A stretch of 64,000 bases of DNA from Pseudomonadota bacterium (lineage in GTDB: Bacteria; Pseudomonadota; Gammaproteobacteria; Eutrophobiales; Eutrophobiaceae). The position numbers and the translations under genes were made by a program. The stretch lies in the NCBI GenBank assembly GCA_013112535.1, contig JABFGI010000001.1, positions 306,414 to 370,413 on the forward strand, read 5' to 3'. Under the pieces are notes generated by a model. That model worked only from the letters and a program-made list of their open reading frames with translations. It was not told where the DNA came from and ran no database searches. Shown here piece by piece: positions 1 to 64,000 of the stretch; the first letter of the stretch is position 1, and each line of letters opens with the position of its first letter.

Positions 1-773
1 TTATTATTGATTCGCGAGAAAGTAACTGTTTGAGTATTGAAGAACAATTAATTGTTTCAGGCGCCAATTGTTTTAAAGCCAGAGGTGAGGAAGAAACTAA
101 AAATCTATTTCAACAGAATGAATTACCTGTGGCCATATTGATAGAAAGTGATTTGTTATTTTCAGGTGAAAAAATTAATACATTTTTACCGGATAATATC
201 GAGATGGATAACGTTATCTTATTAGTTAATCCAAAAGATATGGGTAAATATACAAAGCGGGCTAAAAATGCCGGAATAGAACACTTATTGATTAAACCGA
301 TTAAACGTAAAGAACTATTTGATGTTGTTGATAAAGCAATCAATAAACAAAGTGATAAGCAATCTGAAAATATCCAGCAAAATGATGAAAAAGGTGAAAT
401 GGAAGCTAAACATATATTGCTGGTTGAAGATAATCCCGATAATCGCATGCTAATTAAAGCGTATTTGAAAAAGACACCACATACTCTGGATGAAGCCGAA
501 AATGGTGCGATCGCTGTCGATATGTACAAGCAGAAAAAATATGATCTGGTTTTTATGGATGTACAGATGCCAGTGATGGATGGTCATGAATCGACGCGAC
601 AAATTCGATTATGGGAAAGTGAGCAGAGTAAGCCTAGAACTACAATTGTTTCACTGACAGCACATGCGATAAAAGAAGAAGTTGATAAATGTTTGGCGGC
701 TGGTTGTGATACACATTTATCTAAACCGATTAAAAAAGCAACTTTATTAAAGACAATTGAAAAAATGGCTTGA
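1..773 (+). CDS. Receiver-domain protein with tandem REC domains, 5'-truncated by the window edge; likely C-terminus of a hybrid sensor kinase or a response regulator
   Basis: Reading frame is open to position 3. Second domain has canonical REC motifs (LLVEDN, FMDVQMP phospho-Asp, LSKP). First domain is receiver-like but degenerate. Confidence 0.6.
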   Translation, partial: IIDSRESNCLSIEEQLIVSGANCFKARGEEETKNLFQQNELPVAILIESDLLFSGEKINTFLPDNIEMDNVILLVNPKDMGKYTKRAKNAGIEHLLIKPIKRKELFDVVDKAINKQSDKQSENIQQNDEKGEMEAKHILLVEDNPDNRMLIKAYLKKTPHTLDEAENGAIAVDMYKQKKYDLVFMDVQMPVMDGHESTRQIRLWESEQSKPRTTIVSLTAHAIKEEVDKCLAAGCDTHLSKPIKKATLLKTIEKMA

Positions 774-1010
774 ACGCTTTTTATAGCGTCGTAGAACAAC
801 GACGTAATAACATAAATACGCTATTTATCTTTCTTGGAAAATCAACTCAATAACTTTATCCGGATTTGTAAAAATCGTTGTAACTATTTGTTATTTAATG
901 AATTAAAAAAATAAGTTCGACTTGATACCGTGTCAAATATGCCGTATTTAGGCTATGGCATAGCGATTGCGATACATCATATTACACATCTACTTTAACA
1001 GAGATAAAAT

Positions 1011-1451
1011 ATGATGAAATTGTTTGGACTCAGGATTACTCCTTTTTTTCTGTTCATTCTCGGTTTGGAATGCCTGGCATTATTGGTGTCGATATATATA
1101 GGGGTTTTATTGTACCAGGATGCGTCTACCTCTATGGTTACTTTTGAATTAATGGATCGAACTTTTTATTCAGGTTTATTCCTTATTGTTCTTCTATCCA
1201 TTTTAACACCTGGTTTTTTTTACCAGACCAGAGTTATAAACCACGTTAAGAAATCAATTAATGAGAAAGCACTAGGAGTTCTAGGTGCATTAATTACAAT
1301 GATGCTTATTTTGTACACTCATACTTCAGGAGTCGATTCAAAAATACTTTTTGTTGCTGCATTATTAAGTGCATTTGTTGGACTGATAATTAGTCAAGCA
1401 AGCCTGCTTAGTAAATACTGGCGTTTTCTAATCCGCTCAGGAGTAAACTAG
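1011..1451 (+). CDS. Hypothetical integral membrane protein (about 4 hydrophobic helices)
   Basis: 146-aa ORF with long hydrophobic stretches; no recognisable family. Confidence 0.4.
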   Translation: MMKLFGLRITPFFLFILGLECLALLVSIYIGVLLYQDASTSMVTFELMDRTFYSGLFLIVLLSILTPGFFYQTRVINHVKKSINEKALGVLGALITMMLILYTHTSGVDSKILFVAALLSAFVGLIISQASLLSKYWRFLIRSGVN

Positions 1452-2038
1452 CGTATCAGTTTTGAAAGTGTTTTAAATTCGGGGTGAGAAGCATCCTTAA
1501 GCCATTCAAATAATACAGATTCAGTATTTATTAAAGAAGCACCTGCTTTGTTTAAACGCATTAATGCCATGTCGTAGTCTGCTAATTTACGAGAAGCAAT
1601 TGTATCTGTTATAACAAATACTTCGTATCCTTTTTTAATAAATTCTATAGCACTTTGTAATACACATATATGAGCTTCTATACCTGTCAGTATAATTTGT
1701 TTTTTATTAATCTGATTGAGATACTCGGGCAGTTGTTCTGCTCCAAGACAGGAAAAACAGGTTTTATCAAAATGCTTTGCTGAATTTTCAAGTTGATTAG
1801 AAATAAATTCTTCTATTGGTCCTAAACCTTTTGGGTATTGTGCTGTAGTGATAACCGGAACGTTTAACCGGTTTGCTGCTGTTAATAATATATCCATGTT
1901 TTTCCGCAAACGTGAAATTACTTTATCAGGCATAGCTGAACTCAATTTCATCTGCACATCAATAATTATCAGACAACAGTCATTAGCATCACATAAGTTA
2001 TAAGAATATTTTTGTGTTGTCATAATTACATCAACCAT
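1448..2038 (-). CDS. Isochorismatase-family cysteine hydrolase (YcaC-like)
   Basis: Family motifs LIIIDVQ, HICVLQSA and KGYEVFVITD. Overlaps or abuts the tolC stop, suggesting co-transcription. Confidence 0.75.
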   Translation of the reverse strand: MVDVIMTTQKYSYNLCDANDCCLIIIDVQMKLSSAMPDKVISRLRKNMDILLTAANRLNVPVITTAQYPKGLGPIEEFISNQLENSAKHFDKTCFSCLGAEQLPEYLNQINKKQIILTGIEAHICVLQSAIEFIKKGYEVFVITDTIASRKLADYDMALMRLNKAGASLINTESVLFEWLKDASHPEFKTLSKLIR

Positions 2039-3348
2039 CCATTAATCAGCTGAAGGTCTTCTGTAGATAAAGTGCCTGCGGCCTGTTTTAGCCTGAGTGT
2101 ATCCAGTATGTAATTATATTTTGCCTGACTATAGTTACGACGTGCTTCCGAGGTGGTTCGTTGTGAAGCAACAACATCGACTGCCGTACGTGTTCCCACT
2201 TCAAACCCGGCTTCAGTTGCTTCCAATGCAGTTTCACTTGAAACAACAGCCTGCTTTAATGCATTAACCTGACTAATGCCGGAAATAACACCCAAATAAG
2301 CCTGGCGAGTTAATCGTTGGGCAGAACGACGTGCTTGTTCAAGTACATGCATGGCAACATTGTAATTTTCATAAGCTTCTCGTGTTTGCGAACTGACCAG
2401 ACCACCTGAGTAGAGTGGAATGTTTAATTCCAGACCAATAGCCGAAGTATGTGTTTTGGTCGAGCCAAAACGGCCTCCGTTGGAGTCATAGCCATGTGAA
2501 CCGACCAAATCAAGTGTAGGGTAATGCCCGGCAGATTGACGTTTAATTTCATCTCTTGCTGTTTCTGTAGCATATCTTGCCGCAACCATGCCTAAATTTT
2601 GTTCCAAAGATAAAGACGTCCAACTTTCAATGGCTTCCGGATCGGGTCTTACCAGTGACATGTTGTCACCCAAAGCTGCGAAACTGGTAACATAGTCACC
2701 GGTCAATTCACGCATGGCTTCCTGAGCATTATCAATGGTATTGAGTGCAAGAATTTCCTGTGCAACAGCAAGATCGTATCCTGCTTGTGCTTCCTGAACG
2801 TCAGTAATAGCACTTAAACCTACTTCAAAACGTTGGTTTGCCTGTTCAAGCTGTCGGCCTAAAGACTTAACTTCGGCTTGTGCAAATTCAAGGTTGTCTT
2901 TTGCAGAAAGCACATCAAAGTAGCGTTCAGCAATACGAACTATTAAATCTTGCTGGGCTGCTGTAAGTTCGGCTTCAGCTTGTTTAATTTCACTGTCTGC
3001 CTGATCTAATGCGATAAAACGGTCACGTCTGAATATCGGTTGAGAAATATTTAAAGAGTATCCGCGACTATTATAATTTACTTCACCAGCCGAACCAAAT
3101 GCACTGCCAGAAGAAATATCCTGATCAAATCGCGTTGTGTCTGCGCTTAAACTGACAGTCGGCAATAATTGAGACATCGCTTGTGGTCGAGCTTCCAAAG
3201 TAGCCCGGTGAGAGGCGACTTCCTGTAAATACGTCGGATCATTTTTTTCTGCAAGTTTATAGACACTCAGCAAATCTGCTGCAATGCAATTTGCTGAAAA
3301 CAAGAGTGACGACAGTAATAGAGTCGTGTTGACACGTTTAATGTTCAT
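2026..3348 (-). CDS. tolC: TolC-family outer membrane channel
   Basis: 440 aa, signal peptide, two tandem OEP repeats with coiled-coil segments typical of TolC/OprM. Confidence 0.8.
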   Translation of the reverse strand: MNIKRVNTTLLLSSLLFSANCIAADLLSVYKLAEKNDPTYLQEVASHRATLEARPQAMSQLLPTVSLSADTTRFDQDISSGSAFGSAGEVNYNSRGYSLNISQPIFRRDRFIALDQADSEIKQAEAELTAAQQDLIVRIAERYFDVLSAKDNLEFAQAEVKSLGRQLEQANQRFEVGLSAITDVQEAQAGYDLAVAQEILALNTIDNAQEAMRELTGDYVTSFAALGDNMSLVRPDPEAIESWTSLSLEQNLGMVAARYATETARDEIKRQSAGHYPTLDLVGSHGYDSNGGRFGSTKTHTSAIGLELNIPLYSGGLVSSQTREAYENYNVAMHVLEQARRSAQRLTRQAYLGVISGISQVNALKQAVVSSETALEATEAGFEVGTRTAVDVVASQRTTSEARRNYSQAKYNYILDTLRLKQAAGTLSTEDLQLINGWLM

Positions 3349-3398
3349 AAAAAGACGTTCTGTTTTTAATTATTATGTTACGAAAATATCAGGTAATG

Positions 3399-3716
3399 TC
3401 AGTACTGGGCCATATCTGCATCTACAGTTTTGGCCCAGACATCAACACCACCTTCAAGATTCGCAATATTACCGTAACCGTTACCTTCCAGATAACTGGC
3501 TACCTGAAAACTACGCATACCATGATGACAAATTACTACAGTTTCATCATATTTCTCAAGTTCATCGAGTATACGCTGAATATTAGACATACTTATATTT
3601 ATAGAGCCTTCTATATGACAAGTTTCATATTCCCAGGTTTCACGTACATCTAATAAAACAGGTTTTTCTCCTGCATCAAGTTTAGATTTAAGCTCCTCAG
3701 CAGAGAGTGACTTCAT
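3399..3716 (-). CDS. Single-domain rhodanese (GlpE-like sulfurtransferase)
   Basis: 105 aa with the active-site loop CHHGMRS of rhodanese. Confidence 0.75.
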   Translation of the reverse strand: MKSLSAEELKSKLDAGEKPVLLDVRETWEYETCHIEGSINISMSNIQRILDELEKYDETVVICHHGMRSFQVASYLEGNGYGNIANLEGGVDVWAKTVDADMAQY

Positions 3717-3720
3717 TTAT

Positions 3721-4374
3721 TTAGAACTCAAATACTTCTTTTTGTTCCGAACCAATTAAAGCAGGTAGTTCTGTATCGAAAATACTTTCTATTGTGTAAT
3801 CAGAACTATTTTGTTTTGATACGACACATGCTTCCATTGCCGGTGAATCTCCAATAATGGCAAATAGTCGGCCGTTATCATTTAATAAGTTTAAAAATCG
3901 CTCATCCATTTTTGGTAAAGATGCAGTTAAGACCAACACATCGTATTTATCTTTCTGCTCTAGTAAGCTATAGACATCTGCACTTTCAAGCTCAATATTA
4001 GTGAGTCCTGTTTTTATAATCTTGTCATTTGCAGAAGTAATAAAGTCTGGATAGATGTCGATACTCACAACCTGCTTCGCAGACTTTGCCATAAGTGTCG
4101 TTAAGTATCCGCAACCTGTACCAATCTCCAGTACTGTTTCATTGGATTTCAATTTCAACGATTGTAAAAGTCGAGCTTCAACTTTCGGTGTCATGGTAGC
4201 TTGGTCATGGCCAATAGGAATATTGATGTCCGCAAAGGCGAGTTCTCGATAATTGTCAGGAATAAAGTCCTCACGATGAATCTCGTTCAAAAGTCCCAGA
4301 ACGTCCAAATCAAGAACTTCCCAGGGTCGGATTTGTTGTTCAATCATATTTGATCGAGCTTGTTCTATATCCAT
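3721..4374 (-). CDS. Protein-L-isoaspartate O-methyltransferase (PIMT) family methyltransferase, paralog of pcm
   Basis: SAM-binding motif VLEIGTGCGYLT and overall PIMT-like layout. Distinct from the canonical pcm at 33526. Confidence 0.7.
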   Translation of the reverse strand: MDIEQARSNMIEQQIRPWEVLDLDVLGLLNEIHREDFIPDNYRELAFADINIPIGHDQATMTPKVEARLLQSLKLKSNETVLEIGTGCGYLTTLMAKSAKQVVSIDIYPDFITSANDKIIKTGLTNIELESADVYSLLEQKDKYDVLVLTASLPKMDERFLNLLNDNGRLFAIIGDSPAMEACVVSKQNSSDYTIESIFDTELPALIGSEQKEVFEF

Positions 4375-4424
4375 AATTATTTTCTCTGAAAATTGTTGTA
4401 GTTAGTAATCGTATTATATAGCAT

Positions 4425-6445
<2,021 letters not shown>

Positions 6446-6565
6446 GAGTTAAGCATGAAATAGGAGAAACTTACCTGAAGAACCACAATAATTTGTGATA
6501 TTTATGAGGATAGTTTCAAATTCATCTTGAATTGTACGAAAAATATCGTACAATTAGGGGCGTAA

Positions 6566-6862
6566 ATGGGATTTACAGATGCTAAACGACAAGTTATCAA
6601 TTGTCTAAATAAAGGACAATACTCTCATGAAGCGAGAGGTAATATTGATATCAAGAACTTGTTGGCAACAGGGGATGTTACGCCAGAAGACGTGGCAACA
6701 ATTCTTGGGCGCTCCAGAGGGAATGAGTATTCCTGTAGTCCTCATGATTACGATAGCAGTGTTGATGTGCATATCGTAAAGACAACACATCAAGGCATTA
6801 ACTGGTATATAAAGTGGTATTTTATTGAGCCTGATGTGGTTTTTATTAGCGTTCATCCTTGA
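6566..6862 (+). CDS. MqsR-family type II toxin-like protein (98 aa)
   Basis: Same length as E. coli MqsR. Colinear similarity: LNKGQ, ILGRSRGNEY vs IIGLSESDFY, YIKWYFIEPDVVFISVH vs YLKITVIHDVLIVSFKE. Overlaps the downstream gene by 4 nt. Confidence 0.7.
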   Translation: MGFTDAKRQVINCLNKGQYSHEARGNIDIKNLLATGDVTPEDVATILGRSRGNEYSCSPHDYDSSVDVHIVKTTHQGINWYIKWYFIEPDVVFISVHP

Positions 6863-7464
6863 GGTTAATTATGAAAATTCTAAAAGTCGGTGACACACAA
6901 AAAGCAGGGTGTTACCAATGCAAGAAAATTCAACCAGTGACCTTTCAGTTAAGAGATGTACCTTTTAGTGATGGTAGTGACATTGTAAAAGATGTATTGG
7001 TCGGAGTGTGTGATAAATGTGATTCTGTTGTATTACTACCGAGTCAATCTACTCCCTCAGTTAAAAAGCAGTTGGAAAAACAACGTAAACCACTTGAAAG
7101 CCGCTTGCCAGCACACATGATTGATATTCTTAATATGGCAAGTTTTACGATAGGCGCATCGACTGACTTTAATTCAAATTTAATAAAATATTATATACAT
7201 GCTTTATCAACAGAGCAGATTTCGCCAAAAGGTGTTGCCAGGTATTTAAATGCAGAGTTATTCAAAGGTAAATCACAAAAGCGACTTTCAATCAAAGGAC
7301 GTATGGTTGCAGATGAACTGAGTCGATTAAAAGAAATAACGCATATCGAAAGCACGTCTGATTTATTAAAAGGTATTATACTAAAAATCAATGATGATAT
7401 TTTAATTCACAAAAATAAAAAAAGAATTGAGCAACTAAAAACAATTATTTCTGCGACGGTATAA
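6859..7464 (+). CDS. MqsA-like antitoxin: N-terminal CxxC...CxxC zinc ribbon fused to an uncharacterised ~130-aa C-terminal domain
   Basis: N-terminus CYQCKK...TFQLRD...CDKCDS parallels the MqsA CPVCHQ...TFRGRK...CVHCEES. C-terminus is not a recognisable HTH-XRE domain. Confidence 0.55.
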   Translation: MRLIMKILKVGDTQKAGCYQCKKIQPVTFQLRDVPFSDGSDIVKDVLVGVCDKCDSVVLLPSQSTPSVKKQLEKQRKPLESRLPAHMIDILNMASFTIGASTDFNSNLIKYYIHALSTEQISPKGVARYLNAELFKGKSQKRLSIKGRMVADELSRLKEITHIESTSDLLKGIILKINDDILIHKNKKRIEQLKTIISATV

Positions 7465-7477
7465 AAATTTGTAAGAG

Positions 7478-7598
7478 GTCAGAGATTATGCAGATGAACA
7501 AGGTTTGGAAAATATGGATGAAGCGATTGAGAAAGGCATGGATGACATGTCAAAAGAGTTTAAAGAAAAGGGTAGTGAGATTTATAACAAACTTTAAA
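7478..7598 (+). repeat. Direct repeat copy 2: degenerate duplicate of the last 38 codons of thiC plus its stop
   Basis: Encodes [38 protein letters not shown], differing from the ThiC tail mostly by synonymous changes. No start codon or 5' part. Confidence 0.8.
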
Positions 7599-7751
7599 GA
7601 TTATGGATGACATCAATAGAGAAAATGAAAGGACTCAGGAACCTTCTAAAAGGTCTTTGTTAAAATATATTTCTTTAAATTTAATATTAACAATTCCGGC
7701 TGTATTTTTTTTATAACATTACTTTTTTATTATTTACTTGGTTCTGTAGAT

Positions 7752-8063
7752 GTGCATAGATCTAATTCTGATTACTCAAAACGCCCGGCTATTAATATTG
7801 CTATTCAAGAAATTGAAACTAACAATATATTTAAAAAGTTATTGGGAGATAATGTAAAAGCAGATTATGATAAAAATAGTAATATAAAATTTCTTGGTTC
7901 AGATGAACGAGTGTCCTTTAAAATTAGAGCGACAGGAAACATCAAGCAAAAAATATTATATGTTCATGCGATTAATAACAATCAATATGGGTGGTCAATA
8001 GAGACAGTAAAGACTAGAGATGAAAATCAAATGATTACTTTATATTCTTCCAGAAATCAATAG
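7752..8063 (+). CDS. Hypothetical protein, no recognisable family
   Basis: 103-aa ORF in an AT-rich stretch next to the thiC-associated islet. Confidence 0.35.
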   Translation: MHRSNSDYSKRPAINIAIQEIETNNIFKKLLGDNVKADYDKNSNIKFLGSDERVSFKIRATGNIKQKILYVHAINNNQYGWSIETVKTRDENQMITLYSSRNQ

Positions 8064-8065
8064 GG

Positions 8066-9514
8066 TCAGTTTCGGTTGAAAATAGTATGAGTACGTTGAC
8101 AAATTAATATTGCAAGAACAGCTAAAACAAATCCCGGTACTAATTCATAAAGATCAAACAACCAATATTCAGAAGTAATATTCTTCCATACAATTACGGT
8201 AATGCCACCAGTTAACATACCAACGAGTGCCGCATTACGTGACATGTTTTTCCAATAAAGTGATAAAAGAATAACCGGGCCGAAGGTGGCGCCGAAACCT
8301 GCCCAGGCATAGGCCACCAGATCCAATACATTGTTGTCTGGTTGTAAAGCGAGTGCAGTTGCAAAGAGTGTTAGTACAACAACGGCTACTCTACCGAATA
8401 GCATTAACTGTTTGTCGGTTACTTTTATATTAATAATTTTATAAATGTCTTCCGTTAAGGCCGATGACGCGACCAGTAATTGTGAATCAGCCGTACTCAT
8501 AATGGCAGCGAGAATTGCGGCTAAACAAATACCGGCGGGCAGGGGGTGTAACAATAATTGTAACAACTCGATAAATACCTTTTCACTATCGCTGGCCTGT
8601 AATTGATTTCCTAATAAAGCGATACCGGCAAAACCAATTAATAATGCGCTGATTAATCCAATTGCTGTCCAGTAAATAGCAATCGTACGTGCTTGCGGGA
8701 TCATTTTTTCAGATTTTATTGCCATAAAACGAACCAGTATGTGCGGTTGTCCGAAGTAGCCGAGTCCCCATGCTAGTAGAGAAATAATACCAATAAATCC
8801 TAATGGGCCATTCGTTATGCTGGTGAAGGGATTGACTAAGTCAGTGTTAATAATTGATATCCAGTTAAATAAAGCTTCAAACCCATGAAGGCTGTAAATG
8901 GAAATGAAAGCCACATAGCTCAATGCCAATGCCATTAATAATCCCTGTATCAGGTCGGTCCACGACACAGCGAGAAAACCACCAAGGCAAGTGTAGATAA
9001 GAATGGTTAGTGCGCCAATGATGACGGCCCATTGATAGGAAAGGCCAAAGACAGATTCGAATAACTTGCCGCCAGCGACCAGTCCTGAACTGGTATAAAA
9101 AAAATAAAATATAAGAATAAAAATTGCAGAAACAAGTCGTAATAGATGTGATGAATCATTAAAACGGTATTCAAGGTATTCCGGAACTGTTAATGCGTTG
9201 TTTAATGTTTGCGTCTGAACTCGTAAACGTGGCGCAACAAAATACCAGTTCATACAGGTGCCAATATACAAACCAATTGCGATCCATATCGCTTCTAATC
9301 CAGCAAGGTAGGCATAACCGGGAAGTCCTAATAATAACCATCCACTCATGTCAGATGCCCCCGCACTAATTGCCGTCGTCCATTTCCCCAGTTTCCTGCC
9401 ACCAAGAATATAGTCCGATTGACACTGTGTGCGTCGTAAGCCAATCCAGCCAATAGTAAAAATCAAGACGAGATAAATGCCAAAGGTAATAAAAATAATG
9501 CTTTGATCGGTCAT
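8066..9514 (-). CDS. SSS-family sodium:solute symporter (PutP-like)
   Basis: N-terminus closely parallels PutP (DYILGGR...ALSAGASDMSGWLLLGLPG); about 13 TM segments. Confidence 0.8.
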   Translation of the reverse strand: MTDQSIIFITFGIYLVLIFTIGWIGLRRTQCQSDYILGGRKLGKWTTAISAGASDMSGWLLLGLPGYAYLAGLEAIWIAIGLYIGTCMNWYFVAPRLRVQTQTLNNALTVPEYLEYRFNDSSHLLRLVSAIFILIFYFFYTSSGLVAGGKLFESVFGLSYQWAVIIGALTILIYTCLGGFLAVSWTDLIQGLLMALALSYVAFISIYSLHGFEALFNWISIINTDLVNPFTSITNGPLGFIGIISLLAWGLGYFGQPHILVRFMAIKSEKMIPQARTIAIYWTAIGLISALLIGFAGIALLGNQLQASDSEKVFIELLQLLLHPLPAGICLAAILAAIMSTADSQLLVASSALTEDIYKIINIKVTDKQLMLFGRVAVVVLTLFATALALQPDNNVLDLVAYAWAGFGATFGPVILLSLYWKNMSRNAALVGMLTGGITVIVWKNITSEYWLFDLYELVPGFVLAVLAILICQRTHTIFNRN

Positions 9515-9545
9515 CGGTCTTTTTGATTAAACAATGTATATCGTG

Positions 9546-10364
9546 CTAATCATGAATCACAAATTCCGAGTTTTTTATTTTTTCATTCAATCTAATTAAT
9601 ATCGATTTTCCAGTTTTGTTACCCATAACAGACTGTATCGGATCTTCGTCAGGGAAACGGACAATCCACTGACGTAATAAGCGTGATAACTGAAGTTTTT
9701 CAGATTGTGTGAAATGCCACTTCTCGATGAAATAGTGATAATGCTCTGGATTAGAATTAATTGAGCTGATTTCACTGGATAAAGGTTTAAGGCATTCAAT
9801 CAGGTTTTCTATTATTTGCATCTGGGCCGCAATAATTTTTTTTACTTTATCAGCATTGACTGTTGAAGTCGTTTGTTCAGCATTATCTGAAACAACTTTC
9901 AAGCAATGAATTAACTCAGTCGTACCTAAACGTATTGCCATTTGGTAAAAAGCTGATGCTTCCATATCAAACAAGGCATCCTGATATTCTGTTGAAGGTT
10001 TATCCAGTGTGATTAAACTTGTGCTTTCACATGGCGATTTAAATATAACTTGTGGATACCAGCTAGTATTGTCATGTTCATCTGTAATTTTGTTGACTAA
10101 ACGAATATCTCCTACGGCAATGTTAGCGTGTCCGGCAATACCAATGTTTAACCAGATATCAGAGTTGCATGTATTAATGCATGCATGATGATAACTGACT
10201 GCAGATGCAGCATTAATTTTTCCGACGCTTGTTATAGTTAGACTTATTTCTTTATCTTTCGATTGATAGATGCGAAACAAATCAAACTGTTTTAACTCAG
10301 TTAATTTAAAGTGTTGAATCAGTGGTTGGGCTTCGCAGTGCAGGGCGCAGAAAATATGGATCAT
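9546..10364 (-). CDS. PNP_UDP_1 (MTA/SAH-nucleosidase-like) phosphorylase/nucleosidase family protein with a ~90-aa C-terminal extension
   Basis: GIAG and DMEA motifs characteristic of Pfs/MTAN-type nucleosidases. 16 nt downstream of the GT2 gene. Confidence 0.6.
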   Translation of the reverse strand: MIHIFCALHCEAQPLIQHFKLTELKQFDLFRIYQSKDKEISLTITSVGKINAASAVSYHHACINTCNSDIWLNIGIAGHANIAVGDIRLVNKITDEHDNTSWYPQVIFKSPCESTSLITLDKPSTEYQDALFDMEASAFYQMAIRLGTTELIHCLKVVSDNAEQTTSTVNADKVKKIIAAQMQIIENLIECLKPLSSEISSINSNPEHYHYFIEKWHFTQSEKLQLSRLLRQWIVRFPDEDPIQSVMGNKTGKSILIRLNEKIKNSEFVIHD

Positions 10365-10379
10365 GATGTCTTGTAGTTA

Positions 10380-11213
10380 TCAGGCATATTGCTTTGTATG
10401 TTGTATTAACAGGGCTTTAAATTTTTCACAATATTCATTATCGCCATGTTTTTCAGCACCTTTCAAAAAAATTGTTATCTTATGTTGTAACATCTTTATT
10501 GCAGCTTGCCTGTCATCATCGTTTAGATTATTTGATTGAATGCTTTTATCTAAAGCAAGAATACGAAAACGATCCATGCCCCAGTGCTGTCGCGATAATT
10601 GATCATTATGACCACCAAATTTATTGATTAATGCTTCGTCAATAAATAATACGGGATACTTGCTGCAAATACGTAACCACATATCGTAATCTTCGCATGC
10701 AAGTAAATCTTTATCAAATAAGCCGACTTCATCAAATAGTTTTTTATTAATCATGACAGAAGAAGGCGAGATAACACAAAGAGGCAAGCAATGTTGAAAA
10801 ATATTGCCACCACGTTTTTCATGTTTCTTCCCCTGATTCAAAATTACGCCATTTCTGATCCATGTTTCATTGGTATGACAAATTAAGTAATCCGGATTTT
10901 TATTAAGTGCTTCTATTTGTTTTTCTAATTTGTTTTCTAGCCAGATGTCATCTGAATCGAGCAAACATATCCAGTTTCCCTGTGCTATTTTTATACCGTT
11001 GTTACGTGCCGCACTCACACCTTGATTAGTTTGCGAAATGAGTTTTATTTGTGGATATCGTGATTCAATTAATTGTTGTGTTTCATCTGTCGAGCCATCA
11101 TCAACAATAATTATCTCATCCGCAGCATGAGATTGAGCTAAAACAGAATCAATTGCCCCAGGCAAAACCGAAGCTCGATTGTATGTTGGAATAATGACTG
11201 AAATTTTATACAT
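10380..11213 (-). CDS. Family 2 glycosyltransferase
   Basis: SVIIPTYN...DDGSTDET...DSDD motifs of GT-A fold GT2 enzymes. Confidence 0.8.
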   Translation of the reverse strand: MYKISVIIPTYNRASVLPGAIDSVLAQSHAADEIIIVDDGSTDETQQLIESRYPQIKLISQTNQGVSAARNNGIKIAQGNWICLLDSDDIWLENKLEKQIEALNKNPDYLICHTNETWIRNGVILNQGKKHEKRGGNIFQHCLPLCVISPSSVMINKKLFDEVGLFDKDLLACEDYDMWLRICSKYPVLFIDEALINKFGGHNDQLSRQHWGMDRFRILALDKSIQSNNLNDDDRQAAIKMLQHKITIFLKGAEKHGDNEYCEKFKALLIQHTKQYA

Positions 11214-11293
11214 AGCTAAATCTTGAGTTTACAGTGAACAGGTTTAGAATAGCGCGCACACGATAAACGACTTAAATTATAATTGAAACATCT

Positions 11294-12049
11294 ATGACTC
11301 GCCTAAAAGATAAAATCGCCGTAATTACCGGTGCCAGCAGTGGTATAGGTAGAGGAGTAGCTGAAGCATTTGCCAGGGAAGGAGCCGATATCGTCGTCAA
11401 TTACCTCAAGTCGAAAGAAAAAGCTGAAAGGCTTGTTGAAGAAATAAAGCAATCAGGCAGACGTGCTATCGCTATTCAAGCCGATCTGGGTAATGAAGAT
11501 GATATTGAACGATTAATTTCTCAAACCAGAGAAGAATATGGCCGTATTGATATCTGGGTAAATAACGCAGGTGCTGACATTCTTACGGGTACTGGTGCGG
11601 CGGCTGAAATTCATGAAAAACTCGAACATCTTATTGAAGTTGATCTAAGAGGAACCATTAAAGCCTGTTGGTCCATTTCTCAAACCATGCAGGAGCAGGG
11701 ACAGGGAGTAATTGTAAATATGGGATGGGATTTATCAACACATGGCTTTGAAGGCAACAATCCACAAATCTTTGCTGCAACTAAAGCAGGTATTTTGGGA
11801 TTTACGCGTTCTTTCGCAAAATCAGTTGGCCCGGAAATTCGTGTGAATATGGTTTCTCCCGGCTGGATTAGTACCGCTTTTGCCGAAGAACACATGGATG
11901 ATGACTATTTTCAGGCGCGGATAAATGAAATTCCGCTGGGTCGTTTTGGCCGACCAGAGGATGTCGCTGCTGCAGTTGTGTTTTTAGCTTCCGATGATTC
12001 TTCTTATTTAACAGGCGAAGCGATTAAGGTTAATGGTGGTTTAGTTTAA
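11294..12049 (+). CDS. SDR-family oxidoreductase (FabG-like)
   Basis: TGASSGIG Rossmann motif, NNAG, catalytic Y/K region. Confidence 0.8.
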   Translation: MTRLKDKIAVITGASSGIGRGVAEAFAREGADIVVNYLKSKEKAERLVEEIKQSGRRAIAIQADLGNEDDIERLISQTREEYGRIDIWVNNAGADILTGTGAAAEIHEKLEHLIEVDLRGTIKACWSISQTMQEQGQGVIVNMGWDLSTHGFEGNNPQIFAATKAGILGFTRSFAKSVGPEIRVNMVSPGWISTAFAEEHMDDDYFQARINEIPLGRFGRPEDVAAAVVFLASDDSSYLTGEAIKVNGGLV

Positions 12050-12064
12050 ACAGGTTGATAAATA

Positions 12065-12451
12065 ATGTCTGAAGAATCCAAAAAGAAAGGATTAAATGTT
12101 CGTACTGAAGTAATGGGCGAAGAGTTTGTTCAACGAGCAATAAATAATACGACTGAATTAACGGGGCCATTGCAAGACTGGATTAATGAACATGCATGGG
12201 GTTCTACCTGGCAACGCGAAGGTATTTCAAAACAAACGCGTTCTTTAGTCACCATTGCGATGTTAGCTGCATTAAAAACGCCTACTGAATTAAAAGGTCA
12301 TGTGCGTGGTGCGTTAAATAATGGCTGTACCATTCAGGAAATACAGGAAGTGTTATTGCATTCGATTGTTTACTGTGGTGCCCCGGCAGCTCAAGAGGCT
12401 TTTCGAGCAGCACAGGAAGTGATTGATGTGTGGCAAGCTAATAATGAATAA
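12065..12451 (+). CDS. Carboxymuconolactone decarboxylase (CMD) family protein
   Basis: 128 aa, CMD/AhpD-like helical core (HSIVYCGAPAA). Confidence 0.7.
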   Translation: MSEESKKKGLNVRTEVMGEEFVQRAINNTTELTGPLQDWINEHAWGSTWQREGISKQTRSLVTIAMLAALKTPTELKGHVRGALNNGCTIQEIQEVLLHSIVYCGAPAAQEAFRAAQEVIDVWQANNE

Positions 12452-12501
12452 GATTATAGTGTTTGCTTTTGATCAGAAACATCTTGAACTATAAGTTCAA
12501 C

Positions 12502-15171
12502 TTAAAGCTCAAGGGAAAAATATATTATGTTAGATTCAGGCTCTAGTTGTGTCTCAAAATGAAACTTTCTGACCAAACGAAGCATTGCATGATTTTCTGG
12601 TAAAAGCTGACCTGTTAATCGCTTTGTTCCTCGCTTACGACAATAGCTTATAAGCTTTTCCATTAACTTCTTGCCAAGACCATTTTTATGTATATCACTA
12701 CGTATAATGATGGCTATTTCTGCTTCATTGTTATCTGAATCAGAAATTGCTCTAATGACACCTAAAGTCTCCAGCTTATGATCAGTCGTCTTTGCAATAA
12801 AGGCCATTTCGCGGTCGTAATCAATTTGCGTGAATCGCGCCAGGAATTGATGTGAGAAATTATTTGCAGCCTTGAAGAATCGAAAATAAATATCTTGTGG
12901 ATCAGTTTTACTCAGAAATTCGTGATGCGCTGATTCATCTTCAGGTCTTATTGGACGTAATACGACTTCTTGTCCGTTATTCAGAATTATTCTTTCTTCC
13001 AGTTCTTTAGGGTAAGGGCGTATAACCAGTCTTTCTGAACCCGTTAAATTTGTAGCTTTAATTTTAATTCTGGCATCCAGCGCAACGACGCCTTTACTGT
13101 CTGCAAATAATGGATTGATATCAAGTTCAATTATTTCAGGATTATCAATAATCAATTGAGATATTTTTACAAGCGTAAGTTTGACTTCTTCCAGATTTGC
13201 AGCAGGAATACCTCTATAACCAGAAAGAAGTTTGCTGATTCGGGTACGCGAAATAAGGTCTTCTGCCAACTTAATGTTTATTGGTGGAAGTGCCACTGCC
13301 TTGTCATTGATTACTTCAACGGATACGCCTCCATGTCCGAACAATATTGCCGGGCCAAAGATTGGATCAGTTGCAACGCCAATAATCAATTCGTAGGAAT
13401 CGCCACGGGCGACCATTTTTTGTACAGTAAAACCGTCAATATTTGCAGCAGGTAGTAATTTTTTAATACGTGCCAGCATTCCTTCAGCAGCCAATTGCAA
13501 GGTTTGCCCGGAATCTATTCCAACTAAAACGCCTCCAACATCAGATTTATGTGTGATGTCGGAAGATAATATTTTCAGTACTACAGGGTATCCTAAGTCG
13601 TCAGCAGCGTTTAACGCGTCATCGACATTATATGCAATTTTTGTTTCAACAATGGGTATTCCATATGCCGCTAATATATTTTTAGCCTCAGGTTCAGTGA
13701 GAACATTACGTTTGTCTTGCAAGACGCTTTTAATTATTTTCTGCGTGCTAGCTTTTGCCTGGCCTTGATCAAAACCTTCAGTGATGGATGGTGGTGTTTC
13801 CATTAAGCTTTCTTTATTGCATCCATACTCCACAATTTGCATGAAAGCCTGTATTGCTGAATAAGGAGTATCGAAGGAAGGAATCCCTTCTTGTTCGAAA
13901 ATTTCCCTGGCCTCCGCGACACCATCCTCTCCCATCCAACAAGTCAGTATCGGCTTCTTTGTTTGATTTATTTCATTTGCAACAGCGATAGCCACTTCTT
14001 TGTTATTAATAACAGCAACAGGTACTAGCATTACCAGAATCGCATCATGATTTGGATCTTTGATCAAAACTTTCAATGCATTGAGATAACGGTCGGCGTC
14101 TCCATCACCAATAATGTCGACAGGGTTTGCTTTCGACCAGGTAGGAGGTAGAAACGTATTTAGCTCTTCAATAGTTTCAGGTGATAGTTCAGCGATTCTT
14201 CCGCCACTAGTAATCAAGTGATCCGTTGCCAATACACCCGGGCCACCACCATTGGTTAAAATTGTCAAACGATTACCTTTTATCGGACGTGCGCGGGCGA
14301 GGGTTTCTACAGCATCAAATATGTTATTTATTGTATAAACTCTAAGCATCCCTGCACGTCGAATAGCTGCATCAAAGACATCATCACTTCCACTTAATGC
14401 ACCAGTATGAGAAGTAGCAGCCTTTGCTCCTTCAGCCACTCGGCCAGATTTAATTACAATGACCGGTAAGTTACGGGATGTAGCTCGTGCAGCAGACATA
14501 AACTTACGTGCCAGTTTGACTGATTCCATATATAGCACTACACCATGAGTTGACTGGTCACTTCCTAAATAATCAAGCAGGTCTCCAAAATCGATGTCTG
14601 CATTATCACCCAGAGAAATAAAGTAAGAGAAACCAATACCTTTTGATTTTGCCCAATCAAGTATTGTTGTGCATAGCGCGCCCGATTGAGAGACAAAAGC
14701 AAGGTTTCCTTTTAATGAATTAGTATGAGCAAAACTGGCATTAAGACCGATTGAAGGTATTAATAAGCCAACACAATTAGGTCCGAGTATGCGTAAGTCA
14801 TATGGTTTTGCAGCATCTAACATACGCTGTTGAAGTGATTCTCCATCTATTGACTCATGAAATCCCGCACTTAACACAACTGCAGCACGCGTGCCGCGTT
14901 CACCTAATTCTTTAATCAAATCAGGTATTGTTATTGCCGGTGTACAAATTACTGCAAGATCCGGTACAACAGGCAATGACTTTATGTCCTGATAGGCCAG
15001 TACGCCATTAACAAACTTATATTTTGGATTGACTGGCAGAATAGGACCTGAAAATCCACCGGAGATCAGGTTTTTCATCACAACATTGCCTAATGAGCCG
15101 GGTTTTTCTGACGCACCTATCAGCGCTACCGACTCAGGCTTAAATAATTTCTTTAAATTTAGTACACTCAT
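12502..15171 (-). CDS. Pat/PatZ-type protein lysine acetyltransferase (NDP-forming acyl-CoA synthetase-like domains plus C-terminal GNAT)
   Basis: 889 aa. N-terminal CoA-binding and succinyl-CoA-synthetase-like domains, ATP-grasp, C-terminal GNAT (HKNGLGKKLM). Confidence 0.8.
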   Translation of the reverse strand: MSVLNLKKLFKPESVALIGASEKPGSLGNVVMKNLISGGFSGPILPVNPKYKFVNGVLAYQDIKSLPVVPDLAVICTPAITIPDLIKELGERGTRAAVVLSAGFHESIDGESLQQRMLDAAKPYDLRILGPNCVGLLIPSIGLNASFAHTNSLKGNLAFVSQSGALCTTILDWAKSKGIGFSYFISLGDNADIDFGDLLDYLGSDQSTHGVVLYMESVKLARKFMSAARATSRNLPVIVIKSGRVAEGAKAATSHTGALSGSDDVFDAAIRRAGMLRVYTINNIFDAVETLARARPIKGNRLTILTNGGGPGVLATDHLITSGGRIAELSPETIEELNTFLPPTWSKANPVDIIGDGDADRYLNALKVLIKDPNHDAILVMLVPVAVINNKEVAIAVANEINQTKKPILTCWMGEDGVAEAREIFEQEGIPSFDTPYSAIQAFMQIVEYGCNKESLMETPPSITEGFDQGQAKASTQKIIKSVLQDKRNVLTEPEAKNILAAYGIPIVETKIAYNVDDALNAADDLGYPVVLKILSSDITHKSDVGGVLVGIDSGQTLQLAAEGMLARIKKLLPAANIDGFTVQKMVARGDSYELIIGVATDPIFGPAILFGHGGVSVEVINDKAVALPPINIKLAEDLISRTRISKLLSGYRGIPAANLEEVKLTLVKISQLIIDNPEIIELDINPLFADSKGVVALDARIKIKATNLTGSERLVIRPYPKELEERIILNNGQEVVLRPIRPEDESAHHEFLSKTDPQDIYFRFFKAANNFSHQFLARFTQIDYDREMAFIAKTTDHKLETLGVIRAISDSDNNEAEIAIIIRSDIHKNGLGKKLMEKLISYCRKRGTKRLTGQLLPENHAMLRLVRKFHFETQLEPESNIIYFSLEL

Positions 15172-15506
15172 TAATTTATTAAAAACCTTAACTATAACAG
15201 TTAGTTATGGAACAAAATTTACGCTAATTGACGTAATTTAATAACTTTTACAGTAGCATGAAATGCTGCAATGCACAATTTTTATAATGTGATATGATTC
15301 AATTATTTAGGTGAAGTTTCGTCATAAAAATGCAGAAAAATAAGAATTTGTTTCCTGACAAACAAATGACAACGAAATGCTTAAATAAAAATAAACTGTT
15401 TATGTTACAAATAGGTTGCTGTGCGTTGATATTTCAATAAATTATTTTAGATTTAGTATTTAGAATTCAAAACCATTATAGAAACTGAGTATCCTGATAA
15501 CTATTT

Positions 15507-16424
15507 ATGACCATTGCTTTCATAACTCATCACGATTGTCTCTATCATGAAATTGATGAGGAACATCCAGAAGCTTCAGCTCGATTAGATGCAATTAATG
15601 ATCAAATCATTGCTTCTGGAATCGATATTGCGTTGGAATACGTTGAACCACCACTCGCAACGAATGAACAGTTAACACGTGTTCACGATAAAAATTATAT
15701 CGAATCAATTTTCCGCCAGGCTCCTGAAACAGGTCGTGTTGATCTGGATTCAGATACGTCAATGAATCCGCATTCTTTAAATGCCGCCTTAAGATCTGCA
15801 GGAGCAGTAATCGAAGCTGTAGATTCAATACAAAGTGGAAAGATGTCCCGTGCATTTTGTTGTGTACGTCCACCGGGGCATCACGCAGAAAAATCAAATG
15901 CAATGGGTTTTTGCATTTTTAATAATGTAGCCGTCGGTGCTGCCCATGCCCTTGAGTCTTATGGAATGCAACGCGTTGCTATCGTCGACTTTGATGTTCA
16001 TCATGGTAATGGCACAGAAGATATATTTCAGGAAGAATCCCGAATTCTTTTTTGTTCAAGTTTTCAGCACCCATTCTATCCGTTTACTGATTTAGAAAAC
16101 CATGCAGAAAACATTATTAAAATACCACTCGATGCCGGATCCAAAGGGGCAGAGTTCAGACAGAATATGGAACAATTTTGTTTACCGCAGTTAGAAAAAT
16201 TTAAACCTGAATTAATATTTATTTCAGCCGGCTTCGATGCACACAGAGAAGATGATATGTCTCATGTTAGTCTGGTTGAAGAAGATTATATCTGGATTAC
16301 GAGTAAACTTGCGGAAGTCGCCAACAAATACGCACAAGGTAAAATTATATCTGTTCTGGAAGGCGGATATTCACTATCAGCACTGGGTCGTAGTGTCGTT
16401 GCACACATTAAAGCGATGCTTTAA
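15507..16424 (+). CDS. Histone deacetylase-family (AcuC/HDAC-like) Zn-dependent deacetylase
   Basis: RPPGHHA, DFDVHHGNGT and SLEGGY motifs of the arginase/deacetylase fold. Confidence 0.8.
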   Translation: MTIAFITHHDCLYHEIDEEHPEASARLDAINDQIIASGIDIALEYVEPPLATNEQLTRVHDKNYIESIFRQAPETGRVDLDSDTSMNPHSLNAALRSAGAVIEAVDSIQSGKMSRAFCCVRPPGHHAEKSNAMGFCIFNNVAVGAAHALESYGMQRVAIVDFDVHHGNGTEDIFQEESRILFCSSFQHPFYPFTDLENHAENIIKIPLDAGSKGAEFRQNMEQFCLPQLEKFKPELIFISAGFDAHREDDMSHVSLVEEDYIWITSKLAEVANKYAQGKIISVLEGGYSLSALGRSVVAHIKAML

Positions 16425-17133
16425 TGTGTAAAAGCTAATGAGTGATAAAAAGGATAAAAATTTCCACTAACGCACGTGTTCCAGCGACCAATTGAATCGG
16501 CACCCCAAAGTAGACATTCCATTCTTTCAGTAACAACAGTAATAAAATAAAAAAAGTAGACATTAAAAATTATCGAAAGGAGATTTAACACCATGGCCCC
16601 TTTGTTAAAGAATAAAACGACAAATCCATTGAACGTACGCTTGTTCAGCTTTTCTTGAATAATGTAGAAAACGAATCTTTTGTCTGACTTCGACTACATG
16701 GATATAGTCGGTAGAGCGACGCAGAAGCCAAAGCCGAGGTCGAGTAATTTCGGTGGTTTGTTTGCTTCCATGCTCTCTCTCCCTGGGATAACTCATTTTT
16801 AACTGTCCACTAAATGATATTTACCTGATCTCATAAGTGATTGAAATAAATTATATTTAACACAGTTTTTAATAACGTGTTTATTTACGGCAACAACCTC
16901 AAAACAGGTAATAAAAACAGCAATCTGGACACTATTGATAAGTAAGGGCTATACTCATTTTCAAGCCTATCACATTGAAACAAGGAGGTTTTTCATGAAG
17001 TCCGCTTTTAGAATATGTAATACATTATCAGACAAAGTGTCCTATAACCCCTAGTTAATGTCTGCTTTCAGGACTTATAAATTTATTAATTGCTCTATCC
17101 GCTACTGGCTGAAAACTGACAATATCGTTACAA

Positions 17134-18300
17134 TTATTTTTCCTGTTCGGGCATTCTTTTTAAAACAATTAATAAAATAATACCAATAAGCATAATTGCG
17201 GTTGCTAAAGCTAATGCAATTGAATATCGCCCGGTTGCTTCTGCAATATAACCTGATATGACCGGAGCTATAATTTGGGCGATGGCATAGAATACTGATA
17301 TTCTTCCCATTGGTTTAGCAGGTTTTGTTGGATATAACTTACCAACAAGTGACAACATCATACTCACGATACCCATCATACTACCACCATAAATCAGGGC
17401 ACTGATGACTAGCATATAAAGCGGCACATTAAACGCAAGTATAAAGATACTAATCGTCATTAATACATAGGCCATCAGCAAAGCATTAATCTCACCGCGA
17501 CGTTCAGCAATTTTATCCCACATGACACAGGAAGGAATCGTGGTGATTCCAACCAGTAACCATGCCCAGTTACCATAACCTTGTAATGCGGGTTGATTGT
17601 TAGCAATGACGACTAAAAAAGTGGCATAGACAACATAACCAATGCCAACACAAAAATAACTATAAGAAAGAAACCGCAACCATTGCTTTGAAGGTGGTTT
17701 ATCGATGAGTTGTTCGCCTGTCTTTGTTATGTTGTGACCGTCAGGACGAGGCAGCCAGAACCAGGCAGGTAAGACCAGAATAAAACCAAGTAGTGCAAAC
17801 ATTTCCCACTGCTCGATCCAGTTAAATCCCGGTAGCATTAGTTCAACAGCAAGTGCTGAAACTGCAATACCTAAGCCGACACCACCAAAGTGCACGCCCA
17901 TATTCATTTTATAACCATGACGAATGAGCCAGTTAAGTATTAAGCCTGAACCGAGTAATAAACCGCCAGCAGAAGTTAATCCAGACAAATAGCGCAAGAT
18001 TGCCCAAACGATCCAGTTTTCTGTCCACGCCATGGCGATAGTAGTGATAACAGCGATGAGTAAAGAAAGACGGTAAAGCGTGTCTTTAAGTTTTAAATCG
18101 CTGATCGATGCAGCGATTAATGTGCCGGTTAGATAACCCATATAGTTAAATGTGGCCAACCAACCACCAATTGCATCATTTAAAACATGTGCATCCTGCA
18201 TGACCTGAAGTAAGGGAGTATAGGCAAAGCGGGCTATCCCCATAGTAAGAATAAGGCTGCTAATGCCCGCTATAAAAACTTTGGTATTTGTTTTTAGCAT
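17134..18300 (-). CDS. MFS transporter
   Basis: 388 aa, about 12 TM segments, MFS-like loop motifs. Confidence 0.7.
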   Translation of the reverse strand: MLKTNTKVFIAGISSLILTMGIARFAYTPLLQVMQDAHVLNDAIGGWLATFNYMGYLTGTLIAASISDLKLKDTLYRLSLLIAVITTIAMAWTENWIVWAILRYLSGLTSAGGLLLGSGLILNWLIRHGYKMNMGVHFGGVGLGIAVSALAVELMLPGFNWIEQWEMFALLGFILVLPAWFWLPRPDGHNITKTGEQLIDKPPSKQWLRFLSYSYFCVGIGYVVYATFLVVIANNQPALQGYGNWAWLLVGITTIPSCVMWDKIAERRGEINALLMAYVLMTISIFILAFNVPLYMLVISALIYGGSMMGIVSMMLSLVGKLYPTKPAKPMGRISVFYAIAQIIAPVISGYIAEATGRYSIALALATAIMLIGIILLIVLKRMPEQEK

Positions 18301-18389
18301 TAAATAAGAAACGAAGTGATTGCTAGATAATTAAATATTTTTTTATCTTTATTTTTAATTACTACTATGGATATCAAATTAAGTCAGGA

Positions 18390-18905
18390 TTAATAGTGAA
18401 TTAAAGAATGTATTTTATGTTTTGAAAGTTTTTCTCTGCCGTTAAGAAAATCCAGCTCTACAACGAACGCACAAGCGACAACTTCTGCGCCTAACTTTTC
18501 TACTAATTCGCAACTTGCAGCAGCGGTTCCACCGGTGGCTAATAAATCGTCTATCAATAACACTTTATCGCCTTGTTCCAATGCATCAATGTGGACTTCT
18601 AAAGATGCAGAACCGTATTCCAGGTTATATGACATCGACTCTACGTCGTAAGGTAATTTGCCTGGTTTACGTAATGGAATAAAGCCAATACCCAGTTCCC
18701 ATGCAGCTAAACTACCAAAGATAAAACCACGCGCTTCCATACCTGCTATAGCAGTAATTTCCTGTCCTAAAAAAGGGTGGATTAACTGATGTACGGCCAG
18801 TTTCAACATTGCTGGTGTTTTAACTAATGGTGTAATATCTTTGAACTGTATCCCTGGTTCAGGGAAGTCAGGAATATTTCGAATATAGGCTTCTAGGCGT
18901 TGCAT
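18390..18905 (-). CDS. apt: Adenine phosphoribosyltransferase
   Basis: PRPP-binding motif VLLIDDLLATGGT; typical Apt length. Confidence 0.9.
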   Translation of the reverse strand: MQRLEAYIRNIPDFPEPGIQFKDITPLVKTPAMLKLAVHQLIHPFLGQEITAIAGMEARGFIFGSLAAWELGIGFIPLRKPGKLPYDVESMSYNLEYGSASLEVHIDALEQGDKVLLIDDLLATGGTAAASCELVEKLGAEVVACAFVVELDFLNGREKLSKHKIHSLIHY

Positions 18906-18971
18906 GCGTGTCTCCGTTAATTTTTTCTCTATAATAGCGACTTGTTAATAAATAAGGAATCTTGTGCCTGT

Positions 18972-19640
18972 ATGAAGTCGTTTGAATTAATTTATGAGTC
19001 TGCTGTTGATCGATGTGGTGGAGTTGAATCTGTAAAAGATGTATTGCCGATACCACGTACAATCAAAGAGCTTAAAAAACTGACAGATGCCTTTTGTTTG
19101 TCGAATATGACGTGTCGTATTTTTCAAGCAGGACTAAACCGAAAGATTATTGATGATAAATGGCCTGCATTCGAGCAAGTCTTTCAGCAATTTGATATTG
19201 ATGCGGTACGTATGATGAGCAATGAGCAACTGGAAGCATTAATGGATGAAAAGCGCATTGTTCGACATTGGGGCAAGATTCAGAGTGTCCGACATAATGC
19301 GCAAACGATTTATGAGTTTAACGAAGAGCAGGGCGGTTTTGTCAAGACGATTGCGGAATGGCCATCAGATAATATTGTTGCGCTTTGGGATGTATTAAAA
19401 AAACAGTTTAAGCAACTAGGCGGCGCTTCAGGCCCCTATTTTTTACGTCGTGTCAAAAAAGATTCTTTTTTATTAACTGGTGACGTGACTAAAGCGTTAT
19501 TTCGTTGGGGTGCAATAGATGAAACACCAAAAAATAAAAAACAATTACAATATGTTCAAAATTGCATGAATGAATGGCAAGCGGAAAGTGACAGACCTTA
19601 TTGCCAGATCAGTATGATTTTAGCACTGTCGGTAGATTAA
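18972..19640 (+). CDS. DNA-3-methyladenine glycosylase I (Tag, Adenine_glyco) family protein
   Basis: Central region (QAGL..., RHWGKIQSVRHNA) parallels the Tag core; N-terminus is divergent. Start moved to the internal ATG. Confidence 0.55.
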   Translation: MKSFELIYESAVDRCGGVESVKDVLPIPRTIKELKKLTDAFCLSNMTCRIFQAGLNRKIIDDKWPAFEQVFQQFDIDAVRMMSNEQLEALMDEKRIVRHWGKIQSVRHNAQTIYEFNEEQGGFVKTIAEWPSDNIVALWDVLKKQFKQLGGASGPYFLRRVKKDSFLLTGDVTKALFRWGAIDETPKNKKQLQYVQNCMNEWQAESDRPYCQISMILALSVD

Positions 19641-19653
19641 GGACTCTTGTTTA

Positions 19654-20148
19654 ATGGGACGTTGGCGACCACCTGCACCAAAATCTGCACCCTATATCAC
19701 GGCTGAAGGTTATAAAAAGCTGGAACAGGAAACTGCAGATCTCTGGAGTAAACGTAACGAAGTCGCTAAAGCAGTTACAGCCGCTGCTGCGGAAGGTGAC
19801 CGATCAGAAAATGCGGAATATATTTATCGTAAGAAACAATTACGCGAAATTGATTCAAGGTTAGGTTACCTGCAACGGCGCATGCCAAAACTAACCATCG
19901 TTAGAGAAGTGCAGGATAAAACGCGTGTTTTCTTTGGTGCGTGGATAACGATAGAAGATGAAGAAGGCAATGAAAAACGACATCGTATTGTCGGTGCCGA
20001 TGAGTTTGACGACCATGAACAATACATCACTGTTGATTCGCCTTTAGCCAAATTGTTACTCGGTAAAACGATTGATGATGAAGTAATCTTTGAAAGAATG
20101 GGTGTAGAGCAGATGTTGTATGTTATTAGAATAGAGTATGACGATTAG
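19654..20148 (+). CDS. greB: Transcription elongation factor GreB
   Basis: ITAEGYKKL...GDRSENAEYIYRKKQLREID matches the GreA/GreB N-terminal coiled coil; basic patch as in GreB. Confidence 0.8.
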   Translation: MGRWRPPAPKSAPYITAEGYKKLEQETADLWSKRNEVAKAVTAAAAEGDRSENAEYIYRKKQLREIDSRLGYLQRRMPKLTIVREVQDKTRVFFGAWITIEDEEGNEKRHRIVGADEFDDHEQYITVDSPLAKLLLGKTIDDEVIFERMGVEQMLYVIRIEYDD

Positions 20149-22385
20149 TTTTTAGGCATTTCGTGTTTAACCAGTTTACTGATTTTATTCATCCAGCTAT
20201 TCTCTTCATTATTTGATTCATATGACTCTGCAAGTTTCGTCAAACCGATGTAATCAGTTTTCCCGGTACTTAATACGGGAATTTTATCGACAACAATAAT
20301 TTTTTTCGGAACAGTTAACTCGCCAATCTGTTTTTCGCGAGCAACTTGTTGCAATTGCCTGCGTTCCGCTTTTTTATATTCTGTAACAAGCACTACTTTT
20401 TCGCCTTTACGCTCATCATAAATGGCAACAGCAGCATGGTTATTATCCGGCCAGCTTAATGTAGCCAGTTCTTCTGTGGCAGATAAGGAAACCATTTCAC
20501 CACCAATTTTGGCAAAACGTTTTGCTCGTCCTAATATAGTAATAAAACCTTGATCATTGATTTCGGCAATATCACCGGTGTCATACCAGCCTGCGCCTCG
20601 TTCAGTTGAGGGAGAATGTAATTTGCCCGGTTTGTCATGAAATAAATAACCTTGCATAACATTGGGCCCTTTAACGACCAGATGTCCACCGCGTTCGATA
20701 CCATCGACCGGTTTTATATAACATTCCATGCCAGAAATAAGTCGTCCAACTGTACCAACTTTATTTAACATCAAGTTATTAACAGCAATAACAGGACTTG
20801 TTTCTGTAACTCCGTATCCTTGAATAATCCGAATACCATATTTATCTGACCATAACCGACTTGTGTCGTCATGTAGTTTTTCTGCTCCGGCAACGGCAAC
20901 TTTTACAGAGTTAAAATCATAAGGATGGGCATAACGTGCATAACCTTTAAAGAAGGTATTGGTGCCGAAAATAATCGTTGCACGCAGTTCATATATTAAT
21001 TCCGGAATAAGTCGATAATGTAACGGTGTCGGGTAAAAGAATACTTTGGCACCACCAAACAGCGGCATTAAGAAACCGGCATTCAGACCGAATGAATGAA
21101 ACAAGGGCAAGCAGGTAAAAACAAGTTCTGATGGATTAAAATAAATATGGCAACGAACCTGGGCGTAATTTGCTAAAAGGTTTTTATGCGATAGCACAAC
21201 GCCTTTTGGATGTCCTTCCGAACCTGATGTGAATAAAATAACAGCAGCAGCGTCATGGTTTCTGTTCAGGTTTTGTTTTGTGTAATACTTCGCAGGATTT
21301 CTGCTCATAAATAAAGCAGCAAGTTTTGTTGTTATGCGAAGATCTTTTTTCAAATCTTCCAGATAAATAACGGTGTAATTTTTATCCAGATCGGCAATTA
21401 ACTGTTCCAGTTTGGCATTTTCAATAAAATATCTGGATGTGTAAATTGTTTTGAGTCGGGCAGTTTCGCATGCACGATTAACGGCAAGTGCTCCGGAAGT
21501 AAAATTCAACATGGCCGGAATACGACCAATAAATTGTAAGGCAAAAAATAACACAGGTAAGGCATTTACATTCGGCATCAAAATTCCGATGTGTTCACCA
21601 GCTTTGGTTTGCTTTTTTATTAAGTGACTTAATAAAATGCTGCGTAGAATTAGCTGCTGATAATTTAGAGTGTCTTTGCTGATGTCCTGAAAAACAACCT
21701 GTTTTTTACAAAAAGTATTACTTGCTTCAATCAACGAAGCATAAAGTGTATTACGTTGATTAAAGCTCGAGTAGGCGAGTTTATGCATCAAGTCCTGCAT
21801 TTGTATTGACGCTTTTTTTCTGCGTTCATGTCCCGATATGTGTTCGGGAATCGATATTTTCTCCGGAGGTAAAATGCGAAGCGTGATTTTTGGGAACCAG
21901 CGTACAAACCCCTTTCCTTTCATGTAGGATAATTTTGAAAACTGGGCACCATCTATTGCAACGGGAAGAATACTGGCATCACTCTTATCAGCAATTAATC
22001 CCGGTCCTTCGTATATTTTCATCTGTGTGCCGGTAATGGTAATGCGACCTTCTGGAAAAATAACAACCTTGTTCTTATCTTTAATAAATTTAATAACAGA
22101 TTTAATTGATAATGGATTGATGGCATCCATTTTGAACAAACGAACAAAGTGTAGAAATGGTTTGAAAACTCTTTTGGCCGCGATATGGGTATTAATGGCA
22201 AAGGTCGGTGTCTCTGGTAACCATGCGTAAAGAAGAATACCGTCAAGCAGTGAAGTATGATTAGCAATGATTAGTACTTTGTCGCCTGCTTTCTCATAAT
22301 TCTCGAGTCCAGTTACCTCGACACGATACAACAGGCGTAGAAGGAGTCTCCAGGATAATTTAAATAGACGTTCCATAAGTATCAT
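20145..22385 (-). CDS. aas: Bifunctional 2-acylglycerophosphoethanolamine acyltransferase / acyl-ACP synthetase
   Basis: N-terminal PlsC acyltransferase HxxxxD (NHTSLLD) plus C-terminal AMP-binding domain; 746 aa. Confidence 0.75.
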   Translation of the reverse strand: MILMERLFKLSWRLLLRLLYRVEVTGLENYEKAGDKVLIIANHTSLLDGILLYAWLPETPTFAINTHIAAKRVFKPFLHFVRLFKMDAINPLSIKSVIKFIKDKNKVVIFPEGRITITGTQMKIYEGPGLIADKSDASILPVAIDGAQFSKLSYMKGKGFVRWFPKITLRILPPEKISIPEHISGHERRKKASIQMQDLMHKLAYSSFNQRNTLYASLIEASNTFCKKQVVFQDISKDTLNYQQLILRSILLSHLIKKQTKAGEHIGILMPNVNALPVLFFALQFIGRIPAMLNFTSGALAVNRACETARLKTIYTSRYFIENAKLEQLIADLDKNYTVIYLEDLKKDLRITTKLAALFMSRNPAKYYTKQNLNRNHDAAAVILFTSGSEGHPKGVVLSHKNLLANYAQVRCHIYFNPSELVFTCLPLFHSFGLNAGFLMPLFGGAKVFFYPTPLHYRLIPELIYELRATIIFGTNTFFKGYARYAHPYDFNSVKVAVAGAEKLHDDTSRLWSDKYGIRIIQGYGVTETSPVIAVNNLMLNKVGTVGRLISGMECYIKPVDGIERGGHLVVKGPNVMQGYLFHDKPGKLHSPSTERGAGWYDTGDIAEINDQGFITILGRAKRFAKIGGEMVSLSATEELATLSWPDNNHAAVAIYDERKGEKVVLVTEYKKAERRQLQQVAREKQIGELTVPKKIIVVDKIPVLSTGKTDYIGLTKLAESYESNNEENSWMNKISKLVKHEMPKN

Positions 22386-22464
22386 TGTACGTATAAAAGT
22401 ACCTTTATGAGAAGGGGGAGAGACTTAAAGTCGAACGTAGGGTATCTTAAATCGAGTTGTATTT

Positions 22465-24096
22465 TCAGGCACCAGTCACATTTTGTTGAACTATCAAGCT
22501 TTGTCCAGGCTGTAAGTGTTTTCCTTTTTTCAGATTGTTCCACTCAAGTATATCTTTTACATGAATATCAAATTTTCTTGCAATTAGCCAAAGTGAATCA
22601 CCCTGTTGCACGATGTAGGCGTTACCGTCTAATTTAGTGCTTTTCGCTACTGTTTTAACAAGACTGGCTTTTTCTTTTCTATTTTTATCATCCTTAACCC
22701 AGACAGTCAGTTTTTGTCCGGGTCTTAAAAGGCTTCTTTTTGATATCCCGTTCCATCGGGTTAGTTGACTGACGCTAATGCCATAATGACGACCGATATC
22801 CCATAAATTATCACCACGTTTTACCGAATAGATATAACGTTTACCATCACCGGTTGTTTTAAGCCCTTTAAATTTTCTGGCATCGGCACTTAGCGAATAA
22901 TATTTTTTTGATTCTTTCGCGGTTGGGATAAGCAAAGAATGTCCCGCACGAATTCTGCTGCTCTTCAAACGATTAATTTCTTTTAAAGCAGAAACACTGG
23001 TCTGGTAGCGAGAAGCAATTTTTCCTAACGATTCACCCTGTTGGATCTTATGTTGTTGCCATTTAATGCGTTCGGATTTAGGTAATGCCGCAATCTTTTG
23101 TTTAAAGTTGTCTGCTTTATCGACAGGAATAAGTATTCGATGCGGTCCTTTAGGATCGGTTGCCCAACGGTTAAATCCCGGGTTCAGGGTATAGACCTCA
23201 TCAATCGATAAACCGGAAAGTTTTGAGACTGTTGATAAATCGATTTGGCTATCAATATTTATCTGCTCAAAATAAGGTTTATTGGCAATTGTTTTGAATT
23301 TTATTTTGTGTTTATCGCTGTGTTTTAAAACTTCTGCGACAGCTAATAAACTTGGAACATAATTACGTGTTTCGCGAGGTAAACGTAATGACCAGAAGTC
23401 AGTGCTTTTACCTGCTTTTTTGTTCCTTCTTATTGCACGAGCAACATTACCTTCACCAGAGTTATAGGCAGCAAGGGCATGGAACCAGTTGCCGTTAAAT
23501 TGTTTGTGCAACGCTTCAAGGTAATCCAGTGCAGCGTCTGTTGAGGCAACAATGTCACGACGACCGTCATACCACCAGTTTTGTTTTAATCCAAAACGTT
23601 TGCCAGTGCCCGGAATAAATTGCCAGATACCGGAAGCGCGTGCTGGCGAATAGGCAAATGGTTGATATGCACTTTCGACAACCGGCAATAACGCAATATC
23701 AAGTGGCATATTACGTTCTTTTAATTTCGTGATGATGTGATACAAATAAGGTTCAGCTCGATCAGAAACACGGTCAAGGTATTCCTGATTTTTAGCAAAC
23801 CAGGCTATTTTTTGTTTAACGCTATTTTTAGTGACATGACGATCTAATTGCAGGTTATCTTTTAGCAACACCCATGCATCGGAATAGTTTTGTTGTTTGG
23901 CAACCTGATTTTGAAGATGTTCATCAACATTAATACCTGATTTTCCGTCAAGATTTGCTATTTTTTCAGAAGCGACGAGTTTCTGATGATTCGAAGTCGC
24001 TGGAACGTCGACGGGGTCAGGTCGAGTAGTGGTGAAATTACAGCCACTTAATATTAGTGGCACAAAGCAAATAATTGCTTTACGTGTCATATGCAT
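22465..24096 (-). CDS. mltD: Membrane-bound lytic murein transglycosylase D with LysM repeats
   Basis: Lipoprotein signal, SLT domain (ESAYQPFAYS), repeated LysM modules at the C-terminus. Confidence 0.8.
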   Translation of the reverse strand: MHMTRKAIICFVPLILSGCNFTTTRPDPVDVPATSNHQKLVASEKIANLDGKSGINVDEHLQNQVAKQQNYSDAWVLLKDNLQLDRHVTKNSVKQKIAWFAKNQEYLDRVSDRAEPYLYHIITKLKERNMPLDIALLPVVESAYQPFAYSPARASGIWQFIPGTGKRFGLKQNWWYDGRRDIVASTDAALDYLEALHKQFNGNWFHALAAYNSGEGNVARAIRRNKKAGKSTDFWSLRLPRETRNYVPSLLAVAEVLKHSDKHKIKFKTIANKPYFEQINIDSQIDLSTVSKLSGLSIDEVYTLNPGFNRWATDPKGPHRILIPVDKADNFKQKIAALPKSERIKWQQHKIQQGESLGKIASRYQTSVSALKEINRLKSSRIRAGHSLLIPTAKESKKYYSLSADARKFKGLKTTGDGKRYIYSVKRGDNLWDIGRHYGISVSQLTRWNGISKRSLLRPGQKLTVWVKDDKNRKEKASLVKTVAKSTKLDGNAYIVQQGDSLWLIARKFDIHVKDILEWNNLKKGKHLQPGQSLIVQQNVTGA

Positions 24097-24158
24097 GGCG
24101 AAATCCTAGGGATTTGAACGGTTTAGGTCAAGTAATTTATTAACAGATCCTGCTATCA

Positions 24159-24935
24159 CTAAAAATTGTCTTTCCAGCTCCTTAATTCAGCGAAAACCTC
24201 GTGCGGATCATCCAGTTTTTTACCCGAATGTGCGCTAACTGCTTCAATTACTCCCTGATTTTCACAACGTAGAAATGGATTGGTTTGTTTTTCTATGGCC
24301 AATGTAGATGGTACCGTCGATTCACCTTTTTCTCTGCTTCGCCCGGCCTGTACTAATCTATCCCAAATGGCTTCATTATCAGGCTCAACAATAGAAGCAA
24401 ATTGCAAGTTAGCAACGGTGTATTCATGCCCGCAATAAAGACGGGTTTCATCGGGTAAAGTTTTGAACTTTGATAAAGAGGCATGCATTTGTGGTGGCGT
24501 GCCTTCAAACATGCGTCCACAACCAGCAGTAAATAGAGTGTCGCCGCTGAATACCATGCCATTAGTGTAATAAGCAATTGCACCAGAGGTATGTCCGGGT
24601 ACATCCAGTATATTGAGTGTCAAATTCAATTCTGGCAGAGAAATACTGTCTCCTTCTGCGACCGGGTTCGTGCTACCTCTGACTGACTCTGTTTTAGGCG
24701 TATAAACGGGAATGTCATATTTTTCAGTAATTTCTACTATACCGTCTACGTGATCCCAATGATGATGCGTAATCAAAATGGTGGTCGGAATTAATTTTTC
24801 TGACTCAATAAGTTTAAGCAAAGGTCCTGCTTCACCCGGATCAACAATTGCGACATGATTACTTGCCTTATTTTTCAGTAACCAGATATAGTTATAATGA
24901 TTGCCGAGAGCAGGTAAAGGTAATATATCTAACAT
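24159..24935 (-). CDS. gloB: Hydroxyacylglutathione hydrolase (glyoxalase II)
   Basis: Metallo-beta-lactamase motif THHHWDHVDG. Start trimmed to the MLDILPL... ATG. Confidence 0.85.
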   Translation of the reverse strand: MLDILPLPALGNHYNYIWLLKNKASNHVAIVDPGEAGPLLKLIESEKLIPTTILITHHHWDHVDGIVEITEKYDIPVYTPKTESVRGSTNPVAEGDSISLPELNLTLNILDVPGHTSGAIAYYTNGMVFSGDTLFTAGCGRMFEGTPPQMHASLSKFKTLPDETRLYCGHEYTVANLQFASIVEPDNEAIWDRLVQAGRSREKGESTVPSTLAIEKQTNPFLRCENQGVIEAVSAHSGKKLDDPHEVFAELRSWKDNF

Positions 24936-24983
24936 GGAATAATGCTCGCAGCACAATCAATTAGAGTCAATATACATAAGATA

Positions 24984-25760
24984 ATGAATGCGGAAAAAAA
25001 TAAAACGGCGACACTAAGAGAAAAGTTCTCGAACTGGTTTGCCAGTCCGCTGGGTAAACGCGTGTTTACAGCAGAAGTGGAAGAATTACAGGACATTTTG
25101 CCAGATATGTTCGGTTACCATATTTTGCAATACAGCTACTCGGCAGAATCAAATTATATTAATGCATCGCGTATCGCTGACAAAACGGTTCTGTTTCTTG
25201 ATGAATCTGAAATACAAAATAGCTTAAAAGCAATTTACACCAGTGCAGAAGAATTACCCATTGCTTCAGACAGTATTGATGTAATTGTGTTGCCACATAT
25301 ATTGGAGTATTCAAAAGATGCACATAAATTACTACGCGAAATGGATCGTGTTTTGATTGGTGATGGTCGCGTTGTCATTATCGGTATTAATCCCATCAGT
25401 CTATGGGGCCTATGGCATTTGTTTTTATGCTGGTGGGGTAACATGCCGTGGAGTGGACGTTTAATTTCTATTCCAAAAATAAAAGATTGGTTGTCGTTGT
25501 TGGATTTTGACGTAAAGAAAACCAAATGTTTTTTCTTTTCTCCACCACTACGTAGTGAAAAATGGTTAAATAAATTGATACCCCTGGAACGCCTCGGACA
25601 CTATTGTTGGCCGATACTTGGCGGTTTATATGTGATCGTTGCAAAAAAGCGTGTCATACCTTTAAACCCAATCAAAATGCACTGGACGGCTAAAAGAAAA
25701 ATATTAGGTTCGGGTGTTATTGAGCCAACAACACGATCTTCATTAAAAAATAATGGCTGA
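24984..25760 (+). CDS. YafS-like class I SAM-dependent methyltransferase
   Basis: Colinear with E. coli YafS and in the same position, between gloB and rnhA. Confidence 0.7.
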
Positions 25761-26196
25761 AAAAATATATATCTACTCGGATGGCGCTTGCCGCGGTAAT
25801 CCGGGGCCGGGCGGCTGGGGCACCTTATTAAAATTTAATGGAACAGAAAAAGAACTTTATGGAGCTGAAGAAGACACGACTAATAATCGCATGGAATTAA
25901 TGGGTGCAATAAAAGGTTTGGAAGCATTGACGAAAAAAGATTGCAAAGTTGTGCTAACAACAGATTCTCAATATGTTATGAAAGGTATTACCGAATGGCT
26001 GGAAGGTTGGAAAAGTCGCAACTGGAAAACAGCTGCAAAGAAACCGGTAAAGAATCAGGATTTATGGCAACGTCTGGATGAAGCCTGTCAGGGGCATCAA
26101 ATAGAATGGCAATGGGTCAAGGGACATAGTGGTCATGATGAAAACGAACGTGTTGATCAACTGGCCAACAAAGCAATTGATGAAATGCAAAGTTAA
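25753..26196 (+). CDS. rnhA: Ribonuclease HI
   Basis: [16 protein letters not shown] and TDSQYV motifs. Confidence 0.95.
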
Positions 26197-26204
26197 GGAT
26201 TAGC

Positions 26205-26921
26205 ATGAGACAAATTATACTTGATACAGAAACAACCGGATTGGAACCGAAACAGGGGCATCGCATTATCGAAATCGGTTGTGTCGAATTAATTAATCGA
26301 CGTAATACCGGTGAGCACTATCATCAATACATTAATCCCGATCGAGAGATAGATGAAGGTGCATTCAATGTGCATGGTATTAGCAATGATTTTCTTGCTG
26401 ATAAACCACGCTTTAAAGATGTTGCTCAGGAATTCATAGATTTTATTCGCGATAGCGAATTGATTATTCATAACGCTCCGTTCGATGTTGGGTTTATCGA
26501 TGCTGAATTAAAAAAGCTGGGCAGGAAGTGGGGCAAAACGGAACACTATTGCACGATTACTGATACGCTGACCATGGCGCGTGAAAAGCATCCTGGCCAA
26601 AAAAACAACCTTGATGCCTTATGTAAACGTTATGAAATAGATAATTCAAAGCGTGATTTGCATGGTGCGTTACTTGATGCACAAATTCTGCTTGATGTTT
26701 ATCTGGCCATGACCGGTGGACAGGAAACATTAGGTTTCGGTGCTGAAGAAGAGCAGGAAGCTGCAGAGCAAAATGCAATCCGGTTAACCGATGTTAACAG
26801 GAAGCCATTACCCATTATCAAGCCTACAGATGAAGAACTCGCCGCACATGAAAAGTATCTTGAATTACTAAGGGAAAAAAGTGACGGGAAATGTGTCTGG
26901 GCTGATAACGGTTATGAATAG
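26205..26921 (+). CDS. dnaQ: DNA polymerase III epsilon (proofreading exonuclease) subunit
   Basis: Exo I, II and III motifs (DTETTG, HNAPFDVGFI, HGALLDAQIL). Confidence 0.95.
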   Translation: MRQIILDTETTGLEPKQGHRIIEIGCVELINRRNTGEHYHQYINPDREIDEGAFNVHGISNDFLADKPRFKDVAQEFIDFIRDSELIIHNAPFDVGFIDAELKKLGRKWGKTEHYCTITDTLTMAREKHPGQKNNLDALCKRYEIDNSKRDLHGALLDAQILLDVYLAMTGGQETLGFGAEEEQEAAEQNAIRLTDVNRKPLPIIKPTDEELAAHEKYLELLREKSDGKCVWADNGYE

Positions 26922-26925
26922 TAAG

Positions 26926-27249
26926 ATGAAAAAAATCCATATTGCACTGTCAACAGATAAAATTGGGGAAACGGTCAAAGACTACAGCAAACGACTTGCT
27001 TGTGAACCGTGTCTTGTCATTCCAGATCAATATGCATTATGGCGTACTGAATTTATAAATATGTCAATAAGACAAGATGATACTTGTAAACCGGGTCAAC
27101 TTCGCCACCTTGGCTGGGAAGATTCAGAAGCAGATGTGTTTACATCTGAAACTGATGTCAATGGAATACTCTGGGAAAAGTTTAGCGCAAAAAATCAGGC
27201 AGATGAAATTGAACAGACATGGCCTGGAACGGGTTACAAATACAAATAA
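26926..27249 (+). CDS. Hypothetical small protein
   Basis: ATG 4 nt after the dnaQ stop; no confident family. Confidence 0.4.
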   Translation: MKKIHIALSTDKIGETVKDYSKRLACEPCLVIPDQYALWRTEFINMSIRQDDTCKPGQLRHLGWEDSEADVFTSETDVNGILWEKFSAKNQADEIEQTWPGTGYKYK

Positions 27250-27429
27250 TTATTTCTTTTCATGACTATAAGTAATGATTTGTTCCTGAAAAATCAAGTT
27301 TTTTTCCGGAACAAAAGCATGAATCAGATGAGCAAATTGTTAACGAATCGACTATATATTTGTTAGAAACCTTTTCTATCTCATAGTATATAAATGAAAT
27401 GTAATTAATAAAAATCTATTAAAAGAATT

Positions 27430-28254
27430 ATGAGCAATATTTTAGTGCATTCTAAAGCCTTCTTTGATAATGATTGTAAAGGCGAAGATATGTGGGGACA
27501 TTACAAAACGGCTAATGGCGATTTATACGTCGTTGCAGATGGTGCTTCAAATCATGAAGGAAAAAAAACGGGCGGAGATGTTGTTCGTTTTATTGATGAA
27601 AAATTAAAACAGGAAGCGAAAAACATTGTCCGTAGCAAGTATTTAATTGAACTAATCCATTCAATCAACAAAGAGACAGCAGAAATTAACGAAGGTGCTT
27701 ACGCAGCTATAGCCGGAGTGTTACATAGAGGCGATATTTTATTTGCTTTTGGTGCCGGTGATGTTTCAATTCTAGGTAAAAAACCAAATGGAAAGTTAAT
27801 ACAAATTTTACCGCTTGATCTGAATATACAAAAAGATGAAGCAGAAGAAACAGCTAAAACAGAAATAGGAACCATTATTAACGGAAAGGAAATCACGCGG
27901 GAAAATTATATAAAACGGGCTCGTCAATTAATGAATCATGGTTTATGTAATGCTGTTGGTATCGGAGAATCGTTTTTTCTAAATGAAGCAAGGTTTAGTA
28001 CCAAAGATGGCGCCGTCATACTGATCGCTTCAGACGGAATAACCGATCCTTTCATAGAGCCGCGAAGAGAAGCGGGCGCTGTACCAAAGTCTGAAGCTGA
28101 GAAGCTTCATGATGTCATTAATTCTAATGAGACTGCAGAAGGTGCCGTAGAAGCGCTTGGTGATTTAATATGGGATACGCAGGTTAAAGAGAAGGTTAAA
28201 ATAAAGGCGGATGATCGGACTGGTATTTTTTTATACATGAATGCTGAACAATAA
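27430..28254 (+). CDS. PP2C-like Ser/Thr protein phosphatase
   Basis: VADGASNHEG...GGD, ASDGITD and DDRTGIFL match the PP2C metal-binding motifs. Preceded by about 180 bp of very AT-rich DNA. Confidence 0.55.
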   Translation: MSNILVHSKAFFDNDCKGEDMWGHYKTANGDLYVVADGASNHEGKKTGGDVVRFIDEKLKQEAKNIVRSKYLIELIHSINKETAEINEGAYAAIAGVLHRGDILFAFGAGDVSILGKKPNGKLIQILPLDLNIQKDEAEETAKTEIGTIINGKEITRENYIKRARQLMNHGLCNAVGIGESFFLNEARFSTKDGAVILIASDGITDPFIEPRREAGAVPKSEAEKLHDVINSNETAEGAVEALGDLIWDTQVKEKVKIKADDRTGIFLYMNAEQ

Positions 28255-28329
28255 TAGACCTTTTTACATTGATTACCCGTTTAAATTAAGTAAACTCATA
28301 TTTAATTAATATTAATCAGGATTTATCTA

Positions 28330-28518
28330 ATGCAAAGCGCAAAACAAGAAGTTGAAACAATGTTACAGCACTTACCAGAAGATAGCACATTTGAAGATAT
28401 TCAATATCATCTCTATGTACTGGAAAAAATTCGTCGAGGAACAACACGAGCAGAGACAGAAGGAATATTAACTCAACAGGAAGTTGAAGAGAAACTGCGA
28501 AAATGGATTATCAAGTAA
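28330..28518 (+). CDS. Type II antitoxin partner of the RelE/ParE toxin
   Basis: 62-aa acidic protein overlapping the downstream toxin gene by 16 nt. Confidence 0.5.
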   Translation: MQSAKQEVETMLQHLPEDSTFEDIQYHLYVLEKIRRGTTRAETEGILTQQEVEEKLRKWIIK

Positions 28519-28814
28519 CCTGGTCGCCTGAAGCAGTAGAAGATATTGAAGAAATCGCACGATATATTGAAAAAGATTCTCCCTCCTATGCTCAAGCAGT
28601 TATAGAACAAATTATTGATGCATCACGACAATTAAATCAATTGCCTTTACGAGGTCGAGTAGTTCCTGAATTAGAAGATGAAGCTTATCGGGAATTATTT
28701 ATCTATAGTTACAGGTTAATTTACCGTGTAAAGGATAAGCAGGTAATAATTCTTGCGATCATTCATGGTAGACGTCTTTTAGAAAAAGTAGAAGGGCGGC
28801 TTTTAGAAAACTAG
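28503..28814 (+). CDS. RelE/ParE-family type II toxin
   Basis: 103 aa. WSPEAVEDIEEI...LIYRV...ILAIIHGRR is typical of RelE/ParE. Confidence 0.75.
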   Translation: MDYQVTWSPEAVEDIEEIARYIEKDSPSYAQAVIEQIIDASRQLNQLPLRGRVVPELEDEAYRELFIYSYRLIYRVKDKQVIILAIIHGRRLLEKVEGRLLEN

Positions 28815-28819
28815 ATGAA

Positions 28820-29177
28820 ATGATTCAGGGAAAGAAATCAATACTCATTATTTTATTGTCACTATCTTTACTGATAGCTGTTTACGATTTAATTCTATTC
28901 ATAAATTCGATTTTCCCGACCGATTATTTGCAAACCTGTTTCGGTCTTGTCTTTTTGGTTCTTGTCATTATGTGGGTTGACCTTGATAGTAAGGAACAAA
29001 ATAGTATTTACAGGCCGTATGACTATGGTTTTTTTAATGTTTATTTTTTGGATTCCATATTTACCTTACTATTTTATAAAAACGAGAGGGATTAAAGGTT
29101 TTTTTATTTTATTAGGGTTGATCGCGTTGCTTAATTTGGGATTGATTTTGCAGTGGTCGTATTATTTTCTTACTTAA
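28820..29177 (+). pseudogene. Small hydrophobic ORFs in two overlapping frames; possibly one frameshifted membrane protein gene
   Basis: 91-aa and 76-aa hydrophobic ORFs overlap at 28947..29095 in different frames, near T-homopolymer runs. Confidence 0.3.
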
Positions 29178-29357
29178 CATTAGTTTCGCCTTTAAACGGC
29201 GACGTACTTCTTTTTGAAAAAGTTTTGTACATGGATGTATTTATGCTGCGATCGAATGGATGCGAAAGAGCAGCGGAAGTGCCATCAGGCGAAGTGCAAA
29301 ATTAAAAAATAATTATGAAGTTTTTTACTGGTTTCCCGTCTACACGGGAATGACGAA

Positions 29358-29394
29358 GGAAAGAATTAAGGATGGGCTAAGAACTAACCCATCC
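29358..29394 (-). terminator. Rho-independent terminator downstream of grxD
   Basis: GGATGGG...CCCATCC hairpin followed, on the minus strand, by a T-rich run. Confidence 0.6.
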
Positions 29395-29406
29395 TAAATA
29401 AAGTTA

Positions 29407-29721
29407 TTATTTTACCGCTTCTTGCGTCATTTTTTGTAATTCGCCTTTTTCGAATAAGTCCATGACGATGTCACAGCCGCCGACGAGTTCGCCTTTGATA
29501 AAGACTTGCGGGAAGGTTGGCCAGTTTGAGTATTGTGGCAGGTTGGCGCGAATGTCCGGATTGGCCAGTACATCAACGTAGTTAAATTCTACTTCACAAG
29601 CTTTTAGTGCTTCTGATGTGCGCATGGAAAAACCGCATTGAGGGAAGTCAGGTGAGCCTTTCATAAAGAGTACAATCGGGCTTTCTTCGACGGTTTTTTT
29701 TATTTCTTCAAGTATTTCCAT
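29407..29721 (-). CDS. grxD: Monothiol glutaredoxin (Grx4 type)
   Basis: CGFS active site and GGCD motif. Start set to the internal ATG with GAGGT ribosome-binding site; the track ORF carries a spurious 54-aa extension. Confidence 0.85.
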   Translation of the reverse strand: MEILEEIKKTVEESPIVLFMKGSPDFPQCGFSMRTSEALKACEVEFNYVDVLANPDIRANLPQYSNWPTFPQVFIKGELVGGCDIVMDLFEKGELQKMTQEAVK

Positions 29722-29960
29722 TGGGATACCTCGGTAAGTCAGTCTGGGATAAGTTATTTGATTGCGGCGGATTATACCTAAAAGGCTTATTTGATCACTA
29801 TCTGATGCTAAGCTATTGATTATATTTGTCCTGAACTGACAATTTCGGCAGATTATCTTCAGTTTGGGGGTGTCAGCATGCATTCAGACCAGTATAATCC
29901 CGCAGCAACAGCATCTTATTATTTATAAGAAATCATTTTATTATCATCGGGGGAAAATAA

Positions 29961-30548
29961 ATGAATCCACTTAAGTCTGTGCACGGTACACTTGCAGTTG
30001 GTTTTATCACTGCAATCATTATTATGTTTTTGGTTGGCGGCAAACCTGAATTCAACCTGTGGTCATTAACCGTTTGGCTTCATGTTTTTTTTGGCGTTAT
30101 CTGGATTGGTCTGCTTTATTATTTTAATTTTGTACAAGTCCCTGCTGTCGGCGAGGCATTGGCTGATGAAGGTGGTCCTGGTCCTGCTGCGATTAACAAA
30201 TATGTTGCACCACGTGCTTTATGGTGGTTCCGTTGGGGTGCGTTAGCAACCTGGTTAACAGGTGCCTCTGCACTTGAATCAATGGGTGTCGGTATCAAGA
30301 ATGCATTCTTGTTACAAGAAGGTGCTGTCGTGATTGGTCTTGGTGCCTGGATGGGAACAATTATGTTGTTTAATGTTTGGGTTCTAATCTGGCCTAATCA
30401 GAAAAAGATTCTGGGTATTGTTGAAGCAAGTGCAGACGAAATTGCCAAGAGTAAAGGTATTGCATTAATGGCTTCAAGAACCAATACCTTTCTTTCTATA
30501 CCTATGCTCATGTGTATGGTTGGTCAGATGCATAATCTGCCACTTTAA
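29961..30548 (+). CDS. Hypothetical inner membrane protein (4-5 TM)
   Basis: 195 aa, multiple hydrophobic helices; family uncertain. Confidence 0.5.
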   Translation: MNPLKSVHGTLAVGFITAIIIMFLVGGKPEFNLWSLTVWLHVFFGVIWIGLLYYFNFVQVPAVGEALADEGGPGPAAINKYVAPRALWWFRWGALATWLTGASALESMGVGIKNAFLLQEGAVVIGLGAWMGTIMLFNVWVLIWPNQKKILGIVEASADEIAKSKGIALMASRTNTFLSIPMLMCMVGQMHNLPL

Positions 30549-30677
30549 AAAAGTTTTAGTTATTATGATCGAGCCCGGCTCAATGCCGGGCTTGTTATTT
30601 TAGGATGTAATATCAGGTCGGTGCGACGATTTTATAGTTGAGTAAAGTAAGTGAAAATTGTTTTGGTAAGTTAAGAA

Positions 30678-31850
30678 ATGAGTAGTGCATTAATGTCAAA
30701 TTATCAACCTTTGCCGGTCGAATTCAAAAGTGGTGCAGGAGCATGGCTAACGGATATCGACGGCCAGCGTTATCTGGATGCGTTGAGTGGCATTGCTGTA
30801 TGCGGTTTAGGTCATGCCCATCCCGCTGTGCAAGCAGCCATTTCTGATCAGGCAGCAAACTTGATTCACACCTCAAATCTTTATCGTATTCCTTTACAGG
30901 AAAAACTGGCTGAGAAACTGGTTGAACATTCTGGCATGGAAAAAGTGTTCTTTGGTAATTCCGGTGCGGAAGCGAATGAAGCAGCAATTAAACTTGCACG
31001 TCTTTATGGGAATAATAAAGGTATTAAGAATCCAACAATTGTTGTTATGGAAAGAAGTTTTCATGGTCGAACCATGGCAACGCTAACTGCAACGGGTAAT
31101 GACAAAGTAAAAAAAGGATTTACGCCTTTGGTCGAAGGCTTTAAGCATATTCCCTACAACAATCTCGATGCGTTGAATGAAGTGGCTGAAACGACTCCTG
31201 ATCTTGTCGCTGTGATGGTTGAGCCGGTATTAGGCGAGGGTGGCGTTGTTATTCCTGATGAGACTTACCTGAAAGCGATTAGAACATTTTGTGATGAATA
31301 TGATTGTTTGATGATACTTGATGAGATTCAAACAGGCATGTGTCGAACCGGTGAATGGTTTGCGTTTCAACATGAAGCGATTAAACCGGATGTCATGACA
31401 TTAGCAAAAGCATTAGGTAATGGGGTACCGATAGGTGCCTGTTTGGCGAGTGGTGCAGCGGCAGATTTATTTCAACCGGGTAGTCATGGTTCTACATTCG
31501 GAGGTAACCCTCTCGCTGCAAGAGCGGCGTTAGCAGTGATAGAAGTTTTAGAAAACAATAATCTTGAGCGACGAGCAAAAGAGTTGGGAAAACGCCTTTT
31601 AGACGGTTTTAAACAAAGTTTAAGCGGAATAAAAGGTATAAAAGAGATTCGTGGTAAAGGTTTGATGTTAGGCATCGAGCTTGAAAAGGACTGTACTGAT
31701 TTGGTTGGTCTTGCATTGGAGCAAAATTTATTAATTAACGTGACGGCAGGGAATGTCATTCGATTGCTGCCTCCGTTAATTCTAAGTGATGATGAAGCCG
31801 ACGAAATCATATCCAGGTTGAGCGGTTTGCTCATAAAATATTTAACTTGA
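30678..31850 (+). CDS. argD: Acetylornithine / succinylornithine aminotransferase (class III PLP)
   Basis: Class III aminotransferase motifs (DEIQTG, PLP-lysine region TLAKALGNG). Confidence 0.8.
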
Positions 31851-31860
31851 AGGCGTAGTT

Positions 31861-32763
31861 ATGAAACCAAGACATTTTTTAACGTTAAACAGTTTAAGTC
31901 GCGATGAATTACTGTCGATTATTAACCGTGCAGAACAGTTAAAAAAGCAATTTATAGAAAAGAACTATGAGACAACACTTAAAAGCCGCGTGTTAGGCAT
32001 GATTTTCGAAAAATCATCGACACGCACACGTGTTTCATTTGAAGCTGGTATGGCGCAATTGGGTGGTCATGCTATTTATCTTTCTCCAACCGGAACACAG
32101 ATCGGTCGCGGTGAACCTGTAAAAGATACGGCACGTGTGTTATCAAATATGGTCGATTGCATTATGTTAAGAACCTTTGAGCATGAAAAGATCGAGCAAT
32201 TTGCGGCGTATTCTTCTGTACCGGTGATTAATGGTTTGTCAGACAGTTACCATCCATGTCAGTTATTAGCTGATCTTTTAACGTTTTATGAAAAACGTGG
32301 TTCTATAGAAGGTAAAAAAGTCGTTTGGTTTGGTGATGGCAATAATATGTGTCATTCCTATATGAACGCTGCAAAGATTTTTGATTTTCAATTAGTTGTT
32401 TCTGGTCCCGAAGGTTTTGACCCGGATCAGGAAATATTTGCAGCAACAAAAGACAATGTTGTGATTGAACGCGATCCTGAACAGGCCGCAAAAAATGCAG
32501 ATGTTATCGTAACTGATGTCTGGGCGAGTATGGGTCAGGAAGAAGAACAAAACGAACGCATGCAAAAGTTTGCAAAATACCAGGTCAATTCTGACTTAAT
32601 GGAATGCGCTAATGGTGATGCCTTGTTTATGCATTGTTTACCGGCACACCGTGGTGAAGAAGTTTCTGAGAATGTCTTAGAAGGACCTCAAAGTGTGGTT
32701 TGGGAAGAAGCCGGTAATCGATTGCATTCACAAAAAGCATTATTAGAGTTTCTAATAGCATAA
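31861..32763 (+). CDS. argF: Ornithine carbamoyltransferase
   Basis: STRTR carbamoyl-phosphate motif and HCLP ornithine-binding motif. Confidence 0.85.
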
Positions 32764-32782
32764 ATTATTAAATCAATTCTAA

Positions 32783-33529
32783 ATGCACTTCTTATTAAGT
32801 AACGATGATGGTTATCAGGCTCCCGGTTTAGCTGCTTTAGCTGAAGCGTTGAGTGAATTAGGTAAAGTAACGGTTGTTGCACCTGATCGTGATCGAAGTG
32901 GTGCAAGTAATTCATTAACGCTTGATGCACCGTTGCATGTGAAACAGGATAATCGTGGTTTTCATTATGTAAATGGTACACCAACGGATTGCGTTCATTT
33001 AGCTATCACCGGGTTATTAGATGAAGAACCGGATATGGTCATAAGCGGTATTAATTCAGGTGCAAATCTCGGTGATGATGTGCTTTATTCCGGTACCGTT
33101 GCTGCCGCAATGGAAGGACGATTCCTGGGCTGTCCCGCCATTGCTTTTTCTCTAGCTGGTGAACGTCCGGGTGATTATTCAACAGCGGTTATGGTAGCAA
33201 AAAAAATAATTCAATCGCTCATGCAAAAATCATTAGATGATGTGCTGTTGAATGTAAATATTCCCGATGTTGAATTTGAACAGATAGACGATTTTGCTGT
33301 AACGCGATTAGGTAATCGACATAAATCAGAACCTGCACAGGCAGCATTCGATCCAAAAGGTCGTAAGGTTTACTGGGTAGGGCCGGTTGGTCCAGAACAG
33401 GATGCCGGTGAAGGAACGGATTTTCATGCAATTCGAACAAACAAGGTGTCGATCACTCCAATGCAAATTGATTTAACACGGCACGATTCTTTACAAACTA
33501 TTTCTAACTGGATTGATGTACTAAAATGA
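32783..33529 (+). CDS. surE: 5'/3'-nucleotidase SurE
   Basis: LLSNDDG N-terminal motif; conserved surE-pcm-nlpD-rpoS synteny. Confidence 0.9.
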   Translation: MHFLLSNDDGYQAPGLAALAEALSELGKVTVVAPDRDRSGASNSLTLDAPLHVKQDNRGFHYVNGTPTDCVHLAITGLLDEEPDMVISGINSGANLGDDVLYSGTVAAAMEGRFLGCPAIAFSLAGERPGDYSTAVMVAKKIIQSLMQKSLDDVLLNVNIPDVEFEQIDDFAVTRLGNRHKSEPAQAAFDPKGRKVYWVGPVGPEQDAGEGTDFHAIRTNKVSITPMQIDLTRHDSLQTISNWIDVLK

Positions 33530-34194
33530 TGTCAGCTGATCACAATGGTATTGGTATGACGTCGCAACGAACACGTGATCGTCTGGCAGATACATTAGTC
33601 GAAATGGGAATTGAATCTAATGCTGTGCTTGATGCAATTCGAAAAACACCAAGACATTTATTTGTCGATGAAGCTTTGGCAACTCGCGCTTATGAAAACA
33701 CTGCTTTACCCATAGGTTTTAGTCAGACGATTTCCCAGCCATATATTGTTGCGAAAATGACAGAAGCCTTGATTAAGGATAAACAACCGGAAAATGTTCT
33801 GGAAGTAGGGACAGGGTGTGGTTATCAAACGGTTATCATGGCGCAATTTGCAAAACGCATATACACCGTTGAAAGAATAAATGGATTATTAATTCGTGCA
33901 CGTCAGCGTTTTCAAAAGTTGGGATTTACCAATATTCGCTCGAAACATGCTGATGGTAATATTGGTTGGCCAACGCATGCGCCATTTGATGGTATTATTG
34001 TTGCAGCTGCACCAATAGGTGTGCCTGATGCTCTAAAAGAACAGTTAGCGATAAATGGACGACTCGTTATTCCAGTAGGGAAGTCCGGTGATCAGAATTT
34101 ATTATTGATTACCCGCAGAGAAGACGGATTTGAAGAAGAAATTATTGATTCAGTAAGTTTTGTTCCTATGCTCGGTGGTATTGATACGACTTAA
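33526..34194 (+). CDS. pcm: Protein-L-isoaspartate O-methyltransferase
   Basis: VLEVGTGCGYQT SAM motif; overlaps the surE stop by 4 nt. Confidence 0.9.
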   Translation: MMSADHNGIGMTSQRTRDRLADTLVEMGIESNAVLDAIRKTPRHLFVDEALATRAYENTALPIGFSQTISQPYIVAKMTEALIKDKQPENVLEVGTGCGYQTVIMAQFAKRIYTVERINGLLIRARQRFQKLGFTNIRSKHADGNIGWPTHAPFDGIIVAAAPIGVPDALKEQLAINGRLVIPVGKSGDQNLLLITRREDGFEEEIIDSVSFVPMLGGIDTT

Positions 34195-34196
34195 CG

Positions 34197-35078
34197 ATGA
34201 CAGAATTTAAATATGACAGGATGATGCACCAATATAAAAATGTTATTTGTTTGGTGACCCTGATTTCACTTCAGGCATGTTCAGGTGCTGGCGTCGCACC
34301 AGTAGCGAATCGTGGTGAAGTAAAAGAAACGCCAGCAACAACATCGCAACGAAGTAGCAAATCTTCAGTAAAACCCGCAAAACCAAAAGCAGTTCAAAAT
34401 AAATCGGGATACCATATTGTCTCTGAGGGAGACACGCTTTATTCAATCGCGTGGCGATATAATTTTGATTACAAACAGGTAGCGAGCTGGAATCAGGTTA
34501 AAGCGCCATACACAATTTATCCCGGTCAGTTAATTCGTTTAAAGCCCGTTCTTAAAAAGAAAGGTGTTGCGTTAAAAAAACCGCAGGCAAGCACCAAAAA
34601 AAATGTAGTAAAGCAGCCATTACCTGAAAAAAAACCTGCTCCGGTTAAAAAACCGGTAAAAAAAGTTGCAAAGAAAACAACAGTAAAACCGGCTTTACCA
34701 AAAGGACCTGTTAAATGGTATTGGCCTACCGATGGCAAGATTGCCAGAACAAACTCACCGACATCGAAGAAGGGACTGGATATTCTGGGTCGTGCTGGAC
34801 AACGTGTAAAAGCGGCGGCGTCCGGTGAAGTTGTTTATAGTGGCGGTGGACTTCTGGGCTATGGAAAGCTTATTATCATTAAACATAATGAAACGTACTT
34901 AAGTGCCTATGCTTACAACAGCAAATTATTGGTCAAGGAAGGCGACAGAGTGAAAGCAGGAGAAAATATCTCCGAAATGGGACAGGATCATACTGGTCGG
35001 ACAGTACTGCATTTCGAAATTCGAAAGAATGGTAAACCCACTAACCCTTCCAGGTATCTTCCTAAGAAGCGTGCTTAA
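34197..35078 (+). CDS. nlpD: LysM / peptidase-M23 lipoprotein NlpD
   Basis: Lipobox, LysM (YHIVSEGDTLYSIA), Pro/Lys-rich linker, M23 domain. Confidence 0.8.
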   Translation: MTEFKYDRMMHQYKNVICLVTLISLQACSGAGVAPVANRGEVKETPATTSQRSSKSSVKPAKPKAVQNKSGYHIVSEGDTLYSIAWRYNFDYKQVASWNQVKAPYTIYPGQLIRLKPVLKKKGVALKKPQASTKKNVVKQPLPEKKPAPVKKPVKKVAKKTTVKPALPKGPVKWYWPTDGKIARTNSPTSKKGLDILGRAGQRVKAAASGEVVYSGGGLLGYGKLIIIKHNETYLSAYAYNSKLLVKEGDRVKAGENISEMGQDHTGRTVLHFEIRKNGKPTNPSRYLPKKRA

Positions 35079-35098
35079 GCATATAAACAACATAAATT

Positions 35099-36112
35099 AT
35101 GAAAGACGACGATACAAAATCAACCCCGAACCCTGATTCTAATATAGAAAAAAATGATATTAATGAACTCGAATTAACTGATGATTCTACTAATGAAGTT
35201 ATTAGTGATGATGCTGTCGAAACTGATTCAAAAGATAAAATATTAGAACCTGATAATGTAACTTTGTCAGCAGGTGAACTAGATGCCACACGACTCTATC
35301 TGAATGAAATTGGTTATTCTCCGTTATTAACTGCGGAAGAAGAAATTTATTACTCACGTAAGTTATTAAAAGGCGATGAAAATGCGAAAAAGCGCATGAT
35401 CGAAAGTAATTTGCGTCTTGTTGTAAAAATAGCACGACGTTACATGAATCGTGGTTTGGCGCTGCTGGATTTGATTGAAGAGGGCAATCTCGGTTTGATT
35501 CGTGCTGTTGAAAAATTTGACCCGGAAAGAGGCTTTCGATTTTCAACCTATGCTACCTGGTGGATAAGACAAACAATCGAACGTGGTTTGATGAATCAAA
35601 CACGCACAGTTCGTTTACCTATTCATGTCGTTAAGGAAATTAATATTTACTTACGAGCAGCGCGTAAACTTTCACAAACACTTGATCGCGAACCAACACC
35701 ACAGGATGTTGCCGAAATGCTCGATCAACCTATAGAAGAGGTTAAGCGCATGTTGGGCTTATATGAACGTGAAACCTCGGTTGATTCACCCAGCCCCTAT
35801 GATCCGGATAAATCTTTATTAGATACCTTACCCGATGAGCAAAACCTTGATCCATCACGCTTGTTACAAAACAGCGATGTAAGAGAACATATTGATACCT
35901 GGTTGAGCTTATTAACTGATAAACAGTGTGCAGTTGTGGAGCATCGTTTTGGTTTGCACGGAAGAGAAGTAGCGACATTGGAAGAAATAGGGAATGAGTT
36001 AGGTGTTACACGAGAGCGTGTCAGGCAAATTCAGATAGAAGCCATTAAACGGTTAAGACAAATTCTTATCAGGGAAGGGTTTTCCCTGGATACACTGAAT
36101 ATGGAGAATTAA
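35099..36112 (+). CDS. rpoS: RNA polymerase sigma factor RpoS
   Basis: Sigma-70 regions 1.2 to 4; RpoS-like length and position downstream of nlpD. Confidence 0.9.
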
Positions 36113-36489
36113 TTAGAGGGAAGAAACAGGCAAGCCACGACATGTCTGCCTTCGTCAATTAATAAATTATAGCTTCGACATGCAGCACCAGTTGTCATTA
36201 TTTCCAAACCGATCTGCTTTGAAGTAATGTAAGACAATAATTTATAATTTTGAAAACCGGATTCGTTGCCGGTACCTAGCAAGATGACTTCAGGTTGCCA
36301 TGCAATAATCGGATCCATGTGTTGCAATGCAAGATTTTGGTAGGAATCGACAGACCAGTGTTCAATTAAATTATCTTTAGAAATGACAAAATTTGATTTA
36401 ATCAGTTTATTTTTTAAGGTAAATGAATCATCAGAATAGGAAATAATTTTATTTGAAGCAGAATTTTCATTATCAAGTTCGATCTTCAT
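36109..36489 (-). CDS. Mth938-like (DUF498) domain protein
   Basis: ILLGTGN...[12 protein letters not shown] pattern. Stop overlaps the rpoS stop convergently by 4 nt. Confidence 0.65.
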
Positions 36490-36551
36490 CCGTTTTTATG
36501 TCCTGTTTTTAATAATGGTAATTATATTGAAGTAAAAATAACGTGAGGTAA

Positions 36552-37208
<657 letters not shown>

Positions 37209-37430
37209 ATTTTTATTTTTAAATTTTAAAAATAAACATAAAAAGTAGATTTAGTGCACAAATAACAATAAAAAATGCATTTTTTTATAACTTTTTTATA
37301 AACATTAATGATTTTTTTTAAAAAATTATAGTAAAAAGATAAAACATGACTATAATTGCAATGTGTTTGTTTAATGTTATGTATACATTTTGTTAAATTA
37401 AATTATTCAGTTTTAGGGGAGTCTCTAACT

Positions 37431-37733
37431 ATGGCGAAGAAGAAAGCAAAGAAGAAGACTGCAAAAAGAAAAGTTGCAAAGAAGAAGGCTAAGAAAAAAG
37501 TAGCTAAGAAAAAGGCAAAGAAGAAAACTGCCAAGAAAAAAGCTAAGAAGAAGGCCAAGAAAAAAGCTAAGAAAAAAACAGCTAAGAAAAAGGCCAAGAA
37601 AAAAACTTCTAAGAAAAAAGCTAAAAAGAAGGCCAAGAAAAAAGCTAAGAAAAAAGTAGCTAAGAAGAAGTCCAAGAAAAAGGCCAAAAAAAAGGCTAAA
37701 AGAAAAGCCAAAAAAAAAGCTAGAAGAAGATAA
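37431..37733 (+). CDS. Histone H1-like, Lys/Ala-rich nucleoid-associated protein
   Basis: 100 aa made almost entirely of AKKK/TAKKK repeats. GAGG-type ribosome-binding site. Upstream 220 bp is extremely AT-rich with a TATAAT at 37351. Confidence 0.7.
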   Translation: MAKKKAKKKTAKRKVAKKKAKKKVAKKKAKKKTAKKKAKKKAKKKAKKKTAKKKAKKKTSKKKAKKKAKKKAKKKVAKKKSKKKAKKKAKRKAKKKARRR

Positions 37734-37865
37734 AAAGCAGAAAATGACCTCCGGTCAGCGTGATAAATTACGCAGAGAAAAGGCCAGAGCAGTCATAGAA
37801 GCAAGAAAAAAACGCCGTCAGGCGTTAGTTGAAAGCTTACTAAAATAAGATTTCTACTAAATTAT

Positions 37866-37893
37866 AAAGCCCTGTTTATACAGGGCTTTTTTT
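37866..37893 (+). terminator. Rho-independent terminator
   Basis: AAAGCCCTG-tttata-CAGGGCTTT followed by T7. A second 8-bp hairpin follows at 37895..37914. Confidence 0.8.
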
Positions 37894-38077
37894 ACGCCTA
37901 CAGGTATGTAGGCGGTAGAAAACGTCTGGAACACGTTTTCGAGTAAACTTAAAGTTTATTCATTTTTCAAGAATGAGCTCTTATCGGCTACATTTCACAT
38001 CCATCAACTTAAAATCTTGAACGGATTTACTATTTTCGACATAGTTATCGCGATATTTTCTCAAAACACATTATTTC

Positions 38078-40351
38078 ATGACCAAAAAACGCAAAACTAC
38101 TCGAAAGCGAAAGTCCCAGCCTAAAACAAAGAAGAAATCCTTGCTAAAAGTTTGGATGATTCAGTTATTGGTTATTCTAGGTTGTATTTTTCTTTCTTAT
38201 TGTGTCTGGCTTGATTTTCAAATTAGAAAAGAATTTGAAGGAAAACGCTGGTCTGTTCCGGCAAGAGTTTATGCTCAACCCGTTGAACTTTATGTCGGAC
38301 TGGAAATTGAACAAAAAAAGTTAATAGAACAATTACAAAAAGCGAGTTATGAACCAGTAAAAAAGTTAACAAAGCCAGGTCAATTTAACAGTCATGCTTC
38401 GATCATTAAGTTATATACACGTCAATTTCATTATTGGGACGGTTTTGAAGTAGCTAGAAAGATACAAATAAAAATTAAAAATGGTTACGTCGCCGAGATA
38501 AGAGTACTGGATGATGGAAATGCAGTTCAAATAGTGCGTTTGAGTCCGGCGTTAATTGGCAAAATATTCCCGATGCACGATGAAGATCGTGTTCTAATTT
38601 CATATGAAGAAATACCGCCAGCATTAATAAAAGCTTTAATTGCAGTTGAAGACAGGTATTTTTATGAACATATAGGCATCGATCCGATAGGTATACTACG
38701 TTCAATTTTTACCAACCTGTTAGCCGGTAAAATAAAACAGGGTGGAAGTACGTTAACGCAACAACTTGTAAAAAATATGTTTTTGACGCGTGAACGAACT
38801 TATTCACGAAAGTTGAATGAAATGATCATGGCGTTAATGCTTGAGTATCATTATACGAAGGAAAGCATTCTTGCTGCCTATGTGAATGAAATCTATCTGG
38901 GCCAAAATGGTGCGCGGAGTATTCATGGCTTTGGCACTGCAGCAGAATTTTATTTTGCTAAACCGCTAAATGAATTAAATATTTCGGAAATTTCATTATT
39001 AGTGGGGTTAGTTAAAGGCGCTTCTTATTACAATCCACGTAAACATCCACAAAGAACGATAGAAAGACGTAATCTGGTATTAAAGCTGTTAAATGAACAG
39101 AAACTTATCAGTGCAGTCGAATATAAAAGAGCATCTTCTATTGCTTTAGGTGTCATTAAAAAGCCAAATTGGAGTAGTGCTAAATATCCTGCCTATCTGG
39201 ATTTAGTCAGACGTCATTTAAGACGTGATTATCATATAGACGATTTGAGAAATGAAGGTTTGCAAATACATACAACACTTGATGTTAGTAAGCAGGAAAT
39301 TTCTCAAAACAGCGTGAAAATCAGTTTGTCTAAACTGGACAAAGCAAAAGGCTTTAAATCAGGCTCATTACAATCAGCTTTGGTAATGGTTGACCAGCAT
39401 AATGGTGAAGTACTAGCTTTGGTAGGAGATAGAAACAAGAACCAAAATGCATTCAACCGAGCATTAGATGCTAAAAGGCAGATTGGATCATTAGTTAAAC
39501 CTGCTATTTATATGACCGCTTTACAACAAGCGAATAAATATAATGTATTGACTCCTCTGGATGATTCGAAACTGACGTTAAAACAAAAAAATGGCAAACC
39601 CTGGTCACCCAGTAATTATGATAATAAATCGCACGGACAAGTGCCGTTAGTTAGATCGATTGCCAAGTCTTATAATATTTCTACGGTGCGATTAGGTATG
39701 GCTATTGGTCTTGAAAATGTGATTCAAACATTAAAAACCCTGGGTGTTAAGTCATCGATACCAAAGTTGCCTTCCATTTTACTAGGCTCGATCAATTTAT
39801 CACCCTATGAGGTCACGCAAATGTATCAAACGATTGCCAGCGGTGGATTGCAAATTCCGTTAAAAACGATTCGTGCTGTGTTAGATAAAAAAGGTAAACC
39901 ATTGAAACATTATGACCTTGATGTGCGGGAATATATTGAACCGGATTCCGCATTTTTAACACAGTATTTATTAACAGAAGTTGTGACCAATGGGACTGCC
40001 AGACGTTTAACACGCGAATTACCTTCGTTAATGCCACTAGCTGGAAAAACAGGAACAACAAATGCGTTAAGAGATAGTTGGTTTGCCGGTTTCGGAGACC
40101 GTTTACTTGCTGTTGTCTGGGTCGGGCGTGATGATAATAAAACTGCTAAATTAACCGGGTCAACAGGTGCAATGCAGATTTGGCTAGATGTCATGAAAAT
40201 AATAAAACCTGTTCCTTTAGGTTTAATAGAGCCAGAAGAAATAGACTGGTATGAATTTCCCGACATGAGTAATCCACCGGATAGCTGTTATGGTACTAAA
40301 GCTTATCCGTTTGTCAGCAAAAATCCGCCAAACTATGTTAACTGTTTTTAA
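38078..40351 (+). CDS. mrcB: Penicillin-binding protein 1B (bifunctional glycosyltransferase/transpeptidase)
   Basis: Basic cytoplasmic tail, TM, UB2H-like region, GT51 motifs (EDRYFYEH, GGSTLTQQ), transpeptidase SxxK. Confidence 0.9.
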   Translation: MTKKRKTTRKRKSQPKTKKKSLLKVWMIQLLVILGCIFLSYCVWLDFQIRKEFEGKRWSVPARVYAQPVELYVGLEIEQKKLIEQLQKASYEPVKKLTKPGQFNSHASIIKLYTRQFHYWDGFEVARKIQIKIKNGYVAEIRVLDDGNAVQIVRLSPALIGKIFPMHDEDRVLISYEEIPPALIKALIAVEDRYFYEHIGIDPIGILRSIFTNLLAGKIKQGGSTLTQQLVKNMFLTRERTYSRKLNEMIMALMLEYHYTKESILAAYVNEIYLGQNGARSIHGFGTAAEFYFAKPLNELNISEISLLVGLVKGASYYNPRKHPQRTIERRNLVLKLLNEQKLISAVEYKRASSIALGVIKKPNWSSAKYPAYLDLVRRHLRRDYHIDDLRNEGLQIHTTLDVSKQEISQNSVKISLSKLDKAKGFKSGSLQSALVMVDQHNGEVLALVGDRNKNQNAFNRALDAKRQIGSLVKPAIYMTALQQANKYNVLTPLDDSKLTLKQKNGKPWSPSNYDNKSHGQVPLVRSIAKSYNISTVRLGMAIGLENVIQTLKTLGVKSSIPKLPSILLGSINLSPYEVTQMYQTIASGGLQIPLKTIRAVLDKKGKPLKHYDLDVREYIEPDSAFLTQYLLTEVVTNGTARRLTRELPSLMPLAGKTGTTNALRDSWFAGFGDRLLAVVWVGRDDNKTAKLTGSTGAMQIWLDVMKIIKPVPLGLIEPEEIDWYEFPDMSNPPDSCYGTKAYPFVSKNPPNYVNCF

Positions 40352-40374
40352 GAAAATGAAGATACAATTGATTT

Positions 40375-40884
40375 ATGAATACTAAAAAACTTTGTTTACT
40401 GATAATACTGATGAACTTGGTTGCCTGTGCAGAACAGGCAAAAAAATCAGTGGAACTGGTACCTGTTGAGGAGCGAAATACACCACTTGTTGAAAAGAAA
40501 ATCATAACTGAAAAAAACAAAACCGTAGATTTGCAAAAAGGAAACGCTATAGACAAACAAAAAGAACCGGTAATTACTGCCTTGCTTAATGATGCAGAAC
40601 AATTTTCAAAACAAGGTCAAAGTGAAAAAGCCGTTGCTACAATAGAGCGTGCACTTCGTATAGAGCCAAAGAATGCATTGTTATGGCATCGGTTTGCTGT
40701 TATTCGTATGCAACAACAACAATGGCAACAAGCGATTGTTATGGCGAGAAAATCAAATGCGCTTGCTGGTGATAATAGACAGTTAAAATCTGACAACTGG
40801 GGAATAATGGCAGCAGCGTACGATAGCTTGGGAGATAAGAAAAAAGCGAATGAAGCAAGGAATAAACAATCCGGTCAAGCTTAA
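40375..40884 (+). CDS. TPR-repeat lipoprotein, LpoP-like putative PBP1B activator
   Basis: Lipobox LVAC, TPR helices. Immediately downstream of mrcB, as LpoP is in Pseudomonas. Confidence 0.55.
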   Translation: MNTKKLCLLIILMNLVACAEQAKKSVELVPVEERNTPLVEKKIITEKNKTVDLQKGNAIDKQKEPVITALLNDAEQFSKQGQSEKAVATIERALRIEPKNALLWHRFAVIRMQQQQWQQAIVMARKSNALAGDNRQLKSDNWGIMAAAYDSLGDKKKANEARNKQSGQA

Positions 40885-40886
40885 GT

Positions 40887-41168
40887 TTAATTTGCTTGTT
40901 TAGGCACTTTACCTTTTATCATATAAGCAAAAGCAATCGTTTCAGCCACTGCCACATAAAGTTCTCTGGGTATTTCCTGATCTAATTTCAGTTTGGCAAG
41001 CATATCAACTAATTCAGGCTCTTCTCGTATAGGAATATTATGTTCTTTTGCGATCGCAATAATTTCATCTGCAATTTCGCCCATACCTTTTGCAGATAAT
41101 ACTGGTGCCGTGACGCCGTCATAACTCAGTGCAACAGCTTTGTTTGGTGTTTCAATGAAGTCAGTCAT
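40887..41168 (-). CDS. Stand-alone FlhB/EscU C-terminal domain protein (YlqH-like)
   Basis: KAVALSYDG...APVLSAKGMGEIADEIIAIAKEHNIPI...LYVAVAETIAFAY is colinear with the FlhB C-terminal cleaved domain. Confidence 0.8.
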   Translation of the reverse strand: MTDFIETPNKAVALSYDGVTAPVLSAKGMGEIADEIIAIAKEHNIPIREEPELVDMLAKLKLDQEIPRELYVAVAETIAFAYMIKGKVPKQAN

Positions 41169-42472
41169 ATCGTAATATTAATAAGGTTGTTGCTTGTGTG
41201 AGGAATGTCTTGTTCTGAAAGTGTTTCTTGCACACAAACAATTTTCCCGGTCGATAAACCACATTTTTCTATTTGATTGTTCAATAGTGATAAATTTGAA
41301 TTTATTAAGTCATTTAATATTTCGTTTTCTGACCATAATGTCGCGTTTACTTCTTTATCAATAACAGATAGCTTCGCAGAAATCGTTCCTATGTTCTCGA
41401 ACGTAATTTTCAGATCAGTTGCCCAGCGTAATTGTTGTTCATCATCTGATTTTGAATCTCTGTCAGCATGAATATTAAGTTTTAACAGATCAATATCCTG
41501 TTTATCTTTCACCGGCATTTCAATAGACCATAGAGGAGCCTGATTATCGTGCGTGACGATAGCTTTTGATTGATTGACTTCTATACGTGCAATGGATGAT
41601 TCTATGTGTTTACTAAGCATTTCAGTTTCTGCTTTTAAAGCTTGTTCAACCAGTTTATTCGAGTTTTGTACTTTTGCTGCATTACTTCTGGTACTTTCCG
41701 GAGATGTTAATTGAACTTGTTTAATAAAACCGTTCTCCTGATTTTTTATATTTTGTTTATACTTGTTGATGACATCTGACAGTTGTAACAAGTTAGTCTT
41801 CAGGTCTTTTGCGATTTCCAGATTTTGAGTCAATTGATGTGCTTGTGCGGTACTTTGCCCGGATGTTGACGATGACGCTTTTTGTGCTGGTAAGTTAGTT
41901 AGTTTTAAAAGCGAATCAGGTTTAGTCTTCACTTCTGTTAGTAATTTTGCTTCCAGAAAAATACCTGAATTCTTGATTGCAGTTTTTAAACCAGATTCAT
42001 TATTCAGGTTGTTTTTTACCGGCAATTGTTCAATTAATTTTTTAAACTGTTGCTCTATCGGTGCGGGAATAGTTTTAATGACATCTTTAACATTTTTTGA
42101 AACCTGAGCTAAAACAGAGGTTAGTTTTTCCATTCCTGCCTGTTTAGGCATGCTTTCCCGGAGTAGCTGTTGTTTAGCTTCATGAATTACCTTGGTTTGA
42201 TTTTGTTGTAATACCCGTAAAGTTACAGGATTGTCCTGTTTTTCTACGACCAGCTTTAGTTGGTCTCCGATATTAAGTGGCCTGCTTTGATCGGTTTTAG
42301 CTTCAATTTGTTGATTGCCAATTTGCAAAATAAATGAATCTGGCGAGTGTTTTTTTATTACAGTCGCATTTACTATTTGGCCGATAAACATTTGGGATAG
42401 GTTTAACTGTACCAATTTCACTGATGGCAGTGTTGGAGATGAAGTAGAAATAACTAACGGTTGAATATCCAT
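41165..42472 (-). CDS. FliK-like protein with C-terminal Flg_hook domain
   Basis: C-terminal ~80 aa (ISAKLSVIDKEVNATLWSEN...CGLSTGKIVCV) fits the hook-length-control C-terminal domain pattern; Gln/Asn-rich middle region. Overlaps the FlhB-like gene by 4 nt. Confidence 0.6.
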   Translation of the reverse strand: MDIQPLVISTSSPTLPSVKLVQLNLSQMFIGQIVNATVIKKHSPDSFILQIGNQQIEAKTDQSRPLNIGDQLKLVVEKQDNPVTLRVLQQNQTKVIHEAKQQLLRESMPKQAGMEKLTSVLAQVSKNVKDVIKTIPAPIEQQFKKLIEQLPVKNNLNNESGLKTAIKNSGIFLEAKLLTEVKTKPDSLLKLTNLPAQKASSSTSGQSTAQAHQLTQNLEIAKDLKTNLLQLSDVINKYKQNIKNQENGFIKQVQLTSPESTRSNAAKVQNSNKLVEQALKAETEMLSKHIESSIARIEVNQSKAIVTHDNQAPLWSIEMPVKDKQDIDLLKLNIHADRDSKSDDEQQLRWATDLKITFENIGTISAKLSVIDKEVNATLWSENEILNDLINSNLSLLNNQIEKCGLSTGKIVCVQETLSEQDIPHTSNNLINITI

Positions 42473-42543
42473 AAGGGTTTAACGGCATATTGGCATGAAA
42501 CTTGACCTGTTTTTCGTGATATTAATGAATTTGGAGGCTTGAT

Positions 42544-43422
42544 TTGGCTGAGCGAAGACTATGGTTTGTAAAGAGAAATGGCGAAATTAAGGGGCCATTT
42601 TTGTCGGCACAAATCACGAGAAATATTTTGCTTGGTCGACTTCGTTATGATGATGAAATAAGTCCTGATGAGCATAATTGGCAAAAAATCGATAAGCATC
42701 GGGAGCTTTACCCTGATGTTTTACAGGAAACTCCCGTCGATGAAGAAAAACTGGAAATTGCTAAAATGCAGGTTGACGAACGTGTTTCAGAAAAAAGACG
42801 CCAAAAAAACAAAATGGCGCAGGAAAGACGCAAAACAAGGGAACGACGCGGAACCGAATCTGAAATTATGTTGGTTCACAGGGAAAATAGAAATTCATTA
42901 AAAGAATTAGATAAAAAACATCTCAAGCGACCAAAGTTACCGGTGACTTCTATTGCTTTATTGATCATTGTGATGATGGTATTTGGTTTTGTTTTGAAAC
43001 CACAGGAAGAAAACGGATTAATTGATTGTTCCTTGCCAGCGGGTAAAGGGGTGAACTGGCATCATTGTCATTTTATAAATTTAAACATTGAAAATCAGAA
43101 TCTTGAATCAGCGATTTTAACTGAAGCTACTTTGAATGGAGCAAATTTAATGGGCGTTAATCTTTCCGGTGCAGATATGGCGTATGCGGTCATTAAATCA
43201 AGTGATTTGAGTTATGCCAATCTCGAGCGTGTACGTTTAATTGGTGCAAATTTAACGCAAACGGATATTCGTTATGCGAATTTGAAAAATGCTGATCTAT
43301 CTTATGCTGATTTAACTGGCGCACAACTTGCTGGAGCTGATTTGAGTAATGCTCAATTTAATAATACGATTTGGACGGATGGTAGACAATGTAAAAAAGG
43401 ATCTGTTGGTTCCTGTCGATAA
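42544..43422 (+). CDS. Membrane-anchored pentapeptide-repeat protein with N-terminal DUF4339/GYF-like domain
   Basis: N-terminal WFVKRNGEIKGPF motif, single TM, C-terminal A(N/D)LxxANLxGADL pentapeptide repeats. Confidence 0.7.
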   Translation: MAERRLWFVKRNGEIKGPFLSAQITRNILLGRLRYDDEISPDEHNWQKIDKHRELYPDVLQETPVDEEKLEIAKMQVDERVSEKRRQKNKMAQERRKTRERRGTESEIMLVHRENRNSLKELDKKHLKRPKLPVTSIALLIIVMMVFGFVLKPQEENGLIDCSLPAGKGVNWHHCHFINLNIENQNLESAILTEATLNGANLMGVNLSGADMAYAVIKSSDLSYANLERVRLIGANLTQTDIRYANLKNADLSYADLTGAQLAGADLSNAQFNNTIWTDGRQCKKGSVGSCR

Positions 43423-44787
43423 TTAATTATAATATTCAGCAGTATAACGCCAGGCTTTTTCTGGCGAATCGGATGCAGCTATTCCAGCTTTTCTTTTTAA
43501 TTCATTTAAAAACTGTCCAGACTCCTTTAAGGATTCCCACACAACTGGTAAAAATGTAGCTCGGGCATTGTTTTTGGAAATAATTAAACCATCGACACCG
43601 GGACGTAATTTAGCCAACAAGTCTTGTTCGTCAGCAAAAGGTAGTGGTGATGCCGGCGTTAATATCGATAAACTGATTTCAACGTGTTTATATTCTTCTT
43701 CAGTTAATGGTTTAAAACGCGGATCAGAAAATGCAGCAGCATGAGCATAGTGCGCAACGGCATCAATTAAAGGCGCATGTGCCTCCGTTGTGCCTATGCA
43801 ACCACGTAATTGACCATTCAGTTTTAACGTAATAAATACAGCATAATTTTTCTTGAGATGTTCCGAAACGTCTTTTGTTTCAGGCTCAAATGCTTTTCCT
43901 GTTTTAAATCCCTGTTCAATACTTTTATGAATGATATTAAAGATCAATGCTTCATCTTCTTTATTAAGAATTCTGTTTTCAAATAAAGCATAAGCACCAT
44001 AACCGACAACACGGTCTTTTGTACCTGCTGTGTCACCTGAATTACGTAAATCCACCGTCTTGATAGACATGTTTTTTTCTTGAGCCAGTTTTAATAAACC
44101 GCGCATGGGCATACAACCACAAGCCTGTTTGGAACCAATATTTTTATAATCGAATTTTTCAATAAGATGTGTTGTGTCGTTATCTGTTTTGCATGCTGTT
44201 TCATAATCCAGGTAGTGACTAAGATCAGAACTTATAACAATTAAGGTTTCATCTCCGCCCCACAGTTCTTCAAGAATCGTTGCAACCTGCTCAGGTGTGG
44301 CATCACCAACTAATACTGGTAGAAGAACAAAATTGTTTAATACTTTCTGTAAAAAAGGAATGTGTACTTCTAAACTATGTTCCTGTTCGTGAGCTTCATC
44401 TAAAAATTGAACGAAAGGATGCGTGCTAATATTTTTAAGGCTATCTGTATCAACCGGTACATTACCGAGAGGTGAAGCAAAATGGGTATTACCGGGTAAT
44501 GCCAATCCTCTTACATAAACTCTATGTGTCGGGCCTAATAACACGACACGAGTAATTTTCGTTTTTAACTTTACAAGATTTGAGTAAACACTGGCCGCTA
44601 TCTGGCCTGAATAAATATAGCCGGCATGAGGTGCAATAATCGCTTTTGGTGCTGCAATTTCGACAGTTGCTATAGAAAGGTATTCCTCTAGCATGCTATT
44701 CAACTGGCTGGTGTTTTTGGGATAAAAGCTACCCGCAACTGCTGTTGGTCTAATAGAAAGAGGTTGATTCATTGACGTTACACCCAT
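43423..44787 (-). CDS. Fusion of AmmeMemoRadiSam system protein B (Memo-like) and protein A (AMMECR1 domain)
   Basis: N-terminal about 270 aa Memo/MEMO1-like (GSFYP...APHAGY). C-terminal about 180 aa AMMECR1 (RGCIGT motif). Confidence 0.8.
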   Translation of the reverse strand: MGVTSMNQPLSIRPTAVAGSFYPKNTSQLNSMLEEYLSIATVEIAAPKAIIAPHAGYIYSGQIAASVYSNLVKLKTKITRVVLLGPTHRVYVRGLALPGNTHFASPLGNVPVDTDSLKNISTHPFVQFLDEAHEQEHSLEVHIPFLQKVLNNFVLLPVLVGDATPEQVATILEELWGGDETLIVISSDLSHYLDYETACKTDNDTTHLIEKFDYKNIGSKQACGCMPMRGLLKLAQEKNMSIKTVDLRNSGDTAGTKDRVVGYGAYALFENRILNKEDEALIFNIIHKSIEQGFKTGKAFEPETKDVSEHLKKNYAVFITLKLNGQLRGCIGTTEAHAPLIDAVAHYAHAAAFSDPRFKPLTEEEYKHVEISLSILTPASPLPFADEQDLLAKLRPGVDGLIISKNNARATFLPVVWESLKESGQFLNELKRKAGIAASDSPEKAWRYTAEYYN

Positions 44788-44850
44788 ATATACTAGATTA
44801 GTAAACCATATTAAATTATAGGACTAAACTTATCTTATAGTCATTCATTC

Positions 44851-45954
44851 TTGGATATCATGAATAGCAACACGGTTAAAACAAAATATTGGCATAAACT
44901 CGATGATGGTCGTGTTCAGTGTGACCTTTGTCCCCGGGCATGCAAATTGAAAGACGGGCAAACAGGGCTTTGTTTTGTTCGCGCTTGTCTGGATGAACAA
45001 ATTGTTTTAACGACTTATGGACGTTCCAGTGGATTTTGTATTGATCCGATTGAGAAAAAACCACTCAATCATTTTTACCCTGGAACATCGGTTCTTTCTT
45101 TTGGTACCGCAGGATGTAATCTGGCCTGTAAATTTTGTCAAAATTGGGATATCAGTAAATCACGAGAAATGGACACACTTGCTGATGTTGCCAGTCCTGA
45201 AACATTGGCACAAGCGGCAAAAAAAACAGGCTGTCGCAGTATTGCATTTACCTATAATGATCCGGTGATTTTTCATGAATATGCTATTGATGTTGCTCAG
45301 GCTTGTCATGAGAAAGAAATAAAAACTGTTGCTGTTTCAGCAGGTTATGTGTCACCAGAGCCTAGAGCAGAGTTTTATAAGTACATTGATGCAGTTAATA
45401 TTGACTTGAAAGCCTTTAGCGAGGATTTTTATCACAAAATCACTGGAAGTCATCTCGCTCCCGTTCTGGAAACGTTGTCTTATCTTAAACATGAAACCAA
45501 TGTTTGGTTTGAAATAACTAACTTGTTAATTCCTGGTGAAAATGATTCGGACAAAGAGATAAATGAAATGACAAAATGGATTATTTCAGAGTTGGGTCCC
45601 GATGTACCACTGCACTTTTCCGCCTTTCATCCCGATTGGAAAATGCGAAATATTCCAAGAACAAGTTTGAAAAGTTTACAAAAAGCGAGATCTATTGCCA
45701 TCATGAACGGCTTACATTATGTCTACACTGGGAATGTCCACGATCCGGAAGGGGATACGACCTATTGTTATGAATGTGGAGAGGAACTTATCGTTCGTGA
45801 TTGGTATGAGATTAAAAACTGGAATTTAGGAGCAAATGGAAATTGTCCTAAATGTAATACAGTGTGTGCCGGTGAGTTTGAGCCAAACCACGGAAACTGG
45901 GGCTCAAAAAGGGTTCCAGTGAGGCTAGACGGTTTTTTGGCTAATGCTAATTAA
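44851..45954 (+). CDS. AmmeMemoRadiSam system radical SAM enzyme
   Basis: CNLACKFCQNW radical-SAM cluster motif and N-terminal Cys-rich segment; divergent from the Memo-AMMECR1 gene. Confidence 0.8.
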   Translation: MDIMNSNTVKTKYWHKLDDGRVQCDLCPRACKLKDGQTGLCFVRACLDEQIVLTTYGRSSGFCIDPIEKKPLNHFYPGTSVLSFGTAGCNLACKFCQNWDISKSREMDTLADVASPETLAQAAKKTGCRSIAFTYNDPVIFHEYAIDVAQACHEKEIKTVAVSAGYVSPEPRAEFYKYIDAVNIDLKAFSEDFYHKITGSHLAPVLETLSYLKHETNVWFEITNLLIPGENDSDKEINEMTKWIISELGPDVPLHFSAFHPDWKMRNIPRTSLKSLQKARSIAIMNGLHYVYTGNVHDPEGDTTYCYECGEELIVRDWYEIKNWNLGANGNCPKCNTVCAGEFEPNHGNWGSKRVPVRLDGFLANAN

Positions 45955-45973
45955 ATCAATCGCATAAAGTGTC

Positions 45974-46002
45974 TTGAAAATCATCATTTAGCACTGTACT
46001 AT
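45974..46002 (+). promoter_or_regulatory. Sigma-70 promoter for the metY-rimP-nusA-infB operon
   Basis: TTGAAA, 17 nt, TACTAT, followed by a GC-rich discriminator GCGCCACC just upstream of the tRNA. Confidence 0.5.
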
Positions 46003-46015
46003 GCGCCACCTCTGA

Positions 46016-46092
46016 TGCGGGGTGGAGCAGTCTGGCAGCTCGTCGGGCTCATAACCCGAAGGTCGCAGGTTCAAATCCTGCCCCCGCTACCA
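46016..46092 (+). tRNA. metY: Initiator tRNA-fMet (anticodon CAU)
   Basis: Near-identical to E. coli tRNA-fMet: three G:C pairs in the anticodon stem, non-Watson-Crick 1:72, A73, CCA encoded. Upstream of rimP-nusA as in E. coli. Confidence 0.9.
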
Positions 46093-46283
46093 ATTTCTAA
46101 TACAAAATTGGTTATATATATCAGAATGATTAAGACCCCTGTATTGGGGTTTTTTGCTATATGGGTAATTGGTCTATCAATAAGGCAGTTTGTAGCATGC
46201 CCTATTTAAACTGGCTATAATTACCAATTGAATTTTATGTATTAAATTAAGTGGGCCTTGAGCCCCTTTTTTGTTTCAGGCTT

Positions 46284-46739
46284 ATGGTTAGACAAAATCA
46301 GGTTCTATTCGATTTATTTGAGAGTGAAGTGACCACATTAGGTTATGAATTGCTTGGTATTGAATTAAATCAGAGTACACATGGTTCAATCTTACGGGTC
46401 TATATCGACAAAGAAGGTGGAATCGTTGTTGAGGACTGTGTTGCGGTGAGTCGACAACTTTCAGGTGTACTTGATGTTGAAGATCCCATTAAGGGACATT
46501 ATGACCTTGAGGTATCTTCACCGGGTTTGGATAGACCGCTGTTTACAGTAGAGCAGTATAAAAAGTTTATCGGTGAAACCATCAAACTAAGATTGTTTGA
46601 AAAAGTTGAGAATAGAAAACGTTTTTCAGGTGTTTTAAAAGCAGTTGATGACGACGAAATCGTGATTGATTGTGATAATGAGGAATATAACGTGCCTTTT
46701 AGATTGATTGAACGTGCCCGTTTGGTTCCACAGTTTTGA
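46284..46739 (+). CDS. rimP: Ribosome maturation factor RimP
   Basis: VLDVEDPI...LEVSSPGLDRPLF conserved core; start trimmed to the internal ATG. Confidence 0.85.
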   Translation: MVRQNQVLFDLFESEVTTLGYELLGIELNQSTHGSILRVYIDKEGGIVVEDCVAVSRQLSGVLDVEDPIKGHYDLEVSSPGLDRPLFTVEQYKKFIGETIKLRLFEKVENRKRFSGVLKAVDDDEIVIDCDNEEYNVPFRLIERARLVPQF

Positions 46740-46761
46740 TTCATATTAATGAGTAGAGTAA

Positions 46762-48285
46762 ATGAATAAAGAAATATTAATGGTTGTTGATGTTGTTTCT
46801 AATGAAAAAGGTGTTGCTAAGGACATTATTTTTGAAGCAATCGAAGCTGCGCTTGCCAGTGCAACCAAAAAACGAAATCGTGAAGACATAGAAGCACGGG
46901 TTGCCATTGATCGTGAAACCGGTGATTACGATACTTTCCGTTGTTGGGAAGTGGTTGATGATGAACCCGAATCACTTGAAGCATCAACAAGACAAGTTTC
47001 CCTGTCAGATGCTAAAGAGAAGAACCCTGATATAGAAATTGGCCAATACATTGAAGAGCCTATGGATTCTGTTGAATTTGGCCGAATTGCGGCACAAGCA
47101 GCCAAGCAGGTTATTGTACAGAAAGTACGTGAAGCAGAGCGTGCACAAGTGCTGGATGCTTATGAAGATCGCGTTGGTGAGATGGTCAGCGGTGTCGTAA
47201 AGCGCTCAGAACGCAGTGGCATTATTCTCGATTTAGGTAGTAATGCTGAAGCGTTTATTCCGAGAGAAGAGTTGATCCCTCGTGAAGCGATTCGTCCGGG
47301 TGATCGCATTCGAGCATATCTAAAAGAAATAAAACCGGAAGTGACACGTGGACCACAATTGTATCTTAGCCGTACTGCACCGGAACTGTTAATCGATTTA
47401 TTTAAAATCGAAGTGCCGGAAATCAATGAGGGCATGATTGATATAATTAATGGTGCCAGAGACCCGGGAGCCAGAGCTAAAATTGCCGTTAAAGCAAATG
47501 ATCCAAGAATCGATCCTATCGGTGCTTGCGTAGGCATGCGAGGTTCCAGAGTTCAAGCTGTATCCAATGAATTGGGTGGAGAACGTGTTGACATTATTCT
47601 TTGGGATGAAAACCCGGCTCAGTTTGTTATTAATGCAATGGCTCCTGCAGAAGTGGCCTCGATTATGGTTGATGAAGATGAACATACAATGGATGTTGCT
47701 GTGGCTGAAGAAAACCTGTCCCAGGCAATTGGTCGTGGTGGTCAAAATGTAAAACTTGCCAGTGAATTAACCGGTTGGGTGCTCAATGTCATGTCGGTTG
47801 AGCAAGCTGATGAGAAAAACGAAGCAGAAGCAGAAACACTTCAAGCCATGTTTATGGAAGAGCTTGATGTTGATGAAGAAATGGCCCTTATTCTAGTACA
47901 GGAAGGGTTTTCAAGTGTTGAAGAAGTGGCATATGTACCAGAAAAGGAAATGCTGGCTATTGAAGAGTTTGATGATGAATTAGTTAGTGAATTACGCGGT
48001 CGTGCCAATGATGTGATGTTGACACGTGCGATTGCGAAAGAAGAAAAGCTAGGTGATGCTAAACCAGCTGAGGACTTGTTAACAATGGAAGGTATGACTG
48101 AAGAGTTAGCCTATGAATTGGCAGGTAAAGGCGCTGTAACCATGGATGATTTAGCAGAATTGTCAGTTGATGAATTGATGGATGTGTCATCCATGCTTGA
48201 TAAAGAGAGTGCAGGGAAATTAATTATGACTGCACGTATTCCCTGGTTTGAATCCGAAGAATCAAGTGAAGAGGAAGTTAATTAA
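46762..48285 (+). CDS. nusA: Transcription termination/antitermination factor NusA
   Basis: N-terminus MNKEIL..VSNEKG, S1 and KH domains, acidic C-terminal AR repeats. Confidence 0.95.
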
Positions 48286-50789
48286 TGCCTGAAGTTACCG
48301 TCAGTGAATTTGCCGCCGATGTCGGAGTGCCTGTTGAGCGCATTCAAGAACAGTTGGTTGAGGCAGGGCTTTCTAAAAAGAAAGCCGATGAGGTTATTTC
48401 CGATTCTGAAAAATCGGAGTTATTAGCTTTTTTAAGAAAGAAACACGGTAAAGATGAAGGCGCAAAAAAAATAACATTACGACGAAAAATAACGAGTGAA
48501 CTCAAGGTTAATGTTGCAAGTCAGGGTCGAGCTAAACCTCAATCAAAGACAGTTAATGTAGAGTTTCGTAAAAAACGTACATATGCAAAGCGTGGCGATC
48601 TTGCTGAAACAGCAAAACAGGAACAAGAAGCAGCTGCCGCGAAGTTAGCTGAAGAAGAAGCAGCTGCTGCAAAGAAATTAGCTGATGAAGAAGCAGCAAA
48701 GCAAGCAGAAGAAAATGCTGCAGCTGAAGCAAAGGCAAAAGCTGAAGCTGAGGCTGAGGCTGCCGCCAAGAAGGAAGCAGTAGAGGCAGCAGCTGCAGTT
48801 GTGGAAACGCCTGTTGAACCAGTAGTTGAAATTAAACCTGAACCGCCTGTTGTCGAACAAGCAGATTCAAAGAAATCATCAAAAGATAAAAAAGAACGTA
48901 CACGTCATGGCCGTGAAGAGTTGCATGTTGCCAGTAAAGGTTCAGGTAGAAGACGCAATAAAAAAACCAAGCGACAAACAGTTGTACAACAATCAGGAAG
49001 TCAACAACATGGTTTTGAAAAACCGACAGCACCAGTCGTAAAAGATATCGATATCCCCGAAAGTATTTCTGTCGCTGATTTAGCGCAACGTATGTCGGTT
49101 AAAAGTTCTGAGGTCATTAAAGTAATGATGGGCCTGGGTACGATGGCAACTATCAATCAAATTATCGATCAAGATACGGCTGCTATTGTAGTTGAGGAAA
49201 TGGGGCATAATCCCAAATTGAAAAAAGAGAATGCGCTTGAGGAAGAAATGATTCAGGCAACTCAGCAAGATGGTGAGCAAGTAACTCGCGCACCTGTTGT
49301 GACTATTATGGGGCACGTTGATCATGGTAAAACTTCATTACTGGATTATATTCGTCGTAGTAAAGTTGCGGCTGGTGAAGCCGGTGGTATTACACAACAT
49401 ATTGGTGCCTATCGAGTAAGTACTGATAATGGTGAAATTACTTTTCTTGATACTCCCGGCCATGAAGCATTTACTGCAATGCGTGCCCGTGGAGCAAAAG
49501 TAACCGATATCGTTATTATTGTTGTTGCTGCTGATGATGGTGTCATGCCGCAGACTGAAGAAGCGGTTAAACATGCCAAGGCATCAGAAGTGCCTATCAT
49601 TATTGCGGTAAATAAAATTGATAAAGAGAATGCTGATCCTGAACGTGTTAAACAGGAATTATCTAAATTCGAAGTTATCCCTGAAGACTGGGGTGGTGAT
49701 ACGCAGTTTATCAATGTTTCAGCGCATACGGGTGAAGGTGTTGATGCTTTATTAGAAAGTATTTTATTACAATCGGAAATTCTTGAGTTGAAAGCCGTTG
49801 CTACAGGCGCTGCTTCAGGAGCGGTTATTGAAGCTCGGTTAGATAAAGGTCGTGGTCCTGTTGCCAGTATTCTTGTTCAAAATGGAACGCTTAATAAAGG
49901 TGATGTTGTTTTAAGTGGTCATGAATTTGGTCGTGTACGAGCAATGATTGATGATCTGGGTAATGAAGTTGCCACTGCTGGACCTTCAACACCAGTCGAG
50001 ATTCTTGGTTTATCTGGAACACCTAATGCAGGTGATGAAATGATAGTTGTTCCTGATGAAAAGAAAGCCAGAGAAATTGCCTTGTTTAGACAAGGTAAAT
50101 ATCGCGAAACAAAAATGGCACAACAACAAGCTTCCAAGCTTGAAAATATTATGAACCAAATGGCTGAAGGTGAGATTGCGGCCTTGAATTTATTAGTTAA
50201 GGCTGATGTGCATGGTTCATCAGAAGCATTAGTTGATGCGTTATCTCGCTTAAGTACTGATGAAGTCAGAGTGAGTATTGTAAGTAGTGGTGTCGGTGGA
50301 ATAACCGAGACAGATATAAATTTAGCGATTACTTCAAAAGCGGTTGTTATCGGTTTTAATGTCCGTGCTGATGCCAGTGCGCGTAAATTAATTGATGCAG
50401 AAGGTGTCGACCTGCGTTATTACAGCATTATTTATGATGTTATCGATGATGTTAAAGCTGCGCTTAGTGGCATGTTGTCGCCAGATATACGTGAACAGAT
50501 TACCGGTGTTGCTGAAGTCAAAGAAGTTTTCCGTTCTCCAAAATTTGGAGATATAGCAGGTTGTATGGTGACTTCAGGTCGCGTTAATCGAAATAATCCT
50601 ATTCGTGTATTACGCGATAATGTTGTTATTTATGAAGGTGAGTTGGAATCTTTACGTCGTTTTAAAGATGATGTGAATGAAGTTAAGTCAGGTACTGACT
50701 GTGGTATCGGCGTGAAGAATTATAACGATGTACAACCGGGTGATCAGATTGAAGTGTTTGAACGCGTCAGTGTCGAACGAACAATCTAG
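48285..50789 (+). CDS. infB: Translation initiation factor IF-2
   Basis: G-domain motifs ([17 protein letters not shown]), Ala/Glu/Lys-rich N-terminal low-complexity region. Confidence 0.95.
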
Positions 50790-50798
50790 TTATTACAG

Positions 50799-51197
50799 AT
50801 GCCAAAAGAATTCGGGCGAAACCAACGCGTTGCCCAGTTTATAAAAGAAGAACTTTCTGTCCTGGTTCAACGCGAGTTTCCTTTAAACCAGTACGGGATG
50901 ATTACATTAACGAATGTTGAGGTAAGTCCTGATTTGGGAAGTGCCATTATTTATCTTACTAGTTTAAAAAGCGGTTCCAGCGACTCCGATACACAAGCTA
51001 AAGAAAAACTGGTTGCGGAATTGAATGAACAAAAGGGCCAGTTTCGACAAGAGTTATCTCGTATGTTGACTTCAAGAGGTGTACCAACCTTACGTTTCAA
51101 ATATGATGAGTCAATCGAACGAGCTCAACGTCTTACCGACATTATTAATTCAGTCAGTCAAACCGATAGTCAGAGTGATGACGAATCATCCAGTTAA
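50799..51197 (+). CDS. rbfA: Ribosome-binding factor A
   Basis: RbfA KH-like core; operon position. Confidence 0.9.
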   Translation: MPKEFGRNQRVAQFIKEELSVLVQREFPLNQYGMITLTNVEVSPDLGSAIIYLTSLKSGSSDSDTQAKEKLVAELNEQKGQFRQELSRMLTSRGVPTLRFKYDESIERAQRLTDIINSVSQTDSQSDDESSS

Positions 51198-51215
51198 TCG
51201 CTGTTAGTTTTCAAA

Positions 51216-52154
51216 ATGTCCCGACAAAGAAAAAAGCGCGGTAGAAATATCAGCGGGATTCTCGTGTTAGATAAACCGACTGGTATGAGTTCTAATGGTG
51301 CTTTGCAACATGTAAAACGACTCTACAATGCAAATAAGGCTGGTCATACCGGTAATCTTGATGTCCCTGCGACAGGTTTATTACCTGTTTGCCTGGGTGA
51401 AGCAACCAAGGTTTCTGCCTATCTATTAGATTCGAACAAGGCATATCGTGCTCGTTGTAAACTAGGTATTATGACGACGACAGGTGACGCTACCGGAGAA
51501 GCGGTCAAACAAATGGATGTGCCTGAAATTACAGAATCAACGTTAAAGCGGGCGTTTAATGAATTCATTGGTGAAATTGAACAGGTTCCACCCATGTATT
51601 CTGCGCTTAAACATAATGGCAAGCGCCTTTATGAATTGGCGTATAAGGGTATTGAAGTGGAACGTAAGGCAAGAAATATTAGTATTTTTAATCTTACGCT
51701 GATTGAGTTTAGTCATGATGAGTTTGAAATCGAAGTTTCTTGTTCCAAGGGGACGTATATCAGGACATTGGCAGAAGATATCGGACAATCTTTGGGCTGT
51801 GGCGCGCATATTCTGACGTTGCGTAGACTGCAAGCGGGACCATTTGAAGAATCACAGATGATAACACCGGACAAATTACAGGATATTGCTGAACAAGGGA
51901 TAGAGCAGCTTGATCGTTTATTGCTACCAATGGATTTTGCCTTAATGGATTTTCCTGAAGTACGGCTTTCTGAGGATATGGCTTATTATCTGTGTCAGGG
52001 ACAGGCTGTTACGGTGTCAGGCTTGCCAAAATCAGGCCGATTGAGGATATATAACAATTCAGAGCAGTTTCTTGGCGTGGGTGAGGTTTCGGAGGATGGC
52101 CTATTAGCTCCTAAGCGATTGATAAATAATGACTTAACAGGAACTAGCGAATAG
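51216..52154 (+). CDS. truB: tRNA pseudouridine-55 synthase
   Basis: GILVLDKP...GHTGNLD catalytic motif; PUA domain at the C-terminus. Confidence 0.95.
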   Translation: MSRQRKKRGRNISGILVLDKPTGMSSNGALQHVKRLYNANKAGHTGNLDVPATGLLPVCLGEATKVSAYLLDSNKAYRARCKLGIMTTTGDATGEAVKQMDVPEITESTLKRAFNEFIGEIEQVPPMYSALKHNGKRLYELAYKGIEVERKARNISIFNLTLIEFSHDEFEIEVSCSKGTYIRTLAEDIGQSLGCGAHILTLRRLQAGPFEESQMITPDKLQDIAEQGIEQLDRLLLPMDFALMDFPEVRLSEDMAYYLCQGQAVTVSGLPKSGRLRIYNNSEQFLGVGEVSEDGLLAPKRLINNDLTGTSE

Positions 52155-52176
52155 CTAGAAAAAAATGATGTTTCGC

Positions 52177-52205
52177 TTGTTACGCTGGAAACGCGCGGGT
52201 ACAAT
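52177..52205 (+). promoter_or_regulatory. Sigma-70 promoter for rpsO
   Basis: TTGTTA, 17 nt, TACAAT, about 45 nt upstream of the rpsO ATG. Confidence 0.5.
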
Positions 52206-52250
52206 ACGCGCAAATTTGATATAGCATAAGAGTTGCAGGAGTATTTGAAT

Positions 52251-52520
52251 ATGGCATTAAGTTGTGAACAGAAAGCGGGAATCGTAAAAGATTATCAGCG
52301 CGGTGCAAATGATACGGGATCTCCCGAAGTCCAGGTTGCATTGCTGACGTCTCGCATTACTGATTTATCAGGTCATTTCAAAGAGCATGCTAAAGACCAC
52401 CATTCAAGACAGGGTCTGTTACGCATGGTAAACCAAAGACGTAAGTTACTTGATTACCTGAAAGGTAAAGATCTTAATCGCTATCGCGATTTGATCGGTC
52501 GTCTCGGTTTACGTAAATAA
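52251..52520 (+). CDS. rpsO: 30S ribosomal protein S15
   Basis: [11 protein letters not shown]...[20 protein letters not shown] is near-identical to S15; start trimmed to the MALS ATG. Confidence 0.95.
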
Positions 52521-52558
52521 ACTCTTTCCGGCATTCGCCAATGAGGAATTCATATTAT

Positions 52559-52585
52559 AAACCCGCTACTGCGGGTTTTAATGTT
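52559..52585 (+). terminator. Hairpin between rpsO and pnp (terminator / RNase III processing stem)
   Basis: AACCCGC-tact-GCGGGTT followed by a T-rich tract. Confidence 0.6.
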
Positions 52586-52643
52586 TTATAAAATCAAAAA
52601 ATATCTTTTAAATTAATCAACATATATCTGTTAGGGAAAATCC

Positions 52644-54752
52644 ATGAGCGTGGTAACAAAAGAATTTCAATTCGGTAGTCATAAAGTCACTTTAGAAACA
52701 GGCAGAATAGCCAGACAAGCATCCGGTGCTGTCATGGTTAGCATGGGGGATACCGTCGTATTGGTTACCTGTGTTGCAAAAAAAGAAGCAAGGGAAGGGC
52801 AAGACTTTTTCCCTTTAACTGTTGATTACCAGGAAAAGAACTATGCAGCCGGTAGAATACCAGGCGGTTTTTTTAAGAGGGAAGGTCGTCCTTCGGAAAA
52901 AGAAACCTTAACCTGCCGATTAATTGACCGACCTATTCGACCTCTTTTCCCGAAAGGGTTTAAAAATGAAATTCAAATTATTGTGACCGTCATGTCACTT
53001 GACCCGGATATTGATCCAGACATTCCTGCAATTATCGGTGCTTCGGCAGCCATTAGTCTTTCAGGGGCACCTTTCAGTGGTCCTGTTGGTGCTGCTCGTG
53101 TGGGTTACATCGATGGGCAGTATGTACTTAATCCAACTTTTACCGAACTGGAAAGTTCTGATTTGGATTTGGTTGTTGCCGGTACGAATACATCAGTATT
53201 GATGGTTGAATCTGAAGCAAAACAATTATCTGAAGAAACCATGCTAGGCGCAGTGATGTTTGGTCATGAGCAATTTCAGGTTGTGATTGAAAACATAAAA
53301 GCTTTAGCTGAAGAAGCGAATACTAAAGCTTGGGACTGGGTTGCTAAAGAAAAAGACGATGCACTTGAAAATGAAATTCAATCACGTGCCGGAGATTTGG
53401 TCCGTGAAGCGTATAGCATACAGGACAAGCTTGAGCGTAAAGATCGTTTGAGTGAAATCAAAAAAGAAGTCGTTGAAGGTATGACCGAAGGTGACGAACC
53501 ACAATGGTCAGAAGCAGAAATTACTGGCTCGATAGAATCTCTTGAAAGTCATATTGTTCGTAGCAGTGTTCTTTCAGGCGAAAATCGTATTGATGGTCGT
53601 GATACAAAAACGATTCGTCCGATTACTGTTGAAACCGGTGTTTTACCACGTACTCATGGTTCTGCCTTGTTTACACGTGGTGAAACTCAAGCAATCGTTG
53701 TTGTGACCTTAGGCACACAACGTGATGCACAAATCATTGATGCCATTGAAGGTTCTAGAAAAGATCCTTTTATGTTCCATTACAACTTTCCACCATTCTG
53801 TGTGAATGAAACAGGTCGTGTTGGTACACCAAAGCGTCGTGAGATTGGTCATGGTCGTTTAGCCAAGCGTGGTGTTTTAGGCGTCATGCCTAATATGGAA
53901 GAATATCCTTACGCAATTCGTGTTGTTTCTGAAATTACAGAATCAAACGGTTCAAGTTCAATGGCCTCTGTTTGTGGTAGTAGTCTGGCATTAATGGATG
54001 CCGGTGTTGAACTAGATGCGCCTGTTGCCGGTATTGCGATGGGACTGATTAAAGAGGGTGATAAGTTTGTTGTTCTTTCTGACATCATGGGTGATGAAGA
54101 TCACCTTGGCGATATGGACTTTAAGGTAGCGGGTTCTGAGAAAGGTATTACCGCCTTACAAATGGATATCAAAATAGATGGTATCACAAAGGAAATTATG
54201 GAAGTCGCTTTGACTCAAGCACAGGAAGGACGGTTACATATTCTTGGCAAGATGAACGCGGTGTTATCTAACCATAAAGATGAAATGTCTGAATTCGCGC
54301 CACGTATTACAACAATCAAGATTCATCCTGACAAAATTCGTGATGTTATTGGTAAAGGCGGTGCAACTATTCGTGCCATCTGTGAAGAAACCGGTGCAAC
54401 GGTTGATATCGATGATGATGGTACCGTTAAGATTGCAGCGACTGATAAAGCCGCAGGTGATGCCGCATTAAAACGTGTTGAACAAATTACAGCAGATATT
54501 GAAGTCGGTAAAACCTACGAAGGCAAAGTTGCCAAGTTGATGGACTTTGGTGCTTTCGTCAATATTCTTCCGGGTAAAGATGGACTGGTGCATATTTCTC
54601 AAATCTGTGAAGAACGCGTTGAAAATGTCAGCGATAAACTGAGTGAAGGCGACATCGTACAAGTTAAAGTGCTTGAAGTTGATCGACAAGGTCGTGTTCG
54701 TTTGAGTATGAAAGCTGTTCAAGCGGAAGCGGAAGTTGAAGCTAGCGAATAG
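52644..54752 (+). CDS. pnp: Polyribonucleotide nucleotidyltransferase (PNPase)
   Basis: Two RNase PH domains, KH and S1 domains; 702 aa. Confidence 0.95.
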
Positions 54753-54776
54753 GACAGTTTTTCTTAAGTTTTAAAC

Positions 54777-54803
54777 AAAAAGGAGCCTAATGGCTCCTTT
54801 TTT
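54777..54803 (+). terminator. Rho-independent terminator after pnp
   Basis: AGGAGCC-taat-GGCTCCT followed by T6. Confidence 0.8.
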
Positions 54804-54906
54804 GTTACCTGCCATTTAACCCGTTTGGGTTTCAAATACGTTACTAGCAGAGTAACAGAACCTAATTACTGGTCAGAAGCTATCTATTGGAGATACACTT
54901 TATGCA

Positions 54907-55464
54907 ATGGATAACGATGTTTCAGATGAGAATCTTATGATGAGCTATGCTTCGGGTGATGCTGCAGCGTTTGAAATATTATATGCGCGTCATAAAGGAG
55001 CCATCTATCGCTATATGCTTAATCTATGTCGTAATGAAGCGATTGCGGAAGAATTATTTCAGGAAGTCTGGATGAAATTGATTAATGCCCGTGAAAATTA
55101 TCAAGTTAAAGCAAAGTTTACAACCTATCTCTACAAACTGGCACATAATCAATATATTGATCATTATCGAAAACAAAATGTCAGGATAGTGGAAGACCAG
55201 TCCGTAGAAATAGATGACGTTATACAAGAACAATCATCTAAAAATAATCCTGAAAAACAGGCACAAACAAACCAGACTATAAATAGATTGACTGAATTAT
55301 TGGCATCCTTACCCAATGAACAACGCGAAATTTTTTTATTAAGAGAAGAAACAGGAATGAGTATTCCTGACCTTGCAGAGACATTAGGTATTAACCATGA
55401 AGCGGCAAAGAGTCGTCTTCGCTATGCAATCAGTAAATTGAGAACAGGTTTAAATAACGAATAA
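54907..55464 (+). CDS. ECF-type RNA polymerase sigma factor (sigma-70 regions 2 and 4)
   Basis: Region 2 (YRYMLNLCRNEAIAEELFQEVWMKL) and region 4 HTH (MSIPDLAETLGINHEAAKSRL). Confidence 0.8.
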   Translation: MDNDVSDENLMMSYASGDAAAFEILYARHKGAIYRYMLNLCRNEAIAEELFQEVWMKLINARENYQVKAKFTTYLYKLAHNQYIDHYRKQNVRIVEDQSVEIDDVIQEQSSKNNPEKQAQTNQTINRLTELLASLPNEQREIFLLREETGMSIPDLAETLGINHEAAKSRLRYAISKLRTGLNNE

Positions 55465-55467
55465 GTT

Positions 55468-56448
55468 ATGGCAAACAAGGATCAAAACGATAAAGAATTA
55501 AATGACTATCTGAAGGGTGATTCAGATTTGTCGAAAGCTTATCGTGCATCGAATAAAGTCGAACCATCAGTTCATCTGGATGAAAAAATATTGTCAGCTG
55601 CTAAAGATACAATTAATAGTGATAAACAGAAAACAAAATTTCATAAAGCGCCCTGGGTAAAACCGGTTTCTATTGCTGCGATAGTTACATTGAGTGTTAG
55701 TCTGGTCGTAACAATGCAACAGGAAACTGGACAATCAATAATCAGTGAGCCAGAAGTTGAAATGTATGATTCTGCTGCGGTTATTGAAGAAATAAGCTTG
55801 CCTGAATCAAAGCAAAGCAGTGATGATGAAACTGTTATAAACGAAATTGAATTAAAACAAAAAAAGGATGCGCGTGTTGATGCTGCAGTACCAGCAGCAT
55901 TAGGTGCTGCAACAGATTTATATCGTACTGAAGAAAAAGCAGAATTAGAAAGAGCAAGAATGAAACAAGCACCTGCTAAAAGAATGTTAATGAAAGAAAA
56001 AGAACAAATGCAAGCAGATGCATTAGAAGAAAGAGTTTTTGCTGATGAAGTAATGCCGTCCGCTCCGACGGGAATAGAGTTTGATAGTGTAATGGATATG
56101 GAACAAGAAAAGCAGCAGATTTCAACTATTAGCGAAGTTCTTTCCATTGATGATTTATTAAAAGAATCATCTAAGTATGATGGGGAAGAAGTAGTTGTAA
56201 AAGGCGTGTTACATTTTGAGTTCGAAGGAAATGAATTAAGAAGCGGAAGTTATAAACTAGCAGTGAGCTTAGCCGAATCAGTTCGAAAAAATACAGAGGC
56301 ATATAGCAATTATAAAAATAAATACAACGGTACTTTGGTGAAGGTTAAAGGAATTTTTAATCTAGAATTTAAGGGACATAGAGGAATGTGGCCTGCTGGC
56401 ATTACCGATGTTACTTCAATAATTCCTTACAACAATAAAGTAAATTAA
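55468..56448 (+). CDS. Putative anti-sigma factor (single-pass membrane protein)
   Basis: Starts 4 nt after the ECF sigma gene. Short cytoplasmic N-terminus, one TM, charged periplasmic region. Confidence 0.5.
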   Translation: MANKDQNDKELNDYLKGDSDLSKAYRASNKVEPSVHLDEKILSAAKDTINSDKQKTKFHKAPWVKPVSIAAIVTLSVSLVVTMQQETGQSIISEPEVEMYDSAAVIEEISLPESKQSSDDETVINEIELKQKKDARVDAAVPAALGAATDLYRTEEKAELERARMKQAPAKRMLMKEKEQMQADALEERVFADEVMPSAPTGIEFDSVMDMEQEKQQISTISEVLSIDDLLKESSKYDGEEVVVKGVLHFEFEGNELRSGSYKLAVSLAESVRKNTEAYSNYKNKYNGTLVKVKGIFNLEFKGHRGMWPAGITDVTSIIPYNNKVN

Positions 56449-56458
56449 AACAAAGGAT

Positions 56459-56487
56459 AAAAAAGAGCCATGCTTTCGCATGGCTCA
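56459..56487 (-). terminator. Rho-independent terminator for the peroxiredoxin-glutaredoxin gene
   Basis: GAGCCATGC-tttc-GCATGGCTC, with a T-run when read on the minus strand. Confidence 0.7.
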
Positions 56488-56530
56488 AATGCTTAATATA
56501 TTGTAATAGGGGAAGGAGGATATATTAAGG

Positions 56531-57280
56531 TTATGCTACTTTTTGACTCTTCTCTTTCAAGTAAGCTTCCAATGCATCTGCTGTTCCAATCAACTTGCCA
56601 CCGATGAAGACTTGTGGTGTTGTTGTTGCGCCGGAGATGGCGCGCAATGAACGGCTGGTAACGCCTTCGCCTAGTTCAATTTCTTCGTAAGGCATGTTGT
56701 TCGCTTCTAATGCTTTTCTGGCACGTTCACAGTGAATACAGCCTTTACGTGAAATCATCGAAACGAATTCAGGTTTAACTGCATTAGCATTGATGTAGTT
56801 CAACATCGTGTCCGCATCGGAAACTTCAAACGGGTCGCCTTCGATTTCCGGTTCGATAAACATTTTTTCGATTTGTTTATCTTTAACCAGCATGGAGTAA
56901 CGCCATGAACGTTTGCCAAAACCTAAGTCTTCTTTACCAACTAGCATACCCATGCCGTTGGTGAATTCACCGTTACCATCAGGTAATACAGTGACGTTGT
57001 CTGATTCCTGGTTTTCTTTCCAGGCATTCATGACAAAGGTATCGTTAACAGACATGCATATAATTTCGTCCACGCCATTTTGTTTGAATACGGGAGCCAG
57101 TTCGTTAAAACGTGGTAAATGTGTACTTGAACAAGTTGGGGTAAATGCACCCGGTAATGAAAAGACGATGACAGTCTTACCTGCAAACAGATCATCGGTT
57201 GTTATATTTTTCCATTCGCCACTTTCAATGACACGAAAACTAACGTCCGGGACATTTTTGCCTTCTCTATTCTCTAACAT
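56531..57280 (-). CDS. Hybrid peroxiredoxin-glutaredoxin (Prx5-type peroxiredoxin fused to Grx)
   Basis: Prx5 peroxidatic motif PGAFTPTCS and C-terminal Grx CIHC/CPYC-like motif with TTPQVFIGG. Confidence 0.85.
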   Translation of the reverse strand: MLENREGKNVPDVSFRVIESGEWKNITTDDLFAGKTVIVFSLPGAFTPTCSSTHLPRFNELAPVFKQNGVDEIICMSVNDTFVMNAWKENQESDNVTVLPDGNGEFTNGMGMLVGKEDLGFGKRSWRYSMLVKDKQIEKMFIEPEIEGDPFEVSDADTMLNYINANAVKPEFVSMISRKGCIHCERARKALEANNMPYEEIELGEGVTSRSLRAISGATTTPQVFIGGKLIGTADALEAYLKEKSQKVA

Positions 57281-57414
57281 TGCTGTTCTCCTAAAAGGTT
57301 AAATTATTTAAGTCAGGAGAATTCTAGGGGAGGTCAGTAGATTAATAAAATTGATTGTATTTATTTAGTATATAGTAAAAAACTATCTATCGTAAGGTGT
57401 TGATATTAAATGAT

Positions 57415-57906
57415 TTAGTGCAGTTGACTGCTTGATGCGCTTTCACCGTGCTTGCCTAATTGCCATTCAGCTCGATCAACGCTTTGCATTAATAAAGAGT
57501 AAAACATATAAAGCAGGCTATCGTTGAGATTGTAAGTGATTCCTTTTCCTGACTCTGACTGGATTATTAATACGAAGTTACCTTGTTCGTCAGTTCCCGT
57601 TTTTATTCCGAAGGCGAGAACACCATTTTCACCTAAAGGATGATTCTTTGGTGTTTCTTCTACATAAGGTTTTTCAAATGCGCCTTCTTCAAAGAATTTT
57701 TTAGTTTGTTTTTGCGAGCTCAATGTTGTCGTGCCACCGCGTTTATCAATCTCTTTATCGAATACATCTATAAGTAACTTTGTATACCGACGAGTTAACC
57801 ATATAAGATATTCATCATTATTTTCAGTTGATGTCCTCAATAGTATGCGATCCTCTTTACTGGAATACTGCATATTAATTTGATGAAGTTTATTTGTTTC
57901 TGCCAT
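57415..57906 (-). CDS. Hypothetical protein
   Basis: 163-aa ORF with no recognised family. Confidence 0.4.
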   Translation of the reverse strand: MAETNKLHQINMQYSSKEDRILLRTSTENNDEYLIWLTRRYTKLLIDVFDKEIDKRGGTTTLSSQKQTKKFFEEGAFEKPYVEETPKNHPLGENGVLAFGIKTGTDEQGNFVLIIQSESGKGITYNLNDSLLYMFYSLLMQSVDRAEWQLGKHGESASSSQLH

Positions 57907-58044
57907 ATTAAAATATTAATCCAGAAAGAATCAGGTATGGTATAAAATTAATAAATGTTTTTTTATTAAATTCATCATCTGCTCATAAGTCACTTTTGTT
58001 AAAGTGTAGCCGAGAATCAGGATTCATTGAAATAGAACTATTAT

Positions 58045-58953
58045 ATGCAAATTCGTAGTGTATTATTTTTACCGGTAGGTGCAGTATTAATCTCTGCTGT
58101 TGCTATTCTATACCCAGGTTGGCTGGCTGATTGCGGTAGGGCAATCGTACCTTTGTTAGGTCTGGTCATGTTTGCGATGGGCATGACGCTAAAGCCTGCT
58201 GATTTTAAACGCGTATTAGAACAACCATTATTAGTATTCATTGGTGTTACGTTGCAATATATTTTTATGCCGTTAATAGCATGGTTTCTATCATCTGTTT
58301 TGAATCTACCTGTTCTATTAGCAACAGGAATGATTCTGGTTGGCTCATGCCCTGGTGGAACTGCATCAAACGTTATTTGTTTTCTTGCCAAAGCTAATGT
58401 TGCTTTATCCATTTCTCTAACAGCAGTATCTACCTTGTTAGCTGTTGTTTTAACTCCGTTAATCACATTGTTTTATGTAGACCAAAGTGTTGCTGTGCCG
58501 GTCAGCAACATGATGAAAAACTTGTTTTTCATTGTGGTGCTTCCTGTTTTATCCGGCGTCCTGATCAATACTTATCTACAAAACCGTATCGATAAGATTA
58601 AATCGTTTTTGCCTATAATTTCTGTAGTATCAATTATCTTCATTATTGGTGTAATAGTTGCAAAGAATAGTGAGCAACTATTTGAGTTAGGAGGATTATT
58701 GTTTTGTGCTGTCGCATTACACAATCTATTTGGTTTAATTGCGGGTTATAGTATTCCTAAATTGATGGGCTATGACAAAACAGTTTGTAGAACACTTTCT
58801 ATTGAGGTCGGAATGCAAAATTCCGGTTTAGCAGTTGTTTTGGCAAATCAGTTTTTTTCTGCTGTAGCTGCATTACCGGGCGCTTTATTTAGTGTTTGGC
58901 ACAATGTTGCAGGTTCAATGCTAGCGGCTCTATGGTCAAAGAGTGATAATTAA
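58045..58953 (+). CDS. Bile acid:sodium symporter (BASS/SBF) family transporter
   Basis: About 9-10 TM; MGMTL and GSCPGGTASNV signature regions. Confidence 0.8.
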   Translation: MQIRSVLFLPVGAVLISAVAILYPGWLADCGRAIVPLLGLVMFAMGMTLKPADFKRVLEQPLLVFIGVTLQYIFMPLIAWFLSSVLNLPVLLATGMILVGSCPGGTASNVICFLAKANVALSISLTAVSTLLAVVLTPLITLFYVDQSVAVPVSNMMKNLFFIVVLPVLSGVLINTYLQNRIDKIKSFLPIISVVSIIFIIGVIVAKNSEQLFELGGLLFCAVALHNLFGLIAGYSIPKLMGYDKTVCRTLSIEVGMQNSGLAVVLANQFFSAVAALPGALFSVWHNVAGSMLAALWSKSDN

Positions 58954-58954
58954 A

Positions 58955-59653
58955 ATGAAAAAAAACAGTATTGTTTTCTTGTTTTTGTGTTTGCTCATTA
59001 TGGGCTGTTCTAAAAATGAAATTTCTTATTTTCCTTTGAATAAAGGATTTAAATGGCAATATGATGTTGCTTTAATAAATAGAGATGGACTATCTAATCA
59101 AAAATATATTCTTAATAACCTTGGTAAAAGCAAATTAAACGGAGAAGAAGTCTACTTAAGGCGTTCACTTGATGATTCGCTACTTTATTATACTGTTTCT
59201 GATGAAGGAATTTTTTATAAAGGAAATATTAATTCTCAAAATATTAATCCAGAATTTAAAGAGAACTATCAACTGGTTATTCCAGGAGAATTATCTGTCG
59301 GAGTAAAATGGGAAGAATCAACAACAACAAAATTATTACAAAAAACAGGGCCACCTCAAAAAACAGTATTTAAAATTATTGCCAGGGTTCCATTAGATGT
59401 GAAAATAGAATCATTGTCTGAAACGGTAATTGTGCCGGCAGGTCGTTTTGAAAATTGCTTGAAAATTTCAATGGAAGGATTTGTCTTTAAAGATGCTGGA
59501 AATTATATCGGTTTAACCATGATTAGTGTTGAGCAGACAAATTGGTATGCACCAGGTATCGGCTTAGTCAAAATGGAACGTCTGGAGACGACAGAACGTA
59601 AAGCACTGGACAAGGGAACATTGCTTGTTGAGTTAGCCAGGTTTGAGCCTTGA
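58955..59653 (+). CDS. Hypothetical lipoprotein
   Basis: Signal peptide with lipobox LIMGC. ATG 1 nt after the BASS stop; the track ORF starts at an upstream GTG. Confidence 0.5.
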   Translation: MKKNSIVFLFLCLLIMGCSKNEISYFPLNKGFKWQYDVALINRDGLSNQKYILNNLGKSKLNGEEVYLRRSLDDSLLYYTVSDEGIFYKGNINSQNINPEFKENYQLVIPGELSVGVKWEESTTTKLLQKTGPPQKTVFKIIARVPLDVKIESLSETVIVPAGRFENCLKISMEGFVFKDAGNYIGLTMISVEQTNWYAPGIGLVKMERLETTERKALDKGTLLVELARFEP

Positions 59654-59663
59654 TAAAACGGTA

Positions 59664-60239
59664 TTATGAGTGGCTTCTTAAATCTATTATCCGTTTTTCT
59701 GTAACCAAAATATCCAGTGGCATATCGGTGTCTTCCAAAGGCAGGTCATCGACAATTTGTAACTCAAAGGCAACGCCGATTTTGGTTTTTACCTTATTAT
59801 TTGCAAACCAGCGATCATAATAACCACGGCCATAACCTAGACGTTCGCCTCTTTCAGTGAATCCCAGACCGGGAGTAATGGCAATATCAAAAGGATCGGG
59901 TACAGCTTGATTGGTTTTTGGTGTCAAAATCCCCATTTTGTCGGGCTCCAATTCGGATAAATCTGTCAGTGGAACGGCCAACATTTCTGTCTTTCCAATG
60001 ATTTTTGGAACAGCCATGCTCAATTTTTGTTCTAAAAAGGCGGAAATTAAGGGCCGGGTTTCTACTTCACTCAGGTAGGAAATATAGCAAAATATGCTTT
60101 TTGCCTGATTAAATTCAGGAATTTCGTCTAGAAACTGATTAATTTGTTGGCTCATCTTGGTTCGATCTGCTTTGGAAAGCATTGAACGTTGTTGTTTTAT
60201 TGTCTTTCTGAGCTGTTTTTTTTGTTCAAGTAAATTCAT
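59664..60239 (-). CDS. 5-formyltetrahydrofolate cyclo-ligase (YgfA/MTHFS)
   Basis: GxGYGRGYYDR motif and overall MTHFS layout. Confidence 0.8.
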   Translation of the reverse strand: MNLLEQKKQLRKTIKQQRSMLSKADRTKMSQQINQFLDEIPEFNQAKSIFCYISYLSEVETRPLISAFLEQKLSMAVPKIIGKTEMLAVPLTDLSELEPDKMGILTPKTNQAVPDPFDIAITPGLGFTERGERLGYGRGYYDRWFANNKVKTKIGVAFELQIVDDLPLEDTDMPLDILVTEKRIIDLRSHS

Positions 60240-60477
60240 AAGTAATATAGAAAAACCAAATATATCAAATAGATATAAGTAAATGATAAATATTTTATTA
60301 GTTATATTCAGTAGCTATTATGAGCCTGTTTAATGAGCATCTATTAATGATTTTTACATAGCGTAAAATCACTGTCTTTACTTTCTTTTTCGGCGTTTTT
60401 ACGTACAATAGCGCCTTTTTTCAAGCGGGTGTTTTCTATCCGCAGTAATTCAGAATTTTATAGAGGTCATTAGACTG

Positions 60478-60732
60478 ATGGTAACAATTAGATTGTCTCG
60501 TAAAGGAGCTAAGAAAACCCCATATTATCACATTGTGGTTATAGATAGCCGTAAGAAAGATAGTGGTCGTCCACTGGAACGACTTGGTTTTTTCAATCCT
60601 TCTGCAACAGGTCAGGAAGTGATGTTCAAGATAGAACAGGAACGTGTTGATCATTGGGTTTCTCAAGGCGCACAACTATCTGACCGTGTAGCAAAGTTGA
60701 TTAAGCAAAATGCGGCAGCAGCAGCTGCATAA
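60478..60732 (+). CDS. rpsP: 30S ribosomal protein S16
   Basis: [21 protein letters not shown]... near-identical to S16. Confidence 0.95.
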
Positions 60733-60793
60733 CAAGGCGTAATAGTGCTTAAGTTATTTTTAATTTAGGCAAAAGACAGCATTAAATTTTTTA

Positions 60794-61315
60794 ATGCAAC
60801 AAGTTAAGTCCCGAATAGTTGTTGGTCGTATTGGTGGGGCTCATGGTGTACGGGGATGGATAAAAATCATGTCCTACACTCGACCTAAAGAGAATATTTT
60901 TACTTATTCGCCCTGGTTGATTCATGTGAATGGTCAATGGCAAGAGTTTGAAATTGAAGATGCTCAACAACGGGGTGAACGGTTATTAGTAAAGTTTTCT
61001 GATATTAATAGCCCTGAAGGTGCACGTATTTTTTTGAATTGTGATATTGCAATTAAACGTGAGCAGCTACCGGATTTGGATGAAGGCCAGTATTACTGGC
61101 ATGATTTGATTGGTCTTGATGTCTTTAATCAAGATCAAGTTAATCTGGGCAGAATTAGTGAGATTACAGAAACAGGCGCAAATGATGTGCTTGTGGTTCG
61201 GCAGAAAGGCGAGAATAAAAGTAACATATTAATTCCATTAGTAATGGATGTTTATGTAAAACAAGTTGATTTGGATGCCAATAAAATGCAAGTCGATTGG
61301 CACTTTGAAGACTAA
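60794..61315 (+). CDS. rimM: Ribosome maturation factor RimM
   Basis: GAHGVRGW motif and PRC barrel; operon position. Confidence 0.9.
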   Translation: MQQVKSRIVVGRIGGAHGVRGWIKIMSYTRPKENIFTYSPWLIHVNGQWQEFEIEDAQQRGERLLVKFSDINSPEGARIFLNCDIAIKREQLPDLDEGQYYWHDLIGLDVFNQDQVNLGRISEITETGANDVLVVRQKGENKSNILIPLVMDVYVKQVDLDANKMQVDWHFED

Positions 61316-61327
61316 TAGATCAATCTG

Positions 61328-62071
61328 ATGTATAGACTTGATGTGATAACGCTTTTCCCGGAGATGTTTGCTTCGGTATTGGAACATGGTGTGATTAGTC
61401 GCGCAGTTTCGGATGAACTGATTGCTTTTAGAAGCTGGAATCCACGCGATTACACAACTGATAAACATAAGACAATTGATGATCGGTCTTATGGTGGTGG
61501 ACCAGGCATGGTGATGATGTATGAGCCAGTTTGTGCGGCAATAGCCAAGGCAAAACAGGCCCAACCAGATGCCAGGGTGATTTATTTGTCGCCACAAGGC
61601 AGGCGTTTAGATCAAAAAGGTGTAACTGAATTATCCAGACGTAGTGGCATGATACTGGTTTCAGGACGATATGAAGGTATTGATGAACGTATTATCGATA
61701 CTGCAATAGACGAAGAATGGTCTATTGGTGATTATGTATTGAGCGGCGGTGAATTGGCGGCAATGGTGCTAATAGATAGTGTGTGCCGAACCTTGCCCGG
61801 TGTATTAGGGCATGAGAATTCAGCTAACGAAGATTCGTTTGTTGACGGTTTATTAGACTATCCTCATTATACGCGCCCGGAACAAGTGGACGGTCATGCT
61901 GTACCAGATATTTTATTAAGCGGTGACCATGAAAAAATACGCCGCTGGCGATTAAAACAGGCCTTGGGTAAGACCTGGAAAAGTCGACCGGATTTAATTG
62001 AGTCAATAGAACTTGATGAAGAGCAAAAAAGATTGTTACAGGAATATATTACTGAAGCCGAACAATCTTAA
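61328..62071 (+). CDS. trmD: tRNA (guanine37-N1)-methyltransferase
   Basis: SPOUT knot motifs ([19 protein letters not shown]). Confidence 0.95.
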
Positions 62072-62109
62072 AGAACAACTAAATATAGATTGGTAATTGG
62101 AGTATTAAA

Positions 62110-62466
62110 ATGTCAAACATAATCGAACAACTCGATGCTGAACAAATGACAAAAGAAATCCCTGAGTTTGCAGCAGGTGATACTGTTGTTGTTCAGGTAA
62201 AAGTAAAGGAAGGCGACCGGGAACGTTTACAGGCTTTTGAAGGTGTTGTTATTGCGAAAAAGAATCGTGGTATTAATTCATCGTTCACTGTTCGTAAAAT
62301 TTCTTCTGGCGAAGGTGTTGAACGTGTATTTCAAACTTATAGCCCAATGGTTGCTGAAATTAACGTTAAACGTCGTGGTGATGTACGTCGAGCAAAACTG
62401 TATTACATGCGTGACCTACGCGGTAAAGCGGCTCGTATTAAAGAAAAAATTAAGACTAAATCGTAA
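62110..62466 (+). CDS. rplS: 50S ribosomal protein L19
   Basis: L19 signature; operon position. Confidence 0.95.
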
Positions 62467-62485
62467 TACTTCAAAAGTATCTTTA

Positions 62486-62512
62486 ACCGGGCTGTTTCTC
62501 AGCCCGGTATCT
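62486..62512 (+). terminator. Terminator hairpin after rplS
   Basis: ACCGGGCT-gtttctc-AGCCCGGT; weak T-tract. Confidence 0.55.
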
Positions 62513-62543
62513 ATAAAATACGGTTCATTCAAGTTATGCTTAC

Positions 62544-63470
62544 TTGCAAATGAATCAAGCTTCCAAAACCCCATCTGACTTGTTGATTAAATCCAGACAG
62601 ATTATTGACTCTTTTCTTGATGTATTATGGATGGAAAGAGGACTTAGTGAAAATACCCTGGCTGCTTATCGTAGCGATTTAAATAAGTTCTCTCTTTGGT
62701 TACAGCAACGACAAACCGAATTAATAAAGACAAAAAAAGAAGATGTGCTAGCCTATCTGGCGTTAGATGAGAACAATACTGCCAGAACGGCTGCAAGACG
62801 CTTATCCAGTCTTCGTCGTTTGTTTGAATATTTGTTAAGTGAAGATCAGATTAAACAAAATCCGGTAAGTAATGTTGACGCGCCACGCTTGGGTCGTTCA
62901 TTACCAAAATCTTTAACGGAATCAGAAGTAGAAGCCTTGCTTGGTGCGCCTGATACAGAAGATGTATTGGGGATACGTGATAAATGTATGCTGGAATTGT
63001 TATATGCAACAGGTTTACGTGTATCAGAATTGGTAGGACTTGGCGTTCAACAATTAAATTTAAGGCAAGGTGTTGTTCGTGTTACCGGTAAAGGGAATAA
63101 GGAGCGCCTGGTTCCTTTAGGTGAAGAAGCGACACAATGGTTAGAGCAATATCTTTCTTCTGCACGTAATGACATTTTGAAAAACACAATGTCTGATGCG
63201 TTATTTCCCAGTAGACGTGGCAAAGCAATGACACGCCAAACTTTTTGGCACATGATTAAACGTTATGCCGTTATTGCCGGTGTTAATAAAACTTTATCTC
63301 CACATGTCCTACGCCATGCATTTGCTACTCACTTAATTAATCATGGTGCAGATCTAAGAGTTGTGCAGATGTTATTAGGTCACAGCGATATATCAACGAC
63401 GCAAATTTACACGCATGTTGCCAGGGAACGATTAAAAGATTTACATGGCAAACATCATCCCAGGGGATAG
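62544..63470 (+). CDS. xerD: Tyrosine recombinase XerD
   Basis: C-terminal RHAFATHLINHGADLRVVQMLLGHSDISTTQIYTHV with catalytic R-H-R-Y residues; XerD-type C-terminal tail. Confidence 0.85.
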   Translation: MQMNQASKTPSDLLIKSRQIIDSFLDVLWMERGLSENTLAAYRSDLNKFSLWLQQRQTELIKTKKEDVLAYLALDENNTARTAARRLSSLRRLFEYLLSEDQIKQNPVSNVDAPRLGRSLPKSLTESEVEALLGAPDTEDVLGIRDKCMLELLYATGLRVSELVGLGVQQLNLRQGVVRVTGKGNKERLVPLGEEATQWLEQYLSSARNDILKNTMSDALFPSRRGKAMTRQTFWHMIKRYAVIAGVNKTLSPHVLRHAFATHLINHGADLRVVQMLLGHSDISTTQIYTHVARERLKDLHGKHHPRG

Positions 63471-63488
63471 TTTAATCCAGCTCAAGTA

Positions 63489-64000
63489 TTATTTATGGTC
63501 TTGAGGTGGTAATACCGAGTACACTTCTTCAAGTGTTGTGAGTCCATCTGCTACTTTTTGTGCGCCGCCTATTTTTAATGGGCGCATACCTGTTTTTAAA
63601 GCTATGGCACGCAGCGTATCTATATCTGTATGTGAAGTTATGTTTTCTCGTAATGTCTGATTCATTGTTAGTATTTCATAAATGCCTGCGCGACCCATAT
63701 AACCCGTATGTCGACATTCATCACAACCGACCGGTTTACAAATTTTTGGTGGCATTTTCAATTTGTTAGGACTGGCAAATTCTTCCCAGGCCTGTTTGTT
63801 TGTCGGGACAGGTTCTTTGCAATGAAAACATAAAGTTCTTAGTAATCGTTGTGCGACAATACCTTGTATCGTTGCGTTTAATAAAAAGGGTTGCATGCCT
63901 ATATCAATTAAACGAGTAACCGCCGAAGGCGCATCATTGGTGTGTAAACTGGATAAGACTAAATGTCCTGTAAGTGCTGCTTGTATAGCGATGTCGGCTG
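63489..64000 (-). CDS. GspE/PilB-family secretion/pilus-assembly ATPase, C-terminal part (5' end beyond the window)
   Basis: Walker B/His box region ([10 protein letters not shown]...TRLIDIGM) and C-terminal tetracysteine (CFHCK...CDEC) typical of GspE/PilB. Frame is open to the window end. Confidence 0.7.

Follow-up and report, generated by a model that had tools for sequence, protein, structure and literature searches.

A probable chromosomal toxin-antitoxin cassette distantly related to MqsR/MqsA, with a substituted toxin active site and a predicted tandem ribbon-helix-helix antitoxin

Two adjacent genes at positions 6566-7464 of the window, the 64-kb stretch of DNA analyzed here, probably form a chromosomal type II toxin-antitoxin cassette that is a distant relative of MqsR/MqsA. 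The evidence computed for this assignment consists of the folds of the two products, the conservation of their pairing and of an operator, the substitutions at toxin residues and an asymmetry in gene decay. The locus had been described as an MqsR/MqsA-like module, and this original prediction is supported by the MqsR fold of the first product and by the link between the zinc ribbon of the second product and MqsA. The two genes are arranged as follows.

6566-6862, forward strand: toxin-like gene, 98 aa, ATG start, MqsR fold; Shine-Dalgarno sequence AGGGG at 6556-6560
6871-7464, forward strand: antitoxin-like gene, 197 aa from the ATG at 6871; Shine-Dalgarno sequence GAGG at 6861-6864

The coordinates first given for the two open reading frames (6566-6862, 98 aa; 6859-7464, 201 aa) are exact, the second being the mechanical open reading frame on the forward strand with a TTG start. 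The reported 4-nt overlap of the genes holds for the TTG at 6859 alone and is probably an artefact of that choice of start. The antitoxin homologues, 120 among the matches listed, are 196-198 aa long and nearly always 197 aa, and those that were aligned begin with M(K/N/R)I. Considering these lengths and starts together with the GAGG before the ATG at 6871, the true product is most likely a protein of 197 aa, leaving an 8-nt gap between the genes.

The AF2 model of the 98-aa protein (pLDDT 90.2, pTM 0.82) has an MqsR-like topology, with low confidence at residues 21-30 (pLDDT 59). A Foldseek search of the PDB with this model placed the MqsR chains 3hi2_B and 3hi2_D at ranks 1 and 2 (E 1.2e-4 and 1.1e-3; probability 1.00, TM 0.65, 95 columns). 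MqsR was the sole significant fold match, the next being unrelated at E 0.05, so that the protein does not fall outside the MqsR/RelE-like fold. The model and the search together give the 98-aa protein the three-dimensional fold of MqsR, in which helices are packed on a four-stranded antiparallel C-terminal sheet. By hhalign, the 98-aa family aligned only weakly with the MqsR family (E 7.5e-4, probability 25%), over 84 columns that take in nearly the full length. Both methods agree with the colinearity with MqsR that had been proposed, the C-terminal half lying in the very register of that proposal. In Escherichia coli MqsR/MqsA (YgiU/YgiT; PDB 3HI2 and 3GN5; Pfam PF15723 and PF15731), the toxin is likewise about 98 aa long and shares this fold and topology, but the sequence identity to the present pair is only about 16%, and there is no Pfam match above threshold. 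The MqsR_toxin family PF15723 is carried by all true MqsR homologues; it gave no match at E <= 1 for the 98-aa protein or for a single one of the 44 + 75 scanned family members, and a profile search of PDB sequences with the 98-aa family did not recover MqsR. Weak matches of the 98-aa protein to antibody light chains and matches of the family profile to uL11 were attributed to chance or composition. SHOCT-like matches in 7 of 44 toxin family members (best E 0.005) were judged spurious because none appeared in the broader set of 75.

MqsR cleaves mRNA at GC(U/A) sites independently of the ribosome. Loss of Lys56 or Tyr81, including the K56A substitution, abolishes cleavage by MqsR in vitro (PMC9636575), and Gln68 and Lys96 are toxicity residues of MqsR (PMC2791442). 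In a register taken from sequence profiles, in which a one-residue shift in strand 4 is possible, MqsR K56, Q68, Y81 and K96 correspond to S56, V68, Y81 and H97 of the 98-aa protein. Counted over 75 diverse toxin family members, the K56 column is variable (Ser in 19, Glu in 18, Arg in 7, Thr in 6, Gln in 5 and Lys in 5), the Q68 column is Val in 63, the Y81 column is Tyr in 74, and the K96 column is His in 74. These columns bear out the substitutions that had been proposed (Lys56 to Ser, Gln68 to Val and Lys96 to His, with Tyr81 kept). Thus only Tyr81 of the catalytic pair is kept in the family, and both Gln68 and Lys96 are replaced. The 98-aa and MqsR families have in common the invariant Y81, K83 and S94/95, an aromatic residue at 55 and P73. 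Also conserved in the toxin family are Arg24, Lys30 and Asn31, which are near-invariant, and His60 and His69, which are kept in most members. Conservation within the family is highest in a segment (H21, E22, R24, K30, N31, L32 and L33) that has no conserved MqsR counterpart and constitutes a new HE-R-x5-KNLL loop compared with E. coli MqsR.

The antitoxin-like protein comprises an N-terminal zinc ribbon and a C-terminal extension of about 125 aa (residues 73-197), with the following elements.

6901-7041, forward strand: four-cysteine zinc ribbon, N-terminal (residues 11-57), presumed toxin-binding domain
7093-7209, forward strand: first ribbon-helix-helix unit (residues 75-113), strand 75-79, helices 81-93 and 98-113
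7279-7458, forward strand: second ribbon-helix-helix unit and terminal helix (183-196), predicted structure

The cysteine codons of the ribbon lie at 6910, 6919, 7009 and 7018, and all 34 sequences of the family alignment share C14-x2-C17 and C47-x2-C50 (197-aa numbering); these top matches have a mean column identity of 75% and an invariant length. The ribbon is modelled with beta strands at residues 11-14, 19-31 and 38-47, and a TFQLR motif occupies residues 24-28. The CxxC pairs and the TFxxR motif of the original prediction therefore stand, with a spacer of 29 residues rather than about 26. The first-ranked Foldseek match of the ribbon was MqsA (3gn5_A), although weak (E 0.026, probability 0.44, poor rmsd), and hhalign put all four cysteines in register with C3, C6, C37 and C40 of MqsA (E 0.0088). 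Distant family members give sub-threshold matches to Pfam MqsA_antitoxin (E 2.2e-4) at profile positions 3-68 only, the best PF15731 score in the family being 21.8 bits against a cut-off of 30. The gene order, toxin first, is also that of MqsR/MqsA. Four signals, each weak but independent of the others, thus support the link between the ribbon and MqsA, namely Foldseek, hhalign, Pfam and gene order. The cysteines of the N-terminal Zn(Cys)4 ribbon of MqsA fall in a matching register by this alignment, and MqsA and, by prediction, the 197-aa protein are structured two-domain antitoxins with their own DNA-binding domain. A Pfam scan of one homologue (P0204) failed to bear out its UniRef label "DUF4145 domain-containing protein", which was therefore rejected.

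According to the predicted structure, the C-terminus is a single-chain tandem ribbon-helix-helix (RHH) DNA-binding domain, the two units of which are packed as a pseudo-dimer. The second unit spans residues 137-179 (strand 137-141, helices 147-157 and 162-179), and distant family members show sub-threshold Pfam RHH_1 matches at residues 140-176. Since sequence similarity between the two units is not detectable (hhalign E 0.34), it is the predicted structure that carries the tandem-RHH reading. The C-terminal HTH-XRE domain of the MqsA type is not present; whereas MqsA dimerizes and binds DNA through its HTH-XRE domain, the 197-aa protein carries the single-chain tandem RHH of about 125 aa instead. 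The earlier description of the C-terminus as something other than an ordinary HTH-XRE domain is accordingly retained, and the region of roughly 130 aa that it left without a fold is replaced by this tandem RHH. Comparable proteins include TraY of the F plasmid and other single-chain double-RHH proteins (VirC2, single-chain Arc, MJ0366 and DndE). TraY differs in being a relaxosome accessory protein rather than an antitoxin, lacks a zinc ribbon and shows an identity of 16-21%.

Upstream of the toxin-like gene, a promoter overlaps a palindrome.

6527-6554, forward strand: sigma-70-type promoter, -35 box TTGAAT at 6527-6532, 16-nt spacer, -10 box TACAAT at 6549-6554
6530-6555, no strand assigned: putative operator palindrome, AATTGTACGA-N6-TCGTACAATT, with the core GTACG-N8-CGTAC at 6534-6551

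The promoter matches the consensus at 9 of 12 positions; in homologous loci the -35 box is often a perfect TTGACA, and a TACAAT -10 box keeps the same distance to the palindrome. The palindrome is situated between the -35 and -10 boxes and overlaps the latter. In 56 of 59 homologous loci the exact core precedes the toxin start codon by 12-26 nt, and in one further locus by 73 nt, giving a total of 57/59. It has only 60 matches in 725 kb of locus DNA and occurs once in the 64-kb window, at the promoter of the module itself, versus 0.05 expected. This recurrence in 57 of the loci means that GTACG-N8-CGTAC is almost certainly the autoregulatory operator. The operator of MqsA is of the type ACCT-N(2-4)-AGGT, for which no instance was found in 6401-6570. 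E. coli MqsR/MqsA also has a palindromic operator in its own promoter, but with a different motif.

Of the 65 loci retrieved with the antitoxin, 50 have the two genes side by side and intact, as do 68 of the 70 retrieved with the toxin. This pairing is far beyond chance and holds strictly even where antitoxin identity falls to about 30%. In 15/65 loci an intact antitoxin stands next to a toxin gene that is broken or missing, and the reverse is the case in 2/70 (Fisher p = 4.4e-4, the two sets stemming from different collections); such an asymmetry, in which the toxin is lost first, is a prediction of toxin-antitoxin logic and would be an indirect footprint of a harmful toxin. In the mechanism that we propose, one sigma-70 promoter would drive both genes, toxin first. 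The 98-aa product, with its MqsR/RelE-superfamily fold, would most likely be toxic, stopping growth via RNA cleavage, and its catalytic set would differ from that of MqsR in keeping Tyr81, Lys83 and Ser95 and not Lys56. Candidates for the acid-base and phosphate-binding roles are His97, Arg24, Lys30, Asn31, His60 and His69. [quoted passage not shown] Probably one pseudo-dimeric RHH domain would bind each GTAC half-site, occluding the -10 box.

The cassette, the GC content of which is below that of its flanks, lies between two diverged copies of the thiC 3' end.

6329-6461, forward strand: left direct-repeat copy, comprising the final 37 codons of the intact thiC with its stop codon and about 17 nt more
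7483-7613, forward strand: right direct-repeat copy, an orphan thiC 3' end starting 19 nt after the antitoxin stop

The two copies show 8 differences over the shared 115 nt (coding sequence and stop), all at third codon positions. Integron attC sites were rejected as an explanation of these flanking repeats, the repeat being thiC coding sequence, and are unlikely at two homologous loci (L022 and L027), where no match to the R'' and R' consensus was seen by eye. The Logan contig L001 has 1182 nt (1154 + 28), and the contig L002 is circularly permuted, with its crossover inside a 32-nt block common to both repeat copies. L001 is not taken as an excised circle, since a unitig ending at the 32-nt block of the two copies accounts for it; for L002 a mis-join in the k = 31 graph is possible, and we therefore make no claim of an excised circle from either contig.

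The pair is not an isolated oddity but one member of a large family of at least 364 clusters at 50% identity, for which no Pfam or NCBIfam model exists. Searches of Pfam, NCBIfam and PADLOC gave no match at E <= 1 for either window protein, and those of PHROGs gave only marginal matches (E 0.0028 and 0.27) to families of unknown function. Direct searches of PDB sequences with the two proteins likewise yielded no meaningful match. In the literature searched, which left out most subscription journals, there was no paper describing the family, no MqsR-like toxin with an RHH partner and no tandem-RHH antitoxin. Members at 50-70% identity are spread patchily over Gamma-, Delta- and Alphaproteobacteria and MAGs labelled Cytophagia, Chloroflexota and Planctomycetes, and a cassette of 98.7% identity recurs in MAGs placed in different phyla. 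The pair stands alone between housekeeping genes in most genomes, outside any defence island. Four IMG/VR contigs carry the pair, which on one adjoins a phage integrase (prophage end) and DUF4917 and on another lies near an IS110 transposase.

A main role in anti-phage abortive infection or in the stabilization of mobile DNA, rather than in the stress response, would be compatible with the toxin-antitoxin assignment. The patchy distribution, the near-identical cassette across phyla, the viral contigs with an integrase or an IS110 transposase nearby, the low GC content and the bracketing by a diverged target duplicate all point in this direction. The missing PADLOC match, the marginal PHROGs matches and the mostly solitary position between housekeeping genes argue against it, and we consider this role rather unlikely. 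That the pair is not a toxin-antitoxin system at all, the 197-aa protein being a transcription factor and the 98-aa protein its harmless co-regulator or ligand-sensing partner, would suit the unusual conservation of the 197-aa family for an antitoxin and the frequent decay of the toxin-like gene. The direction of that decay fits a harmful gene and its protective partner, while the fold and gene order are those of a proven toxin and the operator is confined to the module's own promoter within 64 kb; this possibility is very remote.

A further possibility concerns the chemistry of the toxin, which in a toxin-antitoxin pair might act by something other than MqsR-type RNA cleavage, for example by stoichiometric binding of the ribosome or mRNA or on another substrate. 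The loss of a conserved Lys56, the effect of K56A on MqsR mentioned above (PMC9636575), the changes of Gln68 to Val and Lys96 to His, and a most conserved segment that is modelled at low confidence and has no MqsR counterpart would all agree with such a protein. Against this stand the retention of Tyr81, the other essential catalytic residue of MqsR, in 74/75 members together with Lys83 and Ser95, the invariant His97, the mostly conserved His60 and His69, and the near-invariant Arg24 and Lys30. Furthermore, the RelE-superfamily RNases YafQ, YoeB and HigB use varied sets of His, Glu, Arg and Tyr on one fold, and a Lys-to-His change is therefore a route often taken to the same reaction. Such a different mode of action is considered unlikely, and of the two functional alternatives originally offered, we lean toward altered RNase chemistry over a non-RNase function.

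Returning to the preferred reading of a toxin-antitoxin cassette, its parts can be joined into a bolder and distinctly improbable picture of an integrase-less mobile cassette that combines a His-based toxin site with the first single-chain double-RHH antitoxin. In this picture, the autonomous-looking 1.15-kb unit may move by recombining through a duplicated 3' end of its target (here thiC), whereby the host gene might be regenerated and its native end displaced, possibly with a circular or tandem intermediate. The toxin may have a His-based active site in place of the Lys56/Tyr81 dyad of MqsR, and a monomer of the antitoxin may occupy each DNA half-site without the dimerization that other RHH or HTH antitoxins need.

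Several known systems resemble the cassette in part. MqsR-like toxins are already known with more than one antitoxin architecture, as the partner in the YgiU-like subfamily 2 of Firmicutes phages is an HTH domain fused to GepA (Makarova et al. 2009, PMC2701414), in contrast to the zinc ribbon and RHH found here; no RHH-type partner of a YgiU-like toxin is among those listed in that study. RelBE, DinJ-YafQ, BrnTA and ParDE likewise consist of a RelE-like RNase fold neutralized by an RHH-containing autorepressor. In these systems, however, the antitoxin gene comes first, the RHH is formed from a dimer of two chains instead of a single chain, and the toxin is held by a disordered C-terminal tail, whereas in the present cassette the toxin gene comes first and the zinc ribbon is presumed to hold the toxin. 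The active site of YafQ is histidine-rich.

MqsRA is among the most studied toxin-antitoxin systems, with the Lys56/Tyr81 dyad and a fully structured antitoxin of zinc ribbon and HTH regarded as its hallmarks. The present family retains the MqsR fold and the zinc-ribbon domain yet alters both hallmarks. It would thus provide a natural experiment on which MqsR residues are truly needed for RNA cleavage, on whether the zinc ribbon can serve as a transferable toxin-binding unit in combination with various DNA-binding domains, and on how a palindromic operator is read by a pseudo-dimeric single-chain RHH. As domain swapping is common among toxin-antitoxin families, the finding extends known principles without overturning them. 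Pfam and NCBIfam models for both proteins could annotate hundreds of pairs now labelled "hypothetical protein". In Brenneria roseae, the 98-aa-type family and the true MqsR family coexist (P0037 and P0403).

The cassette and its immediate surroundings in the window comprise the following elements.

6329-6461, left thiC repeat: the final 37 thiC codons with the stop (6329-6443), followed by a further 17 nt or so
6530-6555, palindrome AATTGTACGA-AAAATA-TCGTACAATT, upstream of the toxin gene
6566..6862, + strand, toxin-like gene from the ORF listing: ATG start, 98 aa
6859..7464, + strand, antitoxin-like ORF with the mechanical start of the ORF listing: TTG, 201 aa
6871-7464, + strand, antitoxin-like gene as adopted: ATG 6871, 197 aa, GAGG ahead at 6861-6864
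7483-7613, right thiC repeat: orphan thiC end, starting 19 nt past the antitoxin stop

The 4-nt gene overlap of the original prediction holds for the TTG start at 6859, but not for the probable start at ATG 6871. As the antitoxin homologues are 196-198 aa long (nearly all 197 among the best 120 examined), their aligned N-termini read M(K/N/R)I, and a GAGG precedes the ATG, the antitoxin gene was taken as 6871-7464, beginning 8 nt past the toxin stop codon.

The AlphaFold2 model of the toxin-like protein (44 homologues; pLDDT 90.2, pTM 0.82) is composed of a helix at residues 3-16, a short strand, helices at 32-35 and 40-49, and strands at 55-59, 67-75, 78-88 and 91-97. When this model was compared with 350,542 PDB chains by Foldseek, the two best matches were the MqsR chains 3hi2_B (E 1.2e-4) and 3hi2_D (E 1.1e-3), with probability 1.00 and TM 0.65 over 95 columns at 16% identity; the matches below them, at E 0.05 and above, were designed proteins and unrelated. 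Support at the sequence level was far weaker: the toxin family profile did not retrieve MqsR from PDB sequences, and no family member in the 44- and 75-sequence sets scanned matched Pfam MqsR_toxin. An hhalign comparison of 75 diverse toxin family sequences with 33 MqsR sequences gave a probability of 25% and E 7.5e-4 over 84 columns end to end, and its C-terminal register agrees with single-sequence comparisons. Both alignments bear out the proposed colinearity with MqsR. The toxin-like protein is predicted to have the MqsR fold, and the two probably share a common ancestry.

Regarding the active site, the MqsR invariants Y81, K83 and S94 correspond to Y81 (74/75), K83 (74/75) and S95 (75/75) in the toxin family, and counterparts of Y55 and P73 are also present. 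The substitution of K56, Q68 and K96 beside a retained Y81, first noticed in the single protein, extends to the 75 members: K56 falls on a variable column (S19, E18, R7, T6, Q5, K5), Q68 is V in 63/75, and K96 corresponds to H97 in 74/75. Toxicity of MqsR is relieved by K56A, Q68A, Y81A and K96A (PMC2791442); in vitro, cleavage is lost in K56A and Y81A, and the acid-base pair is proposed to consist of Lys56 and Tyr81 (PMC9636575). Because half of this catalytic dyad is absent and the family HMM was not matched, the toxin was kept out of PF15723 and filed as a sister family of MqsR. The family has its own polar set, namely R24 (74/75), K30 (71/75), N31 (75/75), H60 (66/75), H69 (59/75) and H97 (74/75). 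Its best-conserved segment, HE-R-x5-KNLL (H21, E22, R24, K30, N31, L32, L33; residues 20-31, window 6623-6658), has no conserved MqsR counterpart and shows the lowest model confidence in the toxin (pLDDT 59). High conservation together with low pLDDT would fit a loop that becomes ordered upon partner binding, and residues 20-31 are a candidate RNA-binding or antitoxin-binding loop.

The AlphaFold2 model of the antitoxin-like protein (34 homologues, pLDDT 80.4) is divided as follows.

Residues 11-14, 19-31 and 38-47: strands of an N-terminal three-stranded ribbon bearing the four cysteines
Residues 62-72: linker helix
Residues 75-113: first ribbon-helix-helix (RHH) unit, strand 75-79, helices 81-93 and 98-113
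Residues 137-179: second RHH unit, strand 137-141, helices 147-157 and 162-179
Residues 183-196: final helix

The predicted zinc-ribbon motifs were located as C14-x2-C17 and C47-x2-C50, invariant in the 34-sequence family alignment, and TFQLR at residues 24-28, but the spacer between the cysteine pairs is 29 residues instead of about 26. The MqsA signals for this domain are each weak and mutually consistent: Foldseek ranked MqsA 3gn5_A first (weak, E 0.026), with isolated MqsA N-domain entries at E 0.5-1; hhalign against E. coli MqsA (60 columns, E 0.0088) brought the four cysteines of each protein into register; and divergent metagenome relatives match Pfam MqsA_antitoxin (E 2.2e-4 and 4.8e-3) at profile positions 3-68 of 131 only. 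The same relatives match RHH_1 or MobC_2 across residues 133-181. The original view that the partner lacks an HTH-XRE domain stands, but its C-terminus, which had seemed unassignable to any DNA-binding fold, is modelled as a tandem RHH, the two units of which have no recognisable sequence similarity to each other.

Across 59 loci, the 130 nt upstream of the toxin start were compared. An exact GTACG-N8-CGTAC core is found in 57/59; in 56 of them it stops 12-26 nt short of the start codon, and in the other one 73 nt short of it; only 60 exact matches exist in the 725 kb of fetched DNA, and the 64-kb window holds one versus 0.05 expected. The right half-site merges with the -10 hexamer (CGTACAAT), and a TTGACA-like -35 lies immediately ahead of the left half-site. 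This palindrome is, as judged from its conservation, the phylogenetic footprint of an autorepressor site, i.e., a putative operator. It is unrelated to the MqsA-type palindrome, which is absent from 6401-6570.

Gene pairing holds down to about 30% antitoxin identity. Of the loci found through an intact antitoxin, 50 have an intact toxin upstream; the toxin is disrupted in 12 (L011, L012, L015, L025, L030, L039, L042, L049, L050, L061, L063, L065) and absent in 3 (L024, L054, L068), whereas of the loci found through an intact toxin and extending far enough downstream, 68 have an intact antitoxin and 2 a disrupted one (Fisher's p 4.4e-4, with the caveat that the two sets are drawn from different collections, genomes and metagenomes). 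The disrupted toxins are frameshifted or truncated. The orphan-antitoxin loci include several in Alteromonas, Pectobacterium and Idiomarina genomes, and they keep the operator wherever the toxin start could still be placed. This direction of decay is that predicted for a harmful gene and its protective partner.

Pfam, NCBIfam and PADLOC gave zero matches for either window protein at E <= 1, PHROGs gave marginal matches only, all to families of unknown function, and phmmer against PDB sequences gave chance matches alone. Homologues of both are numerous, every one annotated as hypothetical: a word-indexed search returned 87 toxin and 408 antitoxin clusters, and an exhaustive profile search (E <= 1e-3) 364 toxin clusters at 50% identity. 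The main hosts are Gamma- and Deltaproteobacteria (Pectobacterium, Brenneria, Rahnella, Alteromonas, Idiomarina, Alcanivorax, Desulfuromonadaceae), with scattered MAGs from other phyla. Brenneria roseae carries a canonical MqsR (PF15723) alongside a protein of the new family (P0037, P0403); therefore, the families are distinct and able to coexist.

The closest known system is MqsRA. The cassette resembles it in the fold of the toxin, in having the toxin gene first, in a putative zinc ribbon and in a structured antitoxin that brings a DNA-binding domain of its own. It differs in HMM-level sequence, at Lys56, Gln68 and Lys96, in a predicted tandem RHH instead of the HTH-XRE of MqsA, and in a palindrome of its own as operator. 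Makarova et al. (2009) list only Zn-HTH or HTH-GepA as partners of YgiU-like toxins (PMC2701414), and no description of an RHH-type partner of an MqsR-like toxin, or of a tandem-RHH antitoxin, was found in the literature searched, whose coverage was limited. Conceptually in line with the modular way in which toxin-antitoxin domains are known to be shuffled, the cassette is of interest to toxin-antitoxin specialists and experiment-ready; family models are still to be built.

In the window, the cassette has ThiC (PF01964, 621 bits) upstream and a sodium:solute symporter downstream, with housekeeping genes around. The two thiC repeats are about 90% identical at 1154-nt spacing. Over the 115 nt of coding sequence that they share, stop codon included, they differ at 8 positions, 7 synonymous and all 8 at third codon positions (chance (1/3)^8, about 1.5e-4), which argues that both copies evolved as coding, functional thiC ends in separate lineages. 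Such separate evolution speaks against a simple target-site duplication; rather, the cassette would have come in by recombination, either bringing along a foreign thiC end or displacing the native end. The cassette is flanked by direct repeats of local sequence in 11/88 loci (L003, L010, L022, L027, L031, L039, L047, L058, L100, L142, L145) versus 2/200 shifted control segments, which are mostly coding DNA (p = 6e-5). These repeats (23-255 nt, 76-96% identical) differ between loci; several resemble REP or terminator elements and some are hairpin-like. They are a tendency without explanation, and no mechanism is claimed. When the flank was widened to 1200 nt, L016 also showed a 62-nt repeat, a second copy of the 3' end of a gene resembling a tyrosine recombinase. 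The Logan contig L002 (SRR10579382, 970 nt) is circularly permuted relative to the window: it starts with the antitoxin C-terminus, passes through a hybrid repeat, with a crossover within a 32-nt identical block, and goes on to the promoter, toxin and antitoxin N-terminus. A circle or a tandem copy could account for it, as could a mis-join in k = 31 assembly. The length of L001 (SRR7904086, 1182 nt) equals 1154 + 28 nt, and the shared block delimits this contig.

Elsewhere, the pair is found between a LysR regulator and tldD (Pectobacterium), within polysaccharide or metabolic loci, directly downstream of a phage-integrase-family gene at a contig end with DUF4917 nearby (IMG/VR L156:254-2454), and adjoining an IS110-family transposase (IMG/VR L158:4543-6971). 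The cassettes of L022:5517-6720 and L027:2129-3332, including flanking repeats, are 98.7% identical in MAGs labelled Desulfuromonadaceae and Chloroflexota, indicating either recent horizontal transfer or mis-binning. GC content in the window declines along the locus: thiC has about 42%, the cassette about 35% and the DNA just downstream 27-29%. This very low-GC stretch (7400-8200), directly past the orphan thiC end, contains an ORF without a Pfam match (7752-8063, 103 aa) and may be more foreign DNA gained along with the cassette. Upstream of thiC, a TPP riboswitch (RF00059, 69 bits) occupies 4426-4515; since the TTG start that the ORF listing gives for thiC (4509) falls within it, translation probably begins a few codons further on, at the ATG of 'MSAIPD...'.

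What the first reader, a model, noticed from the sequence alone, without database searches (positions are those of the whole stretch)
40887..42472. Orphan FlhB C-terminal domain gene translationally coupled to a FliK-like gene, away from any flagellar or T3SS locus in this window
A 93-aa protein matches the autocleaved C-terminal substrate-specificity switch domain of FlhB/EscU but lacks the transmembrane export-gate part. It overlaps by 4 nt a 435-aa protein whose C-terminus looks like the FliK hook-length-control domain. In flagellar and injectisome systems the FliK C-terminus contacts exactly this FlhB domain to flip secretion specificity. Here the two interacting modules sit as an isolated pair between mrcB-lpoP and unrelated genes, so they may regulate something other than a flagellum in cis.
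Basis: partly seen in the sequence, partly recalled or inferred. Interest (0 to 1): 0.5.

Follow-up and report, generated by a model that had tools for sequence, protein, structure and literature searches.

The report
Known flagellar fliK2-flhX operon, unlinked copy
The two overlapping genes are real, but they are an ordinary copy of the fliK2-flhX operon already described in Pseudomonas, still driven by a flagellar (sigma-28) promoter although they sit among housekeeping genes.

Summary
ORFs 40887-41168(-) (93 aa) and 41165-42472(-) (435 aa) overlap by 4 nt (ATGA). The short protein matches only the post-cleavage FlhB C-terminal subdomain. The long one has a FliK-type switch domain at its C-terminus. 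No flagellar, T3SS or chemotaxis gene was found in about 80 kb.

The interpretation that the pair regulates something other than a flagellum is not supported, for four reasons.
- The pair is orthologous to the Pseudomonas putida fliK2-flhX operon (PP_4328/PP_4329), which is FliA-dependent.
- Just upstream lies a sigma-28-type promoter, TCAAGTTT-N11-GCCGTTAA. It is unique in the window and conserved upstream of orthologues down to 28% protein identity.
- In unrelated metagenomes the consensus form of this element (GCCGATAA -10 box) precedes flgK, flgM, flagellin and fliD.
- In other Gammaproteobacteria the pair abuts the che/mot cluster, and one MAG shows an intermediate gene order.

Both genes are under purifying selection (dN/dS about 0.2 and 0.05). 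The family is large, with more than 1,100 clusters.

I could not check directly whether this genome has flagellar genes. The biochemical role of fliK2-flhX is unknown in any organism.

The parts
42479..42505 (-). Sigma-28 (FliA)-type promoter, TCAAGTTT-N11-GCCGTTAA. It ends 6 nt before the fliK2 ATG, so the mRNA is predicted to be leaderless or nearly so.
   Evidence: It is the only match in the window (0.02 expected by chance). The strict form TCAAGTTT-N11-G[AC]CG occurs 20 times in 1.8 Mb of fetched DNA, and 19 of those are directly upstream of a FliK2-like start codon, including L025 at 28% identity. In unrelated metagenome contigs the consensus form with a GCCGATAA -10 box precedes FlgK, FlgM, flagellin and FliD genes. 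P. putida PfliK2 is FliA-dependent experimentally. The leaderless reading is inference from spacing.
41165..42472 (-). fliK2 (435 aa), a FliK paralogue. The start at 42472 is supported by N-terminal conservation (M-DIQ...) in distant homologues. The NCBI call of 408 aa is probably 27 codons too short.
   Evidence: dN/dS is 0.20-0.26.
42212..42376 (-). FliK2 residues 33-87: predicted five-stranded beta domain (OB-like). It follows a low-confidence N-terminal 22 residues.
   Evidence: AF2 model. Foldseek matches to OB folds such as IF1/eIF1A and the PAN N-domain are weak, with E = 0.1-0.5. No Pfam family covers this region.
41942..42025 (-). FliK2 residues 150-177: the family signature LP...GLK.AI.NSG.FLEAKL, the most conserved block of the family. 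Canonical FliK has no described equivalent.
   Evidence: P151, G170, E174 and K176 are invariant in alignments A2, A4 and A6. The block is shared with P. putida FliK2 (P0075). It was the pattern used by the genome scan.
41222..41533 (-). FliK2 residues 314-417: T3S4 / Flg_hook substrate-specificity-switch domain.
   Evidence: Pfam PF02120 at 36.0 bits, above the 29.8 cut-off. PDB profile hit to 2RRL. Foldseek gives 2RRL prob 1.00 and PscP 5CUK prob 1.00 with rmsd 2.4 A over 68 columns; the whole-chain E-values are weak at 0.06-0.22. pLDDT is about 80-88.
41165..41168 (-). ATGA stop/start overlap that couples fliK2 and flhX translationally.
   Evidence: The same 4-nt overlap occurs in 23 of the fetched loci, including P. 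putida, Methylocaldum and Pseudomonadales MAGs.
40887..41168 (-). flhX (93 aa), a free-standing FlhB_CC homologue with no membrane domain, no FlhB_CN linker and no NPTH autocleavage site (ETPNK in its place).
   Evidence: The clade FlhX HMM scores FlhX-type proteins at 55-154 bits (92-154 except Pseudohongiella at 55-57) and full-length FlhB at 69-71 bits. dN/dS is 0.04-0.09.

Best explanation
This is the fliK2-flhX operon, a late-class accessory operon of the flagellar regulon that is widespread in Gammaproteobacteria. Here it sits in an uncultured low-GC lineage where it has become unlinked from the other motility genes. Sigma-28 (FliA) RNA polymerase starts transcription at or within a few bases of the fliK2 ATG, and flhX is translated by coupling through the ATGA overlap. 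FliK2 carries a FliK-type T3S4 switch domain at its C-terminus. FlhX is a ready-made copy of the FlhB_CC subdomain, the piece that FliK's switch domain contacts at the flagellar export gate. The most likely mechanism is that the FliK2 switch domain binds an FlhB_CC-type domain, either its co-translated partner FlhX or FlhB itself. FlhX may also dock on the gate in place of or beside FlhB_CC, as H. pylori FlhX can. Because the operon is sigma-28-dependent, it would act after hook-basal-body completion, tuning or stabilising the late export state and not measuring the hook. Shown here: the gene structure, domains, orthology, promoter motif and its conservation, purifying selection, and the association with che/mot genes in relatives. 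Shown by others: FliA dependence in P. putida, FliK_C-FlhB_C binding in Salmonella, and FlhX complementing an FlhB_CC deletion in H. pylori. Inferred: FliA dependence in this organism, the FliK2-FlhX interaction, the timing, and the presence of a flagellum in this genome.
For: Orthology to P. putida fliK2-flhX:
- L006 has the same gene order and the same 4-nt overlap. Its neighbours (ccm genes, the pair, a ToxA_N-domain gene, flrD, cheW, parP, parC, motDC, cheB) fit the paper's PP_4328 to PP_4334 numbering.
- P0075 shares the N-terminal and central signature blocks as well as Flg_hook.

Sigma-28 promoter:
- The motif is unique in the window and conserved in all clade loci while the flanks and the spacer diverge.
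- 19 of 20 strict matches in 1.8 Mb lie upstream of FliK2 genes.
- The consensus form of the element in unrelated metagenomes precedes FlgK (9), FlgM (6), flagellin (3), FliD (2), MCP (2) and FlgO (1).
- PfliK2 is stimulated by ectopic FliA; all seven FliA-consensus promoters tested rose 4- to 33-fold.

Flagellar association elsewhere:
- In 13 non-clade loci the commonest neighbouring families are CheW, Response_reg, CheB, ParA-type ATPases and MotB, with DUF2802/FlrD and MotA also recurring.
- L021 carries rSAM, Memo and pentapeptide genes on one side and flrD-cheW-parP-parC-motDC-cheB on the other.
- A full-length FlhB lies about 6 kb from the pair in Pseudohongiella.

Flagellar rather than injectisome lineage: the FlhB model scores 62.8 bits against 41.6 for SctU, and every PDB hit is a flagellar FlhB.

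Functional maintenance: dN/dS is 0.20-0.26 for fliK2 and 0.04-0.09 for flhX, within the range of adjacent housekeeping genes.

Canonical interaction: the FliK_C core binds FlhB_C to switch export (PMC6972891). An FlhB-family C-terminal domain can function in trans (HrcU, PMC3040844).
Against: - No flagellar gene of this genome was seen. About 80 kb were surveyed, and the rest of the 674-kb contig and MAG could not be read.
- FliA dependence here rests on a sequence motif only.
- FlhX scores below the strict TIGR00789 cut-off (84.8 against 117.35).
- The AF2 model has moderate quality (pLDDT 67) and the Foldseek E-values are weak.
- No experiment in any organism shows a FliK2-FlhX interaction or a phenotype. 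The P. putida authors call the operon uncharacterised.
- Some Methylococcales carry a FliK2-like gene without an adjacent flhX, so the pairing is not obligatory.
Confidence: 0.77

Rival explanations
1. The 435-aa protein is this lineage's only FliK, the true hook-length ruler and switch. On this reading the pair is a flhX-fliK pair of the kind noted in Campylobacterota, and not an accessory paralogue.
For: A flhX-fliK pair lying outside the main flagellar cluster is reported for Nitratiruptor. No second fliK could be looked for in this genome. The C-terminal T3S4 domain is present.
Against: The protein is orthologous over its full length to P. putida FliK2, which coexists with a canonical fliK. 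A sigma-28 (late) promoter does not fit a protein needed during hook assembly. The N-terminal part is predicted to be a folded beta domain plus long helices, not the FliK_N ruler domain described for Salmonella FliK.
Confidence: 0.09
2. One reading: the pair acts outside flagellar assembly. It might work on envelope or peptidoglycan functions near mrcB/lpoP, or as a sigma-28-controlled module retained in a lineage that has lost its flagellum.
For: The che/mot cluster that flanks the pair in relatives is replaced here by lpoP-mrcB, and this layout is stable across a deep clade with 28-100% FliK2 identity. No flagellar gene was found in about 80 kb. From my own knowledge, some non-flagellated Legionella species keep FliA.
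Against: The sigma-28 promoter is conserved. The orthologues belong to flagellar clusters. The mrcB and TPR-lipoprotein genes are convergent with flhX, so there is no operon link. P. syringae also has the pair unlinked from its cluster and still has a flagellar cluster.
Confidence: 0.08
3. The pair is a non-functional relic left at the edge of a deleted flagellar cluster.
For: The pair sits at the cluster boundary in relatives (L006, L021, L041), and the cluster side is missing here.
Against: Both ORFs are intact in every clade locus. dN/dS is 0.04-0.26, comparable to housekeeping neighbours. The promoter and the 4-nt coupling are conserved.
Confidence: 0.02

Closest known systems
Pseudomonas putida KT2440 fliK2-flhX operon (PP_4328/PP_4329), Leal-Morales et al., bioRxiv 10.1101/2021.08.29.457346
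   Same: The gene order, the 4-nt overlap and the Flg_hook C-terminus match. So do the shared N-terminal and central (NSG.FLEAKL) blocks, the short FlhB_CC protein without NPTH, and the FliA-consensus promoter upstream.
   Different: In P. putida the operon lies at the edge of the 59-gene flagellar cluster, and the promoter is about 108 nt upstream of the ATG. Here the operon lies between mrcB/lpoP-like and pentapeptide/Memo genes, and the promoter abuts the ATG. The proteins are only about 23% (FliK2) and about 49% (FlhX) identical. The paper already notes that the pair is unlinked in P. syringae and P. savastanoi.
Helicobacter pylori FlhX (HP1575), Wand et al. 2006 and Smith et al. 2009 (as cited)
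   Same: Both are free-standing homologues of the FlhB_CC subdomain.
   Different: The H. pylori protein has experimental evidence for partly replacing FlhB_CC. No such data exist for this clade or for Pseudomonas. I have no evidence that HP1575 is paired with a fliK2-type gene; that was not tested.
Canonical FliK / FlhB substrate-specificity switch (Salmonella; PMC6972891)
   Same: The T3S4 domain fold and the FlhB_CC domain are the same two modules that interact to flip export specificity.
   Different: FlhB is a membrane protein that autocleaves at NPTH, whereas FlhX is soluble and made pre-cleaved. FliK has an N-terminal ruler domain (FliK_N) joined to FliK_C by a flexible linker, and my understanding is that fliK is transcribed with hook-stage rather than late genes. 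FliK2 has a predicted beta domain plus helices and a late (sigma-28) promoter.
NCBIfam TIGR00789 flhB_rel (FlhB-like flagellar biosynthesis protein)
   Same: It is the best-scoring NCBIfam model, aligned over positions 3-81 of 84.
   Different: The score of 84.8 bits is below the model's strict trusted cut-off of 117.35.

Membership tests
FlhX (free-standing FlhB_CC homologues) | Short protein homologous only to the C-terminal, post-cleavage subdomain of FlhB | tested here: met
   The protein is 93 aa. The Pfam match covers Bac_export_2 positions 262-334 of 335. It aligns with the 3B1S_B and 3B0Z_B FlhB_CC chains from chain residue 5.
FlhX (free-standing FlhB_CC homologues) | No transmembrane domain and no NPTH autocleavage site | tested here: met
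   Alignment A5 shows ETPNK where a true FlhB (L046) has TNPTHY, with nothing N-terminal to it.
FlhX (free-standing FlhB_CC homologues) | Closer to FlhX-type proteins than to full-length FlhB | tested here: met
   The clade FlhX HMM scores P. putida, Methylocaldum and Thiomicrorhabdus FlhX at 105-129 bits, most other short FlhX-type proteins at 92-154 bits and Pseudohongiella FlhX at 55-57 bits. Full-length FlhB scores 69-71 bits. This is a scoring comparison, not a phylogeny.
FlhX (free-standing FlhB_CC homologues) | Reaches the NCBIfam TIGR00789 trusted cut-off | tested here: not met
   The score is 84.8 bits against a cut-off of 117.35. This is a strict equivalog-type threshold. It lowers confidence in exact equivalence but not in the domain assignment.
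FlhX (free-standing FlhB_CC homologues) | Occurs in genomes that also encode full-length FlhB | not testable with these tools
Co-occurrence was seen in Pseudohongiella (L046/L047), probably also in L027 (an incomplete long FlhB-like ORF), and is reported for P. putida.
fliK2-flhX operon (Pseudomonas type) | FliK2: Flg_hook/T3S4 C-terminal domain plus the family-specific N-terminal and central blocks | tested here: met
   The profile finds 1,101 cluster representatives at E <= 1e-30, mostly over the full length.
fliK2-flhX operon (Pseudomonas type) | flhX immediately downstream of fliK2 and co-transcribed with it | tested here: met
   The 4-nt overlap occurs here and in 23 fetched loci. Co-transcription was shown by RNA-seq only in P. 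putida.
fliK2-flhX operon (Pseudomonas type) | FliA (sigma-28)-dependent promoter | tested here: inconclusive
   At the sequence level this is met and strongly conserved. There is no expression data for this organism.
fliK2-flhX operon (Pseudomonas type) | Located in or next to the flagellar/chemotaxis cluster | tested here: not met
   No such genes were found within about 80 kb. The P. putida paper lists the same exception for P. syringae and P. savastanoi, so this feature is typical rather than defining.
Canonical FliK (hook-length control protein) | C-terminal T3S4 switch domain | tested here: met
Canonical FliK (hook-length control protein) | N-terminal ruler region (FliK_N) that measures the hook and is exported during hook assembly | tested here: not met
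   AF2 predicts a folded beta domain (residues 33-87) and long helices (92-303), with only residues 2-22 at low confidence. The promoter is of the late class. The model has only moderate confidence.
Canonical FliK (hook-length control protein) | Controls hook length | not testable with these tools
   This needs genetics and electron microscopy.

The most novel reading that the evidence does not exclude
The clade, which spans 28-100% FliK2 identity and always has lpoP-mrcB where relatives have the che/mot cluster, may have lost its flagellum. It would have kept FliA and this sigma-28-driven FliK2-FlhX pair under purifying selection. That would mean a T3S4 domain and a free FlhB_CC domain work together with no type III export gate, as a stand-alone regulatory or partner-switching module.
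Probability: 0.07. Interest if true: 0.6.

Novelty: new member of a known kind. Interest (0 to 1): 0.22.

Why it matters
As found, it matters little. It is one more orthologue of a widespread operon that has already been named. The residual value is twofold.

First, fliK2-flhX has no known function in any organism, even though it occurs in more than a thousand sequence clusters. The features documented here give concrete handles for experiments in Pseudomonas: strict coupling of the two genes, a very conserved sigma-28 promoter, an invariant NSG.FLEAKL block, and a pre-cleaved FlhB_CC.

Second, this clade shows the operon held in place for a long time away from other motility genes. If its complete genomes turned out to lack a flagellum, the pair would become an interesting case of a switch module that has been re-used for something else.

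Tried and rejected
- **Finding flagellar genes in the same genome.** Exact-protein look-ups at both window edges returned only short Logan contigs with housekeeping genes. The single genome-contig scan went on the FliK2 family.
- **Sigma-28 motif in distant loci.** Hits with 2 mismatches occur at background frequency (0.25 per kb), so I discarded them. Only hits with 0-1 mismatch are cited (P. putida, P. spelaei, L044).
- **Recurring 7-nt spacing.** I suspected that this spacing between the element and the start codon in the metagenome loci marked FliK2 genes in high-GC lineages. None of them is FliK2, and the spacing is probably an artefact of my ORF picker.
- **Sigma-70 promoter and terminator scans around the pair.** These gave nothing above shuffled expectation.
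- **Literature.** Searches for YlqH, for FliK-like/FlhB-like, and for functional work on the pair found nothing beyond the P. putida study. The Wand 2006 paper is not held.
- **Weak Pfam hits.** The phiKZ_IP and Mcp40H-20_sensor hits in FliK2 are below threshold, and I disregarded them.
Full report
**1. Observation.** They share the four bases ATGA.

The short protein matches Pfam Bac_export_2 at 65.7 bits (cut-off 24.4), but only over the last 73 of 335 profile positions. Its best NCBIfam model is TIGR00789 'flhB_rel' at 84.8 bits, below that model's strict cut-off of 117.35. Flagellar FlhB models outscore the injectisome SctU model, 62.8 against 41.6 bits. Among all PDB sequences its best matches are the post-cleavage FlhB_CC chains of Aquifex (3B1S_B) and Salmonella (3B0Z_B), and every hit is a flagellar FlhB. 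Aligned with a genuine full-length FlhB from Pseudohongiella, the protein begins six to eight residues before the first strand of FlhB_CC. It has ETPNK where FlhB has TNPTHY, so it lacks both the membrane part and the autocleavage site.

The long protein passes the Pfam Flg_hook threshold (36.0 against 29.8 bits) at residues 343-417. A profile of its family finds only the Salmonella FliK C-terminal domain 2RRL among PDB sequences (E = 0.0023). An AlphaFold2 model (mean pLDDT 67; C-terminal domain about 80-88) shows three parts: a five-stranded beta domain at residues 33-87, helices at 92-303, and an alpha/beta domain at 314-414. Foldseek pairs the C-terminal domain with FliK-C (2RRL) and with the PscP switch domain (5CUK, rmsd 2.4 A over 68 columns). 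Both have probability 1.00, although the whole-chain E-values are weak at 0.06-0.22.

**2. Surroundings.** Every other gene in the window is housekeeping. The set includes thiC, an SLT/LysM transglycosylase, rnhA, dnaQ, argD/argF, surE-pcm-nlpD-rpoS, adk, mrcB with a TPR lipoprotein, a pentapeptide-repeat protein, Memo/AMMECR1 with a radical SAM enzyme, rimP-nusA-infB-rbfA-truB, pnp, an ECF sigma factor, and rimM-trmD-rplS-xerD. About 6 kb to the left lie glmS, a sigma-54 response regulator, an Hpt protein and a hybrid kinase. Ten kb to the right lie an MshE-type ATPase, dsbC, hldE, rfaD, waaA and soxYZ. Neither side adds a motility gene. The statement that the pair is away from any flagellar or T3SS locus in this window is therefore correct.

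**3. What the pair is.** The 435-aa protein has about 70 relatives at 44-73% identity in uncultured Gammaproteobacteria, all with Flg_hook. The 93-aa protein has more than 100 relatives, all short. In every clade locus examined the two genes are adjacent in the same neighbourhood, down to 33% and, in L025, 28% FliK2 identity.

The most distant named hit was a Pseudomonas putida 'FliK' (P0075). Its locus, L006, has the same architecture: a Flg_hook protein, a 4-nt overlap, then a 113-aa Bac_export_2 protein. The pair there lies between the ccm operon and flrD-cheW-parP-parC-motDC-cheB. That is the gene order described for PP_4328 to PP_4334 by Leal-Morales et al. (bioRxiv 10.1101/2021.08.29.457346). 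They named the pair fliK2-flhX and showed that the two genes are co-transcribed. They found a conserved FliA-consensus motif upstream, and ectopic FliA stimulated PfliK2 (all seven FliA-consensus promoters tested rose 4- to 33-fold). They also noted that the pair is unlinked from the flagellar cluster in P. syringae and P. savastanoi, and they stated that its function is uncharacterised.

P0075 aligns with the window protein through Flg_hook and also through an N-terminal block and a central LP...GLK.AI.NSG.FLEAKL block, in which P151, G170, E174 and K176 are invariant. This is orthology, not a shared domain. An exhaustive HMMER search with the family profile finds 5,868 cluster representatives at E <= 1e-3 and 1,101 at E <= 1e-30, mostly over the full length.

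**4. Distribution and linkage.** A scan of GTDB species representatives with the central motif returned 46 loci. They come from the window's clade and from Chromatiaceae, Competibacterales, Methylocaldum and other Methylococcales, Pseudomonadales, Cellvibrionales, Pseudohongiella, Thiomicrorhabdus and Thiotrichales. A short FlhB_CC gene follows the FliK2-like gene in almost every locus where the contig continues, and 23 loci have the same 4-nt overlap. The exception is a Methylobacter-type group, which has a longer FliK2-like gene preceded by an HDOD gene and no adjacent flhX.

In 13 non-clade loci the commonest neighbouring Pfam families are CheW (11), Response_reg (10), a ParA-type ATPase (4-5), CheB (4) and OmpA/MotB (3-4). 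DUF2802/FlrD (3) and MotA (2) also recur, along with ccm genes. A per-locus search places che/mot genes beside the pair in L006, L021, L023, L026, L027, L040, L041, L050 and L051/L052, and a full-length FlhB about 6 kb away in Pseudohongiella.

L021, a Chromatiaceae MAG, is an intermediate. It has rSAM, Memo/AMMECR1 and the pentapeptide gene on one side of fliK2-flhX, as in the window. On the other side it has flrD-cheW-parP-parC-motDC-cheB, as in Pseudomonas. The pair therefore seems to have sat originally at the boundary of the che/mot cluster. In the window's clade lpoP-mrcB now occupies that side.

**5. Promoter.** The 71-bp region upstream of fliK2 contains TCAAGTTT-N11-GCCGTTAA at 42479-42505(-). 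From my own knowledge this is one mismatch per half-site from the enterobacterial sigma-28 consensus TAAAGTTT-N11-GCCGATAA, and TCAAG is the -35 form reported for Pseudomonas FliA.

- It is the only such site in the 64 kb, with 0.02 expected by chance.
- In every clade locus the same layout recurs: invariant TCAAGTTT, an 11-nt spacer that differs between subclades, G[C/A]CG.T.., then 6-8 nt, then the start codon and a conserved N-terminal coding sequence (ATG GAT ATT CAA in most loci). The DNA further upstream is not conserved.
- The strict form occurs 20 times in 1.8 Mb of fetched sequence, and 19 of those are directly upstream of a FliK2-like start codon.
- As an independent test I scanned JGI metagenome contigs for the exact consensus form, which carries a GCCGATAA -10 box, one base different from the window's GCCGTTAA. 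The 120 loci returned are mostly high-GC, unrelated organisms. The first downstream ORFs are enriched for FlgK (9), FlgM (6), flagellin (3), FliD (2), MCP (2) and FlgO (1).

The element is therefore a sigma-28-class promoter signature. Because the -10 box ends 6 nt before the ATG, and the N-terminus from that ATG is conserved in distant homologues that have other promoters, the transcript is predicted to be leaderless or nearly so. That is inference from spacing. No sigma-70-like promoter or terminator stands out in the region.

**6. Are the genes functional?** Within the clade, Nei-Gojobori dN/dS for unsaturated pairs is 0.20-0.26 for fliK2 and 0.04-0.09 for flhX. The neighbours give 0.05-0.09 for mrcB, 0.11-0.17 for Memo/AMMECR1 and 0.11-0.19 for the TPR lipoprotein. 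Both genes are maintained by selection, so the pair is not a relic of a deleted cluster.

**7. Mechanism.** In Salmonella the core of FliK_C binds FlhB_C and switches export from rod- and hook-type to filament-type substrates. FliK_N is the ruler and carries the export signal (PMC6972891). FlhB-family proteins autocleave at NPTH, and in Xanthomonas the cleaved C-terminal domain of HrcU can act in trans (PMC3040844). H. pylori FlhX (HP1575) partly replaces a deleted FlhB_CC (Wand et al. 2006 and Smith et al. 2009, as cited).

Taken together, the best-supported reading has three steps.
- After hook-basal-body completion, FliA transcribes fliK2-flhX.
- The two proteins are made in coupled fashion.
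- The FliK2 T3S4 domain engages an FlhB_CC-type surface, either FlhX or FlhB at the gate, and so modulates the late export state.

The promoter class, the domains and the coupling are shown here. The interaction, the timing and the effect on export are inferred. What the conserved N-terminal beta domain and the NSG.FLEAKL block do is not explained.

**8. What could not be settled.** I could not read the rest of this genome, so the presence of fliA, flhB and the structural flagellar genes is inferred from the promoter and from relatives. The alternative is that the clade lost the flagellum but kept FliA and this pair for another purpose. It cannot be excluded, and I give it about 7%.

**9. Verdict.** The reading that the pair regulates something other than a flagellum is not supported. 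The locus is a new member of a known kind, the fliK2-flhX operon, in an uncultured lineage that is possibly sulfur-oxidising. It lies in an unlinked genomic position, which has already been noted for some pseudomonads. Interest is low to modest. The open question is the biochemical function of fliK2-flhX in general, and nothing particular to this window.

Noticed in passing
window 42544-43422 (+); also L021 8914-9825, L040 8943-9833, L020 from about position 941: A membrane protein with an N-terminal GYF_2-like region and C-terminal pentapeptide repeats is transcribed divergently from fliK2. It shares the 71-bp intergenic region with the sigma-28 promoter. The same divergent neighbour occurs in L021 and L040, where che/mot genes flank the pair, but not in the deepest clade branches (L004, L018, L025). 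It may be functionally linked to the operon.
   Followed up: partly
L007, L028-L030, L032, L034-L039, L048: A Methylobacter/Methylococcales subgroup has longer FliK2-like genes (about 500-700 aa by longest-ORF calls) with the same central and C-terminal blocks. It has no adjacent flhX, an HDOD-domain gene lies immediately upstream in those checked, and no che/mot neighbours were found.
   Followed up: partly
window 42392-42472 (-); L009 around 10000-10060: The NCBI gene call for this protein (P0001, 408 aa) starts 27 codons downstream of the conserved ATG. In L009 the equivalent start codon reads ACG in a contig with 0.56x coverage, and the gene callers chose a later ATG there (P0013, 424 aa).
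   Followed up: partly
window 43423-45954: A fused Memo/AMMECR1 protein (454 aa) lies next to a divergent radical SAM enzyme (367 aa). This looks like an AmmeMemoRadiSam-type pair and is conserved next to fliK2 throughout the clade and in L021.
   Followed up: no
L001 (GCA_038142205.1) 12136-14408, 7651-9020, 1659-4053: In this 2.66-Mb MAG contig, mrcB, Memo/AMMECR1 and infB are each split into two ORFs, whereas a Logan contig carrying the same FliK2 protein (L002) has mrcB and Memo/AMMECR1 intact. These are probably long-read assembly frameshifts and not pseudogenes.
   Followed up: no
L054 2955-7197 (about 6 kb left of the window; the kinase ends at window 773): A sigma-54-dependent response regulator, an Hpt protein and a hybrid histidine kinase lie next to glmS and a Sel1-repeat protein. 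It is not evident whether they relate to motility regulation.
   Followed up: no
window 63489-63896 (-), continuing in L176 6515-8305; L176 14253-15098: An MshE-type (MshEN + T2SSE) ATPase runs off the right end of the window. A fused SoxY/SoxZ gene lies about 8 kb further on, which suggests a sulfur-oxidising lifestyle for the organism.
   Followed up: no
L010 2548-2787: In one clade member, fliK2 and flhX are separated by 238 nt instead of overlapping by 4 nt.
   Followed up: no
window 54907-56448 (+): An ECF sigma factor (185 aa) is followed 4 nt later by a 326-aa ORF with no Pfam hit, which could be an anti-sigma factor.
   Followed up: no
L024, L026, P0163, P0176 (alignment A5): The FlhX proteins of Methylococcales retain N-P at the position of the NPTH cleavage site (NPPD), although only three or four residues precede it.
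   Followed up: no

Follow-up and report, generated by a model that had tools for sequence, protein, structure and literature searches.

A fused Memo-AMMECR1 gene next to a divergent radical SAM gene: a known AmmeMemoRadiSam variant in an uncultured gammaproteobacterium

The window (the whole 64,000-nucleotide stretch of DNA that was analysed) carries on its minus strand, at 43423..44787, a gene for a 454-aa protein in which a Memo module (AmmeMemoRadiSam protein B) is followed by an AMMECR1 module (protein A). The gene for the radical SAM enzyme of the same system lies next to it on the plus strand, at 44851..45954. The Memo module spans residues 13-267 (43987..44751, minus strand); it matches TIGR04336 (AmmeMemoSam_B; cut-off 26) with 260.2 bits over model positions 1-269 of 270, and Pfam Memo (PF01875) with 183 bits over residues 15-265. 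The AMMECR1 module spans residues 282-450 (43438..43944, minus strand), where TIGR04335 (AmmeMemoSam_A; cut-off 99) scores 180.0 bits over model positions 3-172 of 175, Pfam AMMECR1 (PF01871) is found with 148 bits over residues 286-451, and Foldseek returns PH0010 (1vaj) with a target TM of 0.79. A fusion of both modules within 454 aa, as read by the initial annotation, was thus confirmed by HMM, both models scoring above their cut-offs. The start of the protein (MGVTSMNQ) is backed by homologs starting MGVTPMNQ or MGATPMNQ. Between the modules lies a junction of residues 268-281 (43945..43986, minus strand), delimited from the secondary structure of the AF2 model: the last Memo strand stops near residue 269, the first AMMECR1 helix begins at residue 276, and pLDDT is about 82 for residues 271-280. 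The equivalent segment has a modal length of 21 residues in fused representatives. The model of the whole protein has a mean pLDDT of 90.5 and a pTM of only 0.73.

The radical SAM protein matches Pfam Radical_SAM (PF04055) and the full length of TIGR04337 (AmmeMemoSam_rS, model positions 1-349; cut-off 220) with 653.4 bits, which places it, as the initial annotation had it, in the AmmeMemoRadiSam subfamily. All three modules exceed curated NCBIfam cut-offs with E-values of 1e-53 to 1e-197, so that chance matches are ruled out. Translation from TTG 44851 gives 367 aa; the start is more likely ATG 44860, giving 364 aa, because the closest homologs are 364 aa long and start MNSNTVKTKYWH. The divergent intergenic region (44788..44859, unstranded) therefore measures 63 bp up to the TTG and 72 bp up to the more likely ATG: the divergent arrangement noted initially holds, and the distance of 63 bp given with it applies to the TTG start. 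Promoter-like hexamers occur in this gap on both strands (ATGACT-18-TATAAT on the minus strand, 10/12; TTGACG-16-TAGATT on the plus strand, 9/12), but the seven hexamer sites in the gap do not exceed the number in shuffled sequences (9.6 +/- 3.2), and as candidate promoters they are only suggestive.

The predicted catalytic motifs are intact in all three modules, judged by their positions and by their conservation across homologs. In the Memo half, the putative metal-site residues H54, H88, D188, H191 and C223 are conserved in 149-151 of 151 fused cluster representatives and line up with the MEMO1 motifs PHAGY, GPSH, SSDFCH and (I)CG; this His, His, Asp, His, Cys set corresponds to the metal-site residues of MEMO1. 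The best Foldseek matches of this half are copper- and iron-bound MEMO1 (7l5c and 7kq8, target TM 0.79). In the AMMECR1 half, the RGCIGT motif reported initially was found at residues 328-333, and DPRF at residues 355-358. The RGCIG core (R328-G332; 43792..43806, minus strand) contains the predicted catalytic Cys330, and its G, C and G are each conserved in 150 of 151 fused representatives, its R in 142 of 151. Balaji and Aravind 2007 (PMC2034487) predicted the AMMECR1 active site to lie at the motifs RGChG and DxRa, and both motifs of this predicted cleft, the second a DxR followed by an aromatic residue, are present and near-invariant here. The radical SAM enzyme has the CX3CX2C motif (C89, C93 and C96, in CNLACKFC at residues 89-96; 45115..45138, plus strand) expected to bind the [4Fe-4S] cluster that in turn binds SAM, and this motif sits in a core of the partial TIM-barrel type. 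Further invariant cysteines form an N-terminal set (C24/C27/C31/C41) and a C-terminal ribbon (C306/C309/C332/C335); these sets are invariant across 60 homologs and in sequences down to 34% identity.

Homologs of the radical SAM enzyme bear the JGI product name 'pyruvate formate lyase activating enzyme'. Read literally, this name would make the enzyme a true pyruvate formate-lyase activase, and the membership of the Memo fold in the LigB/PCAD dioxygenase superfamily (Foldseek ranks 12-17) would likewise make the Memo half a ring-cleaving extradiol dioxygenase that breaks down aromatic compounds. We consider this reading extremely improbable. The core of the enzyme does resemble that of the pyruvate formate-lyase activase, and TIGR02493 (PFLA) is the next best model, but its 67 bits (cut-off 232) are far from the 653 bits (cut-off 220) obtained with TIGR04337; all the glycyl-radical-enzyme activase models stay at 36-67 bits against cut-offs of 174-500. 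As for the Memo half, aminophenol and MhpB dioxygenases reach target TM values of 0.45-0.50 at 10-12% identity, against 0.79 at 27% for MEMO1, and the third ligand position is a cysteine, as in MEMO1.

The fused gene is by no means isolated. All of the best 120 database homologs are fused and carry both Pfam domains. Of the top 150 cluster representatives at 50% identity, 144 are fused. Among 80 metagenome loci anchored on the radical SAM gene, 29 have both B and A, and 11 of these 29 (38%) are fused, a fraction that holds for the clade sampled (the 80 best radical SAM matches, 60-73% identity). Of six GTDB loci classed by HMM search of stop-to-stop ORFs, three are fused (L001-L003) and three split (L004, L006 and L008), and the fused form occurs in both Gammaproteobacteria and Alphaproteobacteria. 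In every split pair B precedes A, and the stop codon of the first gene overlaps or abuts the start codon of the second. Fused and split states are intermixed on NJ trees, with at least eight to nine state changes. On this phylogenetic evidence, translationally coupled B-then-A pairs have given rise to the fused architecture, or replaced it, more than once, and fusion is a frequent state of the AmmeMemoRadiSam family, not a departure from it. The frequency survey called for by the initial annotation, run in both homologs and radical SAM-anchored loci, thus found fusion to be common, and does not support the rarity or novelty implied there. That the fusion might be an assembly or sequencing artefact, in which a stop codon was lost or the reading frame shifted between two genes, deserves mention since the source is a MAG and since in L004 the two genes are parted by a single in-frame TGA (TGA, 6 nt and ATG, all in frame), so that one error could mimic a fusion. 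The probability of such an artefact is nevertheless practically negligible: more than 260 fused homologs, independent of one another and spread over many assemblies, share the same junction at 50-86% identity, some of the fused genes sit on megabase contigs, and the junction is ordered in the AF2 model.

The B-A and radical SAM genes point away from each other across a gap of 63-72 bp, and the same layout recurs in L001-L003, L017, L018, L034, L063 and L091. This linkage is not obligate. Neither B nor A is present in eight radical SAM loci that extend 3 kb or more to each side, 12 loci have a Memo gene and no adjacent AMMECR1 gene, and one alphaproteobacterial fused B-A gene has no radical SAM gene within 4 kb. 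Clustering of all ORFs in 89 loci revealed no third conserved partner and no recurring glycyl radical enzyme gene; the recurring clusters were limited to antisense shadow ORFs and to generic families (PAS-kinase, GGDEF-EAL and acyl-CoA-ligase). The neighbours in the window encode PBP1b, a TPR protein, FliK-like, FlhB-C-like and pentapeptide proteins, and the metY-nusA-infB operon. Adjacency to tRNA-Met (metY)/rimP/nusA/infB is kept only in close relatives (L002 and L091) and is absent in L003, L004 and L090; owing to this restriction we rejected it as a functional hint, it lends weak support to an RNA-related role, and it is most simply explained as shared synteny. A role in anti-phage defence was also rejected after a negative scan with PADLOC defence models, in which B-A had no match and the radical SAM enzyme only a weak generic core match to pVip (about 22 bits).

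Joint action of B and A, as initially argued from the fusion, is a reasonable inference, strengthened by the recurrent fusion and fission and by the translationally coupled junctions of the split pairs. The survey sharpens the picture to one in which B and A would form one obligate physical unit, with the radical SAM enzyme as a looser partner. Memo(dioxygenase)-AMMECR1 gene fusions were already reported, with the same functional inference, by Balaji and Aravind 2007 (PMC2034487), who also proposed a modification of nucleotides or RNA bases. Our literature search for a published function of the system returned nothing beyond such predictions of the Aravind group. In line with these, we tentatively propose a scheme which, taken with all its parts, we hold to be possible but rather improbable. 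The radical SAM enzyme, with its PFL-activase-like core and its two extra Cys4 motifs, would cleave SAM reductively and abstract a hydrogen from the substrate; the AMMECR1 cysteine would then carry the intermediate covalently or serve as a nucleophile; and a redox step or ring chemistry would take place at the metal centre of Memo. In this scheme B and A would act as one physical unit in a multi-step, radical-initiated modification by a B-A/radical SAM complex, the modified substrate being most plausibly a nucleotide or RNA base.

Other readings of the system have to be weighed against this scheme. An isoprenoid/lipid context for the Memo clade was reportedly proposed by Burroughs et al. in 2019, and the substrate could accordingly be an aliphatic isoprenoid or lipid instead of a nucleic-acid base. 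The support for this idea, which we regard as unlikely, is that one comparative-genomic proposal, as cited in PMC7159879; the window holds nothing that contradicts it, but the 89 loci show no recurring isoprenoid or lipid genes around the system, and the window neighbours listed above also count against it. The radical SAM enzyme could also be a protein-directed activase acting on B-A itself, for instance by placing a radical or a post-translational modification on the RGCIG loop or close to it; B-A would then be the true catalyst. The enzyme most resembles glycyl-radical-enzyme activases, but this resemblance is weak evidence since a PFL-AE-like core is also the minimal radical SAM fold. The many radical SAM genes of the clade that lack an adjacent B or A, and the fused B-A gene without an adjacent radical SAM gene, also speak against such an activase, which we consider quite unlikely. 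To our knowledge, moreover, eukaryotic Memo and AMMECR1 work without a radical SAM enzyme. A more specific form of the same idea, in which modification of the RGCIG cleft makes Memo-AMMECR1 a radical- or modification-dependent enzyme and in which eukaryotic MEMO1 and AMMECR1 have lost or replaced the activation, seems very unlikely; if true, Memo-AMMECR1 would be a previously unrecognised enzyme needing a radical or a modification. Finally, the Memo half might serve mainly in copper or iron binding and redox homeostasis, as suggested for human MEMO1, the linkage to AMMECR1 and the radical SAM enzyme then reflecting cofactor or metal handling and not a pathway that modifies a substrate. The conservation of the five MEMO1 metal-site positions and the copper- and iron-bound MEMO1 structures at the top of the structural matches are consistent with such a role. 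We nonetheless judge it highly improbable, as it leaves unexplained the invariant AMMECR1 cysteine cleft, the dedicated radical SAM enzyme with its curated co-occurrence, and the repeated B-A fusion.

AmmeMemoRadiSam poses a genuine puzzle: the three-module system is widespread, and Memo and AMMECR1 have human homologs with disease links. The present locus adds no new leverage on it. Fused B-A genes are abundant, they have already been used as evidence of functional linkage, and many occur in genomes with better-characterised contigs, so that the compact handle for biochemistry seen in this locus by the initial annotation amounts to nothing beyond what hundreds of other genomes offer. What the survey adds is modest, namely that about four in ten linked B-A pairs are fused in one radical SAM clade, that there were at least eight fusion or fission events, that split pairs always run from B to A with coupled junctions, and that many radical SAM or Memo genes are unlinked from AMMECR1. 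Module identity, architecture and status as a known, common variant taken jointly, the locus is very probably a standard two-gene version of AmmeMemoRadiSam, carried by an uncultured gammaproteobacterium. The instance is an ordinary one because the fused form is common, recurrent, publicly annotated and reported since 2007.

The fused Memo-AMMECR1 form is indeed already known and not new. An identical protein exists in NCBI as MBL1140720.1, "AmmeMemoRadiSam system protein B", along with the record NOG59181.1. This product name cites protein B alone, and the fusion is hidden in the annotation; JGI/IMG names fused homologs "protein B/protein A". In comparison with the system defined by TIGR04335, TIGR04336 and TIGR04337, the genes are adjacent and all models are matched, but B and A form one polypeptide here, not two. 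The Memo fold matches that of human MEMO1 (3bcz, 7kq8 and 7l5c) with conserved metal-site motifs, and the AMMECR1 fold matches those of human AMMECR1 and the archaeal PH0010, ST0229 (1wsc) and MM0484 (1zq7), with RGCxG and DxRF conserved. These solved MEMO1 and AMMECR1 proteins are separate single-domain chains with only 26-30% identity to the window protein, and structure comparison by Foldseek found no solved chain spanning both modules. The radical SAM enzyme differs from PflA (245 aa, 3c8f) by an additional CX2CX3CX9C motif near its N-terminus and a CX2C...CX2C ribbon in its C-terminal part, both of which PflA lacks. We know of no such dedicated radical SAM enzyme in eukaryotes, which keep Memo and AMMECR1 without it. 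There is no substantive difference from the known fused B/A proteins of JGI/IMG, NCBI and ENA: these too run from B to A, measure about 450-465 aa and are joined by an equally short junction, and close relatives also have the divergent radical SAM neighbour.

The Memo-like and AMMECR1 modules of the AmmeMemoRadiSam system are joined here in a single 454-aa protein (B-A), encoded at 43423-44787 on the minus strand. Both NCBIfam models are matched end to end, TIGR04336 (AmmeMemoSam_B) at residues 13-267 with 260 bits against a cut-off of 26 and TIGR04335 (AmmeMemoSam_A) at residues 282-450 with 180 bits against 99, which bears out the fusion described in the initial annotation; Pfam places Memo at 15-265 and AMMECR1 at 286-451. 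The 454-aa start is backed by homologs with the N-terminus MGVTPMNQ. The neighbouring 367-aa ORF (44851-45954, plus strand) carries the Pfam Radical_SAM domain and matches the whole of TIGR04337 (AmmeMemoSam_rS; 653 bits against a cut-off of 220), and the proposed check with the system's HMMs thus leaves B, A and the radical SAM enzyme (rSAM) all above their cut-offs. The rSAM gene is indeed divergent, but its distance from B-A, put at 63 bp, is probably about 72 bp, since the nearest homologs are of 364 aa with the N-terminus MNSNTVKTKYWH, making the ATG at 44860 the likely start. An assignment of rSAM to the glycyl-radical activases was rejected, all such models falling far under their cut-offs (67 against 232 bits for PFLA). 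Given this score, the JGI name "pyruvate formate lyase activating enzyme" borne by the homologous proteins of its family (P0297-P0410) is a propagated over-annotation.

The RGCIGT motif attributed to the AMMECR1 half was located at residues 328-333, as RGCIG(T), and is followed by DPRF at 355-358. On the fused-family profile, H54, H88, D188/H191 and C223 of the Memo half align with the MEMO1 motifs PHAGY, GPSH, SSDFCH and ICG. These five residues, like RGCxG and DxRF of the AMMECR1 module, are nearly invariant in 150 diverse representatives of the fused family, and the Memo half is predicted to carry a MEMO1-type metal site. In rSAM the SAM-cluster motif is intact (CX3CX2C, residues 89-96) and is accompanied by two extra Cys4 sites. 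B-A was modelled with confidence by AlphaFold2 from 75 fused homologs (mean pLDDT 90.5, pTM 0.73). In the model the junction is short: the last Memo strand stops at about residue 269, and AMMECR1 begins its first helix at 276.

The survey of how often the fusion occurs, suggested in the initial annotation, indicates that it is not unusual. All of the best 120 matches in a collection of 5.8 billion proteins have both Pfam domains, with lengths of about 450-465 aa and identities to B-A down to 51%. Among the best 150 cluster representatives of a 1.84-billion-protein library (50% identity; last match listed still at E ~1e-81), 144 are fused, the other six being fragments or one stand-alone Memo. 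Fused proteins are present in several gammaproteobacterial lineages and in Alphaproteobacteria, where one cluster of Candidatus Scatocola has 336 members and is spread over 1000 contigs or more. So as not to select on fusion, loci were also sampled via the rSAM gene (80 metagenome loci, rSAM identity 60-73%) and classified with HMMs of each module against stop-to-stop ORFs, loci too short for a call being left out of the fused and split counts. Both modules were present at 29 loci, 11 fused and 18 split. Among the GTDB loci, the module HMMs found only L001-L003 fused and L004, L006 and L008 split. At L007 (Acidimicrobiales MAG, 4783-7513), the rSAM gene and the AMMECR1 gene are both split over two overlapping frames, with Memo in a different frame from AMMECR1; this is probably a frameshift error of long-read assembly, so the fusion state of that locus is not callable.

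In every split pair B precedes A, and the start of A overlaps or abuts the stop of B (-20 to +19 nt, mostly -4 to -14). At L004 (Thioalkalispiraceae MAG) the two genes share a frame and only TGA, AAT AAT and then ATG stand between them (6802-6813), a split state one point mutation away from fusion. When neighbour-joining trees are drawn for the Memo module and for rSAM, fused and split loci fall among one another, and Fitch parsimony requires at least 8 and 9 changes of state, on trees without bootstrap and with "split" calls that metagenome frameshifts could inflate. Since the split pairs are coupled and the states interleave, a single step suffices to fuse such a translationally coupled pair, and this step has been taken or undone many times. 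The whole pattern strongly supports the view, advanced from the fusion itself, that B and A act as one unit.

The linkage of rSAM to this unit is looser. Fused B-A occurs in three layouts, divergent from, upstream of or downstream of rSAM. Twelve of the rSAM-anchored loci have Memo without an adjacent AMMECR1 (L032, L044, L048, L052, L053, L056, L065, L070, L076, L081, L088, L089), and eight, where 3 kb or more of sequence flanks rSAM on each side, have neither partner within 3-5 kb (L010, L014, L016, L019, L020, L066, L082, L084); the rSAMs lacking both partners are 60-70% identical to that of the window. At single loci the "three-gene system" is thus often scattered or incomplete. Conversely, the very abundant fused B-A of gut Candidatus Scatocola (L092 and L093, 4001-5578; 525 aa, of which about 50 form an N-terminal extension; indexed in 2129 blocks) lacks any radical SAM gene within 4 kb and is followed, with a small overlap, by a 570-aa ORF without a Pfam match. 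This rSAM is also not known from eukaryotes that keep Memo and AMMECR1. Together with the loose linkage, this suggests a conserved core made up of B-A, with rSAM as an accessory or replaceable step.

The surroundings of the two genes are best read as inherited synteny, because the whole arrangement recurs at L002 (B-A 73% identical) and L091 (58%), and partly at L004, and is absent from L003 and L090. On one side, a convergent pentapeptide-repeat gene (42544-43422, plus strand; basic, charged N-terminal half, predicted membrane segment) has its stop codon directly against that of B-A, the two ORFs being 0 bp apart; it holds the same position at L002 (59% identity) and L004 (30%) and is absent in L091. 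Beyond it lie genes for a 435-aa protein with a FliK hook-length-control domain (41165-42472, minus strand) and a 93-aa protein reduced to the FlhB/YscU C-terminal domain (40887-41168, minus strand; PF01312, model positions 262-334), which overlap by 4 nt, and then TPR and PBP1b genes. The immediate neighbourhood, from about 38 to 51 kb, showed no further gene for flagella or type III secretion, and the FliK/FlhB pair also accompanies the system at L002, L004 and L091. On the other side, tRNA-Met (CAT; 46016-46092, plus strand), 62 bp past the stop codon of rSAM and just behind a promoter-like TTGAAA-17-TACTAT (45974-46002), precedes rimP, nusA and infB (46251-50789) in the classic metY-nusA-infB operon layout. 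Promoter-like hexamers occur on both strands of the divergent gap in numbers not above shuffled expectation. Clustering of all ORFs from 89 loci revealed no further recurrent partner gene, and no defence-system signature was found at B-A/rSAM. Elsewhere in the window, a TPP riboswitch (4426-4515, plus strand; 69 bits) lies directly upstream of a 644-aa ORF (4509-6443), overlapping its start, and a ribosomal protein S15 leader (52186-52307, plus strand; 41.6 bits) scores just above gathering.

A Memo metal-site module and an AMMECR1 cysteine cleft are linked, covalently or by translational coupling. In the scheme we propose, rSAM would start the reaction by abstracting hydrogen, an intermediate would be carried or attacked by the AMMECR1 cysteine, and a redox or ring step would fall to the Memo metal centre, with one substrate common to the whole sequence. 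We found no report of a biochemical function for the system in the literature searched. Published contextual arguments make a nucleotide or RNA base the most likely substrate in our rating, itself a tentative one. An isoprenoid or lipid, reportedly proposed by Burroughs et al. 2019, seems unlikely. The PFL-activase-like core of rSAM prompts the reading that it is a protein-directed activase working on B-A itself, which we consider improbable. That Memo serves in metal or redox homeostasis is in our view less probable still.

The inference of joint action was already made by Balaji and Aravind in 2007 (PMC2034487), and later work uses the term "Memo-Ammecr1 systems" (PMC7159879). JGI homologs are named [quoted passage not shown], and NCBI holds both the exact 454-aa sequence (MBL1140720.1) and a 449-aa call (NOG59181.1), from a Pseudomonadota MAG, as "AmmeMemoRadiSam system protein B". 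The fusion in the window is thus an ordinary form of a known system, one that has been both annotated and published before. The system as a whole is an attractive research problem, but as the compact handle for biochemistry that was suggested, this locus makes it no easier to test than many others do. The structure search found no solved chain spanning both halves. Taken separately, the N-terminal half of the model superposes on Cu- and Fe-bound human MEMO1 (7l5c, 7kq8; target TM 0.79) and the C-terminal half on the archaeal AMMECR1 homolog PH0010 (1vaj; target TM 0.79), whereas the ring-cleaving dioxygenases, members of the same superfamily as Memo, match B-A far more poorly (TM 0.45-0.50).
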